Source: a virus (taxonomy: Duplodnaviria > Heunggongvirae > Uroviricota > Caudoviricetes). From it: 64,000 nt of DNA. Location of the stretch: IMG/VR virus record IMGVR_UViG_3300042987_001724. One strand, given 5' to 3'. Under the pieces are notes generated by a model. It did not search any database. It had not been told where the DNA came from and was given only the letters and a program-made list of their open reading frames with translations. Position numbers and translations under genes: made by a program. Positions 1 to 64,000 of this stretch are shown one piece after another (position 1 is the stretch's first letter; the number at the start of each line of letters is the position of its first letter).

Positions 1-176
1 TGGCCGAATCCCAAGCTGCTGTGATACCGCAATCGCGAGTTGCGTTTGATCCAAGTCAAACTGCTCCGCTACGATTGGAACCCCAGCCTCAATCACTTGT
101 GCCATCAATTGTCGCATGGTGATTCGACTGCCCGACAAGCATGGTTCGCCGCGTGCTGTTTCTGGATCCGTGGTGA

Positions 177-377
177 TTACGTCGGACTCGTCCGTTTGCA
201 GGCAACATTGCGAACCATCTCCAACTCCCGCTTCGTGTCAGCAAGTTCCTTTTCAAGTTCAGCGATTCGCGTTGCATGGACTTTCACCGGCTGGACATCC
301 GGGATGAAGTCCGCAGTTGGATATTCACTACGCATCATCTCTTCCGCAAACTCGCCTGATGTTGGTTGTGTGGTCAT
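177..377 (-). CDS. hypothetical small coiled-coil protein
   Basis: 66-aa ORF with a clean non-repetitive composition (..RIAELEKELADTKRELEMVRN..). It overlaps the upstream minus-strand ORF by ATGA. The opposite-strand ORF 40..549 is low-complexity and rejected. Confidence 0.4.
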   Translation of the reverse strand: MTTQPTSGEFAEEMMRSEYPTADFIPDVQPVKVHATRIAELEKELADTKRELEMVRNVACKRTSPT

Positions 378-661
378 GCTGTGCCTTTCACGTACGGAAT
401 CTGAATTACGCTGTATGTTTGGTGCGAGTTATCGCCTGCTGGATGACGTTCCAGCCATCGTTGCTGACGAGCCTCTGCAAGTTCCCATGCAACTTCGTCG
501 TCTATATCTGGAAGTTCCGGGCGTCGTTTTTCGTGTGCGGTACACTTAGCCGCGAACTCTTGCGCGTCAGACTCAACTTCGAAAACTCGGATAGGGTCGG
601 AGTTTTCATATTGCGTGTACCCCATCACGATAAATGCCGTGCTCACGTTTCGCCCCTTCAA
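374..661 (-). CDS. hypothetical protein
   Basis: 95-aa ORF with balanced composition. It is translationally coupled by ATGA to 177..377. Confidence 0.4.
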   Translation of the reverse strand: MKGRNVSTAFIVMGYTQYENSDPIRVFEVESDAQEFAAKCTAHEKRRPELPDIDDEVAWELAEARQQRWLERHPAGDNSHQTYSVIQIPYVKGTA

Positions 662-895
662 AAAAGCTCCCGTTGTCGCCGGGAGGTTTGGTTACGCAAC
701 CAGTTTACGCTACTCCCGATTGCCGGATCACAAAAATATCGAAGTTTGTCTAAAAATTCCCGTATTGACGTATTTTGCAGAATAGCGCCACAATCAACTT
801 GCCCGCCAGAGATCCAACCGCGTGTCGAAAGTTCCCTGCGAACAATAGAGATGAGGTGATCCTAAAACTGGCCAAGACGTTGGCTCGGCGGGCTT

Positions 896-1426
896 TTGAA
901 AACACAATCAGGGGGATTGGATATGAATGCGAAGTGGGCGACGAGGATTGGGCTGTTGGCATCGTCGGTAGTGGGGTGGCTGGTGGCGTGCTGGGTAACG
1001 ACGCAAACCGCGTTGCCGCATCTGGCTGTCGGGGCTAGCGTGACTTCCGCAGGCTGGTTTGCTCAGGTCGTTTCTCTGATTTCCGCTTCGGGCCTGTCAC
1101 TGGCAACCGTCATCGCATTTGTAAAACAGTGGTCCCCAGTCGTCCAGAATGTTCTGCCGGGAATCAAACTCCCAGACCTGACTGATCCAAAGGCCGAAAA
1201 ACTGCTGTCAGACACCGTAGAACTCGGATTGGCGGTGACTGCATATCTGGCCGCGAAAGACGACAAAGGCGCACAGCGCCGATTCGCATTGGCCGCAATC
1301 ACCGAACTCGGCGACATGGCCGAACTGAAATCCCCTGCGATTGCCGCCGCACTGAGTCAACTCGGCGCAGCGATGGCTACGCAATGGTTCCCCGCTCCCG
1401 TTCAAGTATCCGGAGTGCAATCGTGA
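896..1426 (+). CDS. multi-pass membrane protein
   Basis: Several hydrophobic helices (GLLASSVVGWLVACWV, VVSLISASGLSLATVIAFV). The more likely start is ATG ~923 after a GGGGGA RBS. Its stop overlaps the next gene's GTG start. Confidence 0.5.
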   Translation: MKTQSGGLDMNAKWATRIGLLASSVVGWLVACWVTTQTALPHLAVGASVTSAGWFAQVVSLISASGLSLATVIAFVKQWSPVVQNVLPGIKLPDLTDPKAEKLLSDTVELGLAVTAYLAAKDDKGAQRRFALAAITELGDMAELKSPAIAAALSQLGAAMATQWFPAPVQVSGVQS

Positions 1427-1809
1427 GGCGACTCTATCCACTCTTTTTGCTGCTGGTTATCGGCTGCGGAGACTGGACCATCCCGGTCGATCAACCGAAG
1501 CCTACCCCAAAACCGACGCCAACTGTCCACGACGCTGGCGAGCAGGCGAAACTGTATTTGAATGGTGTTGCCGACGCATTCGATGCCGCTGCTGCGAGTT
1601 ACGACGCTCACAAGCCATCGACACAGATTAACGACACGATGGGAAATCAGCAGCATGACGCCCGGTTGAATGCGTTCACCCCGTTGATGCTGGAACTTAA
1701 TGCGACCCGCCCGACATCCGATGTCAGCGATTCGGAGCGAGAGGAATACGACGCCAAGTCAGCCGCACTACTCCGCAAGTGGGCTTCGCAGATCCGGGGG
1801 GCAAAATGA
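1423..1809 (+). CDS. lipoprotein
   Basis: GTG start gives MRRLYPLFLLLVIGCG, i.e. a signal peptide plus lipobox (LVIGC). A PTPKPTPT linker follows. The start overlaps the upstream membrane-protein gene. Confidence 0.5.
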   Translation: MRRLYPLFLLLVIGCGDWTIPVDQPKPTPKPTPTVHDAGEQAKLYLNGVADAFDAAAASYDAHKPSTQINDTMGNQQHDARLNAFTPLMLELNATRPTSDVSDSEREEYDAKSAALLRKWASQIRGAK

Positions 1810-2639
1810 ACTACGCTGAAATCAACGAACACCGACTTCCTCAATGCAAATCAACTGCGGTTCCCGGAAAGGTTTTCGGTCGACTGACCGTGATTGGTCC
1901 AGAACCATACAGGATCTTGCCATCTGGCAGGAAGATTCCACGGGAAAGATGCCGGTGCGAGTGCGGCAATGAAGTGGTTGTGCTTCGGAACTCGCTAACA
2001 ATCGGGAACACTCGGTCTTGCGGGTGCATCAGAAAAGAAACCACTAGAGACCGCAGTTTGACGCACGGGGCAACGTCCGGCAGGGGAATGACCACCGAGT
2101 ACAGTTCGTGGTCTTCGATGAAATCGCGAGTACGAAGCAAAGCCGCTGGTTACGAGGGTGTGACTGTATGCCAGAGATGGCTCGACTCATTTGACAGTTT
2201 CCTTGAGGACATGGGGTACGCTCCGTCGCCAAAGCACTCGATTGATCGTATTGAGTCTACCGGCAATTACGAGCCGAGCAACTGCCGATGGGCGACCGAC
2301 AAGGATCAGGCAAATAACACTCGCCGCAATATTCGAATTACGTTCTACGGGGTCACGAAAACACTGACTCAGTGGTGCGAAATATCCGGCATTGATGCCA
2401 GAACAGCATGGGCGAGACTAAAGCAGCATGGGTGGAGCGAAAAAACTGCGGTGTGGACTCCATGCAAACGGATCGTTCGCAAAAATAGGCTGTTAGAGTT
2501 TTACGGCAAGTCGATGCCACTCACCGACTGGTGTAAGGTTTCTGGAGTAAGTCGTGCATCCGCTGTGTTAAGAATAAAAGCTGGATGGCCTGACAAGCTG
2601 GCCGTCTGGACTCCAACGAGGATTTCCAGCAATGGCTGA
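1806..2639 (+). CDS. HNH_3-type homing-endonuclease-like protein with two C-terminal HTH repeats
   Basis: Cys cluster RCRCECGN..TRSCGC, then YSSWSSMKSR..QRW..F..DMG..IDRIESTGNYEPSNCRWAT..QANN (HNH_3-like). Tandem repeats TLTQWCEISGIDARTAWARLKQHGWSEKTAVW and PLTDWCKVSGVSRASAVLRIKAGWPDKLAVW follow. GGGGGG RBS before ATG 1806. Confidence 0.6.
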   Translation: MNYAEINEHRLPQCKSTAVPGKVFGRLTVIGPEPYRILPSGRKIPRERCRCECGNEVVVLRNSLTIGNTRSCGCIRKETTRDRSLTHGATSGRGMTTEYSSWSSMKSRVRSKAAGYEGVTVCQRWLDSFDSFLEDMGYAPSPKHSIDRIESTGNYEPSNCRWATDKDQANNTRRNIRITFYGVTKTLTQWCEISGIDARTAWARLKQHGWSEKTAVWTPCKRIVRKNRLLEFYGKSMPLTDWCKVSGVSRASAVLRIKAGWPDKLAVWTPTRISSNG

Positions 2640-3438
2640 TTTCATGGGTCTTATTCAGGAGTCTCCTGCCGAACTTGCTGATCGTCTTTCGCAGCAGATT
2701 GCGATGCCAGCGTGTGCCGCAGTTGTCACCGAAAAGTTGTGGGACAAGCCGCCAGCAGCCTTCGTGAATTCGGACCAGCAAAGCACCAATATGTGCGCGG
2801 TTAATGCTGGAACATCCGCAATGGAGGTTGTTGGATACCAAATCAACGGAAAAATGATTCAGAGGTCTCGCAACTGGCTGTATCGCGAATCGCAAAAGCG
2901 ATGCGGGATTTACGGTGATCGCGGAGTTACTCTCGGCAGCGTAATTCAGGCAGGCAGAGAAGTTGGGGTTTGTCGCGAGGATATTTACCCATTCAGGGGA
3001 TACTTCGACATAAATGCCCCCGCTGGATGTTCCGAAGATGCGGCAACATTCAAGATAACGGCTACTATCGACGTTCATTCTGGCGGATACAATTCGGTTC
3101 GCACTGTGATTGGTCAAAATCTCGGATGCGTGCTTATGGCGACGTACTGGCCAATTATTCATGCGAATAATTACTTAGTTGAGCAGTACCGACCGCAGGG
3201 CAACGCAGGGCATGCAAGGGCGTATCTGTTCTTATCGAGCAAGCTAGACTCCAAGGGGCGTCCTTGGGTCTGGACGGCAAACTCACATGCGGACCTTCCG
3301 TGGGAGCTTTGGTCGCCAGATGCTATCGATCAGCAATTGGAAGATGACCCGTGGGGGACCACTGGGATTACGGGGCTGTCTGTGATTGAGCCTCGCGAGG
3401 TGGATTGGGCAGGACTGGACAACCCGTTCCTGAAATGA
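2632..3438 (+). CDS. papain-fold cysteine peptidase-like protein
   Basis: Q-x5-C spacing (QQSTNMCAVNAG) and a later NAGHARAY resemble the C1/CHAP-type Cys/His arrangement. It could equally be a cell-wall peptidase. Confidence 0.4.
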   Translation: MADFMGLIQESPAELADRLSQQIAMPACAAVVTEKLWDKPPAAFVNSDQQSTNMCAVNAGTSAMEVVGYQINGKMIQRSRNWLYRESQKRCGIYGDRGVTLGSVIQAGREVGVCREDIYPFRGYFDINAPAGCSEDAATFKITATIDVHSGGYNSVRTVIGQNLGCVLMATYWPIIHANNYLVEQYRPQGNAGHARAYLFLSSKLDSKGRPWVWTANSHADLPWELWSPDAIDQQLEDDPWGTTGITGLSVIEPREVDWAGLDNPFLK

Positions 3439-3448
3439 GGGTGGCCAC

Positions 3449-4459
3449 ATGCGTCGTTTATTTTTGGCAGTTTCTCACCTACTTCTACTCCTGACTCCGG
3501 CATTTTCGCAGGAAGTCGATTTTCGTTCCGTGTTTACGGAACAGGCGACCCCTCCCCAGCCGTCCGCACTGAAGCCGATCTCCCCTCTCGACTATACAGT
3601 GCGCATCCGTGTCCAAGACGGCACCGAAAAAAAGTGGTACGCATCAGGCACTATTATCGCCGATGGTGGTGTCCTGACGTGTGCTCACGCCTGCCCGAAA
3701 CTCGGTCTGGATATCACGGTCGAGTACGGCGACGATGAGTTAAAAGCAAGTCTGATTGCAGCAAACTCGGTCCATGACGTCGCATTGTTGCGAGTGGACT
3801 GGAGGTCACCACCGAAGCACATTGCCAAACTGGCGACCGTCCCAGCAAAGCAGGGCGATACCGTCCGGAGTTGTGGTCGCAACCATCGCGGGGTTCTCGA
3901 TATTCAAACGCATCGCGTTACTGGCGAATCACGCTGGGAACGAATGGGAATGCTCGAATACACCAATCCGCCAGAACAAGGCCGAAGCGGCGGCGGAATC
4001 TACAACCAAGCCGGTGAAATCGTCGGAGTCGTCCACGCTTACGCTGAATTTGTTGACAACTCCGGAAAAACTGAACGCTATGGAATCGGCATCAGCCTTG
4101 AGTCAATTGAATCCGTCATTCACCCGAAACAGCAGCAGAAACCGGAGCCACCACGACAGCAGAGGCGACAGCGCCGCCGGGCCACTGTGTTCACGGGTGA
4201 GGCTCAATTCGGTATTGGCTGGTGCATCAACTGCACAAACCTGAAATCACGATGGGGCGACGGAAACGACGACATCGAAATCGTCTGGAGCACCGAGGTC
4301 GCGCCGGGTGGATTCGTCGGGGACGACAACTACCCGGCGATCCGATTTCGTGGCACGACCGGGTGGATGTATCCAGCAAACGCAGACGGTTCCTACAAGA
4401 TGGTGACGGACATCGCCACACTGACCGGAATCTATGACCGGAACGGGGGCCAACCATGA
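3449..4459 (+). CDS. trypsin-like (S1) serine protease with N-terminal signal peptide
   Basis: Signal-like N-terminus MRRLFLAVSHLLLLLTPAFSQ. Catalytic triad context: TCAHAC (His), DVALLRV (Asp), GRSGGGIY (Ser, GDSGG-like). Confidence 0.75.
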   Translation: MRRLFLAVSHLLLLLTPAFSQEVDFRSVFTEQATPPQPSALKPISPLDYTVRIRVQDGTEKKWYASGTIIADGGVLTCAHACPKLGLDITVEYGDDELKASLIAANSVHDVALLRVDWRSPPKHIAKLATVPAKQGDTVRSCGRNHRGVLDIQTHRVTGESRWERMGMLEYTNPPEQGRSGGGIYNQAGEIVGVVHAYAEFVDNSGKTERYGIGISLESIESVIHPKQQQKPEPPRQQRRQRRRATVFTGEAQFGIGWCINCTNLKSRWGDGNDDIEIVWSTEVAPGGFVGDDNYPAIRFRGTTGWMYPANADGSYKMVTDIATLTGIYDRNGGQP

Positions 4460-5097
4460 CTGAGATGACCGCCCCGATTTCCGGTCGCGTCCGCGATGCG
4501 ATTGAGTTCGTCCGGTCGAACATTGGCGAGAATGCACAAATCACGCTGCGATGGGATCGGACCGGCGCAAGCTCGCTGCCATTGCTTGGCGGTGAATCTG
4601 GGCAATGGACCCCTGAAAATCTGTTCGGTCGCGTCGGTGAATTCTCTGCTGTTGCGCAAAACAGCAAATTGCCGGTTCCGGAAGCCAGTTGTGGCTATCG
4701 ACTGATCGGCGACGATATCGAGATGACCCCCCGGTTTCTGATTCGCGGATTCGGGAAGACGCCAAAAGCAGTCGGGAGCGGCGGCGCAACAGGATTTGGT
4801 CCGATGTCAATTCTGACCGTGATCAGCCTGATTTCCGGAATCTGGTCGCTGCTCCATCCGTCGGTTTCGGTGACACTACCGGGCAATATGGAGCTTACTG
4901 CTGTCCTGTCTGGTGATACGGTAACCGTCGAATTCGTTCGAATGCCCACGATTCATGCTCAGATGTGGTTTCACCTCGACTTGGCCGTCAGCGGTGCGAT
5001 CATCACACCAGACAACGCCAGAATCACTTTTGACCCCGCCAAAAACGCCGGGTTTTTCTCTCGTTTCATTGAATCCCGTGACGTGAGGTTCACATGA
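4456..5097 (+). CDS. hypothetical protein with one hydrophobic segment
   Basis: 213-aa ORF with an ATGA overlap to the upstream gene. Contains a TM-like stretch MSILTVISLISGIWSLL. Confidence 0.5.
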   Translation: MTEMTAPISGRVRDAIEFVRSNIGENAQITLRWDRTGASSLPLLGGESGQWTPENLFGRVGEFSAVAQNSKLPVPEASCGYRLIGDDIEMTPRFLIRGFGKTPKAVGSGGATGFGPMSILTVISLISGIWSLLHPSVSVTLPGNMELTAVLSGDTVTVEFVRMPTIHAQMWFHLDLAVSGAIITPDNARITFDPAKNAGFFSRFIESRDVRFT

Positions 5098-5441
5098 CGC
5101 CTATCCTCGCCGATTTCACAATAGACGCTGCAACACTGAATTGGCTCATCGGAGGCACCGCCGCAGTTCTGACTACAGTCGGCGGTGGGTTGTGGGTGTC
5201 TCTACGAAAATTGTGTGAATTCCTGAAGCCACATATCGTCGGTTTTTTCACTTCACACAAGACGCTTGTTGACACGATGTCGGAACAAGTGCCGATCGTA
5301 ACAGCAACGCTGGCGGGAGTTAATCAAAATCTTGAACGATTCGGGGAGACTCAGGCGCAGCATGGGGTAATGTTGAATCAGCACGGGGAAACCCTTGCAC
5401 AGATCAAGGCCCGGCTGGACAGCGCAAGGACTGCCACTTGA
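5094..5441 (+). CDS. small membrane protein (holin-like size and topology)
   Basis: 115 aa with one strong TM (LIGGTAAVLTTVGGGLWV) and a charged C-terminus. ATGA overlap with the upstream gene. Confidence 0.4.
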   Translation: MTPILADFTIDAATLNWLIGGTAAVLTTVGGGLWVSLRKLCEFLKPHIVGFFTSHKTLVDTMSEQVPIVTATLAGVNQNLERFGETQAQHGVMLNQHGETLAQIKARLDSARTAT

Positions 5442-5504
5442 TTCGTTTCGTCCGGTTGGTATAGTTTTGTGGAACTTTCCAACAAACTGCCCGCAGGAAC
5501 GGAA

Positions 5505-5981
5505 ATGAAACTACTGATTGTCGGACTCGGACGCGCCGGGAAAGATACGGCTGGCGAATATCTGGAGTCCATCTCAACCCTGAAGTTCGCCGGGACCACT
5601 TCCCGCTATCTTGCCCCTTACGTCGCCGAACGACTCGGTGTGAGCGTCGATGATGCCTATCGCGACCGTCACAGAAATCGCGACGAATGGTATCGAATCG
5701 GAAACGAAATCAGGGAAAGCGACCCCGGAGTGCTGATCAGGGAGTCGTTGAGGTTCGGTGATATTGTCGGGGGTGTCCGGGACTGGGAGGAAATCGTCGC
5801 GGCTCGCCGGGGAAGTATGGTTGATCTCATCGTCTGGATCGAAAACATCTGGGTTCCCGTTGACCCGACCGTGAAGTTTTCTGCGAGGGAATGCGATTTG
5901 ACGATTCCTAACAATTGGGGGATTGACGAGTTTCGCGGCAGGCTCCGTCGGTTTGCTGCCGCAATTGGGATTCTGAGGTGA
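5505..5981 (+). CDS. dNMP kinase-like protein (T4 gp1-type P-loop)
   Basis: MKLLIVGLGRAGKDTAGEYL matches the GxxRSGKDT signature of phage deoxynucleoside-monophosphate kinases. AGGA RBS before ATG 5505. Confidence 0.5.
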   Translation: MKLLIVGLGRAGKDTAGEYLESISTLKFAGTTSRYLAPYVAERLGVSVDDAYRDRHRNRDEWYRIGNEIRESDPGVLIRESLRFGDIVGGVRDWEEIVAARRGSMVDLIVWIENIWVPVDPTVKFSARECDLTIPNNWGIDEFRGRLRRFAAAIGILR

Positions 5982-5985
5982 TGCG

Positions 5986-6528
5986 GTGCATGCGCTGGAC
6001 TGGCTCGGAGATCTGATCCACGTCGTCAGTCTGGTGATTCCGAGACTTGTCTTAGTCCGTCGTACTCATGCAGGTGTTCTCTACTGTCGCGACAAGGTTA
6101 AAGCAGTTGGTCCGGGGGTGACATGGTATTGGCCGGTCTGGTCCGAAATCCAGTTGATATGCACGGTGCGACAGACGCTCAATCTGTCGTATCAATGCCT
6201 GTTCTGCCGGGACGGCTCCCCGATCGTAGTCGCCGCAATCGTGGTCTATCGAATCGAAAGTGCGGTAGATGCGCTGACAACCACAGATCAAATCGTGGAT
6301 ACGATCCACGATGTCGCAATGGCCGCAATTCGTCGCGTTGTAACGGCTTGCACGTTCAAAGAGATCCACGAAAACAAAACAGAAAAGGGGAAGTCGATAG
6401 ACAGCATGCTGCGCCACAGGCTGCAAGCGGATCTGTCGACTTACGGAGTGTCGATTGAACGGTCGTTTTTGTGCGACATCTCCAAGCCGGTAATCGTCCG
6501 GCTGCTGTCAGATGTCGCTTCAAACTGA
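5986..6528 (+). CDS. SPFH/band-7 domain protein
   Basis: Hydrophobic N-terminus followed by VVAAIVVYRIESAVDALTTTDQIVDTIHDVAMAAIRRVV..HENKTEKGKSIDSMLRHRLQADLSTYGVSIERSFLCDISKP. This matches the prohibitin/HflK-C core pattern (VVyRv.d..kav..v.n....i..la.t.lR..ig...ldell..r..i...l...l...gi.v..v.i.di.pp). Confidence 0.55.
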   Translation: MHALDWLGDLIHVVSLVIPRLVLVRRTHAGVLYCRDKVKAVGPGVTWYWPVWSEIQLICTVRQTLNLSYQCLFCRDGSPIVVAAIVVYRIESAVDALTTTDQIVDTIHDVAMAAIRRVVTACTFKEIHENKTEKGKSIDSMLRHRLQADLSTYGVSIERSFLCDISKPVIVRLLSDVASN

Positions 6529-6537
6529 AAGGATTCC

Positions 6538-6852
6538 ATGATCGAACTGAAGGGGTTGTTTCCAGTGAAAAAGCAAACGAAAAAGGCTGCACCAAAAGCA
6601 GCAAAAAATGGCTGCGGTGGCCTGCTTGATATCGCGAAATCAATTCGCCCCAAAGCTCCAGCAAATTGGCTGGATCTGGTGACTCCGCAACAGCGAGCAG
6701 AAATCATCGAAACCTGCCATGCCATCGTCAACGGAGAAATCGTAGGGAGCATCCGCGCCATCGCTGCCGCATGGAAAGCCCACGGCATTGATTGCAGTCG
6801 TGCGAAACTCACTGACTTGGTCGCCAAGGTCCGCAGGGGAGAGGTCAAGTGA
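6538..6852 (+). CDS. hypothetical basic protein
   Basis: 104-aa ORF, Lys/Ala-rich at the N-terminus, coupled to the downstream gene. Confidence 0.4.
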   Translation: MIELKGLFPVKKQTKKAAPKAAKNGCGGLLDIAKSIRPKAPANWLDLVTPQQRAEIIETCHAIVNGEIVGSIRAIAAAWKAHGIDCSRAKLTDLVAKVRRGEVK

Positions 6853-7889
6853 AGAAGCAAAGCCTGAAGGAAGCCGCCGCAGTTGCCGTACAGCACGCCA
6901 AGGATCGCGAGTTTGAGCGTCGCATTGCGAAGGCCGAAGAACAGGCCAAGTCATACAAAGCGAAGTACGAACATGCGTGTCAGGCACTGGACGAGTATGA
7001 GCAGCGATTCGCGGCGATGGAGTCGCTCGACCATTCGATTCCAGAAATCGAGATGAAGCGATTGAAGGGGAGCGGAGAATCGACTGCGATTCTTGCGTGC
7101 AGCGACTGGCATATCGCAGAGGTTGTCGATCCGTCAACAGTCAACAACCTCAATGAATTCAATGTCGAGATCGGCAGGAAGCGCGCCGTCGCAATGTTTC
7201 AGCGGGCCGCGATGATGATCGATGTCGCAAGGGGGCTGTCCCCTGTAAAAGAGATGGTCGTATGGCTCGGTGGTGATTTCATCTCTGGGGCACTGCACGA
7301 TGACCAGAAAGAAAACGACGAAATCAGCCCAACAGAGTCAATCATCGTTTGCGAAGACATGATTGTGAATGGCATCCGCTTCCTGAAACGGGAAGCAAAG
7401 ATGTCGCGAATCGTGGTAGTCACATCGAACGGCAACCACGGCAGGACGACACCGAAGCCAAGGGCGTCAACATCCCACAGCACTAGCTTCGAACAGTTGA
7501 TGTACTGGCATCTTGCAGCGACGGTGAAGGATGCCGGTGTTTCATGGAAAGTCGAGAACTCATACCACAACTTCCTGCCCATCTATAATCGCGCATATCG
7601 TTTCCACCACGGGGATTGCGTGAAATATCTCGGTGGGTCGGGTGGCCTTGGAATCCCACTGCAAAAGGCGATTGGGGACTGGGACAAGACGATTCCTGCC
7701 TATCACGATGTCTGCGGGCACTTCCATCAAACATCCTTCGCCCGAAAGTATTCCGTAAATGGCTCGCTCGTTGGTTACAACAGCTATGCAATGCGGAATA
7801 AGTGTGCCTTCGAGGAGCCGTCACAGAATCTTTTGATCACCAGTAAGAAGAGGGGTAATACGCTGGCAATGCGGGTGTTTGCAGACTGA
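6849..7889 (+). CDS. calcineurin-like metallophosphoesterase with N-terminal coiled coil
   Basis: Ordered phosphoesterase motifs CSDWH (DxH), GGDFISG (GDxxD), GNHG (GNH), HHGD, GHFH (GHxH). Confidence 0.65.
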   Translation: MKKQSLKEAAAVAVQHAKDREFERRIAKAEEQAKSYKAKYEHACQALDEYEQRFAAMESLDHSIPEIEMKRLKGSGESTAILACSDWHIAEVVDPSTVNNLNEFNVEIGRKRAVAMFQRAAMMIDVARGLSPVKEMVVWLGGDFISGALHDDQKENDEISPTESIIVCEDMIVNGIRFLKREAKMSRIVVVTSNGNHGRTTPKPRASTSHSTSFEQLMYWHLAATVKDAGVSWKVENSYHNFLPIYNRAYRFHHGDCVKYLGGSGGLGIPLQKAIGDWDKTIPAYHDVCGHFHQTSFARKYSVNGSLVGYNSYAMRNKCAFEEPSQNLLITSKKRGNTLAMRVFAD

Positions 7890-8664
7890 CATGGGATACA
7901 TCACTTCAAACCCAAATGAAGTCCACAGCCGTGGGGTGTATCGCATCAGGAACACGGCCAATGGCCATGTTTACATCGGTTCCACGTCCCAGACATTCAA
8001 TAGGAGATGGAATACCCACGCAAGCTACCTATCGCGAGGCGCGCACCATAACGCACCACTCCAGAGAGCATGGGTAAAGTATGGTGCTGATTCGTTTGTG
8101 TTCGAAGTTCTGGAAGTCTGCGAACCAAGGCATCGGTTTGATGTTGAGCAGGTGATGATCGACTTCTACCAAAGGATTGGCCAAGGATTGATCTACAACA
8201 CGCTTCGAGTCGCTGGCAGCGCAAAGGGCTATAAGCACACCCCAGAGGCAATGCAGAAACTGCGAGGGCGCAAGATGAGTAAGGACGCCGTTGAGAAGTG
8301 TGCGGCAGCTAGAAGGGGAAAGCCAAGGTCTCCGGAAGTAAGGAAAAAGCTATCCGAAGCAAATAAGGGGAAGCGACACTCGCCAGAAACAAAAAAGAAA
8401 ATGAGTGATGCTCGAAAGGGAAGGGTTTTCCCCGCTGATGTCGTTGAGAAGATTCGGCGAGCCAATACGGGGAGAAAGGCTTCACCAGAAACAAGAGCCA
8501 AGATTGCGGAAGCCGCCAGAAACATAAGCGACGAAACGAGGCGTAAGATGGCTGAAGCAAAGTTGGGCCACAAACCAAGTCCAGAATCAATAGCCAAGAG
8601 GCTTGCGACGATGGCAGAAAACAAAAAGAAAAGGCAGCAGGAATTAAATGGCGAGCTTCAATAA
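7879..8664 (+). CDS. GIY-YIG homing endonuclease with NUMOD3 repeats
   Basis: GVYRIRNTANGHVYIGSTSQ..R..H carries the GIY-(x10)-YIG core. Four to five NUMOD3-like repeats follow (HTPEAMQKLRGRK, RSPEVRKKLSEANKGK, HSPETKKKMSDARKG, ASPETRAKIAEAARN, SDETRRKMAEAKLGH). Confidence 0.85.
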   Translation: MQTDMGYITSNPNEVHSRGVYRIRNTANGHVYIGSTSQTFNRRWNTHASYLSRGAHHNAPLQRAWVKYGADSFVFEVLEVCEPRHRFDVEQVMIDFYQRIGQGLIYNTLRVAGSAKGYKHTPEAMQKLRGRKMSKDAVEKCAAARRGKPRSPEVRKKLSEANKGKRHSPETKKKMSDARKGRVFPADVVEKIRRANTGRKASPETRAKIAEAARNISDETRRKMAEAKLGHKPSPESIAKRLATMAENKKKRQQELNGELQ

Positions 8665-9088
8665 AGTAATTCTCATTGGCAATCTGACTCGCGATCCACA
8701 GGTGAAATACACGACCGGGGGAACCGCAATCGCGGAAATCGGTCTGGCTGTAAATCGCGACTGGTACGACAAGTCAACCAACCAGAAAAAGAGCGAGGTC
8801 ACGTTTGTTGACGTCACCTATTTCGGGAAGACTGCCGAGGTGATCGGCGAGTACATGAGGAAGGGTTCTTCCATACTGGTGGAAGGCCGATTATCTCTCG
8901 ATTCATGGGACGACAAGGCGACCGGCCAGAAACGAACCAAGCTGAAGGTCGTCGGCGAACAGATGACGATGCTAGGCGGTCGTAATGGCGGAGGTGAACG
9001 CCAGCAGGATCACGGCTCGGAACCGCAGCAATCGGAGCCACAAGCCGAACCATCCTATCAGGGCGGCAGCGACGAAGTGCCGTTTTAA
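8648..9088 (+). CDS. ssb: single-stranded DNA-binding protein
   Basis: OB-fold SSB signature (NKVILIGNLTRDPQVKYTTGG..VTFVDVTYFGK..AEV). Gly/Gln-rich tail with the acidic C-terminal tip DEVPF. Confidence 0.95.
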   Translation: MASFNKVILIGNLTRDPQVKYTTGGTAIAEIGLAVNRDWYDKSTNQKKSEVTFVDVTYFGKTAEVIGEYMRKGSSILVEGRLSLDSWDDKATGQKRTKLKVVGEQMTMLGGRNGGGERQQDHGSEPQQSEPQAEPSYQGGSDEVPF

Positions 9089-9092
9089 GCCG

Positions 9093-9425
9093 CTACTTTG
9101 CGGGTGTCGCCCGTGCGACTCTTCCGGGGGTTGAGAATACTTCGTGTAAACCACGGGCAGTCTTTAACGCTTCTCTCGTCGTCTTCGCCTCAACCCAGCA
9201 GACATACACCCATTTCCCAGCAGCAGAGCGGACTTCAATGTTAAATCTCGTTTTTCTGTCACCCGATGAAGTTGATTGCGATTCGCTCTGCTTCTCTGCA
9301 AACTCGCCCGGTTTCTTTCCGTCATGCGATTCGTGCTCGCGGGGATGTTTTGATTCGTCGAATGAATTGGAGAATTCGAAGTGGTCGGTAAGAATATCAA
9401 CCGCACGCAGGAATCCGTCTTCCAT
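9093..9425 (-). CDS. small protein carrying the giant-protein N-terminal leader/linker module
   Basis: Begins MEDGFLRAVDILTDHFEFS..KHPREHESHDGKKPGEFAEK. This is the same leader as the giants at 31059 and 35407, and the same HDGK(K/R)PGEFA(P/E)K box. Confidence 0.55.
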   Translation of the reverse strand: MEDGFLRAVDILTDHFEFSNSFDESKHPREHESHDGKKPGEFAEKQSESQSTSSGDRKTRFNIEVRSAAGKWVYVCWVEAKTTREALKTARGLHEVFSTPGRVARATPAK

Positions 9426-9537
9426 GTTTCTGCCCTCTGGTTTGTGTGTCTGTAACGGGAAATGATACCCCAGTCACTGATTTGTACGCCAGACCAAACC
9501 CCAGTCACAAAAACGCATTGACGTCGCACCGTATTTG

Positions 9538-9876
9538 TCATCGAATTTCATTCAGAATCATTTCTGCCGCAGCGGCGAGTCCACGGTCGACCTGTTCATG
9601 AATCATGTTTGATGCGACGGTTCCGGCGATCCGTAGTTTGCTGGACACTCGCCGACAAGAAATCAGTTCCATGCCGACGTCAAACGCATTCGCTGGGTGC
9701 ATGCAGTACGCAAGGTAAAAGCCGCTTGGCAGTTCCCATAGATCCGCCAGTTTCGCCAGCCGTTTCAAGCGTTCATTCGCCGACATCCAATCGGCTTGCA
9801 GTTTGTTTTTCATCGGAGACAGTCCAGTGACAAATCTTCGCGCCATGGTCAGCAGTTTCCTTTCGGGCTGGTTCAT
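9538..9876 (-). CDS. hypothetical protein
   Basis: 112-aa ORF immediately downstream of the sigma-factor gene on the minus strand. Confidence 0.4.
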   Translation of the reverse strand: MNQPERKLLTMARRFVTGLSPMKNKLQADWMSANERLKRLAKLADLWELPSGFYLAYCMHPANAFDVGMELISCRRVSSKLRIAGTVASNMIHEQVDRGLAAAAEMILNEIR

Positions 9877-9905
9877 TACGGCTCTTTTGGTGTCAATTCC
9901 AAGAA

Positions 9906-10475
9906 TTACTTGGCAACGGCTCGCGTCAGCATTCGCAATCGTTCCTTACCGAGTCTCAATCGGCTTTTGACGGTCGGTACGCACAGATGCAATTCTTCCG
10001 CGATCTGGGGAAGGGATTCCCCCTCGCAGTATCGTCGCAGAACATCGGCCTGATCGGCGTTGAGTTCCGGAAGATGCTGGCGGATCTGTTCCAGAGCCTC
10101 TTTTGCTTCGGCCCGGCAGAGCGGACTCATCTCGTCTGATGCAATTGGTCGTGCATGTCCGTCGTCATCATACATCGGGACGGCTTTCCGGGCTTGCATG
10201 GCACGGACCCCGATGACGTTTTTGCGGCGTCCGAAATCGATCCAGATGTGACGGCACAGCACTGATACCCATGCCGAGGCGTCCCCAAGGGCGGGGTCGT
10301 ATTTGCCAGCGTTCTGGAGAATCCGCATCAGTGCATCTTGTGCCAGATCTTCGGCGGTGTGGTAGCACCTGATGCGAACCCAGAAGTAGTCGACAATCTT
10401 CCGTTCGTATCGCGTCGCGAATTCCGTGAACGCGGATTCGTCGCCATCGGCCATTCGTCGCAGTAGGTTGTTCAT
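9906..10475 (-). CDS. ECF-type sigma-70 family RNA polymerase sigma factor
   Basis: Region 2 (EDLAQDALMRILQ..ASAWVSVLCRHIWIDFGRRKN) and region 4 HTH (LRRYCEGESLPQIAEELHLCVPTVKSRLRLGKERL). Confidence 0.85.
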   Translation of the reverse strand: MNNLLRRMADGDESAFTEFATRYERKIVDYFWVRIRCYHTAEDLAQDALMRILQNAGKYDPALGDASAWVSVLCRHIWIDFGRRKNVIGVRAMQARKAVPMYDDDGHARPIASDEMSPLCRAEAKEALEQIRQHLPELNADQADVLRRYCEGESLPQIAEELHLCVPTVKSRLRLGKERLRMLTRAVAK

Positions 10476-10945
10476 TACAAGCTCCCGTTCTCGTAGAGAT
10501 CGCGAACCTCGCTGATCGTCAATTCTCTACCATTGAGAATGCCGGTCTTGCGGGACAGTGAAAGCAGGTGAGACCTGCGGTCGGCGTCGATGCCTTTTGT
10601 TTTGTGTGCGGCGTTGATGAATGCGGTCCATCTGTCGCCGTTTTCAAGTGCCATTACGCGGCCTTCTCCGAAGTCTTTTGCGTATCGCTTGGCGACGTCC
10701 CTGTCGTTGAAGTGAGCGACGGGCACGCCGGACATATTCCCGGAGACTCCACCGATCACATAGACCCCCGGAATTGATGGTCGCTCATACAGTTCAGCCC
10801 AGAGCGTTCCGTATCCACGAACCCGAGGGTTGAATCCGTCCAGATCCTCTTTCGGAATGCTTCTGTTGTATTCGTCGAAGAAACGATCGGTTTCGCTGAG
10901 AACATCATCAATGTTGCGTCCGAAGTATGGGGCAGGCAGCGTCAT
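10475..10945 (-). CDS. hypothetical protein co-transcribed upstream of the sigma factor
   Basis: The ORF track extends to 11194, but the 5' part is low-complexity. An internal Met (MTLPAPYFGRNIDD..) at ~10945 leaves a ~215-bp divergent intergenic region. Its stop overlaps the sigma-factor start. Confidence 0.45.
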   Translation of the reverse strand: MTLPAPYFGRNIDDVLSETDRFFDEYNRSIPKEDLDGFNPRVRGYGTLWAELYERPSIPGVYVIGGVSGNMSGVPVAHFNDRDVAKRYAKDFGEGRVMALENGDRWTAFINAAHKTKGIDADRRSHLLSLSRKTGILNGRELTISEVRDLYENGSL

Positions 10946-11162
10946 GTTGTTCCGTTCGTTGCGATGTTTTCCGTTGACCACACTGGGGAGAAGGATACCA
11001 ACCGTATCGGTATCTGCAATAGAATTATTTGAGAAACTTCCCGTGATCGCGTATGATTGTCCCGAACTACAAGCACGGTCGAGAAATACGATTTGTTGGA
11101 AACTTCCAGAAAATTGTGATCCGAACGGAAAATCGAGCGTAGATACTGGCAAGGAGACAGAG

Positions 11163-11354
11163 ATGGGAAAGAAAAAGCCGCCAGAAGAACGCACGCATAC
11201 TCACGTCACATTCAATACAACGGAAGAGGAGCGGGATCTATTCAGCCGGGCCGCACGAGCAACCGGGTTGAGTAGCCGAACGGACTGGATGCGTTCAATT
11301 CTGATTCCAGCCGCGAAAAAGGCACTGAAGGGAACCGGCAATGCGCCAGATTGA
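11163..11354 (+). CDS. ribbon-helix-helix (CopG/Arc-like) DNA-binding protein
   Basis: MGKKKPPEERTHTHVTFNTTEEERDLFSRAARATGLSSRTDWMRSILIPAAKKAL has a beta-strand followed by two helices. AGGAGACAGAG RBS. Transcribed divergently from the sigma-factor operon. Confidence 0.5.
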   Translation: MGKKKPPEERTHTHVTFNTTEEERDLFSRAARATGLSSRTDWMRSILIPAAKKALKGTGNAPD

Positions 11355-11737
11355 AGAACTGCGAACAACCGGGGATTCCTGCGTATTTCGGATGTTGCGT
11401 CGAGTGTTCACGCTCGGTTTTTCTCGCTGCCGTCCACATCGGGGCGAGAACCGGAATTGGAACGCTCCGAAGCCAGATAAGTACAAAAACAAGCGGCGAT
11501 AATATGGTCGTCCGAATTAGCCAGCACGCTCTCGAACGATTCCGGCAGCGATCAAAAGTCGCTCGTCAGGATTATGAGGTCGTTCGCTTGCTGAAGGCGA
11601 TAGTGATGCTTTCGGCGTCCGCTCAACAATCAGGTGGGTGGAGATTGAGAAGCCGGGGGATGGTAGTTGTTGGGGAGACCGTCGGCGATGTTGCCACGGT
11701 TTGTAGTTGCTGGTTCCTGAAGGAGACTCGTAAATGA
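11351..11737 (+). CDS. hypothetical protein
   Basis: ORF coupled by ATGA to its neighbours. The start is uncertain; there is an internal Met at ~11504. Confidence 0.35.
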   Translation: MKNCEQPGIPAYFGCCVECSRSVFLAAVHIGARTGIGTLRSQISTKTSGDNMVVRISQHALERFRQRSKVARQDYEVVRLLKAIVMLSASAQQSGGWRLRSRGMVVVGETVGDVATVCSCWFLKETRK

Positions 11738-12045
11738 GTTGGCTGCTTGGTCTTTTCGGGTTGTGCTGGAAGTCGGAGGCGGATGAGATGTATCAAAAGC
11801 TCGTTGCGGCGGAACGAGATGCTTTGCGCCTACAATTAGATGCCTCTCGGTTGAAAGACGACCTAAAAACAAGCGAGGCTCTGCACAAATTACTGCGAGC
11901 CGAAAACGCAGTGCTGCGGGATCAAATCGCCGATCTCGAACTGGAAGATGGCGATGACGACGACGAAGACTTCGACGATGATTTTGATGACGATGATTAC
12001 GATGAAGAGGACGAATACTACGACGATGAGGATGACGACGAATGA
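11734..12045 (+). CDS. coiled-coil protein with poly-acidic tail
   Basis: LRLQLDASRLKDDL..AENAVLRDQIADLELE followed by a D/E-rich tail (DGDDDDEDFDDDFDDDDYDEEDEYYDDEDDDE). Confidence 0.5.
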   Translation: MSWLLGLFGLCWKSEADEMYQKLVAAERDALRLQLDASRLKDDLKTSEALHKLLRAENAVLRDQIADLELEDGDDDDEDFDDDFDDDDYDEEDEYYDDEDDDE

Positions 12046-12263
12046 ACTTGATTCGACCCAACCCAGCCACAATCAAAACCGGGAATGCCGCGTCGGAACT
12101 ACGGCGGTACGCATCCGAAATGCGTGATTCTGGGGTGCCCGTGCAAGGATGCGCGTGGATCGAAGTTACGGCTGACCTGATCGACCGGCAACAATCCAAG
12201 ATCGAAGCACTCGAAAAGGAACTCAATGCCACGCAAGCCGACTCGAAGACCCGCGAAGCGTAA
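12042..12263 (+). CDS. hypothetical protein
   Basis: 73-aa ORF coupled by ATGA to the upstream gene. It overlaps the PhoH start region. Confidence 0.4.
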   Translation: MNLIRPNPATIKTGNAASELRRYASEMRDSGVPVQGCAWIEVTADLIDRQQSKIEALEKELNATQADSKTREA

Positions 12264-12972
12264 GGATCTGACCGCCCCGGAATCCATGAAGCCACCGCAG
12301 GAGTGGTCCGGTCCGACGTTGAAACGTGTCGTCAAGCCAAGGACGAAGAATCACGCCGCCTACATGAAGTCTATGGCCGACAATACGATCACGTTTGCTC
12401 TCGGCCCGGCGGGGGGCGGGAAAACCTACATGGCGGTAGGTTACGCATCGTCACTATTGGCGTCAGGTGCGATCAAGAAAATCGTCCTCTGTCGTCCAAT
12501 GGTTCAGGCTGGAGAAACGGACGAAATCGGATTCTTGCCCGGTGACGTCGGCCTCAAAGCTGGTCCGTTCATGGCTCCGCTGACCGATGCTTTGTTAGAC
12601 TTTTTCAGTTCGCAGGACATCGACAGGCTGATGGAATCCGGCGCGTTGCAAGTTCTGCCAATTTCCCTGATGCGTGGAAAGTCGCTTCGATCGTCATTCG
12701 TGATCGTCGATGAGGCTCAGAACTGCACCGCCAAGCAAGTTCGTCTCGTCCTGACTCGCATCGAGGCGGGCTGCAAGGTCGTTCTTGCAGGGGATCAGGG
12801 ACAGTCGGATATCTCCCACATCCACCCCATTGACGAAATTGCCGACTGGTTGACAGGGACAATCGCCGGTCCGCCAATCGCAGGGATCGGTCGCATTAAG
12901 TTTGATTACGCCGACAACCAGCGAGACCCGTTAATCACTGAGATCGACAAGAGAATGTCGTCACGAATTTAG
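12226..12972 (+). CDS. phoH: PhoH-like ATPase
   Basis: Walker A ALGPAGGGKTY. Conserved PhoH core: IVLCRPMVQAGE..GFLPGD, Walker B FVIVDEAQNCT, VVLAGDQGQSDI. Confidence 0.9.
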   Translation: MPRKPTRRPAKRKDLTAPESMKPPQEWSGPTLKRVVKPRTKNHAAYMKSMADNTITFALGPAGGGKTYMAVGYASSLLASGAIKKIVLCRPMVQAGETDEIGFLPGDVGLKAGPFMAPLTDALLDFFSSQDIDRLMESGALQVLPISLMRGKSLRSSFVIVDEAQNCTAKQVRLVLTRIEAGCKVVLAGDQGQSDISHIHPIDEIADWLTGTIAGPPIAGIGRIKFDYADNQRDPLITEIDKRMSSRI

Positions 12973-12979
12973 GGAAACC

Positions 12980-13390
12980 GTGGAAAACCGATTGCCGCCA
13001 GAACCAGAGGAGCCGCATGAGCACGATATCGAATCGCGGATCATCCTGAAGTCGATCAGCCATCACATGGGCTGTAAGGCGGTCTATGCCGACATCTCGC
13101 CGGATACCGGGCAGGCATTCCTGTTCACTGCGGATCTGGCGTTTCTCGGTGTCGCCACTGTGATCGTCAGCGAATACTGCGGGGATGAGTTGATCGACCG
13201 CATGAAATCAAGCATGGTCGTCGGCGTCGAACTGGTTGACGGATTGCAGTTGATCTCGAATGATAAGGAAAACTTCGCCGGACTGATGCCGGTCGGAAAG
13301 GAAATGGAGGATTGTTTGGGTGCCCTAAGCCCGAAATACTTCGACAGATTGCCCGATCACATCAAACGAAGGAACGCCGCTCAGTGGTGA
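12980..13390 (+). CDS. hypothetical protein
   Basis: 136-aa ORF with clean composition. Confidence 0.5.
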   Translation: MENRLPPEPEEPHEHDIESRIILKSISHHMGCKAVYADISPDTGQAFLFTADLAFLGVATVIVSEYCGDELIDRMKSSMVVGVELVDGLQLISNDKENFAGLMPVGKEMEDCLGALSPKYFDRLPDHIKRRNAAQW

Positions 13391-13398
13391 TTTTATGA

Positions 13399-13411
13399 AA
13401 TTCCGAGAATT
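13399..13411 (+). promoter_or_regulatory. palindromic operator/promoter-like element AATTCCGAGAATT
   Basis: One of four near-identical copies of AATTCCNGGAATT (others at 26611, 42576, 47490). All lie in intergenic DNA upstream of plus-strand genes. This copy is followed by ATTGCAATTGTCGTGG, resembling ATTGTAATTGTCGCGG after the 26611 copy. Confidence 0.45.
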
Positions 13412-13498
13412 CGCACGGATTCTGTATTGCAATTGTCGTGGCGGCGGCGATAATCACTTTCGTTACGCCAATTCAACCGCGAACGAAAGAAGAACCAA

Positions 13499-13729
13499 AT
13501 GATGACTCAAGAAGATCAGGATTACGAATTCAATTCCTACTACGATCACAAGATTGGCATGTTCGACGCTTTGGACCCACAAGCCGAAGCTGAGTCGGAC
13601 GCATCTTGTGCTGAAGAAGAATGGCGACAACTCAATCCTGCGGAGCGATTCGTCCGAATTTCCCAGTTTGAGCGAACGATGCTCAAGTATGCCAGCACTG
13701 CAAGCTACGGGGCAGATGTCCCGTTCTAG
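13499..13729 (+). CDS. hypothetical acidic protein
   Basis: 76-aa ORF downstream of the palindromic element. Confidence 0.4.
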   Translation: MMTQEDQDYEFNSYYDHKIGMFDALDPQAEAESDASCAEEEWRQLNPAERFVRISQFERTMLKYASTASYGADVPF

Positions 13730-13803
13730 GACGAAACGGGAGCAATCCCGTCTGCCAGTTACGCTGGCACTGATGAGTCCGACCGCCAGCAAGGATCGCC
13801 ACC

Positions 13804-14184
13804 ATGAAAACGAAGGCCACAAAGCACGATCTTGAGCGAGAAATCGCTGACCTGAAATCGCAATTGAAGGCCGTTCGTAATGAAATGGCCGTTTTGGAGG
13901 AAACGAATTACTCCAGATATATTCCATTTGGCCCGAAACTCGAACTTTATGACCACCCATTCGAGAGCGATATTCGCAACGCCGTCAGCAGCCAATTCGA
14001 CGGACGAACCGGATGGGTTGTTGTTGAACTCGGCAGCGATCACCCTTTCCGCTTCGTGTTGGTGAACGTCAGTTACACCAACGAAGATGGGACTTGGGTT
14101 GACAGCGGATTCTACAGATTGGCCCGCCAGACTCGCGAGCGAGATTATGATAAGAACGTATGGGGCGAATGGGTGAACAAATAG
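13804..14184 (+). CDS. hypothetical protein
   Basis: 126-aa ORF with an N-terminal coiled coil. Confidence 0.5.
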   Translation: MKTKATKHDLEREIADLKSQLKAVRNEMAVLEETNYSRYIPFGPKLELYDHPFESDIRNAVSSQFDGRTGWVVVELGSDHPFRFVLVNVSYTNEDGTWVDSGFYRLARQTRERDYDKNVWGEWVNK

Positions 14185-14286
14185 TCAGCCGGAGCGATCA
14201 GAAATGTGCGAAGAAAACCCGGAATTCAGAGACTCCTCCGAACTTGTCATGCGAGAGCATGGTGATATCGCAATTGATAACGTGAA

Positions 14287-14511
14287 TTGATCCAAATGAG
14301 AAAGCGTAAAAGCTGGAACGAGCAGATATGCTCAATCGAAAACAAGGGATACTCTGCCTTCACGAGCGGCCAGCCTATTGAATCCAATCCGTATGTCGGC
14401 GGACATCGCAATCAAAACGGGAGCGGTGGCCAGTTGCAGAGACAACGGGGCTATGCGTGGTCGCGAGGCTGGAGGCTTGCGGAATCAGAGTCCCAAGAGA
14501 AACCCGCGTAG
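14287..14511 (+). CDS. Rmf-like (ribosome modulation factor-like) small protein
   Basis: KGYSAFTSGQPIESNPY..RQRGYAWSRGWRLAE aligns to the Rmf core (RGYQAGIAGRSKEMCPY..QRSQWLGGWREA). Paralogous to 52485..52715. Confidence 0.4.
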   Translation: MIQMRKRKSWNEQICSIENKGYSAFTSGQPIESNPYVGGHRNQNGSGGQLQRQRGYAWSRGWRLAESESQEKPA

Positions 14512-14563
14512 CGACTGAATCCGCCGCGCGGTAAAATCCACGGCTAAACTGCAAGGAACCCGA

Positions 14564-16489
14564 ATGTCTGCATCGTCACGATTTTCGCCACAGGACTGGG
14601 AGGCCACTTTAGTCGCCTGCCACTACCATCCAAAGCACGTCAAGGAACTGATGAAGCTGAGGGACGACATGCACGACTACGAAATGCACGTCCACCGGCT
14701 AGCAACAGATCCGAACCATAAAGTCCCGGACCCGCCGAACGTGACGATGCGACTCGGGCAGATCATTGGTGATGATGCCATGCGGCAATTCAGCCGCGAC
14801 GACGAATCCCCGCTCGAACTCGCCTGCCGACTCTCTGGGATCGGCCCGGCTGATGTTATCGCGTCTCTACCGTCGGAATTCAGCCGCCAGTTAGACGATA
14901 TCGGCCCCGTTGAATTCGGCCAGAAGTCGTTTGACTGGGACGAGACTGCGGTACACCGGGAAACGTCCGCTCACGACGGGAAAAAGCCCGGCGAATTCGC
15001 ACCAAAGCATGACTTCCCCGCAATCAATGCCGTGAAAGACGAATACAAGTTTCCGGAACGGCTGAATAAGCTGACTGCGATTCTGGATGCACATCAAACC
15101 GGAGATGTCCCGAAGGCTCAGTTCGAAATGGCCAAGAGCCACCTCAACTGGATTAAAGACGCAAAACGCCATTTGCTCGACTGGATGCACGCGGACCGAG
15201 ATGGGGATACTGATGCCGAACACCCACCAATGTCTCCAGCAGAAAGCGAGGCGGTTCGTGAGGCGTATTATGGATTCAACAAGAAGTCCATCAAGGCACT
15301 CGAAAAGCTGAACTCCGACCACCCAGCGGTAAAATACGCTCTCGCTCTGAATGCGGAACTGGACAAACTTGGCTCGCACATCGAATCCATGAAAGACAGG
15401 GTTGTCACGGCGGCACAGCAAAGGGAAGCCAAGAAAGCCGCAGCGGTTCGCGCCGAGAAGTCGAAGCCAGTGACCTCACTTTCGAAGGTTGTTGCCGAGG
15501 CGACTGAAACACTTCGCCCACAAATGACGTCCTTCTTTAAGCGAGTAATGACTGATCGGTTGAGTCTTCTGAATCGCATGGTTGACGAATACAACTCACA
15601 AGAGATTCCAAAGTCCACCGGGATTAGACTCACCAAGGAAGAACGAGACGCAGAGGAGTCCAGAAGCCGAAAATGGAAAAGCATCCAAGTCCTGTTCTCT
15701 GAAGTGCGAAACTGCCTGAGCGCTGACGCATCGGTGATGGAGGGAAACCACAAATTCGACGATGCTCGACTCGAAAGCCAGTCCAACGCATACGCCACGG
15801 GAGTCATCGAAGGGATGAGGTCCAAGATCAACCAAAAGCTGGAGGATCTTGACGACGCCAGCTTTAGGCATGCCAGCGGCGGCGAAAACACATTCGGATT
15901 GCACGGAACTCGCGACGGAAAGAAAGTCGAGATTCAGCAGAGCGTAAAATGGAACGTATCGTCTCTCGGGAACCCATTCAATCAGTATCCGGCCCTGATC
16001 TACGTTGACGGCAAGAGCGTATCTGAGGCGAAGTACAAAAGCATGTTCAGTCAGAAACCTGAACATCCGTCAAGTGAACCGGAGAAGCCAAAAGGCTCTG
16101 CACAGTCATTCATCTCTACCGTGCGGGAAATGGGATACAAAAACCCATTCTCCAATGAGACAGTTGTCGGAAACGCCGCCGTAGAACTGCACGCCAGCCC
16201 GGACGGATCGGTCTGGTTGAAAAGCATTCGGGCACTGACGCCGAAAAAAGGCGACGGCAGCGCAATGCTGAAGCAACTCACGAAACTGGCGGATGAAAAC
16301 GGAGTCGAGATCAAGGGCGAAGCGGTCCCATTCGGCAAGAGCATGAGTGCTGCGAAGCTCAAGAAATGGTACGTCGCCCACGGATTTACGCTGAACGGAG
16401 AAGAGTTTACCTACACGCCAACTCCACGATTGAAGATCGGCAGCGGACCCATGCGATCAATCCCAATCGAACAGCCGGAGCAAGAATAG
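14564..16489 (+). CDS. polyvalent protein 1 (641 aa) with linker module and C-terminal GNAT-like domain
   Basis: Contains RQFSRDD and SEFSRQLDDIGPVEFGQKSFDWDETAVHRETSAHDGKKPGEFAPK (module). C-terminal GNAT motif A-like LKSIRALTPKKGDGSAMLKQL. Ends EEFTYTP plus tail. Confidence 0.8.
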   Translation: MSASSRFSPQDWEATLVACHYHPKHVKELMKLRDDMHDYEMHVHRLATDPNHKVPDPPNVTMRLGQIIGDDAMRQFSRDDESPLELACRLSGIGPADVIASLPSEFSRQLDDIGPVEFGQKSFDWDETAVHRETSAHDGKKPGEFAPKHDFPAINAVKDEYKFPERLNKLTAILDAHQTGDVPKAQFEMAKSHLNWIKDAKRHLLDWMHADRDGDTDAEHPPMSPAESEAVREAYYGFNKKSIKALEKLNSDHPAVKYALALNAELDKLGSHIESMKDRVVTAAQQREAKKAAAVRAEKSKPVTSLSKVVAEATETLRPQMTSFFKRVMTDRLSLLNRMVDEYNSQEIPKSTGIRLTKEERDAEESRSRKWKSIQVLFSEVRNCLSADASVMEGNHKFDDARLESQSNAYATGVIEGMRSKINQKLEDLDDASFRHASGGENTFGLHGTRDGKKVEIQQSVKWNVSSLGNPFNQYPALIYVDGKSVSEAKYKSMFSQKPEHPSSEPEKPKGSAQSFISTVREMGYKNPFSNETVVGNAAVELHASPDGSVWLKSIRALTPKKGDGSAMLKQLTKLADENGVEIKGEAVPFGKSMSAAKLKKWYVAHGFTLNGEEFTYTPTPRLKIGSGPMRSIPIEQPEQE

Positions 16490-16492
16490 CCA

Positions 16493-19400
16493 ATGTCGCT
16501 CGAATCCGACCTGCAAACCGTACTCGGTTCATTTGTGGAAGTTTCCACGCCAATTCCTTTCTCAAGAACCGCCGCACCGGGGCAGAAACGTCTCTGGAAT
16601 GAGGCCGATGTCAGCCGGGAGTCCGAAGCCCATGAGGGGAAGCGCCCCGGCGAGTTCGCCCCGAAGCCACATGAGGGCACTGTTGACATCGGGAACGGAG
16701 TGTCGCTTAAAACTCATCCGCCAAAAACACACGTTATTAGGCCCGGCAACCAGTACGACACCCATTATTGGGAGGCCATAAAAAACGGAGAGACCATCGG
16801 CAGCGGGAGATATGCGAACTACGGAACCGCAACCCAGCCACTGGAGGTATCGGTGAATCCGTCGCATCGCGGTCAGGGAGTTTATTCGTCGGTGTTGGCG
16901 GAACTAAATCGCCGCGCGACTGTAATCCCGAACGACCTAAGCGTAAGCACTGAAGCAAAAAGGGCGTGGAACAGATTTCGAAAACAAACCGGAGAGCAAC
17001 CACAGTTCCCAGAAGCTATGACTCCGCAAGAGAAAAAGTCAAAAACGCCAGCCGGTCAGAATCTCCTGTTCGACTCCGGCGTCAGCGATCAGCCCGTAGC
17101 GAAGCCAGCCCCGCAACCGAGTGAGTTGGAGAAGATTGACGACGAGCAGAAGAAATCGAAGATTGCTCCGGTCGAAGGGCAGAAAGAGCTATTTGAGGGT
17201 GGATTGGAGCCTGTTCATCACCACGTCGCGAAGCGATTCGGGATTCCCCCGCACGCCGTCAAGAGCCTGATGGAATCCGGCGTGCCAGAATTGCGACGCC
17301 GCGACGAGTGGCTAGCTGAGAGTAATGGGGCTTCCCCGCAAACCGGGTTCGAGACATTCCCTCACGGCACAGCACGGATCAACCAATTCGGCGATCCCAA
17401 CGAATCCTACGTTGATTACATGACGGAATTCAGCCCGCACGATATCGAGCCGACGGAACCAGAGGACGGAATCAAGAAAAGCCAGACGTACAAGGATTAC
17501 GTCCAATGGGCGAAGGCGGGCCACCAGCCTCCCCCGGTCAGTGTGTTCAGTAGTAACAATGGCAACGGGAAACTGTTGACCTCAAGCCGCCGCAGAACGC
17601 TGGCCGCACGAGAGGCGGGAGTCGCAAAGATTCCAGCATGGCACGGACCCTATAACCCTGAAACCGGCAACCCGCTGAAATACGGTGACGTGATGAAGGC
17701 CGTAAACGAGTTCCACTCTCAGCAGTTTTCGCGAACGCTCAATGAAGTCACCCCGATAGAGTTCTCTGTCGCTGCTCCGCCACGTAAACGTCGAGTTATC
17801 GACGACAAGCGAACTCGCGAAGATGTTGACGAAGACGAAAAGGTATTCGGCAAGAAAAAACGAATCCCGACCGATGGTAACAAACCAGAAACCGGCTGGA
17901 CGAAAGTCGGTGGCAGCACGGTCCACGTCAACGATGATGGCGTCATCGACAAAGGCTGTCCCGGATTGAAGGGCGAGGAAGTCGAAGACCTGATTGACGA
18001 ATCCGACGAATCCCGCGAACGCCGCGAAGCCCGGCAGGCATACGCTCGCGCCGCTGGCATCACCGGAGATCAGATCACAGCCGAGCAAGCAAAAGCGATG
18101 GGGAGCGATGCTCACGTCGAAGGAATGAAGCAAGCCAAGGCAGTAGCGGAAGCAGATCCACGCCCAACAATCGGCACATCTGACGTTCTCCGTGGAGTGG
18201 ACGACCAGACCGGAGAGCTAGCCGGGAACGGTCACGAGCTTCTGCAATCCAACAATCGTGAGCACCCAGAATCCAACGAGCAATTCGAGGGAACTGGAAT
18301 GCCGTCGCCGATGAAGTTCATGGACGACGAAGACGAAGGCACCCGCCCGCAGTGGATGGGACCGAAGTTGTCGGAGATGGTCCCGATTCCGCCACGACCG
18401 AAATTCCTGCGAGATCGTGAGCCGCTCGACCACGATGCCGCAGCACAGTACCAGCCCCAGATTGACAAACTTGAGGCGGATATCGCCAAATGGCGAGATG
18501 CTCGCGACGCGATGAAAAAAGGCCGCGACGTCGGCCAATTCGGGCTTTCTCCAGAACAGAAAACCCCAGAATACGCCGATGCGCAAATCAAAGCACTGCA
18601 AGGACCGCTGGGGAAACTGAAACGGCAGTTGTCTGACTACCGGATGCGATCAACTCCAAACCAAAATCCAGCAACGCAGACATGGACCTCGCTGGACTCC
18701 GCAGCAGAGGGAGCGTCATCAAAATTCGGAATCCCAATTCACCACATTGTCGAAGCCATGCCGGATGCGTATTTATTCCGGCTGGCGCAGTCGATCGAGC
18801 ATGAATCGCTCAAAAAGGCAGCACGCAAGAAACTGCAAATGCACGCCGGTGATTTGGCAAGAATCGAAAACCAGCATTCCGACTGGTCTGATGTCCCCCG
18901 CTTCGACGAGGCTTCCCGAGAATTCGCGTCAGAAAACCCCGGTGCAGGTCTGGACCCATACGCCCACGATACGCCAGACAAGGTGTGGAGCCTGATCCGT
19001 GAGGGCGCGACGTCGATGCCAGCCAAGGACTCCCCGGAAATCGCAGAGCTTGCCGCACAGATGATTTCTGGCGACTACAATCGGAAGCCGCTGGAGTTCA
19101 CGTCAGAAGATGACCATGACGATCATGGCGACGATTTTTCAGATGACTGGGGAGGAGAACACGGCGACACGTCATTCGATCCGAATTCGTTCAGTCGATG
19201 GATACTCAATGCCGGTCCCGTGGAGTTCGCCCGCGTCAGGCCCGCCCGCAATCAATCTGCGTTCAATTGGGATGAGGATGCCCACCCCCGAGAGGCCACT
19301 GTACACGACGGAAAACGACCGGGAGAGTTTGCCGCAAAGCAGGGAGTCGCCGCGCCGCAGGAGATCGACCACGAATCCGACTACAAGCAGAACGGAACCC

Positions 19401-27052: not shown

Positions 27053-30000
27053 ATGCTTCCTTCAACCGCGTATTTGCTTTCCGACGCTTTTCGGCAGTCC
27101 ATTCAGTTTTCTACGGTGACGCCAGCGGCCCCTCACTCGCCAGTCCAGCACGCGACGATTGACCACAACACATTGAGCCATGCGGAGTTGGCGAACGCAG
27201 TAAAAACAGGCGGTCCGCACCAATTTCATGAATCAGAGCTTCCCAAGATCGGAATGCGGCTACGGAAGTCCGGCCAATTTTCAGCGGCAGACATCGTGGA
27301 TAACCATGCCAAGGCAATTCAGGCCGCGAAACAGCCCCCCGCCGCGCCTGTCGCCCAACGGCCAAATCTCCCCGCCTACGCTGGGGTTCTGTCGCCGAAT
27401 CGCAAAAAAGCCGTCATGGATTTTGTCAATCACGCGAATCCTGACGTTCAAAAGCATGTTGCCGATCATCAGGTCCACGTCCCCGGACTGACGCCCAAAG
27501 AAGCCTACGTGCGAGCACAGAAAGCCTACGACACATTCCATGCCGCGCACATGGGCGTTCCGCTGGCGACTCCTACCGCTTCACAGCCGACGGCAGCGCC
27601 GCAGTCAGCCCAACAATCGCCACCGCAGCCCGGAGTCTCTGCCTCTGCTCCACAACCAGCCGAGGATAAGGGTTCCGATTGGGATCTATGGAAAAACAAG
27701 GGGAGTCGGCCTCCGTTGAGTAGCCAGCAAAGGGCGGCGATTGGTCGGAAAATGGGGCTGACTGTCGGAACGCCAGAGGATGACGCACATCTCCCGAAGA
27801 CTATGCTGAACATCAGAAGTGATTATGCGGCGAACGCGGTAAAGGAGGAGGAGCCGGCGTACCAAAAGCCACTCATAGACCCCTCAAAGTACATTCCAGA
27901 TCGAAATGACCGCCTGCGATTGCGGACAATGGAAGCATGGGCGTTCAAGACTCCAGAGGGAAAAAAGGCTTACGATGAGTCCGGGATTGAAAAACTTGGA
28001 ATGGGGAAGCAACACACAGAGGCATTTCACCAACTTTACGACAAGTATCATTCCGGGCAGCAATCCGCACCCCCAGCGACACAACCAGCGAAGCAAACCC
28101 CGGCAGACGTCGCGAAGATGCACGCCGAAGCCGTCCGCAGTGGTCGCCCGGTCCCACCGCAGTATCTTGATCGCGTTCAGAAAAACCTGCGAGCACACGG
28201 CTACCATGCCGAGGCCGATCAGATCGCCCCGAAACAGGATGACGCGGCCTATGCTGCCGATCAGTTCGGATCGGGAACGATTCCGGCAACAACCGGGATC
28301 ACCGGCGCGGGGATGAAACGTCCCGGAGCACCTGCCCCGCAGAGATCGTTCTTGAATGACGAATCCACTGGCAGTCCAGCTAAATTACCGCCACGCCGCC
28401 CCGCACCAGCAAGCACGCCAGCCGAACAGCTTCCCGCCCCGAAGTTTGGTTACAGCACCCACACCGCACCGGCTGGAGTTGTCCCCGGAGAGCAATCAGA
28501 ACAACAGCCATCAACCCACGGTCGATTCTCCAGACTTCTCGACGCCGCGCGGCAGGGAAAGTTGAAAGAACACGTCGAAGGCGGTTTAGGGAACTTTTTT
28601 GACAAGTTCGAGCGACACGGCGGTAAACTTCTGAAAAAGATCGGCATCGACACCGGCTACAACGAGCAGGAATACAGCCGAGTTTCCGTAGCAATCGCCA
28701 ATCTGAACGATATCGTCCAAGAGTTCGCACGGAAATCCGATCCGAACCAGATGAGCTTATTTGGCGGTGACGAAATCGCACTGGCAACGGCCCCAAAGTC
28801 CAAGACCAGAAATCTGCGAAAGCCCGCCCCCGGTCAGAAGTCGTTCAATTGGGACGAAGATAGCCACCCTCGCGAAAAGGATCATCACGACGGGAAGCGG
28901 CCCGGAGAGTTCGCTCCAAAGGAATCCGGACACACATCAGCCACGAAACAAGAGCCGGAACCTGAAGAATCAGCCGAAAAACCGGAATCGGAACAGAAGC
29001 CGGACACGAAGCGGACATATTCGGCCAAAGGAAACGAGGTCCACGACGCCGACGGTGTCCGCCACGGCGCATTCCGCAACGAAGAAAAAGCGAAAGAGGC
29101 CGCAGAGCGATGGAACCGGGAAGGGAAACCAAACTCGACCCCAGCGGCGAAAGCTGTCGAAGCGACGTTCCCTTCACTGGCGGGATATGTGGAGCCGGAA
29201 TCGCCTCGCGAAGAACTCAAGAAGATTGCCGATGAGCACTTGGCGAGCGAGATTCCACCGGCACAGAATCCAGTTTCGGGACCAAAAGCAACCGACGGAA
29301 CAATTCCCGGACTGGAGCCAGAAAAGCCGAGCGAGACCCCACGGGAAGCCGCTGAACGGCAACAAAAGGCACTGGACGCCGATTACGAATTCGCCCGACA
29401 ATCCGCCGTCCGAAACGCAGGAGAAGACTTGAAAGGATCGGCAAGGCACAAGCGAAACGCTTGGCAAGGGCTTGATGACGCCGAAGAGAACGGAACCGCC
29501 GCAGAATTGGTGACTCGCGACAATTTACTGAAAGCCGAGCCTCACGACCTGATGTCGGCAGCAGATGAAAACCCGCGAACTTCTCTGGCTGGTTATTTCG
29601 CCCTTCGATCTTTTCCCGCAAAACCGGGTTCGACATCGAAACGTGTTCGCATAGACGAAGAGACCGCTAAGAAAGATCGCCGACAGTTCTTGGAGACATA
29701 CAGGCAGTACAAATCGAAGATCGAAGAACTGGCAAAAACAGAGCCAGATCCCGCAAAGGCCATCGCAGAGATTCGTGGCTGGGTTGGTAAAAAAATCAAT
29801 GAATTGCGGGGGATTGAAAAGAACAGGTCAGACTATATGGCCAACGCAGGGTTGATTGGTGACGACAAGTACAACAACACAGCGAATGGATTGGTCGACA
29901 CGTACAAGTCGCTCGGACACAGGAAAACTGGCGTTGCTTCCCGGCTACAAGACTTCGACTTCCTTGCTCGCGAAAAATACGGTTCAGAAAAACCAAGCAC

Positions 30001-31048
30001 AGATGATTTGGCAGAGCACGCCAAGGACATCATTGAAGGCCGGTCAATGCCTGACGCATTTGGCGCGAAGGGGACCAAGAAGTCTCAGTTCAACGCATCA
30101 GATGCGTATGTGAAACACGCCATTCGCAAGGGCGGTCGCGACGTCTCGAAACTGACGAAAAACCCGAACGAAGCCGCCAAGCATATCCTTGAGAAGTTCG
30201 GCGCTCGCGGTGTTCAGTGGGGCAATAGCGTCACCGATGACGAGCGGATGCACCATGCGTCGAAACTGGTTGAGTCCCTTGCTGATCTCGCCGACATGAC
30301 AGGACTGAAGCCAGAGGATCTAAGCCTTGGCGGGAAACTTGGGTGGGCAGTCGGAGCACGCGGCCACGGCACGGCGTCCGCGCACTACGAGCCGGGAACA
30401 CAGGTCATTAACCTAACTCGCAAATCCGGAGTCGGGGCGCTGGCGCACGAGTGGGCGCACGCATTCGATCACTCGCATTCTAACTACAATATCATTAGCG
30501 ACGGCGAAAAACGCATGGGCGATTACGAGTCAGGAAACTGGTATCCGCAGAAGTTTAGCGGCAGCAGTCGGACACCAGTGGATCAAACGAAAAAGCCGCT
30601 ATGGCAGGCATACGAGGCTGTCCGTCAAGCATGGGCAAAAAGCGGATTCGACAAGCGTCTTTCCGCTGCCGTTTCACACCACATCAATGAAGGTCGGATG
30701 TCAAAGGGTAAACGAGACTATTGGCTTTCAAAACACGAGAAATTCGCACGCACTTTCGAGCGGTTCATCCAGCACAAGTTGCGTGAAAACGGCAGAGACA
30801 ACACGTATCTGTCTGGACTGGCATCAATCGAAGGTGAGCACGCATTGTGGCCGAACGACGAGGAAATCAAGGTGATGGCCCCCGCATTCGAGAAGCTGCT
30901 GTCGCACTATCGCAAAGAAAAGTACGGCGACGAAAAACCGCAGGAGTTCAGCCGATCTCAGGCGATTGCGTATTTCTCAGGAAACTCGCTCAGTTCAGCA
31001 GTTGAACGCCTGACAGCTCTTTCGTCCTCACTCCGCAACGCAAGCTGA
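27053..31048 (+). CDS. giant polyvalent protein 3 (1331 aa) with zincin metallopeptidase domain
   Basis: P/A/Q-rich N-terminal ~530 aa. Internal module IVQEFARKSDPNQMSLFGG..PAPGQKSFNWDEDSHPREKDHHDGKRPGEFAPK. HExxH zincin motif LAHEWAHAFDH. Ends KPQEFSRSQAIAYFSG plus tail. Confidence 0.85.
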   Translation: MLPSTAYLLSDAFRQSIQFSTVTPAAPHSPVQHATIDHNTLSHAELANAVKTGGPHQFHESELPKIGMRLRKSGQFSAADIVDNHAKAIQAAKQPPAAPVAQRPNLPAYAGVLSPNRKKAVMDFVNHANPDVQKHVADHQVHVPGLTPKEAYVRAQKAYDTFHAAHMGVPLATPTASQPTAAPQSAQQSPPQPGVSASAPQPAEDKGSDWDLWKNKGSRPPLSSQQRAAIGRKMGLTVGTPEDDAHLPKTMLNIRSDYAANAVKEEEPAYQKPLIDPSKYIPDRNDRLRLRTMEAWAFKTPEGKKAYDESGIEKLGMGKQHTEAFHQLYDKYHSGQQSAPPATQPAKQTPADVAKMHAEAVRSGRPVPPQYLDRVQKNLRAHGYHAEADQIAPKQDDAAYAADQFGSGTIPATTGITGAGMKRPGAPAPQRSFLNDESTGSPAKLPPRRPAPASTPAEQLPAPKFGYSTHTAPAGVVPGEQSEQQPSTHGRFSRLLDAARQGKLKEHVEGGLGNFFDKFERHGGKLLKKIGIDTGYNEQEYSRVSVAIANLNDIVQEFARKSDPNQMSLFGGDEIALATAPKSKTRNLRKPAPGQKSFNWDEDSHPREKDHHDGKRPGEFAPKESGHTSATKQEPEPEESAEKPESEQKPDTKRTYSAKGNEVHDADGVRHGAFRNEEKAKEAAERWNREGKPNSTPAAKAVEATFPSLAGYVEPESPREELKKIADEHLASEIPPAQNPVSGPKATDGTIPGLEPEKPSETPREAAERQQKALDADYEFARQSAVRNAGEDLKGSARHKRNAWQGLDDAEENGTAAELVTRDNLLKAEPHDLMSAADENPRTSLAGYFALRSFPAKPGSTSKRVRIDEETAKKDRRQFLETYRQYKSKIEELAKTEPDPAKAIAEIRGWVGKKINELRGIEKNRSDYMANAGLIGDDKYNNTANGLVDTYKSLGHRKTGVASRLQDFDFLAREKYGSEKPSTDDLAEHAKDIIEGRSMPDAFGAKGTKKSQFNASDAYVKHAIRKGGRDVSKLTKNPNEAAKHILEKFGARGVQWGNSVTDDERMHHASKLVESLADLADMTGLKPEDLSLGGKLGWAVGARGHGTASAHYEPGTQVINLTRKSGVGALAHEWAHAFDHSHSNYNIISDGEKRMGDYESGNWYPQKFSGSSRTPVDQTKKPLWQAYEAVRQAWAKSGFDKRLSAAVSHHINEGRMSKGKRDYWLSKHEKFARTFERFIQHKLRENGRDNTYLSGLASIEGEHALWPNDEEIKVMAPAFEKLLSHYRKEKYGDEKPQEFSRSQAIAYFSGNSLSSAVERLTALSSSLRNAS

Positions 31049-31058
31049 AAGAATCTAT

Positions 31059-34000
31059 ATGGAACCCGGTTTCCTTGCCGCAGTCGATATTCTGGTCAAT
31101 CACTACCTCCCTGAATCCGAGTTCGCCCGCAAGTCGGCACCGAATCAACTTGGATTGTTTGGTGAGGACGAACTTGCCGCAGCCGTGGCCCCGAAGTCTC
31201 GCGCCCGGAATCTGCGAAAACCAGCCAAGGGGCAGATGGCTTTCAATTGGGATGAGGATTCGCACCCCCGAGAGGCGACTGTACACGACGGAAAACGACC
31301 GGGGGAGTTCGCGCCGAAGGAACACGCAGAGGCGGCGAAGGTCGCAGAGATGTACCCGTCCCTGAAAGATGACGTGGAGTCAGAGCCTGATGAGGAACAG
31401 CCGGAACCGGAACCAGTGGCGACTCACGCCGAACCGATCGTTCACAATGGCCATCAGATCGAACCGAAAGTCAGCAAGTCTAGCGACGGCACCGACGAGC
31501 ACTACGCACACTGGAAGAAAAACGGATCATGGGAAGCCGGAGTCACCAACTCGCACGGCAGCAGGGAAGAGGCGATTGAATCCGCGAAAGCGATGATCGA
31601 CGAATCCAATGATTCGAAGCAGCCCGCGAACCCATTCCGCGAAGAAGCCGACAGAATCAGGGCGAAAGCCGATCAGCTTGCGGGTGGAACAGCACACGAC
31701 AAGGCGATGGCATCGGCCTTCATTCTCGGCACCGGACGCCCCGGAAACGCATCGTCACAGCGAACAAGCCGACAGGCTGAGAAACGCATCGACGCAAGTA
31801 TCGACCGGGCATTGAAGGCCACCGAACTGTACGGTAAGGCGAAGTCAGTGGAGGCAAAAGCGGCAGCATTCGACAATGGGCAGATTGACGCCAACGGGAA
31901 TCCAACAGAGAAAGCCGTGGCGGCAAGTGAAGCCCGAAAGACCGCAGCGGACGGAGCAAAGCAGCAAATTGCCGACTACTTGAAGGGAACACTGAAGCCG
32001 GGAGACCTGATCGACATCGGCGGGAATGGTCCGGTTGCAGTGCAGAAGGTCAATAAAACGACGGTGACATCCGAAGGTGGATCGAAGTGGAAGTTCGACG
32101 ACATCACTCCTACGGAAAACGGAAAGCCAATTTCAAGATCCGAGTTTGCGAAGCGAGTCAACGCATTCCACGCCAGCAATGATCAGCCCGCAACTGAGGC
32201 CGCACCGAATCCGATCACAGAGCAATTCCCGTCCCTAAAGGGATTCACAGAAGAACCGAAGCCAGCGGAAGCACCCGCCGAAACCAAAAGCGTCTGGCAG
32301 CTTCCTTCGGAACAGTTCGATGCGATGCTTGAAAAGCAAGCGAATGGTAAAGCACCAGAGGACTCCGGCCCACTCACGCTAGCAAAACTCGACGAACGCA
32401 AGGAGCGCATCAACACCGGGAAAGCAACAGCCGACGAAGTTCGGCAGTGGCACAAGGAACTCAGCGACCCCGCCAATATCGAGGCCATAAAGGCGGAATT
32501 CAACAAGCAGTCCGTCGCCGAATTGAAGTCGAAGGGCGGGACTGGGTACTACAACCGACAAAAGAAAGCCGATCTGATCGAGTCAATCATGGATCACATC
32601 GGCGACGAATACGACGTATCCCCCGGAGGGCTGTCGTATGTGATGAGTCCGGGCGGGAGTTTAATGAAGTCCAAGCAGGCCGCACTTCAGAAAAAACTCG
32701 CCGGATTGACTGACCAGCACATTGCCGATCACGCCGCGAAATTGTCCGGCGCAGTGGCAAAAAGAGAGGAAGCAAGCGAAGCGGTCCAAGAGGGAATCAA
32801 GAATCCACAGACGCTCGACGACTTCCGAAACGCGGTTCGCCATTATGGCGGTTATGCGAACATGCCGGAAGATATCCAAGTGGCGTTTGATGAGTTCGCT
32901 GCGAACCGACGGCGAGAGACTGCCGCACAGTCGAAAGCGAAAGTCACCGGGTTCAGCGGCGGCACCGAAGCCACTGGCGCAACCTCAATCGTCGAAGGTC
33001 ATCACCAGAAGAAAAACGCCCCAACCTACACCGTCACCGTTGAAAAGCATTTGGGCGATGGGTGGGGTGACGCACTGAGTCGAGCACGTCAACTCGGCGG
33101 AAGCTACGTCAATGGGTGGACAGCCAAGGCATACAAGGCAACGCCCGGCTTCCAATTCTTCAATCGGGCTGATGCGGAGAAGTTCCAAAAGTCGCTTGGC
33201 GGTGAGGAAGTAGACCGATCCGACCGTCTGGACGAAAAGAACATCGCCCGGATGGATAACGCATCGGAACGACTGGCCGCACTGTCCGAAGCCACGAAGA
33301 AACGTGCCGAAGAGAAGTTAAACGCACCGCGACAGACGAACACGCACCGCCGCGCCGAACACGCCGCAGGAGCACAGGCACAGGCCCGGTCCGAAGCAGC
33401 CAAGGCGGAAACCATGCAGCGGATCTCCGAAGGGCTGTCATCCGGATCGTTGAAGCATCTCGGCGGAATCCGCGCCAGAACCCACGTTGATACGCTCGAT
33501 TCTCTTCTGCACAACGCGAAGCTGAATGCGTGGCGAGACTCGAAATCGACGTCACAGGATTCCTACGAAGAAATGCGGGAACGTGACGCCACTTCGCAGG
33601 ATATCGCCAAGGCGAAATATCCGTACCCAAGGATTTGGGATCACGAACTCGCCGAACACCTCGACGAGTTATCGCAGATTCCCGGACTGAAGAACATCGC
33701 TCGCGACCTGAAGAGGTCTACAGAGAAATCCCCGTACAAAAAGAAGATCGGCAAGATTTCCATCAATGGCGGTGAAGCCAAGACGGCGGACCAATTGGCA
33801 GATATCCCGCTGGCCCGAGGACTCGTTAAAGACAAGGCTGTCCGAATCCACGTCTCCCAAGATCCGACACTACTGAAGGGACGACACCCAGTCGCCTACA
33901 CAGCCGACGGCGGGAAGACTTGGGGCACGACTCAGGACATCGCCGTTAGCGCAGCCGTTCACGGAGAAATCAACGGGACCAGCAAGCTCGACCTGATCGA

Positions 34001-34850
34001 CCCACCGCAGCACGAACAGGTGGAAATCAAAGATCCGGACACCATCGCCAGCATCCAAAAGGCGATCAAGATCCTGAAAAGGAAGTCAAACCCACGATTG
34101 AAACGTGTCGCGGAATCACTCGGCCAGCACATGGAGGATTACAACCGACTCCAAGGGATGGATATCACGACGCCGATGGAACTTCGGGCCGCACTCCGCG
34201 AATACGCACCGCTCAAGAAGCGACAGGACAAGGAAGACCCGGTAAAGGCCAAGGAAAGATCGTTGGTCGGTCGCAAAATAGACGGCTTTTTCCCGACACC
34301 ACGCCCGGCGATCGACAAGATGCTGGCCGCAGCAGACATCCAGCCCGGAATGAGCGTATTGGAGCCGTCCGCAGGCAAGGGCGATATCCTTGATGCAGTG
34401 AAGGAACAGCACCCCGACGCCAAGACCATCGGGATCGAAACGAATTCGGATCTCCGCGACCTCATCGGCATGAAAGGCCACGAGTTACACGACGACACCG
34501 ACTTCCTTCAGCACAACGGCCAATACGATCGAATCGTAATGAATCCACCTTTTGAAAATCGTCAGGACGCGACGCATGTTCAGCACGCTTTCAAGAACCT
34601 CAAGCCGGGAGGCAGGCTGGTAGCCATCATGGGGGCAGGCGTGTTCGGTGGCAGCAGCAAAAAGGATCAGGAGTTCCGGGACTGGCTCGACGAGCACGGC
34701 GGGGAAGTCGAAGACATGCCGGAAGGTTCATTCAACGGGGCCGACGCATTCCGCAAAACCGGCGTCAACACCCGCATGGTAGTGATTGACAAACCACACG
34801 ATACCAAACAGTTCAGCCGGGATCTCGCCTTCGTCCTTTCTCGCATTTGA
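31059..34850 (+). CDS. giant polyvalent protein 4 (1263 aa) with C-terminal N6-adenine DNA methyltransferase domain
   Basis: N-terminal leader MEPGFLAAVDILVNHYLPESEFARKSAPNQLGLFGED..KGQMAFNWDEDSHPREATVHDGKRPGEFAPK. MTase motif I VLEPSAGKGDIL and motif IV NPPF (DRIVMNPPFEN). C-terminal KQFSRDLAFVLSRI. Confidence 0.9.
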   Translation: MEPGFLAAVDILVNHYLPESEFARKSAPNQLGLFGEDELAAAVAPKSRARNLRKPAKGQMAFNWDEDSHPREATVHDGKRPGEFAPKEHAEAAKVAEMYPSLKDDVESEPDEEQPEPEPVATHAEPIVHNGHQIEPKVSKSSDGTDEHYAHWKKNGSWEAGVTNSHGSREEAIESAKAMIDESNDSKQPANPFREEADRIRAKADQLAGGTAHDKAMASAFILGTGRPGNASSQRTSRQAEKRIDASIDRALKATELYGKAKSVEAKAAAFDNGQIDANGNPTEKAVAASEARKTAADGAKQQIADYLKGTLKPGDLIDIGGNGPVAVQKVNKTTVTSEGGSKWKFDDITPTENGKPISRSEFAKRVNAFHASNDQPATEAAPNPITEQFPSLKGFTEEPKPAEAPAETKSVWQLPSEQFDAMLEKQANGKAPEDSGPLTLAKLDERKERINTGKATADEVRQWHKELSDPANIEAIKAEFNKQSVAELKSKGGTGYYNRQKKADLIESIMDHIGDEYDVSPGGLSYVMSPGGSLMKSKQAALQKKLAGLTDQHIADHAAKLSGAVAKREEASEAVQEGIKNPQTLDDFRNAVRHYGGYANMPEDIQVAFDEFAANRRRETAAQSKAKVTGFSGGTEATGATSIVEGHHQKKNAPTYTVTVEKHLGDGWGDALSRARQLGGSYVNGWTAKAYKATPGFQFFNRADAEKFQKSLGGEEVDRSDRLDEKNIARMDNASERLAALSEATKKRAEEKLNAPRQTNTHRRAEHAAGAQAQARSEAAKAETMQRISEGLSSGSLKHLGGIRARTHVDTLDSLLHNAKLNAWRDSKSTSQDSYEEMRERDATSQDIAKAKYPYPRIWDHELAEHLDELSQIPGLKNIARDLKRSTEKSPYKKKIGKISINGGEAKTADQLADIPLARGLVKDKAVRIHVSQDPTLLKGRHPVAYTADGGKTWGTTQDIAVSAAVHGEINGTSKLDLIDPPQHEQVEIKDPDTIASIQKAIKILKRKSNPRLKRVAESLGQHMEDYNRLQGMDITTPMELRAALREYAPLKKRQDKEDPVKAKERSLVGRKIDGFFPTPRPAIDKMLAAADIQPGMSVLEPSAGKGDILDAVKEQHPDAKTIGIETNSDLRDLIGMKGHELHDDTDFLQHNGQYDRIVMNPPFENRQDATHVQHAFKNLKPGGRLVAIMGAGVFGGSSKKDQEFRDWLDEHGGEVEDMPEGSFNGADAFRKTGVNTRMVVIDKPHDTKQFSRDLAFVLSRI
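31241..31318 (+). repeat. about 78-nt direct repeat, copy B
   Basis: Near-identical to 19262..19340. Both encode the WDED-HPRE-HDGKRPGEF box. Confidence 0.8.
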
Positions 34851-34894
34851 TGAATTAGGGAAGTTTCGTATAATCTCCCCGAAAGGAGCTAGTT

Positions 34895-35395
34895 TTGGCA
34901 AATCAAGCACAAGTGACGGCTCAACTGTACGCGAAGGAAACTGTCGCAGCGACAGATACCGCACCGAGTTACGATCAGCCCGCAGACATCGCGAACTATC
35001 CGACGCAATACTCTGCGTCACAGTTTCCGGGGCTGACGATCTGGGCACAGACCGTCACGCTGACGGCGGGAGCCTTGACACTCGATTTGACCGCACTGGC
35101 TCGCGCTGGGGCATCAACCGTCAATCTGACCGGGAAACGCATTCTGGCGGCCAAGGCTGTTGCGCTGGCGACGAATACGCATCCGGTCACCATCAAGCCC
35201 GGAGCGAGCAACCCCTATTCCGCTCTCGGCCTTGGCATCAGTCTCGGCGTTTCCGCTGTTACCACTGAACGACCGGATGAAGCTCTATTGCACATCCCGT
35301 CCGGGACAGCAGTTGACGCCACTCACAAAAATCTCGACTTCGCCAGTAGTGATGCTGACGCATCCGTAGCCATTATCATCATCGCCCGCACATAA
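34895..35395 (+). CDS. beta-rich structural-like protein (TTG start)
   Basis: Strong AAAGGAG RBS 7 nt upstream of TTG, and a TATAAT box ~25 nt upstream. Ala/Thr/Ser/Val-rich beta-type composition typical of virion accessory proteins. Inserted between giant genes 4 and 5. Confidence 0.5.
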   Translation: MANQAQVTAQLYAKETVAATDTAPSYDQPADIANYPTQYSASQFPGLTIWAQTVTLTAGALTLDLTALARAGASTVNLTGKRILAAKAVALATNTHPVTIKPGASNPYSALGLGISLGVSAVTTERPDEALLHIPSGTAVDATHKNLDFASSDADASVAIIIIART

Positions 35396-35406
35396 GGCCC
35401 GCAAAC

Positions 35407-38400
35407 ATGCCGGAACCCGGATTTCTTCGCGCAGTGGAAGTATTGACCGACGCCCTGTTGACCCCGCAGGAGTTTGCACGGCACAAGCCATCTCCAGACC
35501 AAATGACGCTCCGTTGGGTGACGATTCACCCACATGGCGAAGGTGAAGAAAGTCGAAGAATCCAGATCAACACCGAAACCGGCGAAATCGAGAAGGGTTT
35601 CGGGGCTGGAAAAACCATGCACGAAGCCTTTTCACCGAAGAGTGAAACGCTTGCCACAAGTGAAACACAGTCCAGCACTCCGGGGCGCAAATGGTATGGG
35701 ATGACGTATCGACCACCAGCATTGGGCGCGATCCCCAAAGGTGAGTATGAGCACAAGCCGCACCCTGATTTCCGGCACGGACAGATCTCCTACAATGAGC
35801 CACTCAGTCAGGAGATGCAGGACGCCTATGAGCTTACGCCAATCCATGAGGACGGGGATATTCCGGCTGTCGCGAAGTCTGTTGGCGCTGCGATGGGGAA
35901 GTATGCTGGCGAATACGCCAAGCCGCAAAACGCACAGCTTCTCGACGACCAACTGTCTCTAGAACGCATCCGCAAACTTCTCGGTCACGTTGACAAGGAG
36001 AAACTGAAAGCGGAGTTCCGGAAACAGTTCGGACAGGAATCCGATGCGGACCGCATTGAATCGGAGGCGTCATCTATCGCGGATGGCGTGCAAAAGCAAA
36101 AACAGCGATCAATGATTTATCAGGCGGACGACAAGGAGCGACTTGCAGAAAAGCACGGAAAGCCGCTCGACGCATATCACGATCTCCCGTTTGATGATTG
36201 GATGAAACTTCGTGCGGCTGATGACGAATCAGGTCGGGAACCGCAAAAGCCAGACGACGCCATCCTGAGCAAATATCCATCCCTTGCCGAACCACCGAAA
36301 CAAGCCGAAATGAGCGAGATGGTCCGCGCCGCCGCTGGCTATCAACTCCACGGAATGAGGAATGAACCAGAAGACCGCGCGGCATGGCGAGAACATTCAC
36401 AGCACATGACGAAATCCGCACTCGACGGATGGCTGATGAAGAAGTTCGGGATCGATTCCGCCACCGCCCGAGCCGTCAGCAACGCCGCTGGTGATATGAA
36501 CCCATTCACAACCGAAGGAGCGGGGACCGTTGGAGGGCAGGGCGTCAAATGGAATCACGACAGCCCGGAACCGACGATGGAGGAACTTGGTGACATGCCT
36601 TGGCTGAAGTCGGACGCGGCAGCAGAGAACTCAATCCAGCACAATCGCGAATCGCTATCGTCGATGCGTTCCGGGATGAAAGCGAAGATTGCCGAACTTG
36701 AGGCCAAGGAGGCGTCGGAAACTAAGCGACTGACGGCGGAAAAATCCCGAGCAAAGGGGGCGGAGAAAAAGGACGCGATTGACGATCAGTGGCGAGCCAT
36801 GAAGGACGACTTGTCAAAGCAGCGACAGGCTGTGATGCAGTCTCACCTGAAGGAAATCGAGTCGCATCCCGAGTATCAGCAGGAAAAGGCGGAGTCGTCA
36901 AGAAAAGCCAAGGGAAGGCAGGACGCATCTCAGGCGGAAGACAAGGCGAGAGCCAGCGACGCTGATAAAGCGAACTGGGACCACATTCAGAGCAACGGAG
37001 GCTACGAAGCCGTTCGCGACAGTCTTACCGCAGACATCAAAAGTCTGAAAAGTCGACTTGCTAAAACCAAGGACGCGAATAAATGGAAACTGGAAAGCAA
37101 TCTCGCCAATCGGGAGCGTGACCTTGAGCGAGTGAATGCACTGAATGAGAAATACGGGTCGAAACAGCCAGCCGTCCCACCGGAGATAGCCGCAAAGTAC
37201 CCATCATTGGCGGAAGACGTTGGCGCAAAACCAGAGGCAGCAAAAGAGCCGTGGGAGATGACACGAGACGAGTTCATGCGACAATCGGCAGCGAAACCAG
37301 CGTCGGGCGGATTTGCTGCGAGAGCAAACGCGAAGATTGCCAAGCCGTACCATCGACAATTGGTCACTCAGGCCGTCGCTGATGGGAAGTCGGTTCCGCC
37401 AGAAGTTCTCGCCGATTATCCAGAATTGTCGGGCGATCCAGAGAAGTCTGGTCAAGTCTCGTCAAGTCCGGAGAAGTCCGCAGACGAGCGGAAACCATTC
37501 AAGCCCGAAGGCGTCCCCGGCGAGCAAATGGGGTTGTTCGATCAGGACGCAGGCGGACAGAAATCTCTGTTCAATGTTGTCAAACCCGACAAGAAATCGA
37601 AAAAGGCACCAGCCGCCGCGCCGTCCGAACTGGAAAAGATCAGAGACGAGCACAATGCGAGGTCCGAAGAATCCGCACCGCTACCGGGGCAGAAGTCTAT
37701 CAGGGGTTTAGCAACAAAGCCGAAAAACACCGCAGAGGCTGATGAAAAGATCGCGTCTCAAAAAATGGCCTCCGACTTTCTTCAGGAGTCCAGAGATGAA
37801 AAAGAACAAGCGAAAAGAAAAGAGCGAGTGAGTCAATGGAGAAGCGGCTTCACTGGATCTCCAAAGGAGAATAACGCATCCGGAGATATCGCTCGCCACG
37901 ACTGGGAAAAGGCACTGCAAAACGGAGTATCCCCAAAACGACTTTCCGAGATGGTCGATAGTGCCGTTCAGGCTGGCGCTCTCGACGCTGGCGTTGGAAA
38001 GCATCTAAAGTCTCGGTTTTCTATCGAAGATCAGTACCCGAGCCTGAAGGGGTTCTCGGATCACCAAAATCTCAAGCCCATGTACGCCCCAAGCGACGAA
38101 AAGACCAAGGCGGGCGAGGAGTACCGCACCGCACTTGCCGGAGCCGGTAAATTCCACGCATCCAGAGTTGCGGCAGCGGAAGCAGGCGTTAAGGCTGGTC
38201 ACACACTCGACGAAATGCTGCAAGACCTGAAGGACGAAGGCGTCCACGAATTCGACGCGAAGCGGATCATCGGAGACGCATTCAACAAGGCCGGAAAGCC
38301 AGTAACTCGAAGCGACCAGCCGAAGCCGAGGCCATCCGACGATGACTGGAAACCAGAGAACCACGTCAAGATCGCAGCGGATGACATCAGCAAACTACGA

Positions 38401-39363
38401 AAGCAAGACGTTCACCGACTCATGGAGAACGCCACGGGCGACCGCCGCGCCAAGATGGCCGACTACATCCGGCAGAACCGCCCAGAACTCGCAGGAGAGG
38501 TTCAGGACTCGCTTGACGACTTGGGTGGAGATTCATCCGCATCTAAGGACTCCCCGTCTGTGTACGAGATTCGAGTGAAAGGCCAAGACGGAAACCCGAC
38601 AACTAAACATGCTGTGGCAATGCGAGGTAAGCCGGGTTTTGGAGATAGCGTATTTAACTCGCGAGAGGAAGCCGAATCTCACATCAAAAAGACGGGCGAG
38701 ATAAACAGACTTAATGCTGAATATCAGGCTAAACAAGACGTGATTCGTAAAACGGAACAGGAAAAGGAACACGCCGAAAAGACGGAGCGTGAAAGCATCG
38801 ACGGGTTTGCCAACGACAGGTCACCAAGAGACAAGGCCAATATCATCAAGACACTGAATGCGAAAGCGTCATTCGATGGTAAGGTTATGTCGGTTAAAGA
38901 TAAAGTAAGGGATCTTGTCGCGAATGGAGAATCGCTGTCGGCTGACGAGGAAAACAAAATCAAGCCTATGACGCGAACTCAATTCAACAGGGCGGATGGT
39001 CGCGAACAGGACGCCCACGAAAAAAGAATGCGTGAAGGCGGCAAGAAAACCGTGTATCGCATTGGCGGGTATGATCTCGGGAAGACTGCATACGACTACG
39101 CCAAGCATCTGCTCTCGCAAGGAAAGAAAGAGTTCTCCCGCCGCGCACCACACGAAGAACTAATCCATCATCTCCACGAAGCAATGAACCACGACGGAAA
39201 ATGCTGCTACGAAAAAGAGGAAGGGGAAGACGACATCGCGGATCACGTTCCAGCCGATCACCGCCACATGGACAAATCCGTCCACGAACTCTGCCGACAT
39301 CTCGGAGCATCGCACCCGGAATTGCAGGCGGCATACGAAAACTACACCGCCGCAGTAGAATAG
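35407..39363 (+). CDS. giant polyvalent protein 5 (1318 aa), mostly charged/coiled-coil
   Basis: N-terminal leader MPEPGFLRAVEVLTDALLTPQEFARHKPSPDQM. Internal LFDQDAGGQKSLFN..KKAPAAAPSELEKIRDE box shared with protein 2. C-terminal KKEFSRRAPHEE plus Cys/His-rich tail. Confidence 0.85.
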   Translation: MPEPGFLRAVEVLTDALLTPQEFARHKPSPDQMTLRWVTIHPHGEGEESRRIQINTETGEIEKGFGAGKTMHEAFSPKSETLATSETQSSTPGRKWYGMTYRPPALGAIPKGEYEHKPHPDFRHGQISYNEPLSQEMQDAYELTPIHEDGDIPAVAKSVGAAMGKYAGEYAKPQNAQLLDDQLSLERIRKLLGHVDKEKLKAEFRKQFGQESDADRIESEASSIADGVQKQKQRSMIYQADDKERLAEKHGKPLDAYHDLPFDDWMKLRAADDESGREPQKPDDAILSKYPSLAEPPKQAEMSEMVRAAAGYQLHGMRNEPEDRAAWREHSQHMTKSALDGWLMKKFGIDSATARAVSNAAGDMNPFTTEGAGTVGGQGVKWNHDSPEPTMEELGDMPWLKSDAAAENSIQHNRESLSSMRSGMKAKIAELEAKEASETKRLTAEKSRAKGAEKKDAIDDQWRAMKDDLSKQRQAVMQSHLKEIESHPEYQQEKAESSRKAKGRQDASQAEDKARASDADKANWDHIQSNGGYEAVRDSLTADIKSLKSRLAKTKDANKWKLESNLANRERDLERVNALNEKYGSKQPAVPPEIAAKYPSLAEDVGAKPEAAKEPWEMTRDEFMRQSAAKPASGGFAARANAKIAKPYHRQLVTQAVADGKSVPPEVLADYPELSGDPEKSGQVSSSPEKSADERKPFKPEGVPGEQMGLFDQDAGGQKSLFNVVKPDKKSKKAPAAAPSELEKIRDEHNARSEESAPLPGQKSIRGLATKPKNTAEADEKIASQKMASDFLQESRDEKEQAKRKERVSQWRSGFTGSPKENNASGDIARHDWEKALQNGVSPKRLSEMVDSAVQAGALDAGVGKHLKSRFSIEDQYPSLKGFSDHQNLKPMYAPSDEKTKAGEEYRTALAGAGKFHASRVAAAEAGVKAGHTLDEMLQDLKDEGVHEFDAKRIIGDAFNKAGKPVTRSDQPKPRPSDDDWKPENHVKIAADDISKLRKQDVHRLMENATGDRRAKMADYIRQNRPELAGEVQDSLDDLGGDSSASKDSPSVYEIRVKGQDGNPTTKHAVAMRGKPGFGDSVFNSREEAESHIKKTGEINRLNAEYQAKQDVIRKTEQEKEHAEKTERESIDGFANDRSPRDKANIIKTLNAKASFDGKVMSVKDKVRDLVANGESLSADEENKIKPMTRTQFNRADGREQDAHEKRMREGGKKTVYRIGGYDLGKTAYDYAKHLLSQGKKEFSRRAPHEELIHHLHEAMNHDGKCCYEKEEGEDDIADHVPADHRHMDKSVHELCRHLGASHPELQAAYENYTAAVE

Positions 39364-39624
39364 TTGACATTTCAGCAGAAGTTTCTAACATACTTCCAGT
39401 GATAGAAATCGCCGTCCAATACGGTCGGCGTCTTGCTATTTCGGGAGTTCTGAGATGTTCGAATACTGGTTTTCACGGTGGGTGAACACCGACGACGGCA
39501 GCAGGATGAGAAATCCGCGTGGCTCCGCGATGTACCCCAAGCACATCATCCGCCAGATGCTGGAATCCGCGTTTAACGCCGGGGCAGCAATGAAAGAGGC
39601 GGAACTGGCTGCGGGGGCGACGGC

Positions 39625-39864
39625 ATGAAAGTTGAGAGCCTGATAAAGATCACGATCGGCGAAACCGCCCACGAGATCACGATGGATGAGGCCAGATCCC
39701 TGTTCGCGGAACTCCAGAAGCTGTTCCTGTCTAGCCCGCCAAATGACGGGCTTCGGGACGCGATTCAAGACGCTTTAGGCTACAGGCGATGGCGTCCGTC
39801 AGTGATCCCGCTTCGCGTCTATCCGGGTACTTTGGAGGCTGCGGAAGATGGGTCACCCGTTTGA
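39625..39864 (+). CDS. hypothetical protein
   Basis: 79-aa ORF. It is preceded by a possible 57-aa ORF (~39455..39628) coupled by ATGA. Confidence 0.4.
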   Translation: MKVESLIKITIGETAHEITMDEARSLFAELQKLFLSSPPNDGLRDAIQDALGYRRWRPSVIPLRVYPGTLEAAEDGSPV

Positions 39865-40084
39865 AGAACACAAACCGCATTGTGGTCGTACAAATGCAGT
39901 TGTGCGGCAATGCCAGAAAACAAAGGAATACTGCACCGCCACGAACCCACGCGGCGGGCAGTGTGATTGCGAGTTTGTCCAGTTGAACGGCGCGAAAAGC
40001 TGGTCTTGCGTCGCAAAGTGGGGGCTGTTGATGAATGTGCTCTACGCACTGACAGGAAAACGAAGTACGGAGTTGATGCAATGA
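39848..40084 (+). CDS. Cys-rich small protein
   Basis: 78-aa ORF with multiple Cys (HCGRTNAVVRQCQ..CTATNPRGGQCDCEF..WSC). Confidence 0.4.
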   Translation: MGHPFEEHKPHCGRTNAVVRQCQKTKEYCTATNPRGGQCDCEFVQLNGAKSWSCVAKWGLLMNVLYALTGKRSTELMQ

Positions 40085-40410
40085 TGTTGGTGAAGCAAGT
40101 CGGCCCCACAACCTGCGGCCAAGCCTGTCTGGCGATGATCCACGGAGTCTCACTGGACGAGGCTATTCGTTACGTTGGTCACACCGGCGAGATCAGCGAT
40201 ATCGATATGTTCACGATGAGCGGCACCGACTCCGGATTCGTTGACGGCCCGCCATCACCGGACATCGTGGCAATCCAGAAGCATCGCGACCCCAGCGGAG
40301 ATCGTGAGCACTGGACAGTTAGTTTCAGGGGACAGCTTTTGGACCCGGCAGAGATCGGGGAAAAGATCTGGCCTGTCTACAAGCATTTTGCGGTCGATTG
40401 GATGTGCTGA
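40081..40410 (+). CDS. C39-like papain-fold cysteine peptidase
   Basis: MMLVKQVGPTTCGQACLAMIHGVSLDEA matches the C39 signature (Q..CG.ACLAMI). A downstream EHWTVSF supplies a candidate His. ATGA-coupled. Confidence 0.5.
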   Translation: MMLVKQVGPTTCGQACLAMIHGVSLDEAIRYVGHTGEISDIDMFTMSGTDSGFVDGPPSPDIVAIQKHRDPSGDREHWTVSFRGQLLDPAEIGEKIWPVYKHFAVDWMC

Positions 40411-40499
40411 CGTGATCGAGGCTGACAGGGAAACAGAAGAACTCATCGACAAGTTTTGCATCAGATTAGACCAGTCCTGCCGAGAACGAGAGGGGCGAC

Positions 40500-40694
40500 A
40501 TGCTGACAGCAGAATGCAAGCACGGCCACAGCTTCGATGCCAGAGGTCGATGCGACTGCGGGATGACGGAGGCGGAATACCATCTCAGCGACCGCAAGCC
40601 GCCATGCGTGCAAACCGTCCCGGATAACCACAGATCCCGGCAGAACTACTACGGTGTTTTCACGCTGTTTCACTCCCGCAACAGGGTTCGATGA
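40500..40694 (+). CDS. Zn-ribbon-like small protein
   Basis: 64-aa ORF with CKHGH..RCDCG..C. Confidence 0.4.
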   Translation: MLTAECKHGHSFDARGRCDCGMTEAEYHLSDRKPPCVQTVPDNHRSRQNYYGVFTLFHSRNRVR

Positions 40695-40921
40695 TGGGCG
40701 AGATATTCATTTGCGACGGATGCGGGAGAGACACAACGTCAACCAAGAGACTTTGCAGCCGATGCACGGGGCTGTCATCGAATAGCTACGACAATCGCGG
40801 CCTGATCGGTCGCAAGTCGCCATCAATTGACGAATCGCGGCGAAACATCATTCGGGAATTAGTCCAGCGGTCTGAATCCACTGGATGGGCATATGACGAC
40901 GGTGACGAGGGAGACGAGTAG
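40691..40921 (+). CDS. Zn-ribbon small protein with acidic tail
   Basis: CDGCG..CSRC followed by DDGDEGDE. ATGA coupling. Confidence 0.4.
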   Translation: MMGEIFICDGCGRDTTSTKRLCSRCTGLSSNSYDNRGLIGRKSPSIDESRRNIIRELVQRSESTGWAYDDGDEGDE

Positions 40922-40923
40922 GC

Positions 40924-41109
40924 ATGTTTGACCTGACAACGATTCAACTGCGAAACGTGCGAGAACGAGCGCAGGCGGATATCAGAAACGCCATTGGCCG
41001 GAACGATTTTTACGTGGGGACGCCAAGCGTCATCAACGCGCTGAAGATCGCGGCGAAGCAGTGCGACCAAACCCCGGTTGAGGTCTTGGACTACTGGAGC
41101 AAGCGATGA
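40924..41109 (+). CDS. hypothetical small protein
   Basis: 61-aa ORF in a coupled series. Confidence 0.35.
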   Translation: MFDLTTIQLRNVRERAQADIRNAIGRNDFYVGTPSVINALKIAAKQCDQTPVEVLDYWSKR

Positions 41110-41309
41110 CGGAACAAGCCAGTCCACTGAGCACGCCAATAACGCTACATCAAGCCATTATTTACGAAATCGGCGGATCGTGGTGGGCGTCATGGGTTGG
41201 ATATCCACCGCTGCAAAGGATCGTCAGTAAATACTTTGCGTGGAAAGCATCTCGCAAGCTTGCACGTTACAAGTGGCTCTTGGGAACACCACGGGAGGCA
41301 AGGCGATGA
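41106..41309 (+). CDS. hypothetical small Trp-rich protein
   Basis: 67-aa ORF, ATGA-coupled. Confidence 0.35.
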   Translation: MTEQASPLSTPITLHQAIIYEIGGSWWASWVGYPPLQRIVSKYFAWKASRKLARYKWLLGTPREARR

Positions 41310-41396
41310 TGAAGCAACTCGCGGAGGAGCGATGAACACCAGTCAGGCTATCGCTATTTCCGATAACACGTTGACAAAGTATTTGCGGGGCCGATA

Positions 41397-41936
41397 ATGT
41401 CAGAAACCGACGAAAACGAACCCTCTTCTGCTCGCCCGAATGAGGGGTTGGGAAGCGATCCGCTTCATGGCTTACTTCTTGACCCAAACAAGGTTAGGTC
41501 GGACATCCGGATGCTGGCCCACGCCTTCAAGGGGAAAGGCCCGCCGTCGCATCACATTGAGGAGATCTGGAATCGGTTGATGCTCCACCTGCGGACCGAT
41601 GCTGTCCGTGAGATCGACCCGGAAACCGGGATGAACATCGTCAACGAGAAGATGGGGGCGGACATCTCGATCAAGGCTGCTGGCATGCTTGGCCGCTTCC
41701 TTGAGATGTTCGTGAAGGACGAGCAATTGGCGCTGGGGATGATGGAAAAGGAAGCCGCCAAGAGCACGACGATCAACATTGGCGCCATCGGTTCGATTTC
41801 GATGGGGCAGGAGCCACTGACGCCAACTGACGCCAAACTACAGGCGGAGGACATCTTGCAGCGGGTGTTGAGCCGGACGAAGCAGCCGGAGCCGGTGCGG
41901 GTTGAGAATAAATTGGACGATCTGAGTTCTATCTGA
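41397..41936 (+). CDS. hypothetical protein
   Basis: 179-aa ORF with clean composition. Confidence 0.5.
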   Translation: MSETDENEPSSARPNEGLGSDPLHGLLLDPNKVRSDIRMLAHAFKGKGPPSHHIEEIWNRLMLHLRTDAVREIDPETGMNIVNEKMGADISIKAAGMLGRFLEMFVKDEQLALGMMEKEAAKSTTINIGAIGSISMGQEPLTPTDAKLQAEDILQRVLSRTKQPEPVRVENKLDDLSSI

Positions 41937-41946
41937 GGGGAGCTAG

Positions 41947-42204
41947 ATGGCGATCAGCGACTTTTTCAACGGAGAGCGTGCCGGTCGATCTACGGCGCAG
42001 CGAGCGAAAGCAAGCCTGTTTTCACACTCCTGCGACGTGATCGCACATATTGTCGACGCGGTGATTGAACTGGTGCCGCATGTTGTTACGTTCACTGTTG
42101 TCATGATTGTTGTGGCCACGCTTCCCGTATCGGTCCCGGCTATCGCGTTTCTGAGACGCGGGCGGGATCGTGCGGAAGTCTCAAAAAACACGAAAGCCGA
42201 TTGA
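41947..42204 (+). CDS. small membrane protein
   Basis: TM stretch VVTFTVVMIVVATLPVSVPAIAFL. Confidence 0.4.
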   Translation: MAISDFFNGERAGRSTAQRAKASLFSHSCDVIAHIVDAVIELVPHVVTFTVVMIVVATLPVSVPAIAFLRRGRDRAEVSKNTKAD

Positions 42205-42207
42205 TAT

Positions 42208-42543
42208 GTGGAAGTTGAGGCGCAGTCCGGAGCAATGACAGCCCTGTCCGTGGCGATTTCCCGCCGACTTGGCGTCCGTCTGTCGGACCATCAAGCATGG
42301 GAAAGCCAAATGAGGGCGATCGCCGAGTTCGGCACCCATCTTCCGTCTGCTCGATGGGCGAGGCTGGCAATGGCCATTGAGAAATGCGTTCCCCACCTTC
42401 AGGAAGAACTGCGGGAACTGGAGGCGTGGGTAGAGAAGGCGCAGTCATGCGACAACCCGCAAATGGGCAGCTACTGCGACGACTCGGTGTCTCAAAACAC
42501 GGGGTTGAAAGAAACCGCCGATTCGTGCAATGCGAACGCCTGA
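42208..42543 (+). CDS. hypothetical protein
   Basis: 111-aa ORF. Confidence 0.45.
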   Translation: MEVEAQSGAMTALSVAISRRLGVRLSDHQAWESQMRAIAEFGTHLPSARWARLAMAIEKCVPHLQEELRELEAWVEKAQSCDNPQMGSYCDDSVSQNTGLKETADSCNANA

Positions 42544-42575
42544 AACGCCTTGCGTCAAAACTGCGAAATAACGCT

Positions 42576-42593
42576 AATTCCGGGAATTATCTA
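42576..42593 (+). promoter_or_regulatory. palindrome AATTCCGGGAATT + ATCTA abutting a start codon
   Basis: Third copy of the element. The trailing ATCTA overlaps the ATG at 42593. Confidence 0.5.
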
Positions 42594-42934
42594 TGGCTCG
42601 AAAACTCGATTCAACGATCACCGTCACCTTGAGCTTCCCGGCGTTGCTGTCGATGCTGGCTTCGATTCGTGGCGGCGGACTCGCCCGGATCAACGGAGAC
42701 CTTCCGTATCCACCCGACGGGGCGAAGCAAATCATTCTCCCGAAGATCGACATCGGTATCCCGCTCCCGGAAGGCTGCGAGGTCGTTTCGGCGAGCAGCA
42801 ATGGCGACTACGTCAATGTAACGCTCTGGCATGAATCGTTTGCGGGAAATCACCGACAAATACCACTTACTGCGATTCGGCTGCTGTGCATTGACGTACA
42901 ACGACAGCGAGCCATCCCGGCGAGAATTACTTGA
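42593..42934 (+). CDS. hypothetical protein
   Basis: 113-aa ORF starting immediately at the palindromic element. Confidence 0.45.
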   Translation: MARKLDSTITVTLSFPALLSMLASIRGGGLARINGDLPYPPDGAKQIILPKIDIGIPLPEGCEVVSASSNGDYVNVTLWHESFAGNHRQIPLTAIRLLCIDVQRQRAIPARIT

Positions 42935-43027
42935 TGGATTGGAACGAACTTACCCAACTTCGACTTGATTTGTGGAAGTTTCTGGTAAAATGCCATCAAG
43001 ATAGCGTCATTCGGGGGATGAAAAATA

Positions 43028-43627
43028 ATGGCTGACGTGAGTTCAATCCAAGTCAACATCGACGAGCACTACAAGCAATGCGTGATGGCGTTACAGCAGA
43101 TCGCACAACTCGCGGATACGGGAAGCAAAGCCCACAAGGAACGATTCTGCCCGAACGCAGAAGGCGATGGAATCGCCAATGGATGGCGCGTCGCTGAGGC
43201 GATGCGAGAGATCGCAAACGATGTTGTCGGTAGCATCAGCCTGCCTCGATCATTGTTTTGCGTGTACGACCGTGTTCGAGTGAAAGCCGGTCGCGATGCT
43301 GGCCATTACGGGACAGTCACGCACGTCGGAGGGGATGACGGAACTTACTACGGCGTGAAACTGGACTGCCACGACAAGGAAATCGGATACAGCGAGTATG
43401 AATTGGAATATGCGAGGCTGGATGAACCAGCATGGGTGACGCGATTCGCAAAAGGAAATGCTGCGACCAGTCCGTTCACCGCAAAGGAAATCGCCGATCA
43501 GGTTCGAGAAATGCTGGTGTATAAGCGGGCTATGGAGTCGATGGCGCGTCAGTTCATTCATCCGAAAATGACGGCAATTGAGATGGCGGAAATGCAATTA
43601 CGAGACAGCGGTACAGGCGAGGGTTGA
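43028..43627 (+). CDS. hypothetical protein
   Basis: 199-aa ORF. Preceded by GGAAGTTTC-N6-TAAAAT. Confidence 0.5.
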   Translation: MADVSSIQVNIDEHYKQCVMALQQIAQLADTGSKAHKERFCPNAEGDGIANGWRVAEAMREIANDVVGSISLPRSLFCVYDRVRVKAGRDAGHYGTVTHVGGDDGTYYGVKLDCHDKEIGYSEYELEYARLDEPAWVTRFAKGNAATSPFTAKEIADQVREMLVYKRAMESMARQFIHPKMTAIEMAEMQLRDSGTGEG

Positions 43628-43903
43628 GTGATGCGTCCTGAATCCTATTCTGATAAGCCTCTCGAAAGGTGTTGTAGTACCTGTCGATTCTCTCATCTCG
43701 TCGCCTACAAGCTCGATCTGCTGTGCTTTCATGGTGACAAAATCGAGATCACAGGAACGAGCGAATACCCAGTCACCGCGCATCACGTCATGCTGAATGG
43801 CAATGATGATGTCGGAATGATGGAAGGTGATTCCTACGACAGAATCTGGGGGTCACGGTCAGTTGATGGGGAAGCGGTTTGCGACTTTTGGGAGCCAGAG
43901 TGA
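43628..43903 (+). CDS. Cys-rich hypothetical protein
   Basis: 91-aa ORF with CCSTC..C. Confidence 0.45.
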   Translation: MMRPESYSDKPLERCCSTCRFSHLVAYKLDLLCFHGDKIEITGTSEYPVTAHHVMLNGNDDVGMMEGDSYDRIWGSRSVDGEAVCDFWEPE

Positions 43904-44259
43904 TGACAACGAAACAAGTCACCGAGGTTCAGATTCGCTGGATGATTCGTCGAGACATGCCAGAAGTCTTGGAAATCGAGAACCAGTCTTTCGAGTTCCC
44001 GTGGAGCGAGGAAGATTACATTTCGTGCCTGAGCCAGAGAAACTGCATCGGCATGGTCGCGGAGCACGATGAGCGTATCGCTGGCGTGATGCTGTACGAG
44101 TTGCTGAAGTCGAAGCTGCACGTTCTAAACTTCGCCGTCCATCCAGAATTCCAGCGTCAAGGTGCTGGCGGGGCCAAGAAGTGGCAAAAGTCAACTGACA
44201 CCAGATGCACGGCAGAGGCGAGAGCGGTGTGTCGCTCATACGGTGGCCGTTCTCGATAA
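43903..44259 (+). CDS. GNAT (RimI-like) N-acetyltransferase, possibly C-terminally degenerate
   Basis: IRWMIRRDMPEVLEIENQSFEFPWSEEDY..LHVLNFAVHPEFQRQGAGGA matches the RimI N-terminus through motif A. The region after motif A does not align to GNAT motif B. GGAG RBS and TGATG overlap. Confidence 0.45.
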   Translation: MTTKQVTEVQIRWMIRRDMPEVLEIENQSFEFPWSEEDYISCLSQRNCIGMVAEHDERIAGVMLYELLKSKLHVLNFAVHPEFQRQGAGGAKKWQKSTDTRCTAEARAVCRSYGGRSR

Positions 44260-44506
44260 GACGTATACGCCACTCGCCCTATCTCCCGGAATGACCGTTG
44301 AGCATCACGCAAACTGCTCTCTGATCGACGATCAGTGCGATTACGAGGAATGCCAGATCGTCAGGGAAGACGCGGGTTGACCAATGAACGGTTACGATCT
44401 TGGCAGTGCGGCGGCAAGGGGAATTCTCGCGTTGATCGTCGGCGCGATGATTTGCGGGGCGGCGATGATGGCCGTTGTGGTTTGGGTCGGAATGTCGATC
44501 CTGTCC

Positions 44507-45181
44507 CTAGCTTCGCGAACTATCCGGAAACTCCGGAAGGTTCAGCATGTACCGCCAGCCTTCGACGAGCCACATCACAAACGCGGCTGAATCTTCGCCG
44601 TACCATCCGCAGGCATATGGATGATGGCTTTCGACGAGAGCGATCTGCCCGGTTGAGAGTCGCCCGAAGTCAACGGCACCGCAGAAGCCTTTCGGCCAGT
44701 CGATGTTGAGTTCCGGGGCTGGTTCGAGTTCATCGTCACCGTCATACCATCCAGTTTCGAGAACGCAGCCATCAGCGACGTAGTATCGCCACTCCTGAGT
44801 GAACTCGACGACTTCGGACAGGTAGAGACAGCCCGGCGGATACTCTTGCGAATCTTCGACGATTTTCGCGGGGAACGCCTTGTATCGTTCGGCAGACTTC
44901 ACGAACCAATCGCCAAGGAATCTCGCCCCGCCGGTACGGATTCCCCACCGACGGTGCATCCAGTCATGAAGGAACACCGGGTAGAAATCAGGCGTCGGGT
45001 TGTATCCCAGACAGTCTTCGCAGTAGTCGACGCTACCGACCGGAGTCTTCCCGATTGTCGTTTCCGGGTTCCCCCAGCCGACTTGATAGCCGAGCTTCCG
45101 TGCGCCTTCGATCGCCTTGACGGCTTCGCGGCTCGATCCGTAGCCAGTCTCAAGCCAGAGTGTCGTCATGTTCAGGTCCAT
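44507..45181 (-). CDS. hypothetical protein (possible ATP-grasp-like fold)
   Basis: 224-aa ORF. Weak resemblance to ATP-grasp C-terminal regions (GARFLGDWFVKS.., VDFGRLSTGQIALVESHHPYACGWYG). The functional call is low confidence. Confidence 0.35.
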   Translation of the reverse strand: MDLNMTTLWLETGYGSSREAVKAIEGARKLGYQVGWGNPETTIGKTPVGSVDYCEDCLGYNPTPDFYPVFLHDWMHRRWGIRTGGARFLGDWFVKSAERYKAFPAKIVEDSQEYPPGCLYLSEVVEFTQEWRYYVADGCVLETGWYDGDDELEPAPELNIDWPKGFCGAVDFGRLSTGQIALVESHHPYACGWYGEDSAAFVMWLVEGWRYMLNLPEFPDSSRS

Positions 45182-45295
45182 GCCAGAAGTTTTCCATCGC
45201 AGATTGCTGGATCGCGAAATACCGTGCCGCGCCTGTTTGGTCTCGCCATGCCAACCATTCGATGCACCATTCCTCGTACTGGTAATCCAGTGTCG

Positions 45296-45637
45296 TCACT
45301 TCATTTCCTCCACCCATCGAACCAGCATCTGCGGACTGAACCGGCACGGATGATCGGGATACGCTTCCCGAAGCATTTCAGACGCCCGGTACGGTTTGAT
45401 AGATCCATCTGCAATCCTCGCCAGCATCGCCACGGCTTCCGCTGGTGGCTTCTTTCGCGGTCGTCCGGAGTTTCCCTTGGCGGCGAGTCCCGCCCGGCTG
45501 CGGTTCGCCTGTAGCGTTTCCAGATTGGCGCGGAGATCCAGCAGGAGAGAGCGGAGTTCACCCCGGATGGAATTTCCGAGCTTGTCCACCTTGGTAATGG
45601 CGGAGTCGATGCGAGCGATCAGTGGATGTGGTTTCAT
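45296..45637 (-). CDS. hypothetical protein
   Basis: Internal Met with GGAGGTGA RBS (MKPHPLIARIDSAI..). First of a tightly coupled minus-strand series. Confidence 0.45.
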   Translation of the reverse strand: MKPHPLIARIDSAITKVDKLGNSIRGELRSLLLDLRANLETLQANRSRAGLAAKGNSGRPRKKPPAEAVAMLARIADGSIKPYRASEMLREAYPDHPCRFSPQMLVRWVEEMK

Positions 45638-45794
45638 TTCACCTCCCCGGATTCCGGAATTGGCTGCTGTTTCCACTCACGACCGACGAGCTTGAATGAG
45701 GCGACGTCATCTTCGTCGGAATAAATCTCGATCCTCAGCGATCCATCCCGGTCGTCAATGCAGAGAAACACACCGTTCGGCCTCATGAATGTCA
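45634..45794 (-). CDS. small hypothetical protein (about 52 aa, not in ORF track)
   Basis: MTFMRPNGVFLCIDDRDGSLRIEIYSDEDDVASFKLVGREWKQQPIPESGEVK. ATGA overlaps at both ends. Coordinates are approximate. Confidence 0.3.
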
Positions 45795-46007
45795 TAGTTC
45801 GATGTTCTCGTCCTCATCCGCGATGATCTCGTCGATCTGCCGTTTCGCTTCCTCAAAGCTCGGGGCTGTCCCGCATCGTTCATCCGGAGGCCCATCGTAG
45901 TCGACGTGAGCGAACTGGTAGTCCCATGCTCGCGTCGGTACTGGTGGCGGATCGTAGCTGATTTTGTAGTCGCGATAGACTTCAGGGACTCGGTGAAATT
46001 CTGTCAT
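45792..46007 (-). CDS. hypothetical small protein
   Basis: 71-aa ORF, ATGA-coupled. Confidence 0.4.
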   Translation of the reverse strand: MTEFHRVPEVYRDYKISYDPPPVPTRAWDYQFAHVDYDGPPDERCGTAPSFEEAKRQIDEIIADEDENIEL

Positions 46008-46243
46008 TGCGATTCCTTTTCATCCATAACCTTGACGGACCATGCGGAGACATCTCCGGGAAGATGCGACTCCGCTTCCTTTTGTGCGGCCTCGATTGAC
46101 GGCCTACGGATGCGACCATTCAGGACAAATCCGTTCAGTGAAAGCGTCCAGTTGTAGCCAGTCTGCTTGCTGCGGCGAATTCGGATTGCATAGACATCCG
46201 CACCGGCTCCGGTTTCGAGTTCAGGGTTTTCCGTGTCGTTCAT
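46004..46243 (-). CDS. hypothetical small protein
   Basis: Internal Met start (MNDTENPELETGAGADVYAIRIRR..) gives an ATGA overlap with the upstream gene. The long ORF-track 5' extension is Arg/Pro-rich low-complexity. Confidence 0.4.
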   Translation of the reverse strand: MNDTENPELETGAGADVYAIRIRRSKQTGYNWTLSLNGFVLNGRIRRPSIEAAQKEAESHLPGDVSAWSVKVMDEKESQ

Positions 46244-46443
46244 GGCGAAACCTTTTCGAGTTTGTGGTAGATCGCTTCTGGGATGCAAATCCGCGCCCCG
46301 CGATAGATGTAGAAGTAGACGGAACCGACGCCGTGTTTCTTGTCGCCGATGTGTGCGTTCACTTCGCGACCGTCGGACAATTTGACGCGGCCCCGGCGGC
46401 GGATGTTTTTCAGGCGGATCGTGAGGATAATTTCGTCTGTCAT
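46240..46443 (-). CDS. hypothetical small protein
   Basis: 67-aa ORF, ATGA-coupled. Confidence 0.4.
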   Translation of the reverse strand: MTDEIILTIRLKNIRRRGRVKLSDGREVNAHIGDKKHGVGSVYFYIYRGARICIPEAIYHKLEKVSP

Positions 46444-46667
46444 TTCGCCACCAATTCAACTTCAATTCCACCCGGAAACCGAACTCGCCCACCCCAGTCA
46501 AGGTCGAGGGCGATCACCCCGGTCGCATCGCCGGGTTCGTCAGCAACTCGCCTGTATGTGTGGCAAGGACCGCACATACCACGAGCAATAAATTCATCAC
46601 CTTGAGCGAGTTCACTAGCCTTCATCATCATCTCCTTGTCGCGGGTGCCTGTTGCCTTCATCGTCAT
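46440..46667 (-). CDS. hypothetical small protein with CxxC
   Basis: Internal Met (MTMKATGTRDKEMMMKASELAQGDEFIARGMCGPCHTYRR..) overlaps the upstream stop by ATGA. Confidence 0.4.
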   Translation of the reverse strand: MTMKATGTRDKEMMMKASELAQGDEFIARGMCGPCHTYRRVADEPGDATGVIALDLDWGGRVRFPGGIEVELVAK

Positions 46668-47161
46668 TCTCCGTTCGTTTCTTCGAGATCCCGGCAGTCG
46701 CTGCACACGAGGCCGGTTTCCCTTTCCTCTTGGTTGATGTATCCCGCTGACCCGTCCTTGCGGACATACTCGCCCGTTCGGTTGCGGCTGAACTTCCCGC
46801 ACTTCGAACAGTGACGGAGGCTGGCGGCTGGTTTCTTTTTCGATTTCAGACTGTTCGATCGTTGGGGCATGCCGAGTTGCATGCGACGCGCCCGGTCTGC
46901 GGCGAATGTCCCGATCTTTTCCCATCGTTCGTCAGGGAACTCGATTCGCAGTCGGTCGTAAAGCTCGTAAATCGCCCGGTCGTAGTCATCGTTCGTTCCG
47001 GGAAGAGGCAGTTCAAACCCGCTACTCCGCGCGAATCCGACCATCTCGGGCCGCGTTACGCGATAGGATGGAGCAACATCCAGCACAGACTTCGATGGCG
47101 TCCGGCTGCGAAACCTGCGATCCGTTTCATCGACAATCATTTTGATTTGGTCTGGTGTCAT
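46664..47161 (-). CDS. hypothetical protein with C-terminal Zn-ribbon
   Basis: 165 aa, with CSKCGKF..CSDC at the C-terminus. Confidence 0.45.
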   Translation of the reverse strand: MTPDQIKMIVDETDRRFRSRTPSKSVLDVAPSYRVTRPEMVGFARSSGFELPLPGTNDDYDRAIYELYDRLRIEFPDERWEKIGTFAADRARRMQLGMPQRSNSLKSKKKPAASLRHCSKCGKFSRNRTGEYVRKDGSAGYINQEERETGLVCSDCRDLEETNGE

Positions 47162-47418
47162 TTCGGATTCCGTTCGTCGACAATCTTCTGAAAGTTGGAA
47201 TCGACGGCTGCGATGCAGTTGCCGGTTGCGCCCACCAGTTCAATCAGGGCGGAGCGGAGGCTTCCGTACTGACACCGCTTGTCGGACTTCGCCAGCGAGA
47301 CGCCGTGAACCGCTGAAGCGATTTGCTGACGCAGGATCGCGGCACGGGGACCGTAAATTGCGTCCATGTATCGCTGCCCGTTCGTGGCGGAAGATTTCAG
47401 GATCTCGATTGCCTTCAT
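47158..47418 (-). CDS. hypothetical small protein
   Basis: Start at MKAIEILKSS after a GGAGAGGA RBS. First gene of the minus-strand operon. Confidence 0.45.
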   Translation of the reverse strand: MKAIEILKSSATNGQRYMDAIYGPRAAILRQQIASAVHGVSLAKSDKRCQYGSLRSALIELVGATGNCIAAVDSNFQKIVDERNPK

Positions 47419-47489
47419 CGTAATTCCTCTCCATGTTGAGTGACTGAACAACAGGAACAATATCGACCTGTCCCGCTCGCGTCAACAGT

Positions 47490-47507
47490 AATTCCGAGAA
47501 TTATCTA
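47490..47507 (+). promoter_or_regulatory. palindrome AATTCCGAGAATT + ATCTA
   Basis: Fourth copy. Lies in the divergent intergenic region between the minus operon (47418..) and plus gene 47682. Followed ~90 nt later by GAAAAACTTCCGTAGAAT. Confidence 0.5.
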
Positions 47508-47681
47508 CAGGCTGACCACCGGCTTGATTGCCTTGACGAGCTTCCGCTACTGTTTACGCTCAAAAAACTCTCCAGATCACCAAAATGCGAGAATTTTCTG
47601 AAAAACTTCCGTAGAATGTGATCCGACGCGGCTTGCGAGCGTATCAATGGGCGGGTGATGTTCCGCAAACGGGAGAGCTAA

Positions 47682-48110
47682 ATGGACCTGAAAGAGCGAG
47701 TCGAACTGATGCGGCAGACATTGGACGCACTTGAACGAATCGAGGCGAACGGCGGAAAAGTGCCGGATGGGTTTGTGCTGGAATGTACTGACCGTGGAGA
47801 GCATTGGGGCCGATCTGCCTATGTGAACGTAGCCGACAAAACAGTTAGACAAACTGATGCTGGAGTGTATTACCGACTCCGCAGCACAACCCCGCGACTG
47901 GTTCCGCTCGGGCCGGAAGACGTGCCGCCGGGAAGTGTCGTTCGTCTCGCAAAAGTCGGATGGCTCGCAGTCTCAGAATGCGCAGATGAAGGATTGATCG
48001 TCAACTCGCTCGCTCCCGACGACATTTCATGGAGCAGGCTTATGGATGATGGATGGGAAATCAAACGCCCCGGCGAAGACTGGGCACCGTGCAGTAAGGA
48101 GTCGAAGTGA
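47682..48110 (+). CDS. hypothetical protein
   Basis: 142-aa ORF. Confidence 0.5.
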   Translation: MDLKERVELMRQTLDALERIEANGGKVPDGFVLECTDRGEHWGRSAYVNVADKTVRQTDAGVYYRLRSTTPRLVPLGPEDVPPGSVVRLAKVGWLAVSECADEGLIVNSLAPDDISWSRLMDDGWEIKRPGEDWAPCSKESK

Positions 48111-48176
48111 TTATCGTTGCGAGTTCCCATTCAGGGGCTTGTGAGACTCCGTAGAGCTTGGAGCCACGGAGCAGGT

Positions 48177-48215
48177 CAGACGCCGCGTCACTTCGATTCG
48201 GCGTCTGATTTCGTT
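48177..48215. terminator. bidirectional intrinsic-terminator-like hairpin
   Basis: TCAGACGCCG-N12-CGGCGTCTGA is a 10-bp perfect stem followed by TTTCGTT. It sits between convergent genes. Confidence 0.5.
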
Positions 48216-48795
48216 AGTAGAGAAAGAATGATTTCGACCTGCCGTCTTCGTTGGTGATCGTGAGATTCTCCGAAACGGACTGCTTTGACAGAAACGCCGT
48301 CATGGCCGTCGACAGCGGCCCCTCAACATCGAATGGGCTGAACATCTTCTGGAGCATGGGCCACGCCTTGGACATCCTGCCAGACTTCCTGACGTAAGGG
48401 TGCATCCACGCCCATTGCATCGCCCAGTATTTGCTTGGGGACGTGTTTGGATACTGCCGAAACCGAAAGCAGCAAGCGCCAACTGCAACCGGCTTTTCTG
48501 GCATGGAGTCGAGAAATAGGACAGCAATCGTGCCATCATCGCGAGCGGCCTCGACCGCAGAGTATTGGAGAAGGTCGTATCCGAATTCACGGCGAAAATA
48601 TTTTGCCAAAGTCTCGACAGCATTGAGCGACGACTTTCGGCTACGGCGGTGGACAAGCCTCGTCTCTACGGGTTGCTCAACGCCAGCGACAATGTCTGGT
48701 CTCGTAGTTATTTCGCGGAGGCTCTCGAATCTCTCGACCGATGGAAGAATGATGTCGTATTTGCTGCTCACTTCCGTGGCCTCCCTTTCGGCCAT
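48214..48795 (-). CDS. hypothetical protein
   Basis: 193-aa ORF. Confidence 0.45.
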   Translation of the reverse strand: MAEREATEVSSKYDIILPSVERFESLREITTRPDIVAGVEQPVETRLVHRRSRKSSLNAVETLAKYFRREFGYDLLQYSAVEAARDDGTIAVLFLDSMPEKPVAVGACCFRFRQYPNTSPSKYWAMQWAWMHPYVRKSGRMSKAWPMLQKMFSPFDVEGPLSTAMTAFLSKQSVSENLTITNEDGRSKSFFLY

Positions 48796-49034
48796 CCCCC
48801 GCCATTGTTCGACCCTTCCCCGAGCTTCGGATTTCCGGGGCTGCGAAGGATCACGGCGCGGAGCTTCGGAATGTCGGTGTCAGTGAACGCCAGTGCTCGC
48901 CCCACGGTCTGGCCGATGTTGTGATTTCGCGCCGCACGCTGGACGGACCGGCTGTGGCATCCGAGGGATTCGGCGACTTCCGTAGAGGTGTAGAGCTTGC
49001 CGAGTTCCGGTGGCTTCGGTTTCTTCTTTTTCAT
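48768..49034 (-). CDS. HTH DNA-binding protein (excisionase/AlpA-like)
   Basis: Basic N-terminus followed by an HTH: LYTSTEVAESLGCHSRSVQRAARNHNIG. Confidence 0.5.
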   Translation of the reverse strand: MKKKKPKPPELGKLYTSTEVAESLGCHSRSVQRAARNHNIGQTVGRALAFTDTDIPKLRAVILRSPGNPKLGEGSNNGGGWPKGRPRK

Positions 49035-49222
49035 TTCGCTTTTCTTTCCAATCTCAACTCTTCTGGCGTCAACCGTCGACCGAAGTCAACGAAAAACGTG
49101 CATCCGCATTCATGGCATCTCGGCACGCCGCGACTCGGTGTCGTGAACTTGCTTCCAGACACGAACGCAACATTCTGCGCCCCGCAGAACGGACAAAACG
49201 CAACTTTTGGATTCTTCTCCAT
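49031..49222 (-). CDS. Zn-ribbon small protein
   Basis: CPFCG..CHECG. ATGA-coupled. Confidence 0.45.
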   Translation of the reverse strand: MEKNPKVAFCPFCGAQNVAFVSGSKFTTPSRGVPRCHECGCTFFVDFGRRLTPEELRLERKAK

Positions 49223-49341
49223 GCGGAAATTATTGTCGCGACGGCGGCGATGGTCAAGACTTCCGCTTGATTTCTGATTTCGCGCCGCTAAACTGGAAGT
49301 TGGTCGGAAACTTCTACGGAAAATCGGAGAGGAGCGGAGGG

Positions 49342-49647
49342 ATGATGATTGTTGTCGACATTTTCATTGGATTCGCTGCCGGATGCACAGTGATGGGGCT
49401 TGCCTTCGGTCTCTACGGCAATCCACGAGCGGACCAGCTTGAGGCGGAGTTGGCTGGCGTCCGGGATGCGATTCACGAAGAGTTCGAAGACGAACTCAGG
49501 TTCATGAGGCTTCGCAACACCAAGTTACAAGAGCGACTCTCGTCTTGCCTTGATGCGTTGATTTCGTGGGAAAAATGGGCAGGTATCGCCATGCGAGAGA
49601 TGCCGAGAGTTGAAAACCACACTGAAGACGAATGGTCCGCAGGATGA
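49342..49647 (+). CDS. small membrane protein
   Basis: Strong GGAGAGGAGCGGAGGG RBS. MMIVVDIFIGFAAGCTVMGLAFGLYG TM followed by a coiled coil. Confidence 0.45.
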   Translation: MMIVVDIFIGFAAGCTVMGLAFGLYGNPRADQLEAELAGVRDAIHEEFEDELRFMRLRNTKLQERLSSCLDALISWEKWAGIAMREMPRVENHTEDEWSAG

Positions 49648-50243
49648 CGAACGATTTCCCCGGAACGAAGCTACCGGATCTGTCGAAGCTCCCGGCGACT
49701 GATCGCGAAAAGCAGATCGCAGCGGAGTATTCGCGAATCTCAACCGAGGATACGGTCCCGATTCTTGTCGTCGGGCGGCAATCATTCCAACTCGGTGGAT
49801 TGACCGGACTCGGCGACGATCAAGCGAATTGGACGTGCTGGATGCTCGCCAAGGCCATCAAGAAGATTGAGGACGCGGTTTACGACAAGGCTATCGAAAA
49901 GATCAACGACATGGCCTCTGCGGCGTCCGGAAAGTCTGATTCGATTGCGAACATATTGAATCTTCTGGAGTGCTACCGACTCTCGAAGCAGGGAAAAACC
50001 GGCGACGATGCTAAGGTTCGGGATGAAGTCGGATCGCCACCGATGCGGAAGTTTCGCGGCGAGGCTTACGCGGCAACATGCTATGGGACCGCGCCGGTTG
50101 AATTTGAGTTCGAGGTTCCCGCAACTGCGACCGTCGAAGAAATTGAATCCGCCGCAAATATGGCTGCGATGGACGAGGTGCAGGTTAGCTGGAGTGAGGT
50201 ACATCCGCCAAAACCACGAAAGAAGAAAGTCAAAACCGACTGA
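49632..50243 (+). CDS. putative terminase small subunit (positional call)
   Basis: About 200-aa ORF immediately upstream of, and overlapping, the terminase large subunit gene. No diagnostic motif. Confidence 0.3.
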   Translation: MVRRMTNDFPGTKLPDLSKLPATDREKQIAAEYSRISTEDTVPILVVGRQSFQLGGLTGLGDDQANWTCWMLAKAIKKIEDAVYDKAIEKINDMASAASGKSDSIANILNLLECYRLSKQGKTGDDAKVRDEVGSPPMRKFRGEAYAATCYGTAPVEFEFEVPATATVEEIESAANMAAMDEVQVSWSEVHPPKPRKKKVKTD

Positions 50244-51913
50244 TGGTCCCGGCCCCGAAGACTGTTGAGTCCTGCGAAGAATTCGCCCGATCACAAGAGT
50301 TGATTCCGGAACTGGACGCTCTACTTTCGAATTGGGACCATCTCACGCAAGCGGAGCGAGACTTTGCCCTGAAGTACGCGAAGTACGTCGATCGAGGCTA
50401 CCGTATCACGCCATACATGATGCGAGCTTGCCCGAATCCGTACCCGAAGCAACAGCAGTTCATAAGTCTCAATGATTTAGAGGCTTACACAGGGGGAAGT
50501 ACGGGCGGCGGAAAATCGAATGCCTTACTTCTGGCTGCTCTCCAATTCGTGGATATCCCCACATACTCGGCTTGCGTGTTTCGCGCCACGTACACCAACC
50601 TTTCGAAATCTGGCGCGATAATGGACCGTGCGAAGTCGTGGCTGATCTACGACGGCTCCGACGTCCACTGGAACGCCAATGATTGCGTTTTCACGTTCCC
50701 CAGCGGCGCGAAGCTCTCGTTCGCCTACATGCAGTCACAGAAGCACGCCGACAATCATCGGTCAGCCGAATACACTTTCTTGGCATACGATGAAGTGACT
50801 GAGATCCCGGAGGAGTGCTATCGGTTCCTGTTCTCTCGTCTTCGCAGAAATAAGACCGGCTTCAATATCCCGCTGCGGTGCCGATCGGCGTCGAATCCGG
50901 GGGGCGAGCACTCCGAGTGGGTTAAAAATCGGTTCATCCCGAAAGGATACTTGGAATGCAAGGACAACGAATTCCGGTTCAACAGGCTGTGGAAGAAGGG
51001 GGAGGTTTGCTCTGACTGCGAGGGAACAGGGAAGCTCGACAAGGAGCCTTGTTTCTATTGCGATGGGGTCGGGTACACGACAAGGACATTTGTCCCGTCC
51101 CGAATTCAAGACAACCCCGCGATGGACGCAAACGAATACCGCAAGGCGCTGTCAAAGCTGACATTCGTCGAGAGACAGCAGGCGGAGCATGGCGACTGGA
51201 ACATCACTGCCGAAGGTGGCGTGTTTCGTTTGGCATGGTTCCGTTACTACACCATGAATGGCGACTACCTGAAGCTGCCTCGATTCGACGAGCACAACAG
51301 GCCGCTTTCGACGCTGGCGATCAGCAAAAAGGATTGCGTCATATTCGTCACTGCGGACACGGCCACGAAGGAAAAGACGACGGCAGACTTCAGCGTGATC
51401 TGCACATGGGCCTACCATCGACAATCTGGATCTCTTGTCTTGCTCGATGTCATCCGCAAGAAGGTGGACACGCCGGAACTTCTGCCGCTTCTGTCTGGAG
51501 CCTGCCTGCAATCGCACGCCCAATTCGTTCTTATCGAAGAGGCGTCATCCGGAGTTGAATTATTGCAGTCGCTGCGAAAGAACAACGCTTGTATCGGCGG
51601 AATTCCCGTCAAAGCGTTTCTGACGGGTTCGAAAGACAAGGTTTCTCGTTCGGCACCTGCGCAGATTCGCATGGAATCCGGGATGATCTATTTCCCCGCA
51701 GAAGAGACGGAGTGGAAGTCAGCTTGCCAAGCGGAGTTACTTTCGTTTGGCTCCGCCACAGCCCCCCACGACGATTTCGTCGACAACGTCAGCATGGCGG
51801 CGTGGTACGCAGAGAATCACAACACGATCCACATCGGCGGTGGCGAGAACGCGGCCCCGGTGGAGATCGCGGCTGGCCCTTCGCTACCCGGTAGGCGGAT
51901 GCAATTCGGATGA
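50243..51913 (+). CDS. terL: terminase large subunit
   Basis: ATPase Walker A GGSTGGGKS and Walker B FLAYDEVTE. C-terminal RNaseH-like nuclease (VIFVTADTATKEK.., HDDFVDNVSMA). Confidence 0.9.
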   Translation: MVPAPKTVESCEEFARSQELIPELDALLSNWDHLTQAERDFALKYAKYVDRGYRITPYMMRACPNPYPKQQQFISLNDLEAYTGGSTGGGKSNALLLAALQFVDIPTYSACVFRATYTNLSKSGAIMDRAKSWLIYDGSDVHWNANDCVFTFPSGAKLSFAYMQSQKHADNHRSAEYTFLAYDEVTEIPEECYRFLFSRLRRNKTGFNIPLRCRSASNPGGEHSEWVKNRFIPKGYLECKDNEFRFNRLWKKGEVCSDCEGTGKLDKEPCFYCDGVGYTTRTFVPSRIQDNPAMDANEYRKALSKLTFVERQQAEHGDWNITAEGGVFRLAWFRYYTMNGDYLKLPRFDEHNRPLSTLAISKKDCVIFVTADTATKEKTTADFSVICTWAYHRQSGSLVLLDVIRKKVDTPELLPLLSGACLQSHAQFVLIEEASSGVELLQSLRKNNACIGGIPVKAFLTGSKDKVSRSAPAQIRMESGMIYFPAEETEWKSACQAELLSFGSATAPHDDFVDNVSMAAWYAENHNTIHIGGGENAAPVEIAAGPSLPGRRMQFG

Positions 51914-51975
51914 TGTCGGGAATTTTCCGATAAACTTGTGATCTGATCGGATTCTGGAACGTATCACAGGACGGG

Positions 51976-52488
51976 TTGTTATCACGGATCGAAGTTTATG
52001 GGGATCGCGATATGAGATCAAAGAATCGTAGGCTTGCCTGCGGAACAGCAAAACGACTGATTGATGGTGTTGTTCGCCGGTGCGATGAAGTGAACGCCAG
52101 TGGAGAATTCATCGAATCCGTTGCGCGTGCGTGGCTATTTGGCTCCTGCGCTCGCGGCGAGCAGAGGCCGCACGACGTGGATATCTGCCTTCAGCTTGAC
52201 CGGAGGCCACACGGCGTTTGCGGTCAAGAATGGGTGCAGACGTCGATTCGGTTCGCGGAGGAATCCGGCAGAGAATTCAGGTCATTCATGGACATGATCT
52301 ACTGGCCGACGACATCCCTGTTGCGGAAAGTTCGCGGTGGATCGGTCGCGCTGTCGATTCACATTTACCACGATACGGAAAAAATCGTCTACGACCATCC
52401 AGAGACGACGATGATTTACGAATGCGAAAACCTGAAGGGTATCGTTGCAGATCCTCTCGGGAAACCTTTCACGGGAGTATGGCAATGA
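51976..52488 (+). CDS. minimal nucleotidyltransferase (Pol-beta superfamily) domain protein
   Basis: WLFGSCARGEQRPHDVDICL matches the hG[GS]x[AR]xGxxxxxSD[hV]D NTase signature. Confidence 0.55.
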   Translation: MLSRIEVYGDRDMRSKNRRLACGTAKRLIDGVVRRCDEVNASGEFIESVARAWLFGSCARGEQRPHDVDICLQLDRRPHGVCGQEWVQTSIRFAEESGREFRSFMDMIYWPTTSLLRKVRGGSVALSIHIYHDTEKIVYDHPETTMIYECENLKGIVADPLGKPFTGVWQ

Positions 52489-52715
52489 AAGGGAAGCGAC
52501 GCTCGAAGAATGAAAAAGACATCCAGCATGAAGGCGTCTCTGCCTTCGCTGCGGGTTCACAGGACACGGACTGCCCTTACAAATCGAACGGGAACGCAGC
52601 CGACGTGTCACAGAAGCGGATTTGGTGGATGAACGGCTACTGGGCCGCGCATGTTGTCGCGAATGTTCGCGGCGTCACCTTGAACGAAATGCTTGCGGAA
52701 AAGGATGCGGAATGA
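52485..52715 (+). CDS. Rmf-like (ribosome modulation factor-like) small protein
   Basis: KDIQHEGVSAFAAGSQDTDCPYKSNG..SQKRIWWMNGYWAAHVV aligns to E. coli Rmf RAHQRGYQAGIAGRSKEMCPYQ..QRSQWLGGWREAMADRVV, including the CPY and W..GW..A motifs. Confidence 0.5.
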   Translation: MKGKRRSKNEKDIQHEGVSAFAAGSQDTDCPYKSNGNAADVSQKRIWWMNGYWAAHVVANVRGVTLNEMLAEKDAE

Positions 52716-53260
52716 AGATCGAGGAATTCAAGGCGTTGGCCAACGGAGCGAAGGTCGTTTGGACGGGATACAACGGCCCCGTCGATGGAGTGTTCACGAA
52801 AAACGGCGACGGATATCAGATTACGTGGAGCGATGGGAAGGTCGCTTACGGGGTGTTTCGCCAAGGAGGCTTCATGGAGGATAAATGGGTGGCGAACATC
52901 GCCGTCGCCGCAACTCAGTTTGCCGAAATCAAGATTCCGATTCCCGCAGGCTGGGTAGCAACCGGCGAATTCAGATTGCCATCGCCGCTGGTTGATTGCT
53001 ATCTCCATCAGGACGGCGTCACCGTAATCGAGGCGAAGTGTGGCAACCAGCCCTGTCTCGGCCCTCGCGTCATCTTGAAGCGGATCGTTCCGAAAACTCT
53101 TGCCGACAGGATTCGCGACTACACCAGAGTGATCGGCGAGGCTGTTGACGCCACCAACCCAGCCGATGAAGGAGCACTCCGTATCGTAATTCTGAGGGAG
53201 GTTCGCCGCGACTTGATCGAAATCCTCAAGGAATTTGACGGACCGGAATCAAAAGCGTAA
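52712..53260 (+). CDS. hypothetical protein
   Basis: Start MKIEEFKALANG with ATGA coupling. The 5' extension in the ORF track is Cys/Arg-rich and implausible. Confidence 0.45.
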   Translation: MKIEEFKALANGAKVVWTGYNGPVDGVFTKNGDGYQITWSDGKVAYGVFRQGGFMEDKWVANIAVAATQFAEIKIPIPAGWVATGEFRLPSPLVDCYLHQDGVTVIEAKCGNQPCLGPRVILKRIVPKTLADRIRDYTRVIGEAVDATNPADEGALRIVILREVRRDLIEILKEFDGPESKA

Positions 53261-53442
53261 GATTCGCGGAAACTTCCTGAAAGGTTCGAGATGGTCAACA
53301 TCGGCGCATGGCTACTACTGACGATTGAAGCCGCAAGCATGATCGCTGCGATACAGGATGGTCTTGCCGCTGTCGCGTCGGCTCACGGGCTAATCTCCGT
53401 GGCCGTGACGATTCTTCTTGCTTCGGATGGGGTGACACCGGC

Positions 53443-53736
53443 ATGAGTTTGACTTTCGCTATCGACTTCGACGACACGTTGACCGCCTGCCCGGAGATCT
53501 GGTGCAGGTTCATCGCAGACGCGGAGTCAAACGGCCATCGCGTATTTCTGGTGACCGCCCGCAGGGAGACAGAGGAAAACGTCGAGATCGTCCGTGAGTT
53601 CATGAAGGAACACGGAATATCTCTTCCCCGGCTGTTCACGAATCTCGGATCGAAGCTGAAGGCGGCAGAGCTTCGCGGCATCAAGGTTGATATCTGGATC
53701 GACGACAACCCGGAGGCACTCGTTCATGGGCACTAA
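53443..53736 (+). CDS. HAD-superfamily phosphatase-like small protein
   Basis: Motif I AIDFDDTL (DxDxT) and motif IV-like IWIDDNPE. Preceded by a 51-aa TM peptide ORF (~53291..53446). Confidence 0.55.
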   Translation: MSLTFAIDFDDTLTACPEIWCRFIADAESNGHRVFLVTARRETEENVEIVREFMKEHGISLPRLFTNLGSKLKAAELRGIKVDIWIDDNPEALVHGH

Positions 53737-53935
53737 TCAACCGACAAGACGGAGTTGATGGAATGGAAATCCTGAAATGCAGTTGCGGCAACGAAATGTA
53801 TCCAAGCCAGCAGAACAGCCGGGACCACACCGGCAAGAAGCTGGTGAAACCGATCTGCAAGGATTGTTTTGAGCGTGGGGTGCGATCGTCAGTGCTGACG
53901 AAACCACGGATGGCAAGTTTAACTTCGGAGTCGCG

Positions 53936-54145
53936 GTGATGAGCGATCAAGACGACATGAGGAAGATTGCTGGCGAGTGGATGGAGGCTCGCGACATCAT
54001 TGCTCAGGCTTTGCTGGACATGGGAGGCGTTCCGGGGGCCGTCGATCATAACGCCGCAGCGATCATTGCGAGGCTGGCTCACGCTGGCATCCTTCTGGAG
54101 AAGACAGAAGAAGATGTTCAACAAATCGGAGTTCGTAATGAGTAG
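53936..54145 (+). CDS. hypothetical small protein
   Basis: 69-aa ORF. A possible 58-aa Zn-ribbon ORF (~53762..53938) precedes it. Confidence 0.4.
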   Translation: MMSDQDDMRKIAGEWMEARDIIAQALLDMGGVPGAVDHNAAAIIARLAHAGILLEKTEEDVQQIGVRNE

Positions 54146-54350
54146 TCGAAAGAATCAATTCGTAGCCCCCAAGAAGGCTCCAGACGGAACGATGGGCGAC
54201 CTGCGAAGGCATTGTGAGTTCTTCGCGATGCGGGCACTTGACGAGAAAGACATGCAGTTCCTGTCGCACCTGTACCGCACCATCTACATCAGCGGCGGAA
54301 AGGTCGCGATCTCGTCAAACGGGGATGAAAGCCAGACGTACAACTTCTGA
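54138..54350 (+). CDS. hypothetical small protein
   Basis: MSSRKNQFVAPKK.. ATGA-coupled. Confidence 0.4.
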   Translation: MSSRKNQFVAPKKAPDGTMGDLRRHCEFFAMRALDEKDMQFLSHLYRTIYISGGKVAISSNGDESQTYNF

Positions 54351-54441
54351 TATCGGTTCAACAACTCGGTGTTTCACAGCCGCAACAGCGCCTAACGGTC
54401 CTGACTGCGGCTTTTTTGTTTCCATCACAGGGGGTCAGATT

Positions 54442-54852
54442 ATGAGCAATGACAAGGGGCAGAAGCAGCCAACGGTTCAGGAACTCCAAGCGGAGGTGAA
54501 GCGACTGAACGAACGGCTCGAAGGCGCGGCGGTGAAGTTCGAACTGAAAGAGAAACTGACGCGACTTATTCTCCGGACGATCCCGCGACACTCGCTCTAC
54601 GGTGCTCGGTGGGAAATGGCGGAGACGTTCACGCTTCCGGAAATCGATGTCGTGATCGAATACATGAAATCGGTTCTGCCGGACGAACGAAACCTTCTCG
54701 ACGCCTACCGCCCAGAGTTCATCGCCCATCGTGAGGCATTCGATGCCAAGGCGAAGCTCGACGCGGAATTGGCGGAGCAGAAAGCAAGCGAACCGGCGCC
54801 AATCAAGGCTCCGGTTCTGGATGTTCGGCCAGCGGTAATCGGCACGCCCTAA
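54442..54852 (+). CDS. hypothetical coiled-coil protein
   Basis: GGGGG RBS before MSNDKGQKQPTVQELQAEVKRLNERLE. Confidence 0.45.
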   Translation: MSNDKGQKQPTVQELQAEVKRLNERLEGAAVKFELKEKLTRLILRTIPRHSLYGARWEMAETFTLPEIDVVIEYMKSVLPDERNLLDAYRPEFIAHREAFDAKAKLDAELAEQKASEPAPIKAPVLDVRPAVIGTP

Positions 54853-55223
54853 AACACGGTTTCGATTATCGAACCGTTGAGATCGTCAACAACCGCCAGA
54901 ACATCGTTTGTGATCCTTGCCGCCGTCTCGATGTGTTCGTGATCCGGGGCATCCTTGCCGGGGCACTGTAGCCGCTTTTCGAGGTCAAACAAACGGCGGA
55001 TCGCTTGACGCAGGCGAACAGACATCAATCGCGATGTTTCCGATGTCGGTGTATGCGGCGACTTGTCATCAAACCGGTCAACGACTTGACCAGCGGAGAC
55101 GTTTATCGTTCGTCCCTCACCGAGAACTTCGATATTGAGGTTCTGAATACTGGCACATTGGACGGTTGATCCGGGGACAATTTTAACCTCGTCTCCAACT
55201 TTCGGCCAATCGTTGTTCGCCAT
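54849..55223 (-). CDS. hypothetical protein
   Basis: Start at MANNDWPKVGDEVKIV after a GGAGAA RBS. Confidence 0.4.
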   Translation of the reverse strand: MANNDWPKVGDEVKIVPGSTVQCASIQNLNIEVLGEGRTINVSAGQVVDRFDDKSPHTPTSETSRLMSVRLRQAIRRLFDLEKRLQCPGKDAPDHEHIETAARITNDVLAVVDDLNGSIIETVF

Positions 55224-55246
55224 CGTCGCCGTTCTCCGCTTAAATC

Positions 55247-55777
55247 TCAATGAAAACCATACTGCTGTCGTGCATAGTGCATTCTTCGCAGTTCGTTCGA
55301 CCATCGGTGTAGATTGTCCTGCCCGATCAGCTTTATGAATCCGATCTGAACGAGAAGCGATGCGTCAATCGCCGATTCCAGAATCCAGCAAGCGAACCGC
55401 GATTCTCCCAAAACTACCAACCGAACATTCATCGTTACCTGATTGTATTCCCTGCGATTCGGCCCCGGACCACTCATTGGATCGTCGAACTCGCTGGATG
55501 GAAGGATCACTGAAAGATTCAGCCACGGGCGATTCGTTTTCGTTGGATCTACATCAACGTAACCGACAAGCGTCATGTCACTCAGACGAACATCGAACAG
55601 ATTGCGGATGGTTTTCTCGATGCGACCAAGCCCCACTGGACGCAGCCAATACTCGTCATCTTTCGTGTAGGTGACGAACTTGCTGCGGGAAACCGGCGGA
55701 TGCCATGTTTCGTCAAACAGCCCGTGGGTTTGCATTGGCTTAATGGCTGCTGGACGTGCTGATACTGATGTCGTCAT
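55247..55777 (-). CDS. hypothetical protein
   Basis: 176-aa ORF. Confidence 0.45.
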   Translation of the reverse strand: MTTSVSARPAAIKPMQTHGLFDETWHPPVSRSKFVTYTKDDEYWLRPVGLGRIEKTIRNLFDVRLSDMTLVGYVDVDPTKTNRPWLNLSVILPSSEFDDPMSGPGPNRREYNQVTMNVRLVVLGESRFACWILESAIDASLLVQIGFIKLIGQDNLHRWSNELRRMHYARQQYGFH

Positions 55778-56022
55778 TGTTCGGCCAGTTTTTCAAACGT
55801 GACTCGATACCCCATCGCTTCCGCCAGAGACAGGACTGTTGTTACATGAAGGTTGTCGCGGCTTCGCTTCAAGAATCGGTAAACACTGGCGTTGTCGACT
55901 CCAGCGCCCTCGCAGATCTCCGGGATGCTACGATCGTCCGCTTCGAAGAGTTTGTAGAGGTCTTCCCGCAGATCTTCGATCAATGGGGTGGCAGTTGTCA
56001 TAATCAGGTCGGATGCACTCAT
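55774..56022 (-). CDS. HTH (XRE/Cro-like) transcriptional regulator
   Basis: IPEICEGAGVDNASVYRFLKRSRDNLHVTTVLSLAEAMG is a helix-turn-helix. Confidence 0.55.
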   Translation of the reverse strand: MSASDLIMTTATPLIEDLREDLYKLFEADDRSIPEICEGAGVDNASVYRFLKRSRDNLHVTTVLSLAEAMGYRVTFEKLAEQ

Positions 56023-56265
56023 GCTGCCCTCACCTAGTTTACTGGTTCAAGAAAATCAAATGTCACACGGCGGACAATTCGATGGCGATCCAAATCGACG
56101 ATGCGAGATTGACAGACATGGCCCCGGTTTCGTCTCGCCACATCAAGACAATCCGATGACAAGTCTGGACAATCCACCCACACGCCCATGTCATTTCGCT
56201 TCTGCACAATCCACCGCACGGAGCACGCAGACAGCTTTTCTACGCTTGAAACGTCCATCTCAGCC

Positions 56266-56535
56266 TCACCCATTTGTTGCGTCCGAAAACCGCTTCACTG
56301 CCTCGACCGTCGTGTAAACCTTGCCGCCCTGCCTGTACCATTCCAGATAGGCCCGGCCACCGTTGACGTCTCTGGCCCCTCGCTGACGCCAGTTGTAGAT
56401 GTCGGACATCGAAGCCGGGACGGCAAACAGCTTCCCGGCGTTCTTCAGAAGGACTGGCGTTTCAGTCCGAACCTGATCGGGCGTCAGGATGTTGCTTTTC
56501 TTCGCCAGTTTCTTGACAACACGCTTTTTCTTCAT
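56266..56535 (-). CDS. hypothetical basic small protein
   Basis: Start MKKKRVVKKLAKK... The 5' extension in the track is implausible. Confidence 0.4.
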   Translation of the reverse strand: MKKKRVVKKLAKKSNILTPDQVRTETPVLLKNAGKLFAVPASMSDIYNWRQRGARDVNGGRAYLEWYRQGGKVYTTVEAVKRFSDATNG

Positions 56536-56670
56536 AGTTAAAACTTCGCATAGGGATGAGCGACTGGACATCGCACGGAGTTGTCGGGCTGCATCTGGAC
56601 GAAGCATTCCCATGCCAACGTCGGAATCCCCCAAGTGTGCGGCGGGTTCGTTTGAAGCCACGCCGATACG

Positions 56671-56953
56671 TCACTGAATGGGTTGATCATTGCTTGCCGC
56701 TTCCTTGTGTTTCCCAATGTCGCGAAGTTTCTCGGCAACAAAGTTCATAACGTCATCCGCCATGAATGGAAGTGCGTTCGGCTCAACTTGGATCTTGCGG
56801 ACGGAAATAAAGAGGCTCAGCATGGCATATACCAGCGACAGCAACTCAACCGGGGCAGATCCGTCGAATTCGACAGCGTCAATCACATCAATCGCCCGCT
56901 GCTTGGCAAGATTGTGAGTCTCCACATACCTTTTGAGCATCGCGTCGTCCATC
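56671..56953 (-). CDS. hypothetical small protein
   Basis: Start MMDDAMLKRYVETHNLAKQ.. Confidence 0.4.
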
Positions 56954-57592
56954 ATCAAGCCCCCTTCGGCATCAAATACACAGAAACACCAGACACTGAC
57001 GAAACCCGGTGATCGCTCAGGTTCCACAATTCTTTTCGGCGAGGTTCGAGAATGTCGCAGAACACGCTAACCAGCCGTGTCCCAGACACCTTTTCAGGGA
57101 AAACCCCGGTCGACAGGCTCCACTCTTCCAGTTTCATCCCATCCTCGCTTTTAGCATCTCGTCAGCCATGTCGTATGCCTGATTGGCGATTTCATCAAAA
57201 AACAAACACTCACCATCGCGACACGGGCGAGCCATCTCCCCCTGCATGAACTTCGCTGCGAAGTAGTCGCGAATCGTGATTCCGAGTTCGAATCCTTTCG
57301 CGTCATTGGGGCAAGGAAACGCCGGTAATTCTCCGGCCAATACGTGTTCTTGTGGCGACTCACTCACGATGAAGCTCTCCTTTGTTCGACTCAAACCCTG
57401 ATGACCGTGGATCGGGGCCAACCATCAGGTGTTGGCGAAATGAACCTGTTTCCCATCGCTCTCACGGATCACGAACGGAATTGGCTACTCACATGAATTT
57501 TCGCCGGGAATCCGCGTCCCCGAGAAGATTCTAGTAAACTTCCTAAGGGTAGTCAATTCAAGCAAAACTCGTAATCTCCCACAATCTTCTGA

Positions 57593-59023
57593 TTGTTCAC
57601 GTCGCGGGGTTTCACATCTTCGCGGACGATGACCGACATGAAGGTCACCAAAGACATCATTCGAGCAGCCGAGTATCGACCGAATCCGCACAACCGCGAT
57701 TTCGTCGTGCCGGTAACCGTTGAGACGCTCGACCATTGGGCCGACACCTTCAACAAGATGAAAGAGGCTGGCATCGGGGTTCCCGTCCCTTGGGAGCACC
57801 CACCGGCAACTGATCCTCACACCAATCCAATCGAGTGGAGTAAGCGGCGCGATGGCGATCCGCGAAACAACGCCGGTTGGGTTGAAAGCATCTACCGGGA
57901 TGGCGACACGCTGATGGCGGTGCTCGACGTTCCTGATGAGTGCGGTAAATCGCTGGTCGAGCGTGGTTGTTATGTCTCCCCGAAATTTGGCGGGACATGG
58001 AACGACAGTCTTGACCGGAAATGGGTGAACCCAATCCATCACATCGCACTGACGACGAAGCCAGTGGCGGTAAATCAATCCCGAGAATTCAAGCCGGTCG
58101 ACGCGACGTTAGCGTTCTCCCGAGCCATGTGTTTTTCAACGACCGCGTGGGACGAAAGTTCCGAATGGTCGCAACCCGGAGACGACGAAATGCCGGATAC
58201 CCCAGAAGTCAGCGAAGCCATTCAACGATTGCTTGAGAATCCTGACGTCCTCGCTGCTGCTGCCGAAAAACTGCGAATGACTCACGAATTCTCGGCGACG
58301 TTTGCACCAAACCCCGGCGCGCCCGGCGGAATCCCGAACGCTCAACCTGATCCATACGCCGCCGCTCCAGAACAGGAGCCAGATGGCGACGAAGGCAACG
58401 ATACAAACGCACTGGCGATCTGTATGCAGGTCTTGCATGCGGTGAATCAGGCGTCCGCAGAAGGCATGAAGGCTCTTGCCAAAATGCACGGCGTCAATGT
58501 CGGTGACGATGATGACGGCGATGACGACAGCCAGTATGCCCCGCCACCATCGGCCCCCGCCGCTCCGGTTACGGCAACTCCAGCCGTTGTCAGTATGAGC
58601 CGCGATGGCGATTACGAACACGAGTTCAGCCGCGAAGAGTTTGACCACCTCCGAGTTCTCAATGCTGCAATGGCAAACAAGCTGACGCGACTTGAGCAGG
58701 CCGGACTGGTTGGACGTGCGGAAGCCCTGTTTGATTCCGGTCGATGCACTCGACCAGAAGTCGATGCCATTAAGGATCGGATCGGCAAGTATGAGTTCAG
58801 CCGACAGTCCGAACCCGACAACGTCCTGTTGGTTCGCGAACTGGAGATCTACGAAAAGCTCCCCGAAGGAGCCGCTGTCAAGTCCCCAGAATCCACGACA
58901 CAGTTTAGCCGACCGGCGACATCCAGCCGAGACGAGTCATTCCTGAGCGGCAGCGACATCAGCGACGAGCGTGCCGACCAGATCCTCGCCGAAGAATACC
59001 GATTGCCGAAAAAGACGGCCTGA
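57593..59023 (+). CDS. putative scaffolding protein (possibly protease-scaffold fusion), carries four (E/Q)FS(R/A) sites
   Basis: Sits just upstream of the decoration-like and capsid genes. Globular N-terminal ~170 aa, an Ala/Asp-rich middle, then HEFSATF, HEFSREEF, YEFSRQSEP and TQFSRPAT spaced through the C-terminal half. Preceded by GTAAACTTCC. Confidence 0.5.
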   Translation: MFTSRGFTSSRTMTDMKVTKDIIRAAEYRPNPHNRDFVVPVTVETLDHWADTFNKMKEAGIGVPVPWEHPPATDPHTNPIEWSKRRDGDPRNNAGWVESIYRDGDTLMAVLDVPDECGKSLVERGCYVSPKFGGTWNDSLDRKWVNPIHHIALTTKPVAVNQSREFKPVDATLAFSRAMCFSTTAWDESSEWSQPGDDEMPDTPEVSEAIQRLLENPDVLAAAAEKLRMTHEFSATFAPNPGAPGGIPNAQPDPYAAAPEQEPDGDEGNDTNALAICMQVLHAVNQASAEGMKALAKMHGVNVGDDDDGDDDSQYAPPPSAPAAPVTATPAVVSMSRDGDYEHEFSREEFDHLRVLNAAMANKLTRLEQAGLVGRAEALFDSGRCTRPEVDAIKDRIGKYEFSRQSEPDNVLLVRELEIYEKLPEGAAVKSPESTTQFSRPATSSRDESFLSGSDISDERADQILAEEYRLPKKTA

Positions 59024-59074
59024 GTTCACGAAGTTTCCAGACACATTCCAGTTTTGATATCCGCATAGGAGTTA

Positions 59075-59893
59075 GTGATGACTTATCCCGGCTTTTCGAC
59101 CAGCACCCCCGGCAACACCGACGCGAGATTCAGTCTGGAAAACGATAGCTTTTTCCAGAGCAATTACCTGAATGATCCGATTTACGATCCTTTGGGCCAG
59201 ATCGACTCCACCGCAGTTGACAGCACCCATACCAGCTACACGGCACAGCTTCGCGTCGGTCTGGTCATGGCTCGCCTGACGAGCGGCGGAAACTGGGTTG
59301 ACTACGATCCGACCGCGAATGATGGTAGCCAGATCGCTGCCGGTATTCTCGCCAAGGAAGTCATCCTCACCGATCCGACCACGGGAAGCTCGCAGACTCG
59401 CCAAGGCATCATCGCCGTCAGTGGGAAAGTGAAATCCGCCACCGGCAAACTGATCGGCTTGGATCAGATGGCTCGCATGCAGTTGCGACAGGCCGGATTC
59501 ATTTTCGACGACGCCTCGACGAACCCAGCCCCAGTCGAACCATTCGTGGGAACGCGAACCGTCACCGGCGACACCACACTGACCTCTGCTGATTACGGAA
59601 AGCTCGTTGTCGCCAACGGCTCCGGCTCCACAAACCTGACCCTGCCAGCACTCGCAAACGGCGCCGTAATCGAAGCCCTGAACGCGGTGAACCAGAACAT
59701 GGTCATCACGTCCGCCGAAGGCACGAACATCGTTGTTGTGAACAGTCTGGCAGCTTCCAGCCTGACGTTCTCGACGTCTAGCATGAAGATCGGCGCCCGT
59801 GTGAAGCTGGTCGGAATGTACGTCGGAAGCACCCTGAAGTGGGTTGCCTCATTCCCCGGAACCGGCGGCACGCAAACCTGCACCGTTGCCTGA
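59075..59893 (+). CDS. putative capsid decoration/accessory protein
   Basis: Position between scaffold and major capsid genes, in the lambda D-E arrangement. Beta-rich Thr/Ser/Ala/Val composition. Confidence 0.4.
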   Translation: MMTYPGFSTSTPGNTDARFSLENDSFFQSNYLNDPIYDPLGQIDSTAVDSTHTSYTAQLRVGLVMARLTSGGNWVDYDPTANDGSQIAAGILAKEVILTDPTTGSSQTRQGIIAVSGKVKSATGKLIGLDQMARMQLRQAGFIFDDASTNPAPVEPFVGTRTVTGDTTLTSADYGKLVVANGSGSTNLTLPALANGAVIEALNAVNQNMVITSAEGTNIVVVNSLAASSLTFSTSSMKIGARVKLVGMYVGSTLKWVASFPGTGGTQTCTVA

Positions 59894-59914
59894 TTTTTGT
59901 TTTGATTTCACAAA

Positions 59915-59935
59915 AAGTGGAAGTTGGGTTGCAAC
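59915..59935 (+). promoter_or_regulatory. perfect 8-bp stem hairpin GGAAGTTG-ggttg-CAACTTCC upstream of capsid gene
   Basis: Inverted repeat ~30 nt upstream of the capsid start. It contains the recurrent GGAAGTT/AACTTCC element in both orientations. Confidence 0.45.
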
Positions 59936-59961
59936 TTCCAAAGTTACTCAGGAGTTGATAA

Positions 59962-61119
59962 ATGACTGACGCTTCATTGGCCGAACTGCTCTCAACGAAA
60001 ATGACCGCTCGCGCGGTGACGCAAGTTGCGGCCACCACGTCAGAGTTGCTCAATTTCTTCGGGTTCCAAGGGAACGATTCCAAGACGGATGGACGCAATG
60101 TCCGCCGCGTTGGACACCGAACCGTCGGATACGACATCTTCAACGATGCTCGTACCGTTGGCTCCGGTCGCGCCCCCGGAACCTCCGCTGGAACGATCCG
60201 CCGGAACCCGGTTGGTCGCGTCGAAGTCACGTTCCCTCGCATGTACGAAAAGCTGCCGCTGCTCCACGATGAGTTGCACAACTTCCGTAAGATCGGCGGA
60301 CCGTCGAACGAATACGACGAAGCTGGCAAAGACTACATCATGAAGCAGCAGCGGTATCTCGGCCAGCGTGCCGCGAACTTCCGGTTGCTGCTGGTTGCCG
60401 GGATGATGCGAGGCGGTGCCCTGTACGGTCACGTCAGCGGTGATGACATCTATTACGACTTCACGTCGAGTGGTGCCGCATTCACCGTGGACTGGAAGAT
60501 GCCAGCCGGAAACAAGACGAATCTGAACATGACGGGCAGCGGGGCGATCATCGACACCCTCTGGTCCGATGCTTCGGCGGATATCCCACTGCACTTGGCG
60601 AAGATCAACGCCGCATTCCAGTATCTGGCTGGAACGAGCTTGAAGAACATCATCATCAACTCGACGACTTGGCAGTACATCATCAACAACACGAAGGTCC
60701 AGAAGCAAGCCGGTACTTCGGCAACGCCATTCGAAACCTTCAAGCGAGATGTCGGCATGGGTGCCAATGGTCGGCCACTGACCGTTCAGCACGCAACGCT
60801 GCGAGCCTGCCCATTCTTCGACTTCATGATTACGGACGCGGTGATCGAAGTCGGCCCACTCGGCAATACCTCGACGGTAAAGCTGGTGCCAGATGGATAC
60901 GCTTGGTTCGGTCCTGAACCAGACAGCAACATTTGCGAAATGCTGCTCGGTTCGGAGCCTGTCAACGAAGGCTACGGCAAAAACACCAGCGTCCAGTACG
61001 GTGCCTACGCTTGGACGAAGGAAGTTGACGATCCCGCCGGGGTCTTCATGTATAGCCTCGATAACGCCCTTCCGGCGTGGTACATCCCGAACGCTTCGGC
61101 GTGGGGAACGATCGCCTGA
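59962..61119 (+). CDS. major capsid protein (lambda gpE-like by context and composition)
   Basis: 385 aa, positioned after the scaffold and decoration genes and followed by a strong intrinsic terminator. No internal EFSR sites. Its glycine-rich segments resemble E-family capsid proteins. Confidence 0.6.
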   Translation: MTDASLAELLSTKMTARAVTQVAATTSELLNFFGFQGNDSKTDGRNVRRVGHRTVGYDIFNDARTVGSGRAPGTSAGTIRRNPVGRVEVTFPRMYEKLPLLHDELHNFRKIGGPSNEYDEAGKDYIMKQQRYLGQRAANFRLLLVAGMMRGGALYGHVSGDDIYYDFTSSGAAFTVDWKMPAGNKTNLNMTGSGAIIDTLWSDASADIPLHLAKINAAFQYLAGTSLKNIIINSTTWQYIINNTKVQKQAGTSATPFETFKRDVGMGANGRPLTVQHATLRACPFFDFMITDAVIEVGPLGNTSTVKLVPDGYAWFGPEPDSNICEMLLGSEPVNEGYGKNTSVQYGAYAWTKEVDDPAGVFMYSLDNALPAWYIPNASAWGTIA

Positions 61120-61142
61120 TGCGGCCTGAATGACTGATGCCC

Positions 61143-61190
61143 GAGCGGGGCGGGTTCCACAGCCCGTCCCGCTTTTTGTTTCAACACGGG
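61143..61190 (+). terminator. rho-independent terminator after capsid gene
   Basis: GAGCGGGGCGGG-ttccacag-CCCGTCCCGCT forms an 11-bp GC-rich stem with one G-U pair. It is followed by TTTTTGTTT. Confidence 0.7.
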
Positions 61191-61199
61191 GAGAATGGG

Positions 61200-61532
61200 A
61201 TGCTGGGGCAGATCGGACAGATTGACAATTTGGATGACCGGAAGCAAATCAAGATTCTGCTGGACAATCTGACGGAAACTCAACGTCTGGCTTGGCTTCA
61301 ACAATGTTTGAACCTGTCACCAGTGAATATCGCGAATCCGGGGTCGGTGACGGTGAGCAGGACCGGGAAGATCGGGAAGTATGACACCAATCAGTTCCCG
61401 TGGGGTTCCGTTGAGCAAGTCTATTTCGATTTCGCTTCGGCGGTGACCGGGTTTGGTGTGCCGCTGAAGAAATGCTTGGAAAACCTTGAACTGATGGTGA
61501 GCCGTATCGGTCGGAAAAAGGTGCTGGTGTGA
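61200..61532 (+). CDS. hypothetical head-completion-region protein
   Basis: GGGGAGAA RBS before MLGQIGQIDNLDD.. The ORF track start at 61137 lies inside the terminator. Confidence 0.4.
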   Translation: MLGQIGQIDNLDDRKQIKILLDNLTETQRLAWLQQCLNLSPVNIANPGSVTVSRTGKIGKYDTNQFPWGSVEQVYFDFASAVTGFGVPLKKCLENLELMVSRIGRKKVLV

Positions 61533-62041
61533 CGAATCCGTATTGTTCGGCCACTGATGTCACGACGTATATCGGTTCATGTGCGATGCCGCAGGTGACA
61601 ACCGGCGATCCGACATCCGTGACCACGGACACCGCATTCATCGCCTACGCAATCAACGCTGCCGACGCAGAAATCGATTCGCATCTGGTTCATCAATACG
61701 ATTTAGAAGTTACCCATGCACTGCATCCTGACTGGCTGCGACACACCAGTGCCATCATCGCGGCGGTCTGGATCTTTCGCAGCGGCCAGAACGGGACCAT
61801 TCCGCCGGGCCTTCAGGCGTGGTTTGACGAGCGCATGCAGGCGTTGCAGTCGATCGGAGAAGGGAAACGGCAGATTCCGGGCGTCAACGTGAAAGCAGAT
61901 CCGGGGGTTTCGATGTCGAACCTCCGCCACGATCAGCGACCAGCCGACAAGAAGATCAGAACAATGCCTTGGCTCAACACCGGGGATCAGAACAGCACAC
62001 AAGTCCGTAGCATCGACCTCAATCCACCGTTTGCACTATGA
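61529..62041 (+). CDS. putative head-tail connector/adaptor protein
   Basis: N-terminus MTNPYCSATDVTTYIG.. resembles gp6-like head-tail connector N-termini. Gene-order context. ATGA-coupled. Confidence 0.4.
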   Translation: MTNPYCSATDVTTYIGSCAMPQVTTGDPTSVTTDTAFIAYAINAADAEIDSHLVHQYDLEVTHALHPDWLRHTSAIIAAVWIFRSGQNGTIPPGLQAWFDERMQALQSIGEGKRQIPGVNVKADPGVSMSNLRHDQRPADKKIRTMPWLNTGDQNSTQVRSIDLNPPFAL

Positions 62042-62601
62042 GTCAGTTAGCACTACGCGCCGCGATCAGAGACGCAATCAGGACGGAATACAGCCTGAAG
62101 GATTGCCAGTGCATGGTCATGGATGCCGACGGACAGCCTCCGCAGAGTGCATCGCCACTGTTCGTTGCCGTGCATCCGGGGGCTTGGCGGCGAGCATCGC
62201 AGTGGAAAGGCGGTCCGCTGTTTGATGAGGAACTCGGATTCCGGGTAACAGTCAGTGTCCAGAACTCTGGGGTTCAGCCTCAGAATTATGGGGAATGGTA
62301 TCTGCAAAACGCAGTGCCACTTGGAACATGCGGGGCCGGTCTGGAGTCGTTTTGCCGTGCCATTGCGGTGTTCCTGCATGACAACGACAGCATTATGTGC
62401 GGACTCGAAACGGCGACGGGAAACGAAGGCCAGTATTCCGGCGGTGTTTTTTTTCAAGACGGCGGGATGGCAGTTGAAAGAACTGCGGATTGGTGGAGAA
62501 GTAATCCCGCCAGCAAGACCAGTAACCCACCGATCGGATTGTCTCAGACGATGACGTTTGACGGTGTAAGACGAACTCAGTTATCAGGAACGGCGACATG
62601 A
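62038..62601 (+). CDS. hypothetical virion-module protein
   Basis: 187-aa ORF in the coupled structural series. Confidence 0.4.
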   Translation: MSQLALRAAIRDAIRTEYSLKDCQCMVMDADGQPPQSASPLFVAVHPGAWRRASQWKGGPLFDEELGFRVTVSVQNSGVQPQNYGEWYLQNAVPLGTCGAGLESFCRAIAVFLHDNDSIMCGLETATGNEGQYSGGVFFQDGGMAVERTADWWRSNPASKTSNPPIGLSQTMTFDGVRRTQLSGTAT

Positions 62602-62930
62602 TCAATCAAACCCCTCGAAAAGTATTCGTTCATTTGCAGGTCGCCAATCCAGATGGTGCCGTGAAATCGGAATTCATGAACTACCATGTCGCCTGCGATC
62701 CGAAATCATCGATCCCGGAAAGCTGGTCTCCCGTCGCGTCCGTTGTGACGTGCCCGCTATGTCTGGAGTCCGCAGATTACGCGGAGATCGTCGCGGAGCA
62801 GTCTCACGCTTCATCCGCTGACCGCAAGGCTCACGAGCACGCCGCCGCGAAAACAGCCAAGGCGGCAGAACCCGCCAAGGAACCAGAAACGGTTCCAGAA
62901 CCAGAAGAAACCAAACCTCCCGCAGAATAA
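62598..62930 (+). CDS. hypothetical protein with Ala/Lys/Glu/Pro-rich tail
   Basis: 110-aa ORF. Confidence 0.4.
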   Translation: MINQTPRKVFVHLQVANPDGAVKSEFMNYHVACDPKSSIPESWSPVASVVTCPLCLESADYAEIVAEQSHASSADRKAHEHAAAKTAKAAEPAKEPETVPEPEETKPPAE

Positions 62931-62941
62931 GGAACTCCACT

Positions 62942-64000: not shown

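Follow-up and report, generated by a model that had tools for sequence, protein, structure and literature searches.

A repeated linker peptide in the polyvalent proteins of an uncultured tailed phage, with signs of gene conversion between two of its copies

The repeat and the peptide that it encodes

Why do two different giant genes of one phage share a short stretch of nearly identical DNA when the sequence around it has diverged to the level of chance? The case comes from a 64,000-nucleotide stretch of DNA, hereafter the window, whose source is a novel, uncultured tailed phage. A preliminary description reported that positions 19262-19340 and 31241-31318 are about 90% identical, that a weaker copy lies at ~28841-28920, and that the flanking sequence is far more diverged, and our comparison bears out all three points. 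The two strong copies, B2 and D (Table 1), are identical at 72/81 nt (89%) in an ungapped alignment at an offset of 11980, a match with a chance expectation of ~1e-21 anywhere in the 64-kb self-comparison. In the same register, 100-nt blocks on both sides of the pair show only the 22-34% identity expected by chance. The weaker copy, C, is 72% identical to B2 and 70% identical to D.

The repeat is therefore real, but the two genes and one weaker copy first described do not account for all of it. Combining a repeat search with a six-frame motif scan, we found seven motif copies in the window, all of them in frame and distributed across six ORFs, with the located copies falling in ORF A, ORF B (three copies), ORF C, ORF D, and ORF S2. 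The copies encode a motif of ~27 aa with the consensus F-[ND]-W-[DN]-E-x-x-H-P-R-E-x-x-x-H-[DE]-G-K-[KR]-P-G-E-F-A-x-K, in which 12 residues are invariant across the seven.

Table 1. Positions of the motif copies, the ORFs that carry them or their leader, and associated elements in the window
Feature	Position	Strand	Description
Trypsin_2 serine peptidase gene	3449-4459	+	Kept in relatives L026 and L030
ORF S2	9093-9425	-	110 aa: N-terminal leader (MEDGFLRAVDIL...), motif, small C-terminal domain
Motif copy S2	9291-9371	-	ORF S2 aa 19-45 (SNSFDESKHPREHESHDGKKPGEFAEK)
ORF A	14564-16489	+	641 aa, motif-bearing
Motif copy A	14927-15007	+	ORF A aa 122-148 (SFDWDETAVHRETSAHDGKKPGEFAPK)
ORF B	16493-25192	+	2899 aa polyvalent protein, three motif copies
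Motif copy B1	16586-16666	+	ORF B aa 32-58, near N-terminus (KRLWNEADVSRESEAHEGKRPGEFAPK)
SFSR...PVEFAR linker element	19187-19234	+	Just upstream of copy B2
Motif copy B2	19259-19339	+	ORF B aa 923-949 (AFNWDEDAHPREATVHDGKRPGEFAAK); flagged in the preliminary description
Motif copy B3	20849-20929	+	ORF B aa 1453-1479 (MSLFDEGNVNRETEAHEGKRPGEFAPK)
ORF C	27053-31048	+	1331 aa polyvalent protein, one motif copy
Upstream linker element of ORF C	28721-28777	+	EFARKSDPNQMSLFGGDE; paralogous to the element of ORF D
Motif copy C	28841-28921	+	ORF C aa 597-623 (SFNWDEDSHPREKDHHDGKRPGEFAPK); the weaker copy
ORF D	31059-34850	+	1263 aa, N-terminal leader and motif cassette
Upstream linker element of ORF D	31119-31175	+	EFARKSAPNQLGLFGEDE
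Motif copy D	31239-31319	+	ORF D aa 61-87 (AFNWDEDSHPREATVHDGKRPGEFAPK); flagged in the preliminary description
ORF E	35407-39363	+	1318 aa, same N-terminal leader as ORFs D and S2

Synonymous codons agree no more often than chance in 20/21 copy pairs, and so the repeat is maintained at the peptide level. Agreement of copy C with B2 and with D is likewise at chance level only, and because synonymous sites are saturated, copy C and the other non-flagged copies are explained by peptide constraint alone. These codon patterns indicate that the 78-81-nt repeat is the code for a conserved short linker peptide, kept by selection on the peptide. What had been described as an island of DNA identity thus owes its likeness mainly to selection on a peptide that is also present in many other phages.

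The motif-bearing proteins and their relatives

The motif-bearing ORFs encode polyvalent proteins, i.e. large multi-effector polypeptides. As in the class described by Iyer, Burroughs, Anand, de Souza, and Aravind in 2017 (PMC5512222), the window's giants carry ART-PolyVal, LPD1, methyltransferase, zincin-like peptidase, and DarA-related domains; they combine two or more effector or enzymatic domains in a large polypeptide, bear the signature domains of the class (LPD families, ART-PolyVal, DarA/DarB-related, metallopeptidase), and belong to a phage whose terminase and portal packaging system is represented by terminase and capsid genes, the portal being unrecognised by profile. In ORF B the best-scoring stretch of the ART-PolyVal match spans aa 1014-1068, and copy B2 lies ~30 aa upstream of this module. 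ORF C has a zincin-like HEWAH at aa 1132, inside a CLCA_X-like region (aa 1040-1281), and LPD1 at aa 1219-1288, while the C-terminus of ORF D is a SAM-dependent methyltransferase. The matches to PF18760 (50.2 bits) and PF18796 (46.3 bits) both exceed their cut-offs; the DarA_C (PF18789) match in ORF E is weak, at 26.2 bits just under the cut-off of 27. No known domain was matched in ORF A.

Several of these proteins share more than the motif. ORFs D, E, and S2 have a common N-terminal leader, and ORFs C and D have a common cassette of ~100 aa that includes their upstream linker elements. ORF E retains an EFAR...Q-x-x-L-x-W element and lacks the HPRE...PGEF half. No curated family in Pfam, NCBIfam, PDB, or Rfam matches over the motif, PHROG matches to the window's ORFs fall outside it, no PDB chain carries it, and its AF2 model is poor (pLDDT 42.7). 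The globular-domain catalogue in the main text of PMC5512222 mentions no linker, inter-domain motif, or H-P-R motif; what our analysis adds to that catalogue is a punctuation motif that is repeated, sits as a prefix, and has been homogenised within a genome.

The motif extends well beyond the window. A widespread short form, W-D-E-x-K-H-P-R-G-x-x-G-x-F, occurs between successive domains of giant phage proteins, and the window's motif is a long-loop form of it (HPR, a 10-residue loop, G-x-F); loop lengths are bimodal, at 3 or 10 residues, and homologous modules have either form at the same position. In a search of 1.84 billion representatives, 96 protein clusters matched at E<=1e-3, with as many as 18 copies in one protein and 14 in another. 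The first copy lies <=60 aa from the N-terminus in 40/105 proteins, and the last copy <=60 aa from the C-terminus in 7/105; copies lie a median of 343 aa apart. The usual position is ahead of a module, followed by ~30-40 disorder-prone residues.

The motif is kept across contigs assigned to different phyla. In contigs other than the window it adjoins sigma factor, InPase, and Acb1-like domains, and the giant genes P0062 and P0018 adjoin a capsid gene. It also occurs C-terminal to Mu-type portal domains and N-terminal to a Phage_Mu_F domain, which recalls the MuF/SPP1 gp7-type head proteins and Mu-type portals: in contigs L001, L006, and L023 it lies between a Portal_Mu anchor and downstream effector domains, and in L002 it is N-terminal to the Phage_Mu_F domain of a protein with a C-terminal arginine-deiminase-like domain. 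In contrast, no MuF or portal domain was detectable in the window's own motif-bearing proteins. The window encodes TerL (terminase large subunit), a lambda E type major capsid protein, and a decoration protein; no profile recognised a portal in the window, and no canonical prohead protease was recognised in the head module.

Conversion between two copies and module exchange at linkers

The sole pair of 21 with an excess of synonymous identity is the flagged one: B2 and D agree at 25/27 residues and at 19/24 codons, where 10.2 were expected (p = 3e-4). We compared both window copies over 81 nt with their orthologues in related contigs, a comparison of six sequences in which quartet-informative sites are few. 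The window copies differ from each other at 9 positions, while window B2 differs from its own orthologues at 20-22 and window D from its own at 10; the B2 orthologues differ from the D orthologues at 24-27. At 19 sites that separate ancestral B2 from ancestral D, window B2 has the D state at 8 and window D has the B2 state at 4, and three sites have window-only states that B2 and D have in common and no relative carries. The tract has sharp edges. These results indicate that B2 and D were homogenised by patchy, apparently two-way gene conversion after the split from the sequenced relatives, and their near-identical DNA would be due to homogenisation of this ~80-nt tract. The earlier suggestion that such islands are substrates for gene conversion or domain shuffling therefore finds a conversion signature in the pair for which it was made.

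The pattern resembles ectopic (non-allelic) gene conversion in that the window paralogues are closer to each other than to their orthologues and in that excess synonymous identity, a short sharp-edged tract, and mixed donor states occur together. It differs in the extreme shortness of the tract (~80 nt), in that the two phage genes involved are otherwise unrelated, and in the apparently two-way direction.

Chimeric junctions at module boundaries in related genomes had been proposed as a check on recombination, and in ORFs A and B the modules gained or lost among relatives do have their breakpoints at or next to linker motifs. Relative L026 lacks the module right after copy A (ORF A aa 150-508), a module has been inserted or deleted at the SFSR...PVEFAR element upstream of B2 when compared with P0098/L028, and direct repeats that share an identical core of 15 nt flank one insertion. 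Homology ends are enriched 2.5-3 times near motifs, although some of this enrichment would arise in any case, since alignments can be expected to run on as far as a conserved motif. Since all copies are codon-aligned, recombination between any two gives an in-frame chimera, and we infer that the linkers are natural junctions for module exchange. The nucleotide identity of the motif may drive domain shuffling, or the motif may merely mark boundaries where recombinants stay viable. Recombination-driven shuffling is thus upheld in part: the positions of module gains and losses agree with it, but copies other than B2 and D need peptide constraint only.

Proposed role and alternative readings

In phage T4, the internal proteins and Alt carry capsid-targeting propeptides that are cleaved by the prohead protease; a short N-terminal peptide common to unrelated cargo, including an ADP-ribosyltransferase, directs that cargo into the head and is removed by the phage protease. 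The N-terminal leader and motif on ORFs D, E, and S2 look analogous. However, the sequences are unrelated, and the motif described here is also found internally and in up to 18 copies per protein.

By this analogy, the motif might tag each module for recognition in capsid packaging, proteolytic release, or both, a tentative reading to which we give slightly less than an even chance. On this reading the phage's own head machinery would recognise the tag, which would send cargo modules into the capsid, show a phage peptidase where to free individual effectors, or do both. Portal-fused proteins need no packaging tag and N-terminal copies need no separator, so neither a tag-only nor a cleavage-site-only version fits every case. 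The Trypsin_2 peptidase, whose gene lies outside the head module region, is a candidate processing enzyme, linked to the motif only by co-occurrence in close relatives. The account as a whole, comprising the peptide motif, B2/D conversion, and a per-module tag, we consider probable.

Polyvalent proteins have been predicted to accompany the DNA through packaging and delivery, and to be processed by an embedded metallopeptidase (PMC5512222), and one of them, gp47, was detected in phi24B virions (bioRxiv 10.64898/2026.04.10.717836). By analogy with gp47 and with portal and MuF fusions elsewhere, we predict that the virion contains the window's proteins and carries them into the host. Such proteins are thought to be a main phage route for delivering anti-defence and take-over enzymes, and how proteins so huge are packaged, cut, and ejected has been posed explicitly as a question (bioRxiv 10.64898/2026.04.10.717836). 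A conserved peptide before each module offers a concrete handle, as it predicts protein termini in virion mass spectrometry, points to residues for mutation and to a short peptide that might carry a reporter into a capsid, and lets annotators split giant ORFs into modules. At nucleotide resolution, it also gives a view of modules being gained, lost, and homogenised at linker motifs.

A more speculative extension, which we think somewhat unlikely, is that the H-P-R...G-x-F, EFSR/PVEFAR, and G-Q-x-x-L-F elements together form an unrecognised 'module prefix' code of tailed-phage polyproteins, a cis-acting cargo tag by which the head machinery would govern both the capsid loading and the site-specific release of each effector, with the copies also acting as in-frame recombination joints for effector swaps. 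If true, tailed phages would be using polyproteins in a manner comparable to eukaryotic RNA viruses.

Instead of being read by the phage assembly machinery, the motif could act once injected, by docking every effector module onto a conserved protein of the host, such as the beta sliding clamp. One tag per module fits a need of each freed effector individually, and G-Q-x-[SA]-[FL]-x-[WF], the N-terminal half of the linker cassette, resembles the clamp-binding consensus QL[SD]LF; ORFs B-E also contain eight solitary Q-x-x-L-F pentapeptides (e.g. QMSLF and QLGLF) against ~1 expected, as estimated from residue frequencies. The flagged HPRE...PGEF core, however, does not match the clamp consensus, and the motif persists across contigs of different phyla, whereas host surfaces would differ. 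To our knowledge, no host-binding motif corresponds to the invariant half, H-P-R...G-x-F. Host docking is decidedly unlikely on this balance.

Less likely still is a mere structural spacer, a small turn or cap that insulates domains and has no partner, with the B2-D identity being retained ancestry. The motif does lie within disorder-prone linkers, but 12 invariant residues despite saturated synonymous sites amount to far more constraint than a spacer needs, and the N-terminal bias of the motif is strong. As for ancestry, the similarity of B2 and D is partly forced by their identical residues, and the density of differences in motif versus flank was not significant in Fisher tests on 81 nt and six sequences (p = 0.08 and 0.36); on the other side, window B2 is nearer to window D than to its own orthologues, and the window-only states common to the two also count against retained ancestry.

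An element that works at the DNA or RNA level (a structured RNA, a site for a recombinase, or the template and variable repeats of a diversity-generating retroelement) would fit a sharp-edged repeat of ~80 nt that two genes carry in the same orientation. It is nevertheless very improbable: all copies are in frame with synonymous positions saturated in 20/21 pairs, and comparison of the whole window with Rfam gave no match. The nine B2-D mismatches are G/T, G/T, C/G, C/G, A/G, T/C, C/G, G/C, and A/G; adenine is involved in only 2/9, which is not the pattern of a diversity-generating retroelement pair. Finally, a collapsed or chimeric repeat in the assembly, which had been named as the finding that would explain the identity away, is effectively excluded: B2 and D have 9 differences between them and each lies in its own intact reading frame, orthologous motif copies exist in four related contigs, and JGI and Logan assemblies, made independently, contain the same proteins, with the exact ORF B protein in two contigs (a Logan assembly of SRR35181308, the cluster also being recorded from a 115,069-nt JGI contig) and the exact ORF D protein in three.

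A repeated linker peptide in the large genes

The preliminary description had reported a near-identical DNA repeat in two giant genes together with a weaker copy. The pair, the middle copy of ORF B (B2) and the copy of ORF D, aligns ungapped at an offset of 11980 with 72 of 81 bases identical, a match of a quality expected ~1e-21 times by chance in a 64-kb self-comparison. The edges of the tract are sharp, since adjacent 100-nt blocks in the same register are only 22-34% identical. The number of copies had been underestimated: a repeat search and a six-frame scan located seven. Assembly collapse, raised as a possible explanation, was ruled out by the recovery of the exact ORF B and ORF D proteins from independent assemblies. 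A diversity-generating retroelement and an RNA element were also considered as the nature of the repeat and rejected.

All copies lie in frame within ORFs and encode a motif of ~27 aa, F-[ND]-W-[DN]-E-x-x-H-P-R-E-x-x-x-H-[DE]-G-K-[KR]-P-G-E-F-A-x-K, with 12 residues invariant across copies. The carriers are ORFs A-D and S2, a small ORF on the opposite strand. ORF B contains ART-PolyVal, ORF C contains LPD1 and a zincin-like CLCA_X region with HEWAH, and ORF D contains a SAM-dependent methyltransferase, while ORF E, a further large gene, matches DarA_C weakly. By the definition of Iyer et al. 2017 (PMC5512222), the ORFs that bear the motif encode polyvalent proteins. In kind the repeat is ordinary: it codes for a conserved linker motif of a known class, the polyvalent proteins. 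The more interesting result is the un-annotated punctuation motif behind it, which gives an experimental handle on the processing and packaging of such proteins.

The HEWAH zincin signature (ORF C aa 1132-1136) lies beside LPD1, and this region is probably the embedded metallopeptidase predicted for polyvalent proteins. At their N-termini ORFs D, E and S2 have a leader in common, M-(P)-E-[PD]-G-F-L-[RA]-A-V-[DE]-[IV]-L with EF[AS][RN] after it; small proteins of other contigs begin with this leader too (P0032, P0048 and a 198-aa ORF of L009). ORFs B-E also hold eight Q-x-x-L-F pentapeptides (QMSLF, QLGLF, QNLLF, QKELF, QSSLF, QMGLF, QKSLF), usually with P-x-x-G in front, where a residue-frequency estimate gives ~1.

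Positions of the features discussed
Feature	Position	Strand	Remark
Motif copies	14927, 16586, 20849 (starts)	+
Motif copy B2	19259-19339	+	ORF B
Motif copy, ORF C	28841-28921	+	weaker copy
Motif copy, ORF D	31239-31319	+
Motif copy, S2	9291-9371	-
ORF A	14564-16489
ORF B	16493-25192		2899 aa, three copies
ORF C	27053-31048
ORF D	31059-34850
S2	9093-9425	-	110 aa
Leader, ORF D	31059-31120
Leader, ORF E	35407-35480
Leader, S2	9370-9425	-
HEWAH signature	30446-30460		within CLCA_X-like region
Q-x-x-L-F (examples)	28745-28759, 31146-31160
Divergent stretch of ORF D	31423-32802		aa ~122-580
61-nt match within it	32209-32269
HNH gene	1779-2639		third HNH gene
Trypsin_2 peptidase	3449-4459
Exonuclease gene	6849-7889
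GIY-YIG + NUMOD3 gene	7879-8664	+
SSB-like gene	8648-9088		146 aa
HNH gene	25207-26190	-	between ORFs B and C
Terminase large subunit	50243-51913

Constraint on the peptide and probable conversion of one copy pair

To separate constraint on the peptide from constraint on the DNA, codons were compared in 21 copy pairs, counting positions with the same residue and asking what share used the identical codon; codon usage across the window's genes supplied the expectation. Codon identity was at the chance rate in 20 of the 21 pairs; the motif is therefore old and maintained on the peptide. Peptide constraint alone suffices to account for the likeness of the ORF C copy. The flagged pair alone exceeds chance: of 24 codons, 10.2 would be expected to be identical and 19 are (p = 3e-4). 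Both of its members carry A-T-V at an otherwise variable tripeptide.

We compared this pair with its orthologues, which for B2 lie in related contigs L028 (encoding P0098) and L030 (P0097) and for the ORF D copy in L030 (P0097) and L014 (contig CAYRPN010000126.1). Over 81 nt, the two window copies differ from each other at 9 positions, whereas B2 differs from its own orthologues at 20-22, the ORF D copy from its orthologues at 10, and the two sets of orthologues from each other at 24-27. Nineteen sites consistently split B2 from D orthologues; at 8 of these the window's B2 shows the D state, and at 4 the window's D copy shows the B2 state. Three further sites have a state shared by the two window copies and absent from every relative. 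The flanks of the ORF D copy are ~95% identical to the orthologous flanks, and the cassette upstream has its paralogue in ORF C, not ORF B. The simplest reading is patchy, two-way conversion between B2 and D within this lineage. A local conversion event in the flagged pair is well supported, in a tract of only 81 nt with few quartet-informative sites and a difference density not significantly different between motif and flanks, and the comparison indicates that this copy pair has been recently homogenised.

Just past its motif, ORF D contains a stretch almost without nucleotide match to CAYRPN010000126.1, the sole exception being 61 nt, between flanks that both have ~88-90% nucleotide identity to that contig. 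The divergence sets in at an acidic, proline-rich linker ~100 nt 3' of the motif.

Module exchange at the linkers

When motif-bearing proteins are compared with each other, 12.9% of internal homology ends are no more than 20 aa from a motif, 2.8 times the 4.6% found for random positions; some of this enrichment is to be expected, since alignments tend to run on as far as a conserved motif. In the close relatives of ORF B, modules are gained or lost at breaks at aa 58, 899-914, 1330, 1446, 1491, ~2200 and ~2610, all of them in or next to the motif and its neighbouring elements EFSR and PVEFAR. A relative of ORF A in L026 lacks aa 150-508, and the gap begins immediately past P-G-E-F-A-P-K. Near aa 765-1000 of its gene, P0098 of L028 has a ~195-aa module additional to the window's ORF B. 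On either side of it stand direct repeats that encode SFSR...P[IV]EF and have an identical core of 15 nt, TCGTTCAGCCGGTCG. In the window, left flank, core and right flank are joined at this site, the signature of recombination across the repeat. These observations support in outline the earlier proposal of recombination-driven domain shuffling; nucleotide identity may drive the exchange, or selection may simply keep recombinants broken at domain boundaries.

The motif family, its position and its host phages

In a search of 1.84 billion representative proteins, a 34-position profile built from the seven copies matched 96 clusters at E<=1e-3, whose proteins are mostly 600-7334 aa long and often multi-copy; a 65-column profile with wide flanks found nothing at E<=1e-3 among 5.8 billion proteins. 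The loop between H-P-R and G-x-F has 3 residues in 75 of 149 strict instances and 10, as in the window, in 44. Homologous modules may carry either form at the equivalent position, and one relative's protein contains both. The short form, F-S-x-x-W-D-E-x-K-H-P-R-G-E-H-G-[KR]-[FW], stands between successive domains of giant proteins, with 14 copies in a 5313-aa and 18 in a 7334-aa protein encoded by adjacent genes beside a capsid gene. These two genes, rich in ART domains, directly precede the capsid gene, which is of the Phage_cap_E type; their contig of 410 kb (L034; GCA_040384245.1, JAWVHA010000049.1) is probably a prophage.

No entry covering the motif was found in Pfam, NCBIfam or the PDB, where no chain carries it, and no family in PHROGs. 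It is not described by Iyer et al. 2017, the papers searched on polyvalent and MuF proteins yielded nothing on it, and a full-text search for 'KHPR' in phage papers returned noise only. The 'PLxRFG domain', an NCBI name on one relative, is an unrelated C-terminal domain. Dolichospermum phage Dfl-JY45 and Pseudomonas phage F116, both cultured, were rejected as models: their homologous ART modules retain the ...FSR domain end and lack the H-P-R motif. An AF2 model of ORF B aa 895-1345 (7-sequence alignment) reached a pLDDT of 42.7 and allowed no structural conclusion.

Longer proteins carry more copies (Spearman 0.54), and neighbouring copies are a median of 343 aa apart, roughly the length of a module. 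Of 105 proteins, 40 have their first copy no more than 60 aa from the N-terminus and only 7 have their last copy equally near the C-terminus. Disorder-prone residues are enriched in the 30-40 positions following the motif. In other phages the motif separates Mu-type portal domains from the effector domains that follow them, in one protein it is N-terminal to a Phage_Mu_F domain, and it directly precedes sigma-factor, InPase, Acb1-like and ART modules. From this pattern, the motif behaves as a prefix to the cargo modules of proteins that are connected with the phage head.

We infer that the phage's own machinery may recognise the motif, which would lead to loading of cargo into the capsid and/or release of individual effectors by a peptidase; candidate releasing enzymes are the zincin-like domain of ORF C (aa ~1040-1290) and the Trypsin_2 peptidase, whose gene relatives also have. 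One copy per module, the N-terminal leader common to unrelated cargo proteins, and the need to cut portal-fused effectors free before they can leave the capsid all favour this reading. Its simplest versions fare less well, as portal fusions require no packaging tag and N-terminal copies separate nothing. A rival is docking of the motif onto a host hub, for which it can be said that the Q-x-x-L-F elements, by their sequence, resemble beta-clamp-binding motifs. The last rival is an inert spacer. What the analysis has shown is a selected, conserved peptide that precedes the modules of polyvalent proteins associated with the head.

The window comes from a novel tailed phage and also encodes a decoration protein and a major capsid protein of the lambda-E type. 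The capsid protein is at 59962-61119 and a candidate portal at 57593-59023. Among cultured phages it has no close relative (terminase <=31% identical), and neither tblastn of the motif nor megablast of the 25-kb region gave a match there. Related contigs come from metagenomes and MAGs; the assignment is chiefly to Planctomycetota (Phycisphaeraceae, Pirellulaceae, Gemmataceae), and for one contig each to Acidobacteriota and Chlamydiota.

Besides an HNH gene near the start of the window, two endonuclease genes have the appearance of insertions. The HNH gene between ORFs B and C looks like a mobile homing-endonuclease island; it is missing at the orthologous place in CAYRPN010000126.1 (~180 nt there against ~1.3 kb), and L026 and L027 have a different minus-strand HTH gene at this place. 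The GIY-YIG gene, between the exonuclease and SSB-like genes, is probably a homing-endonuclease insertion as well, because in L030 these two neighbours abut.
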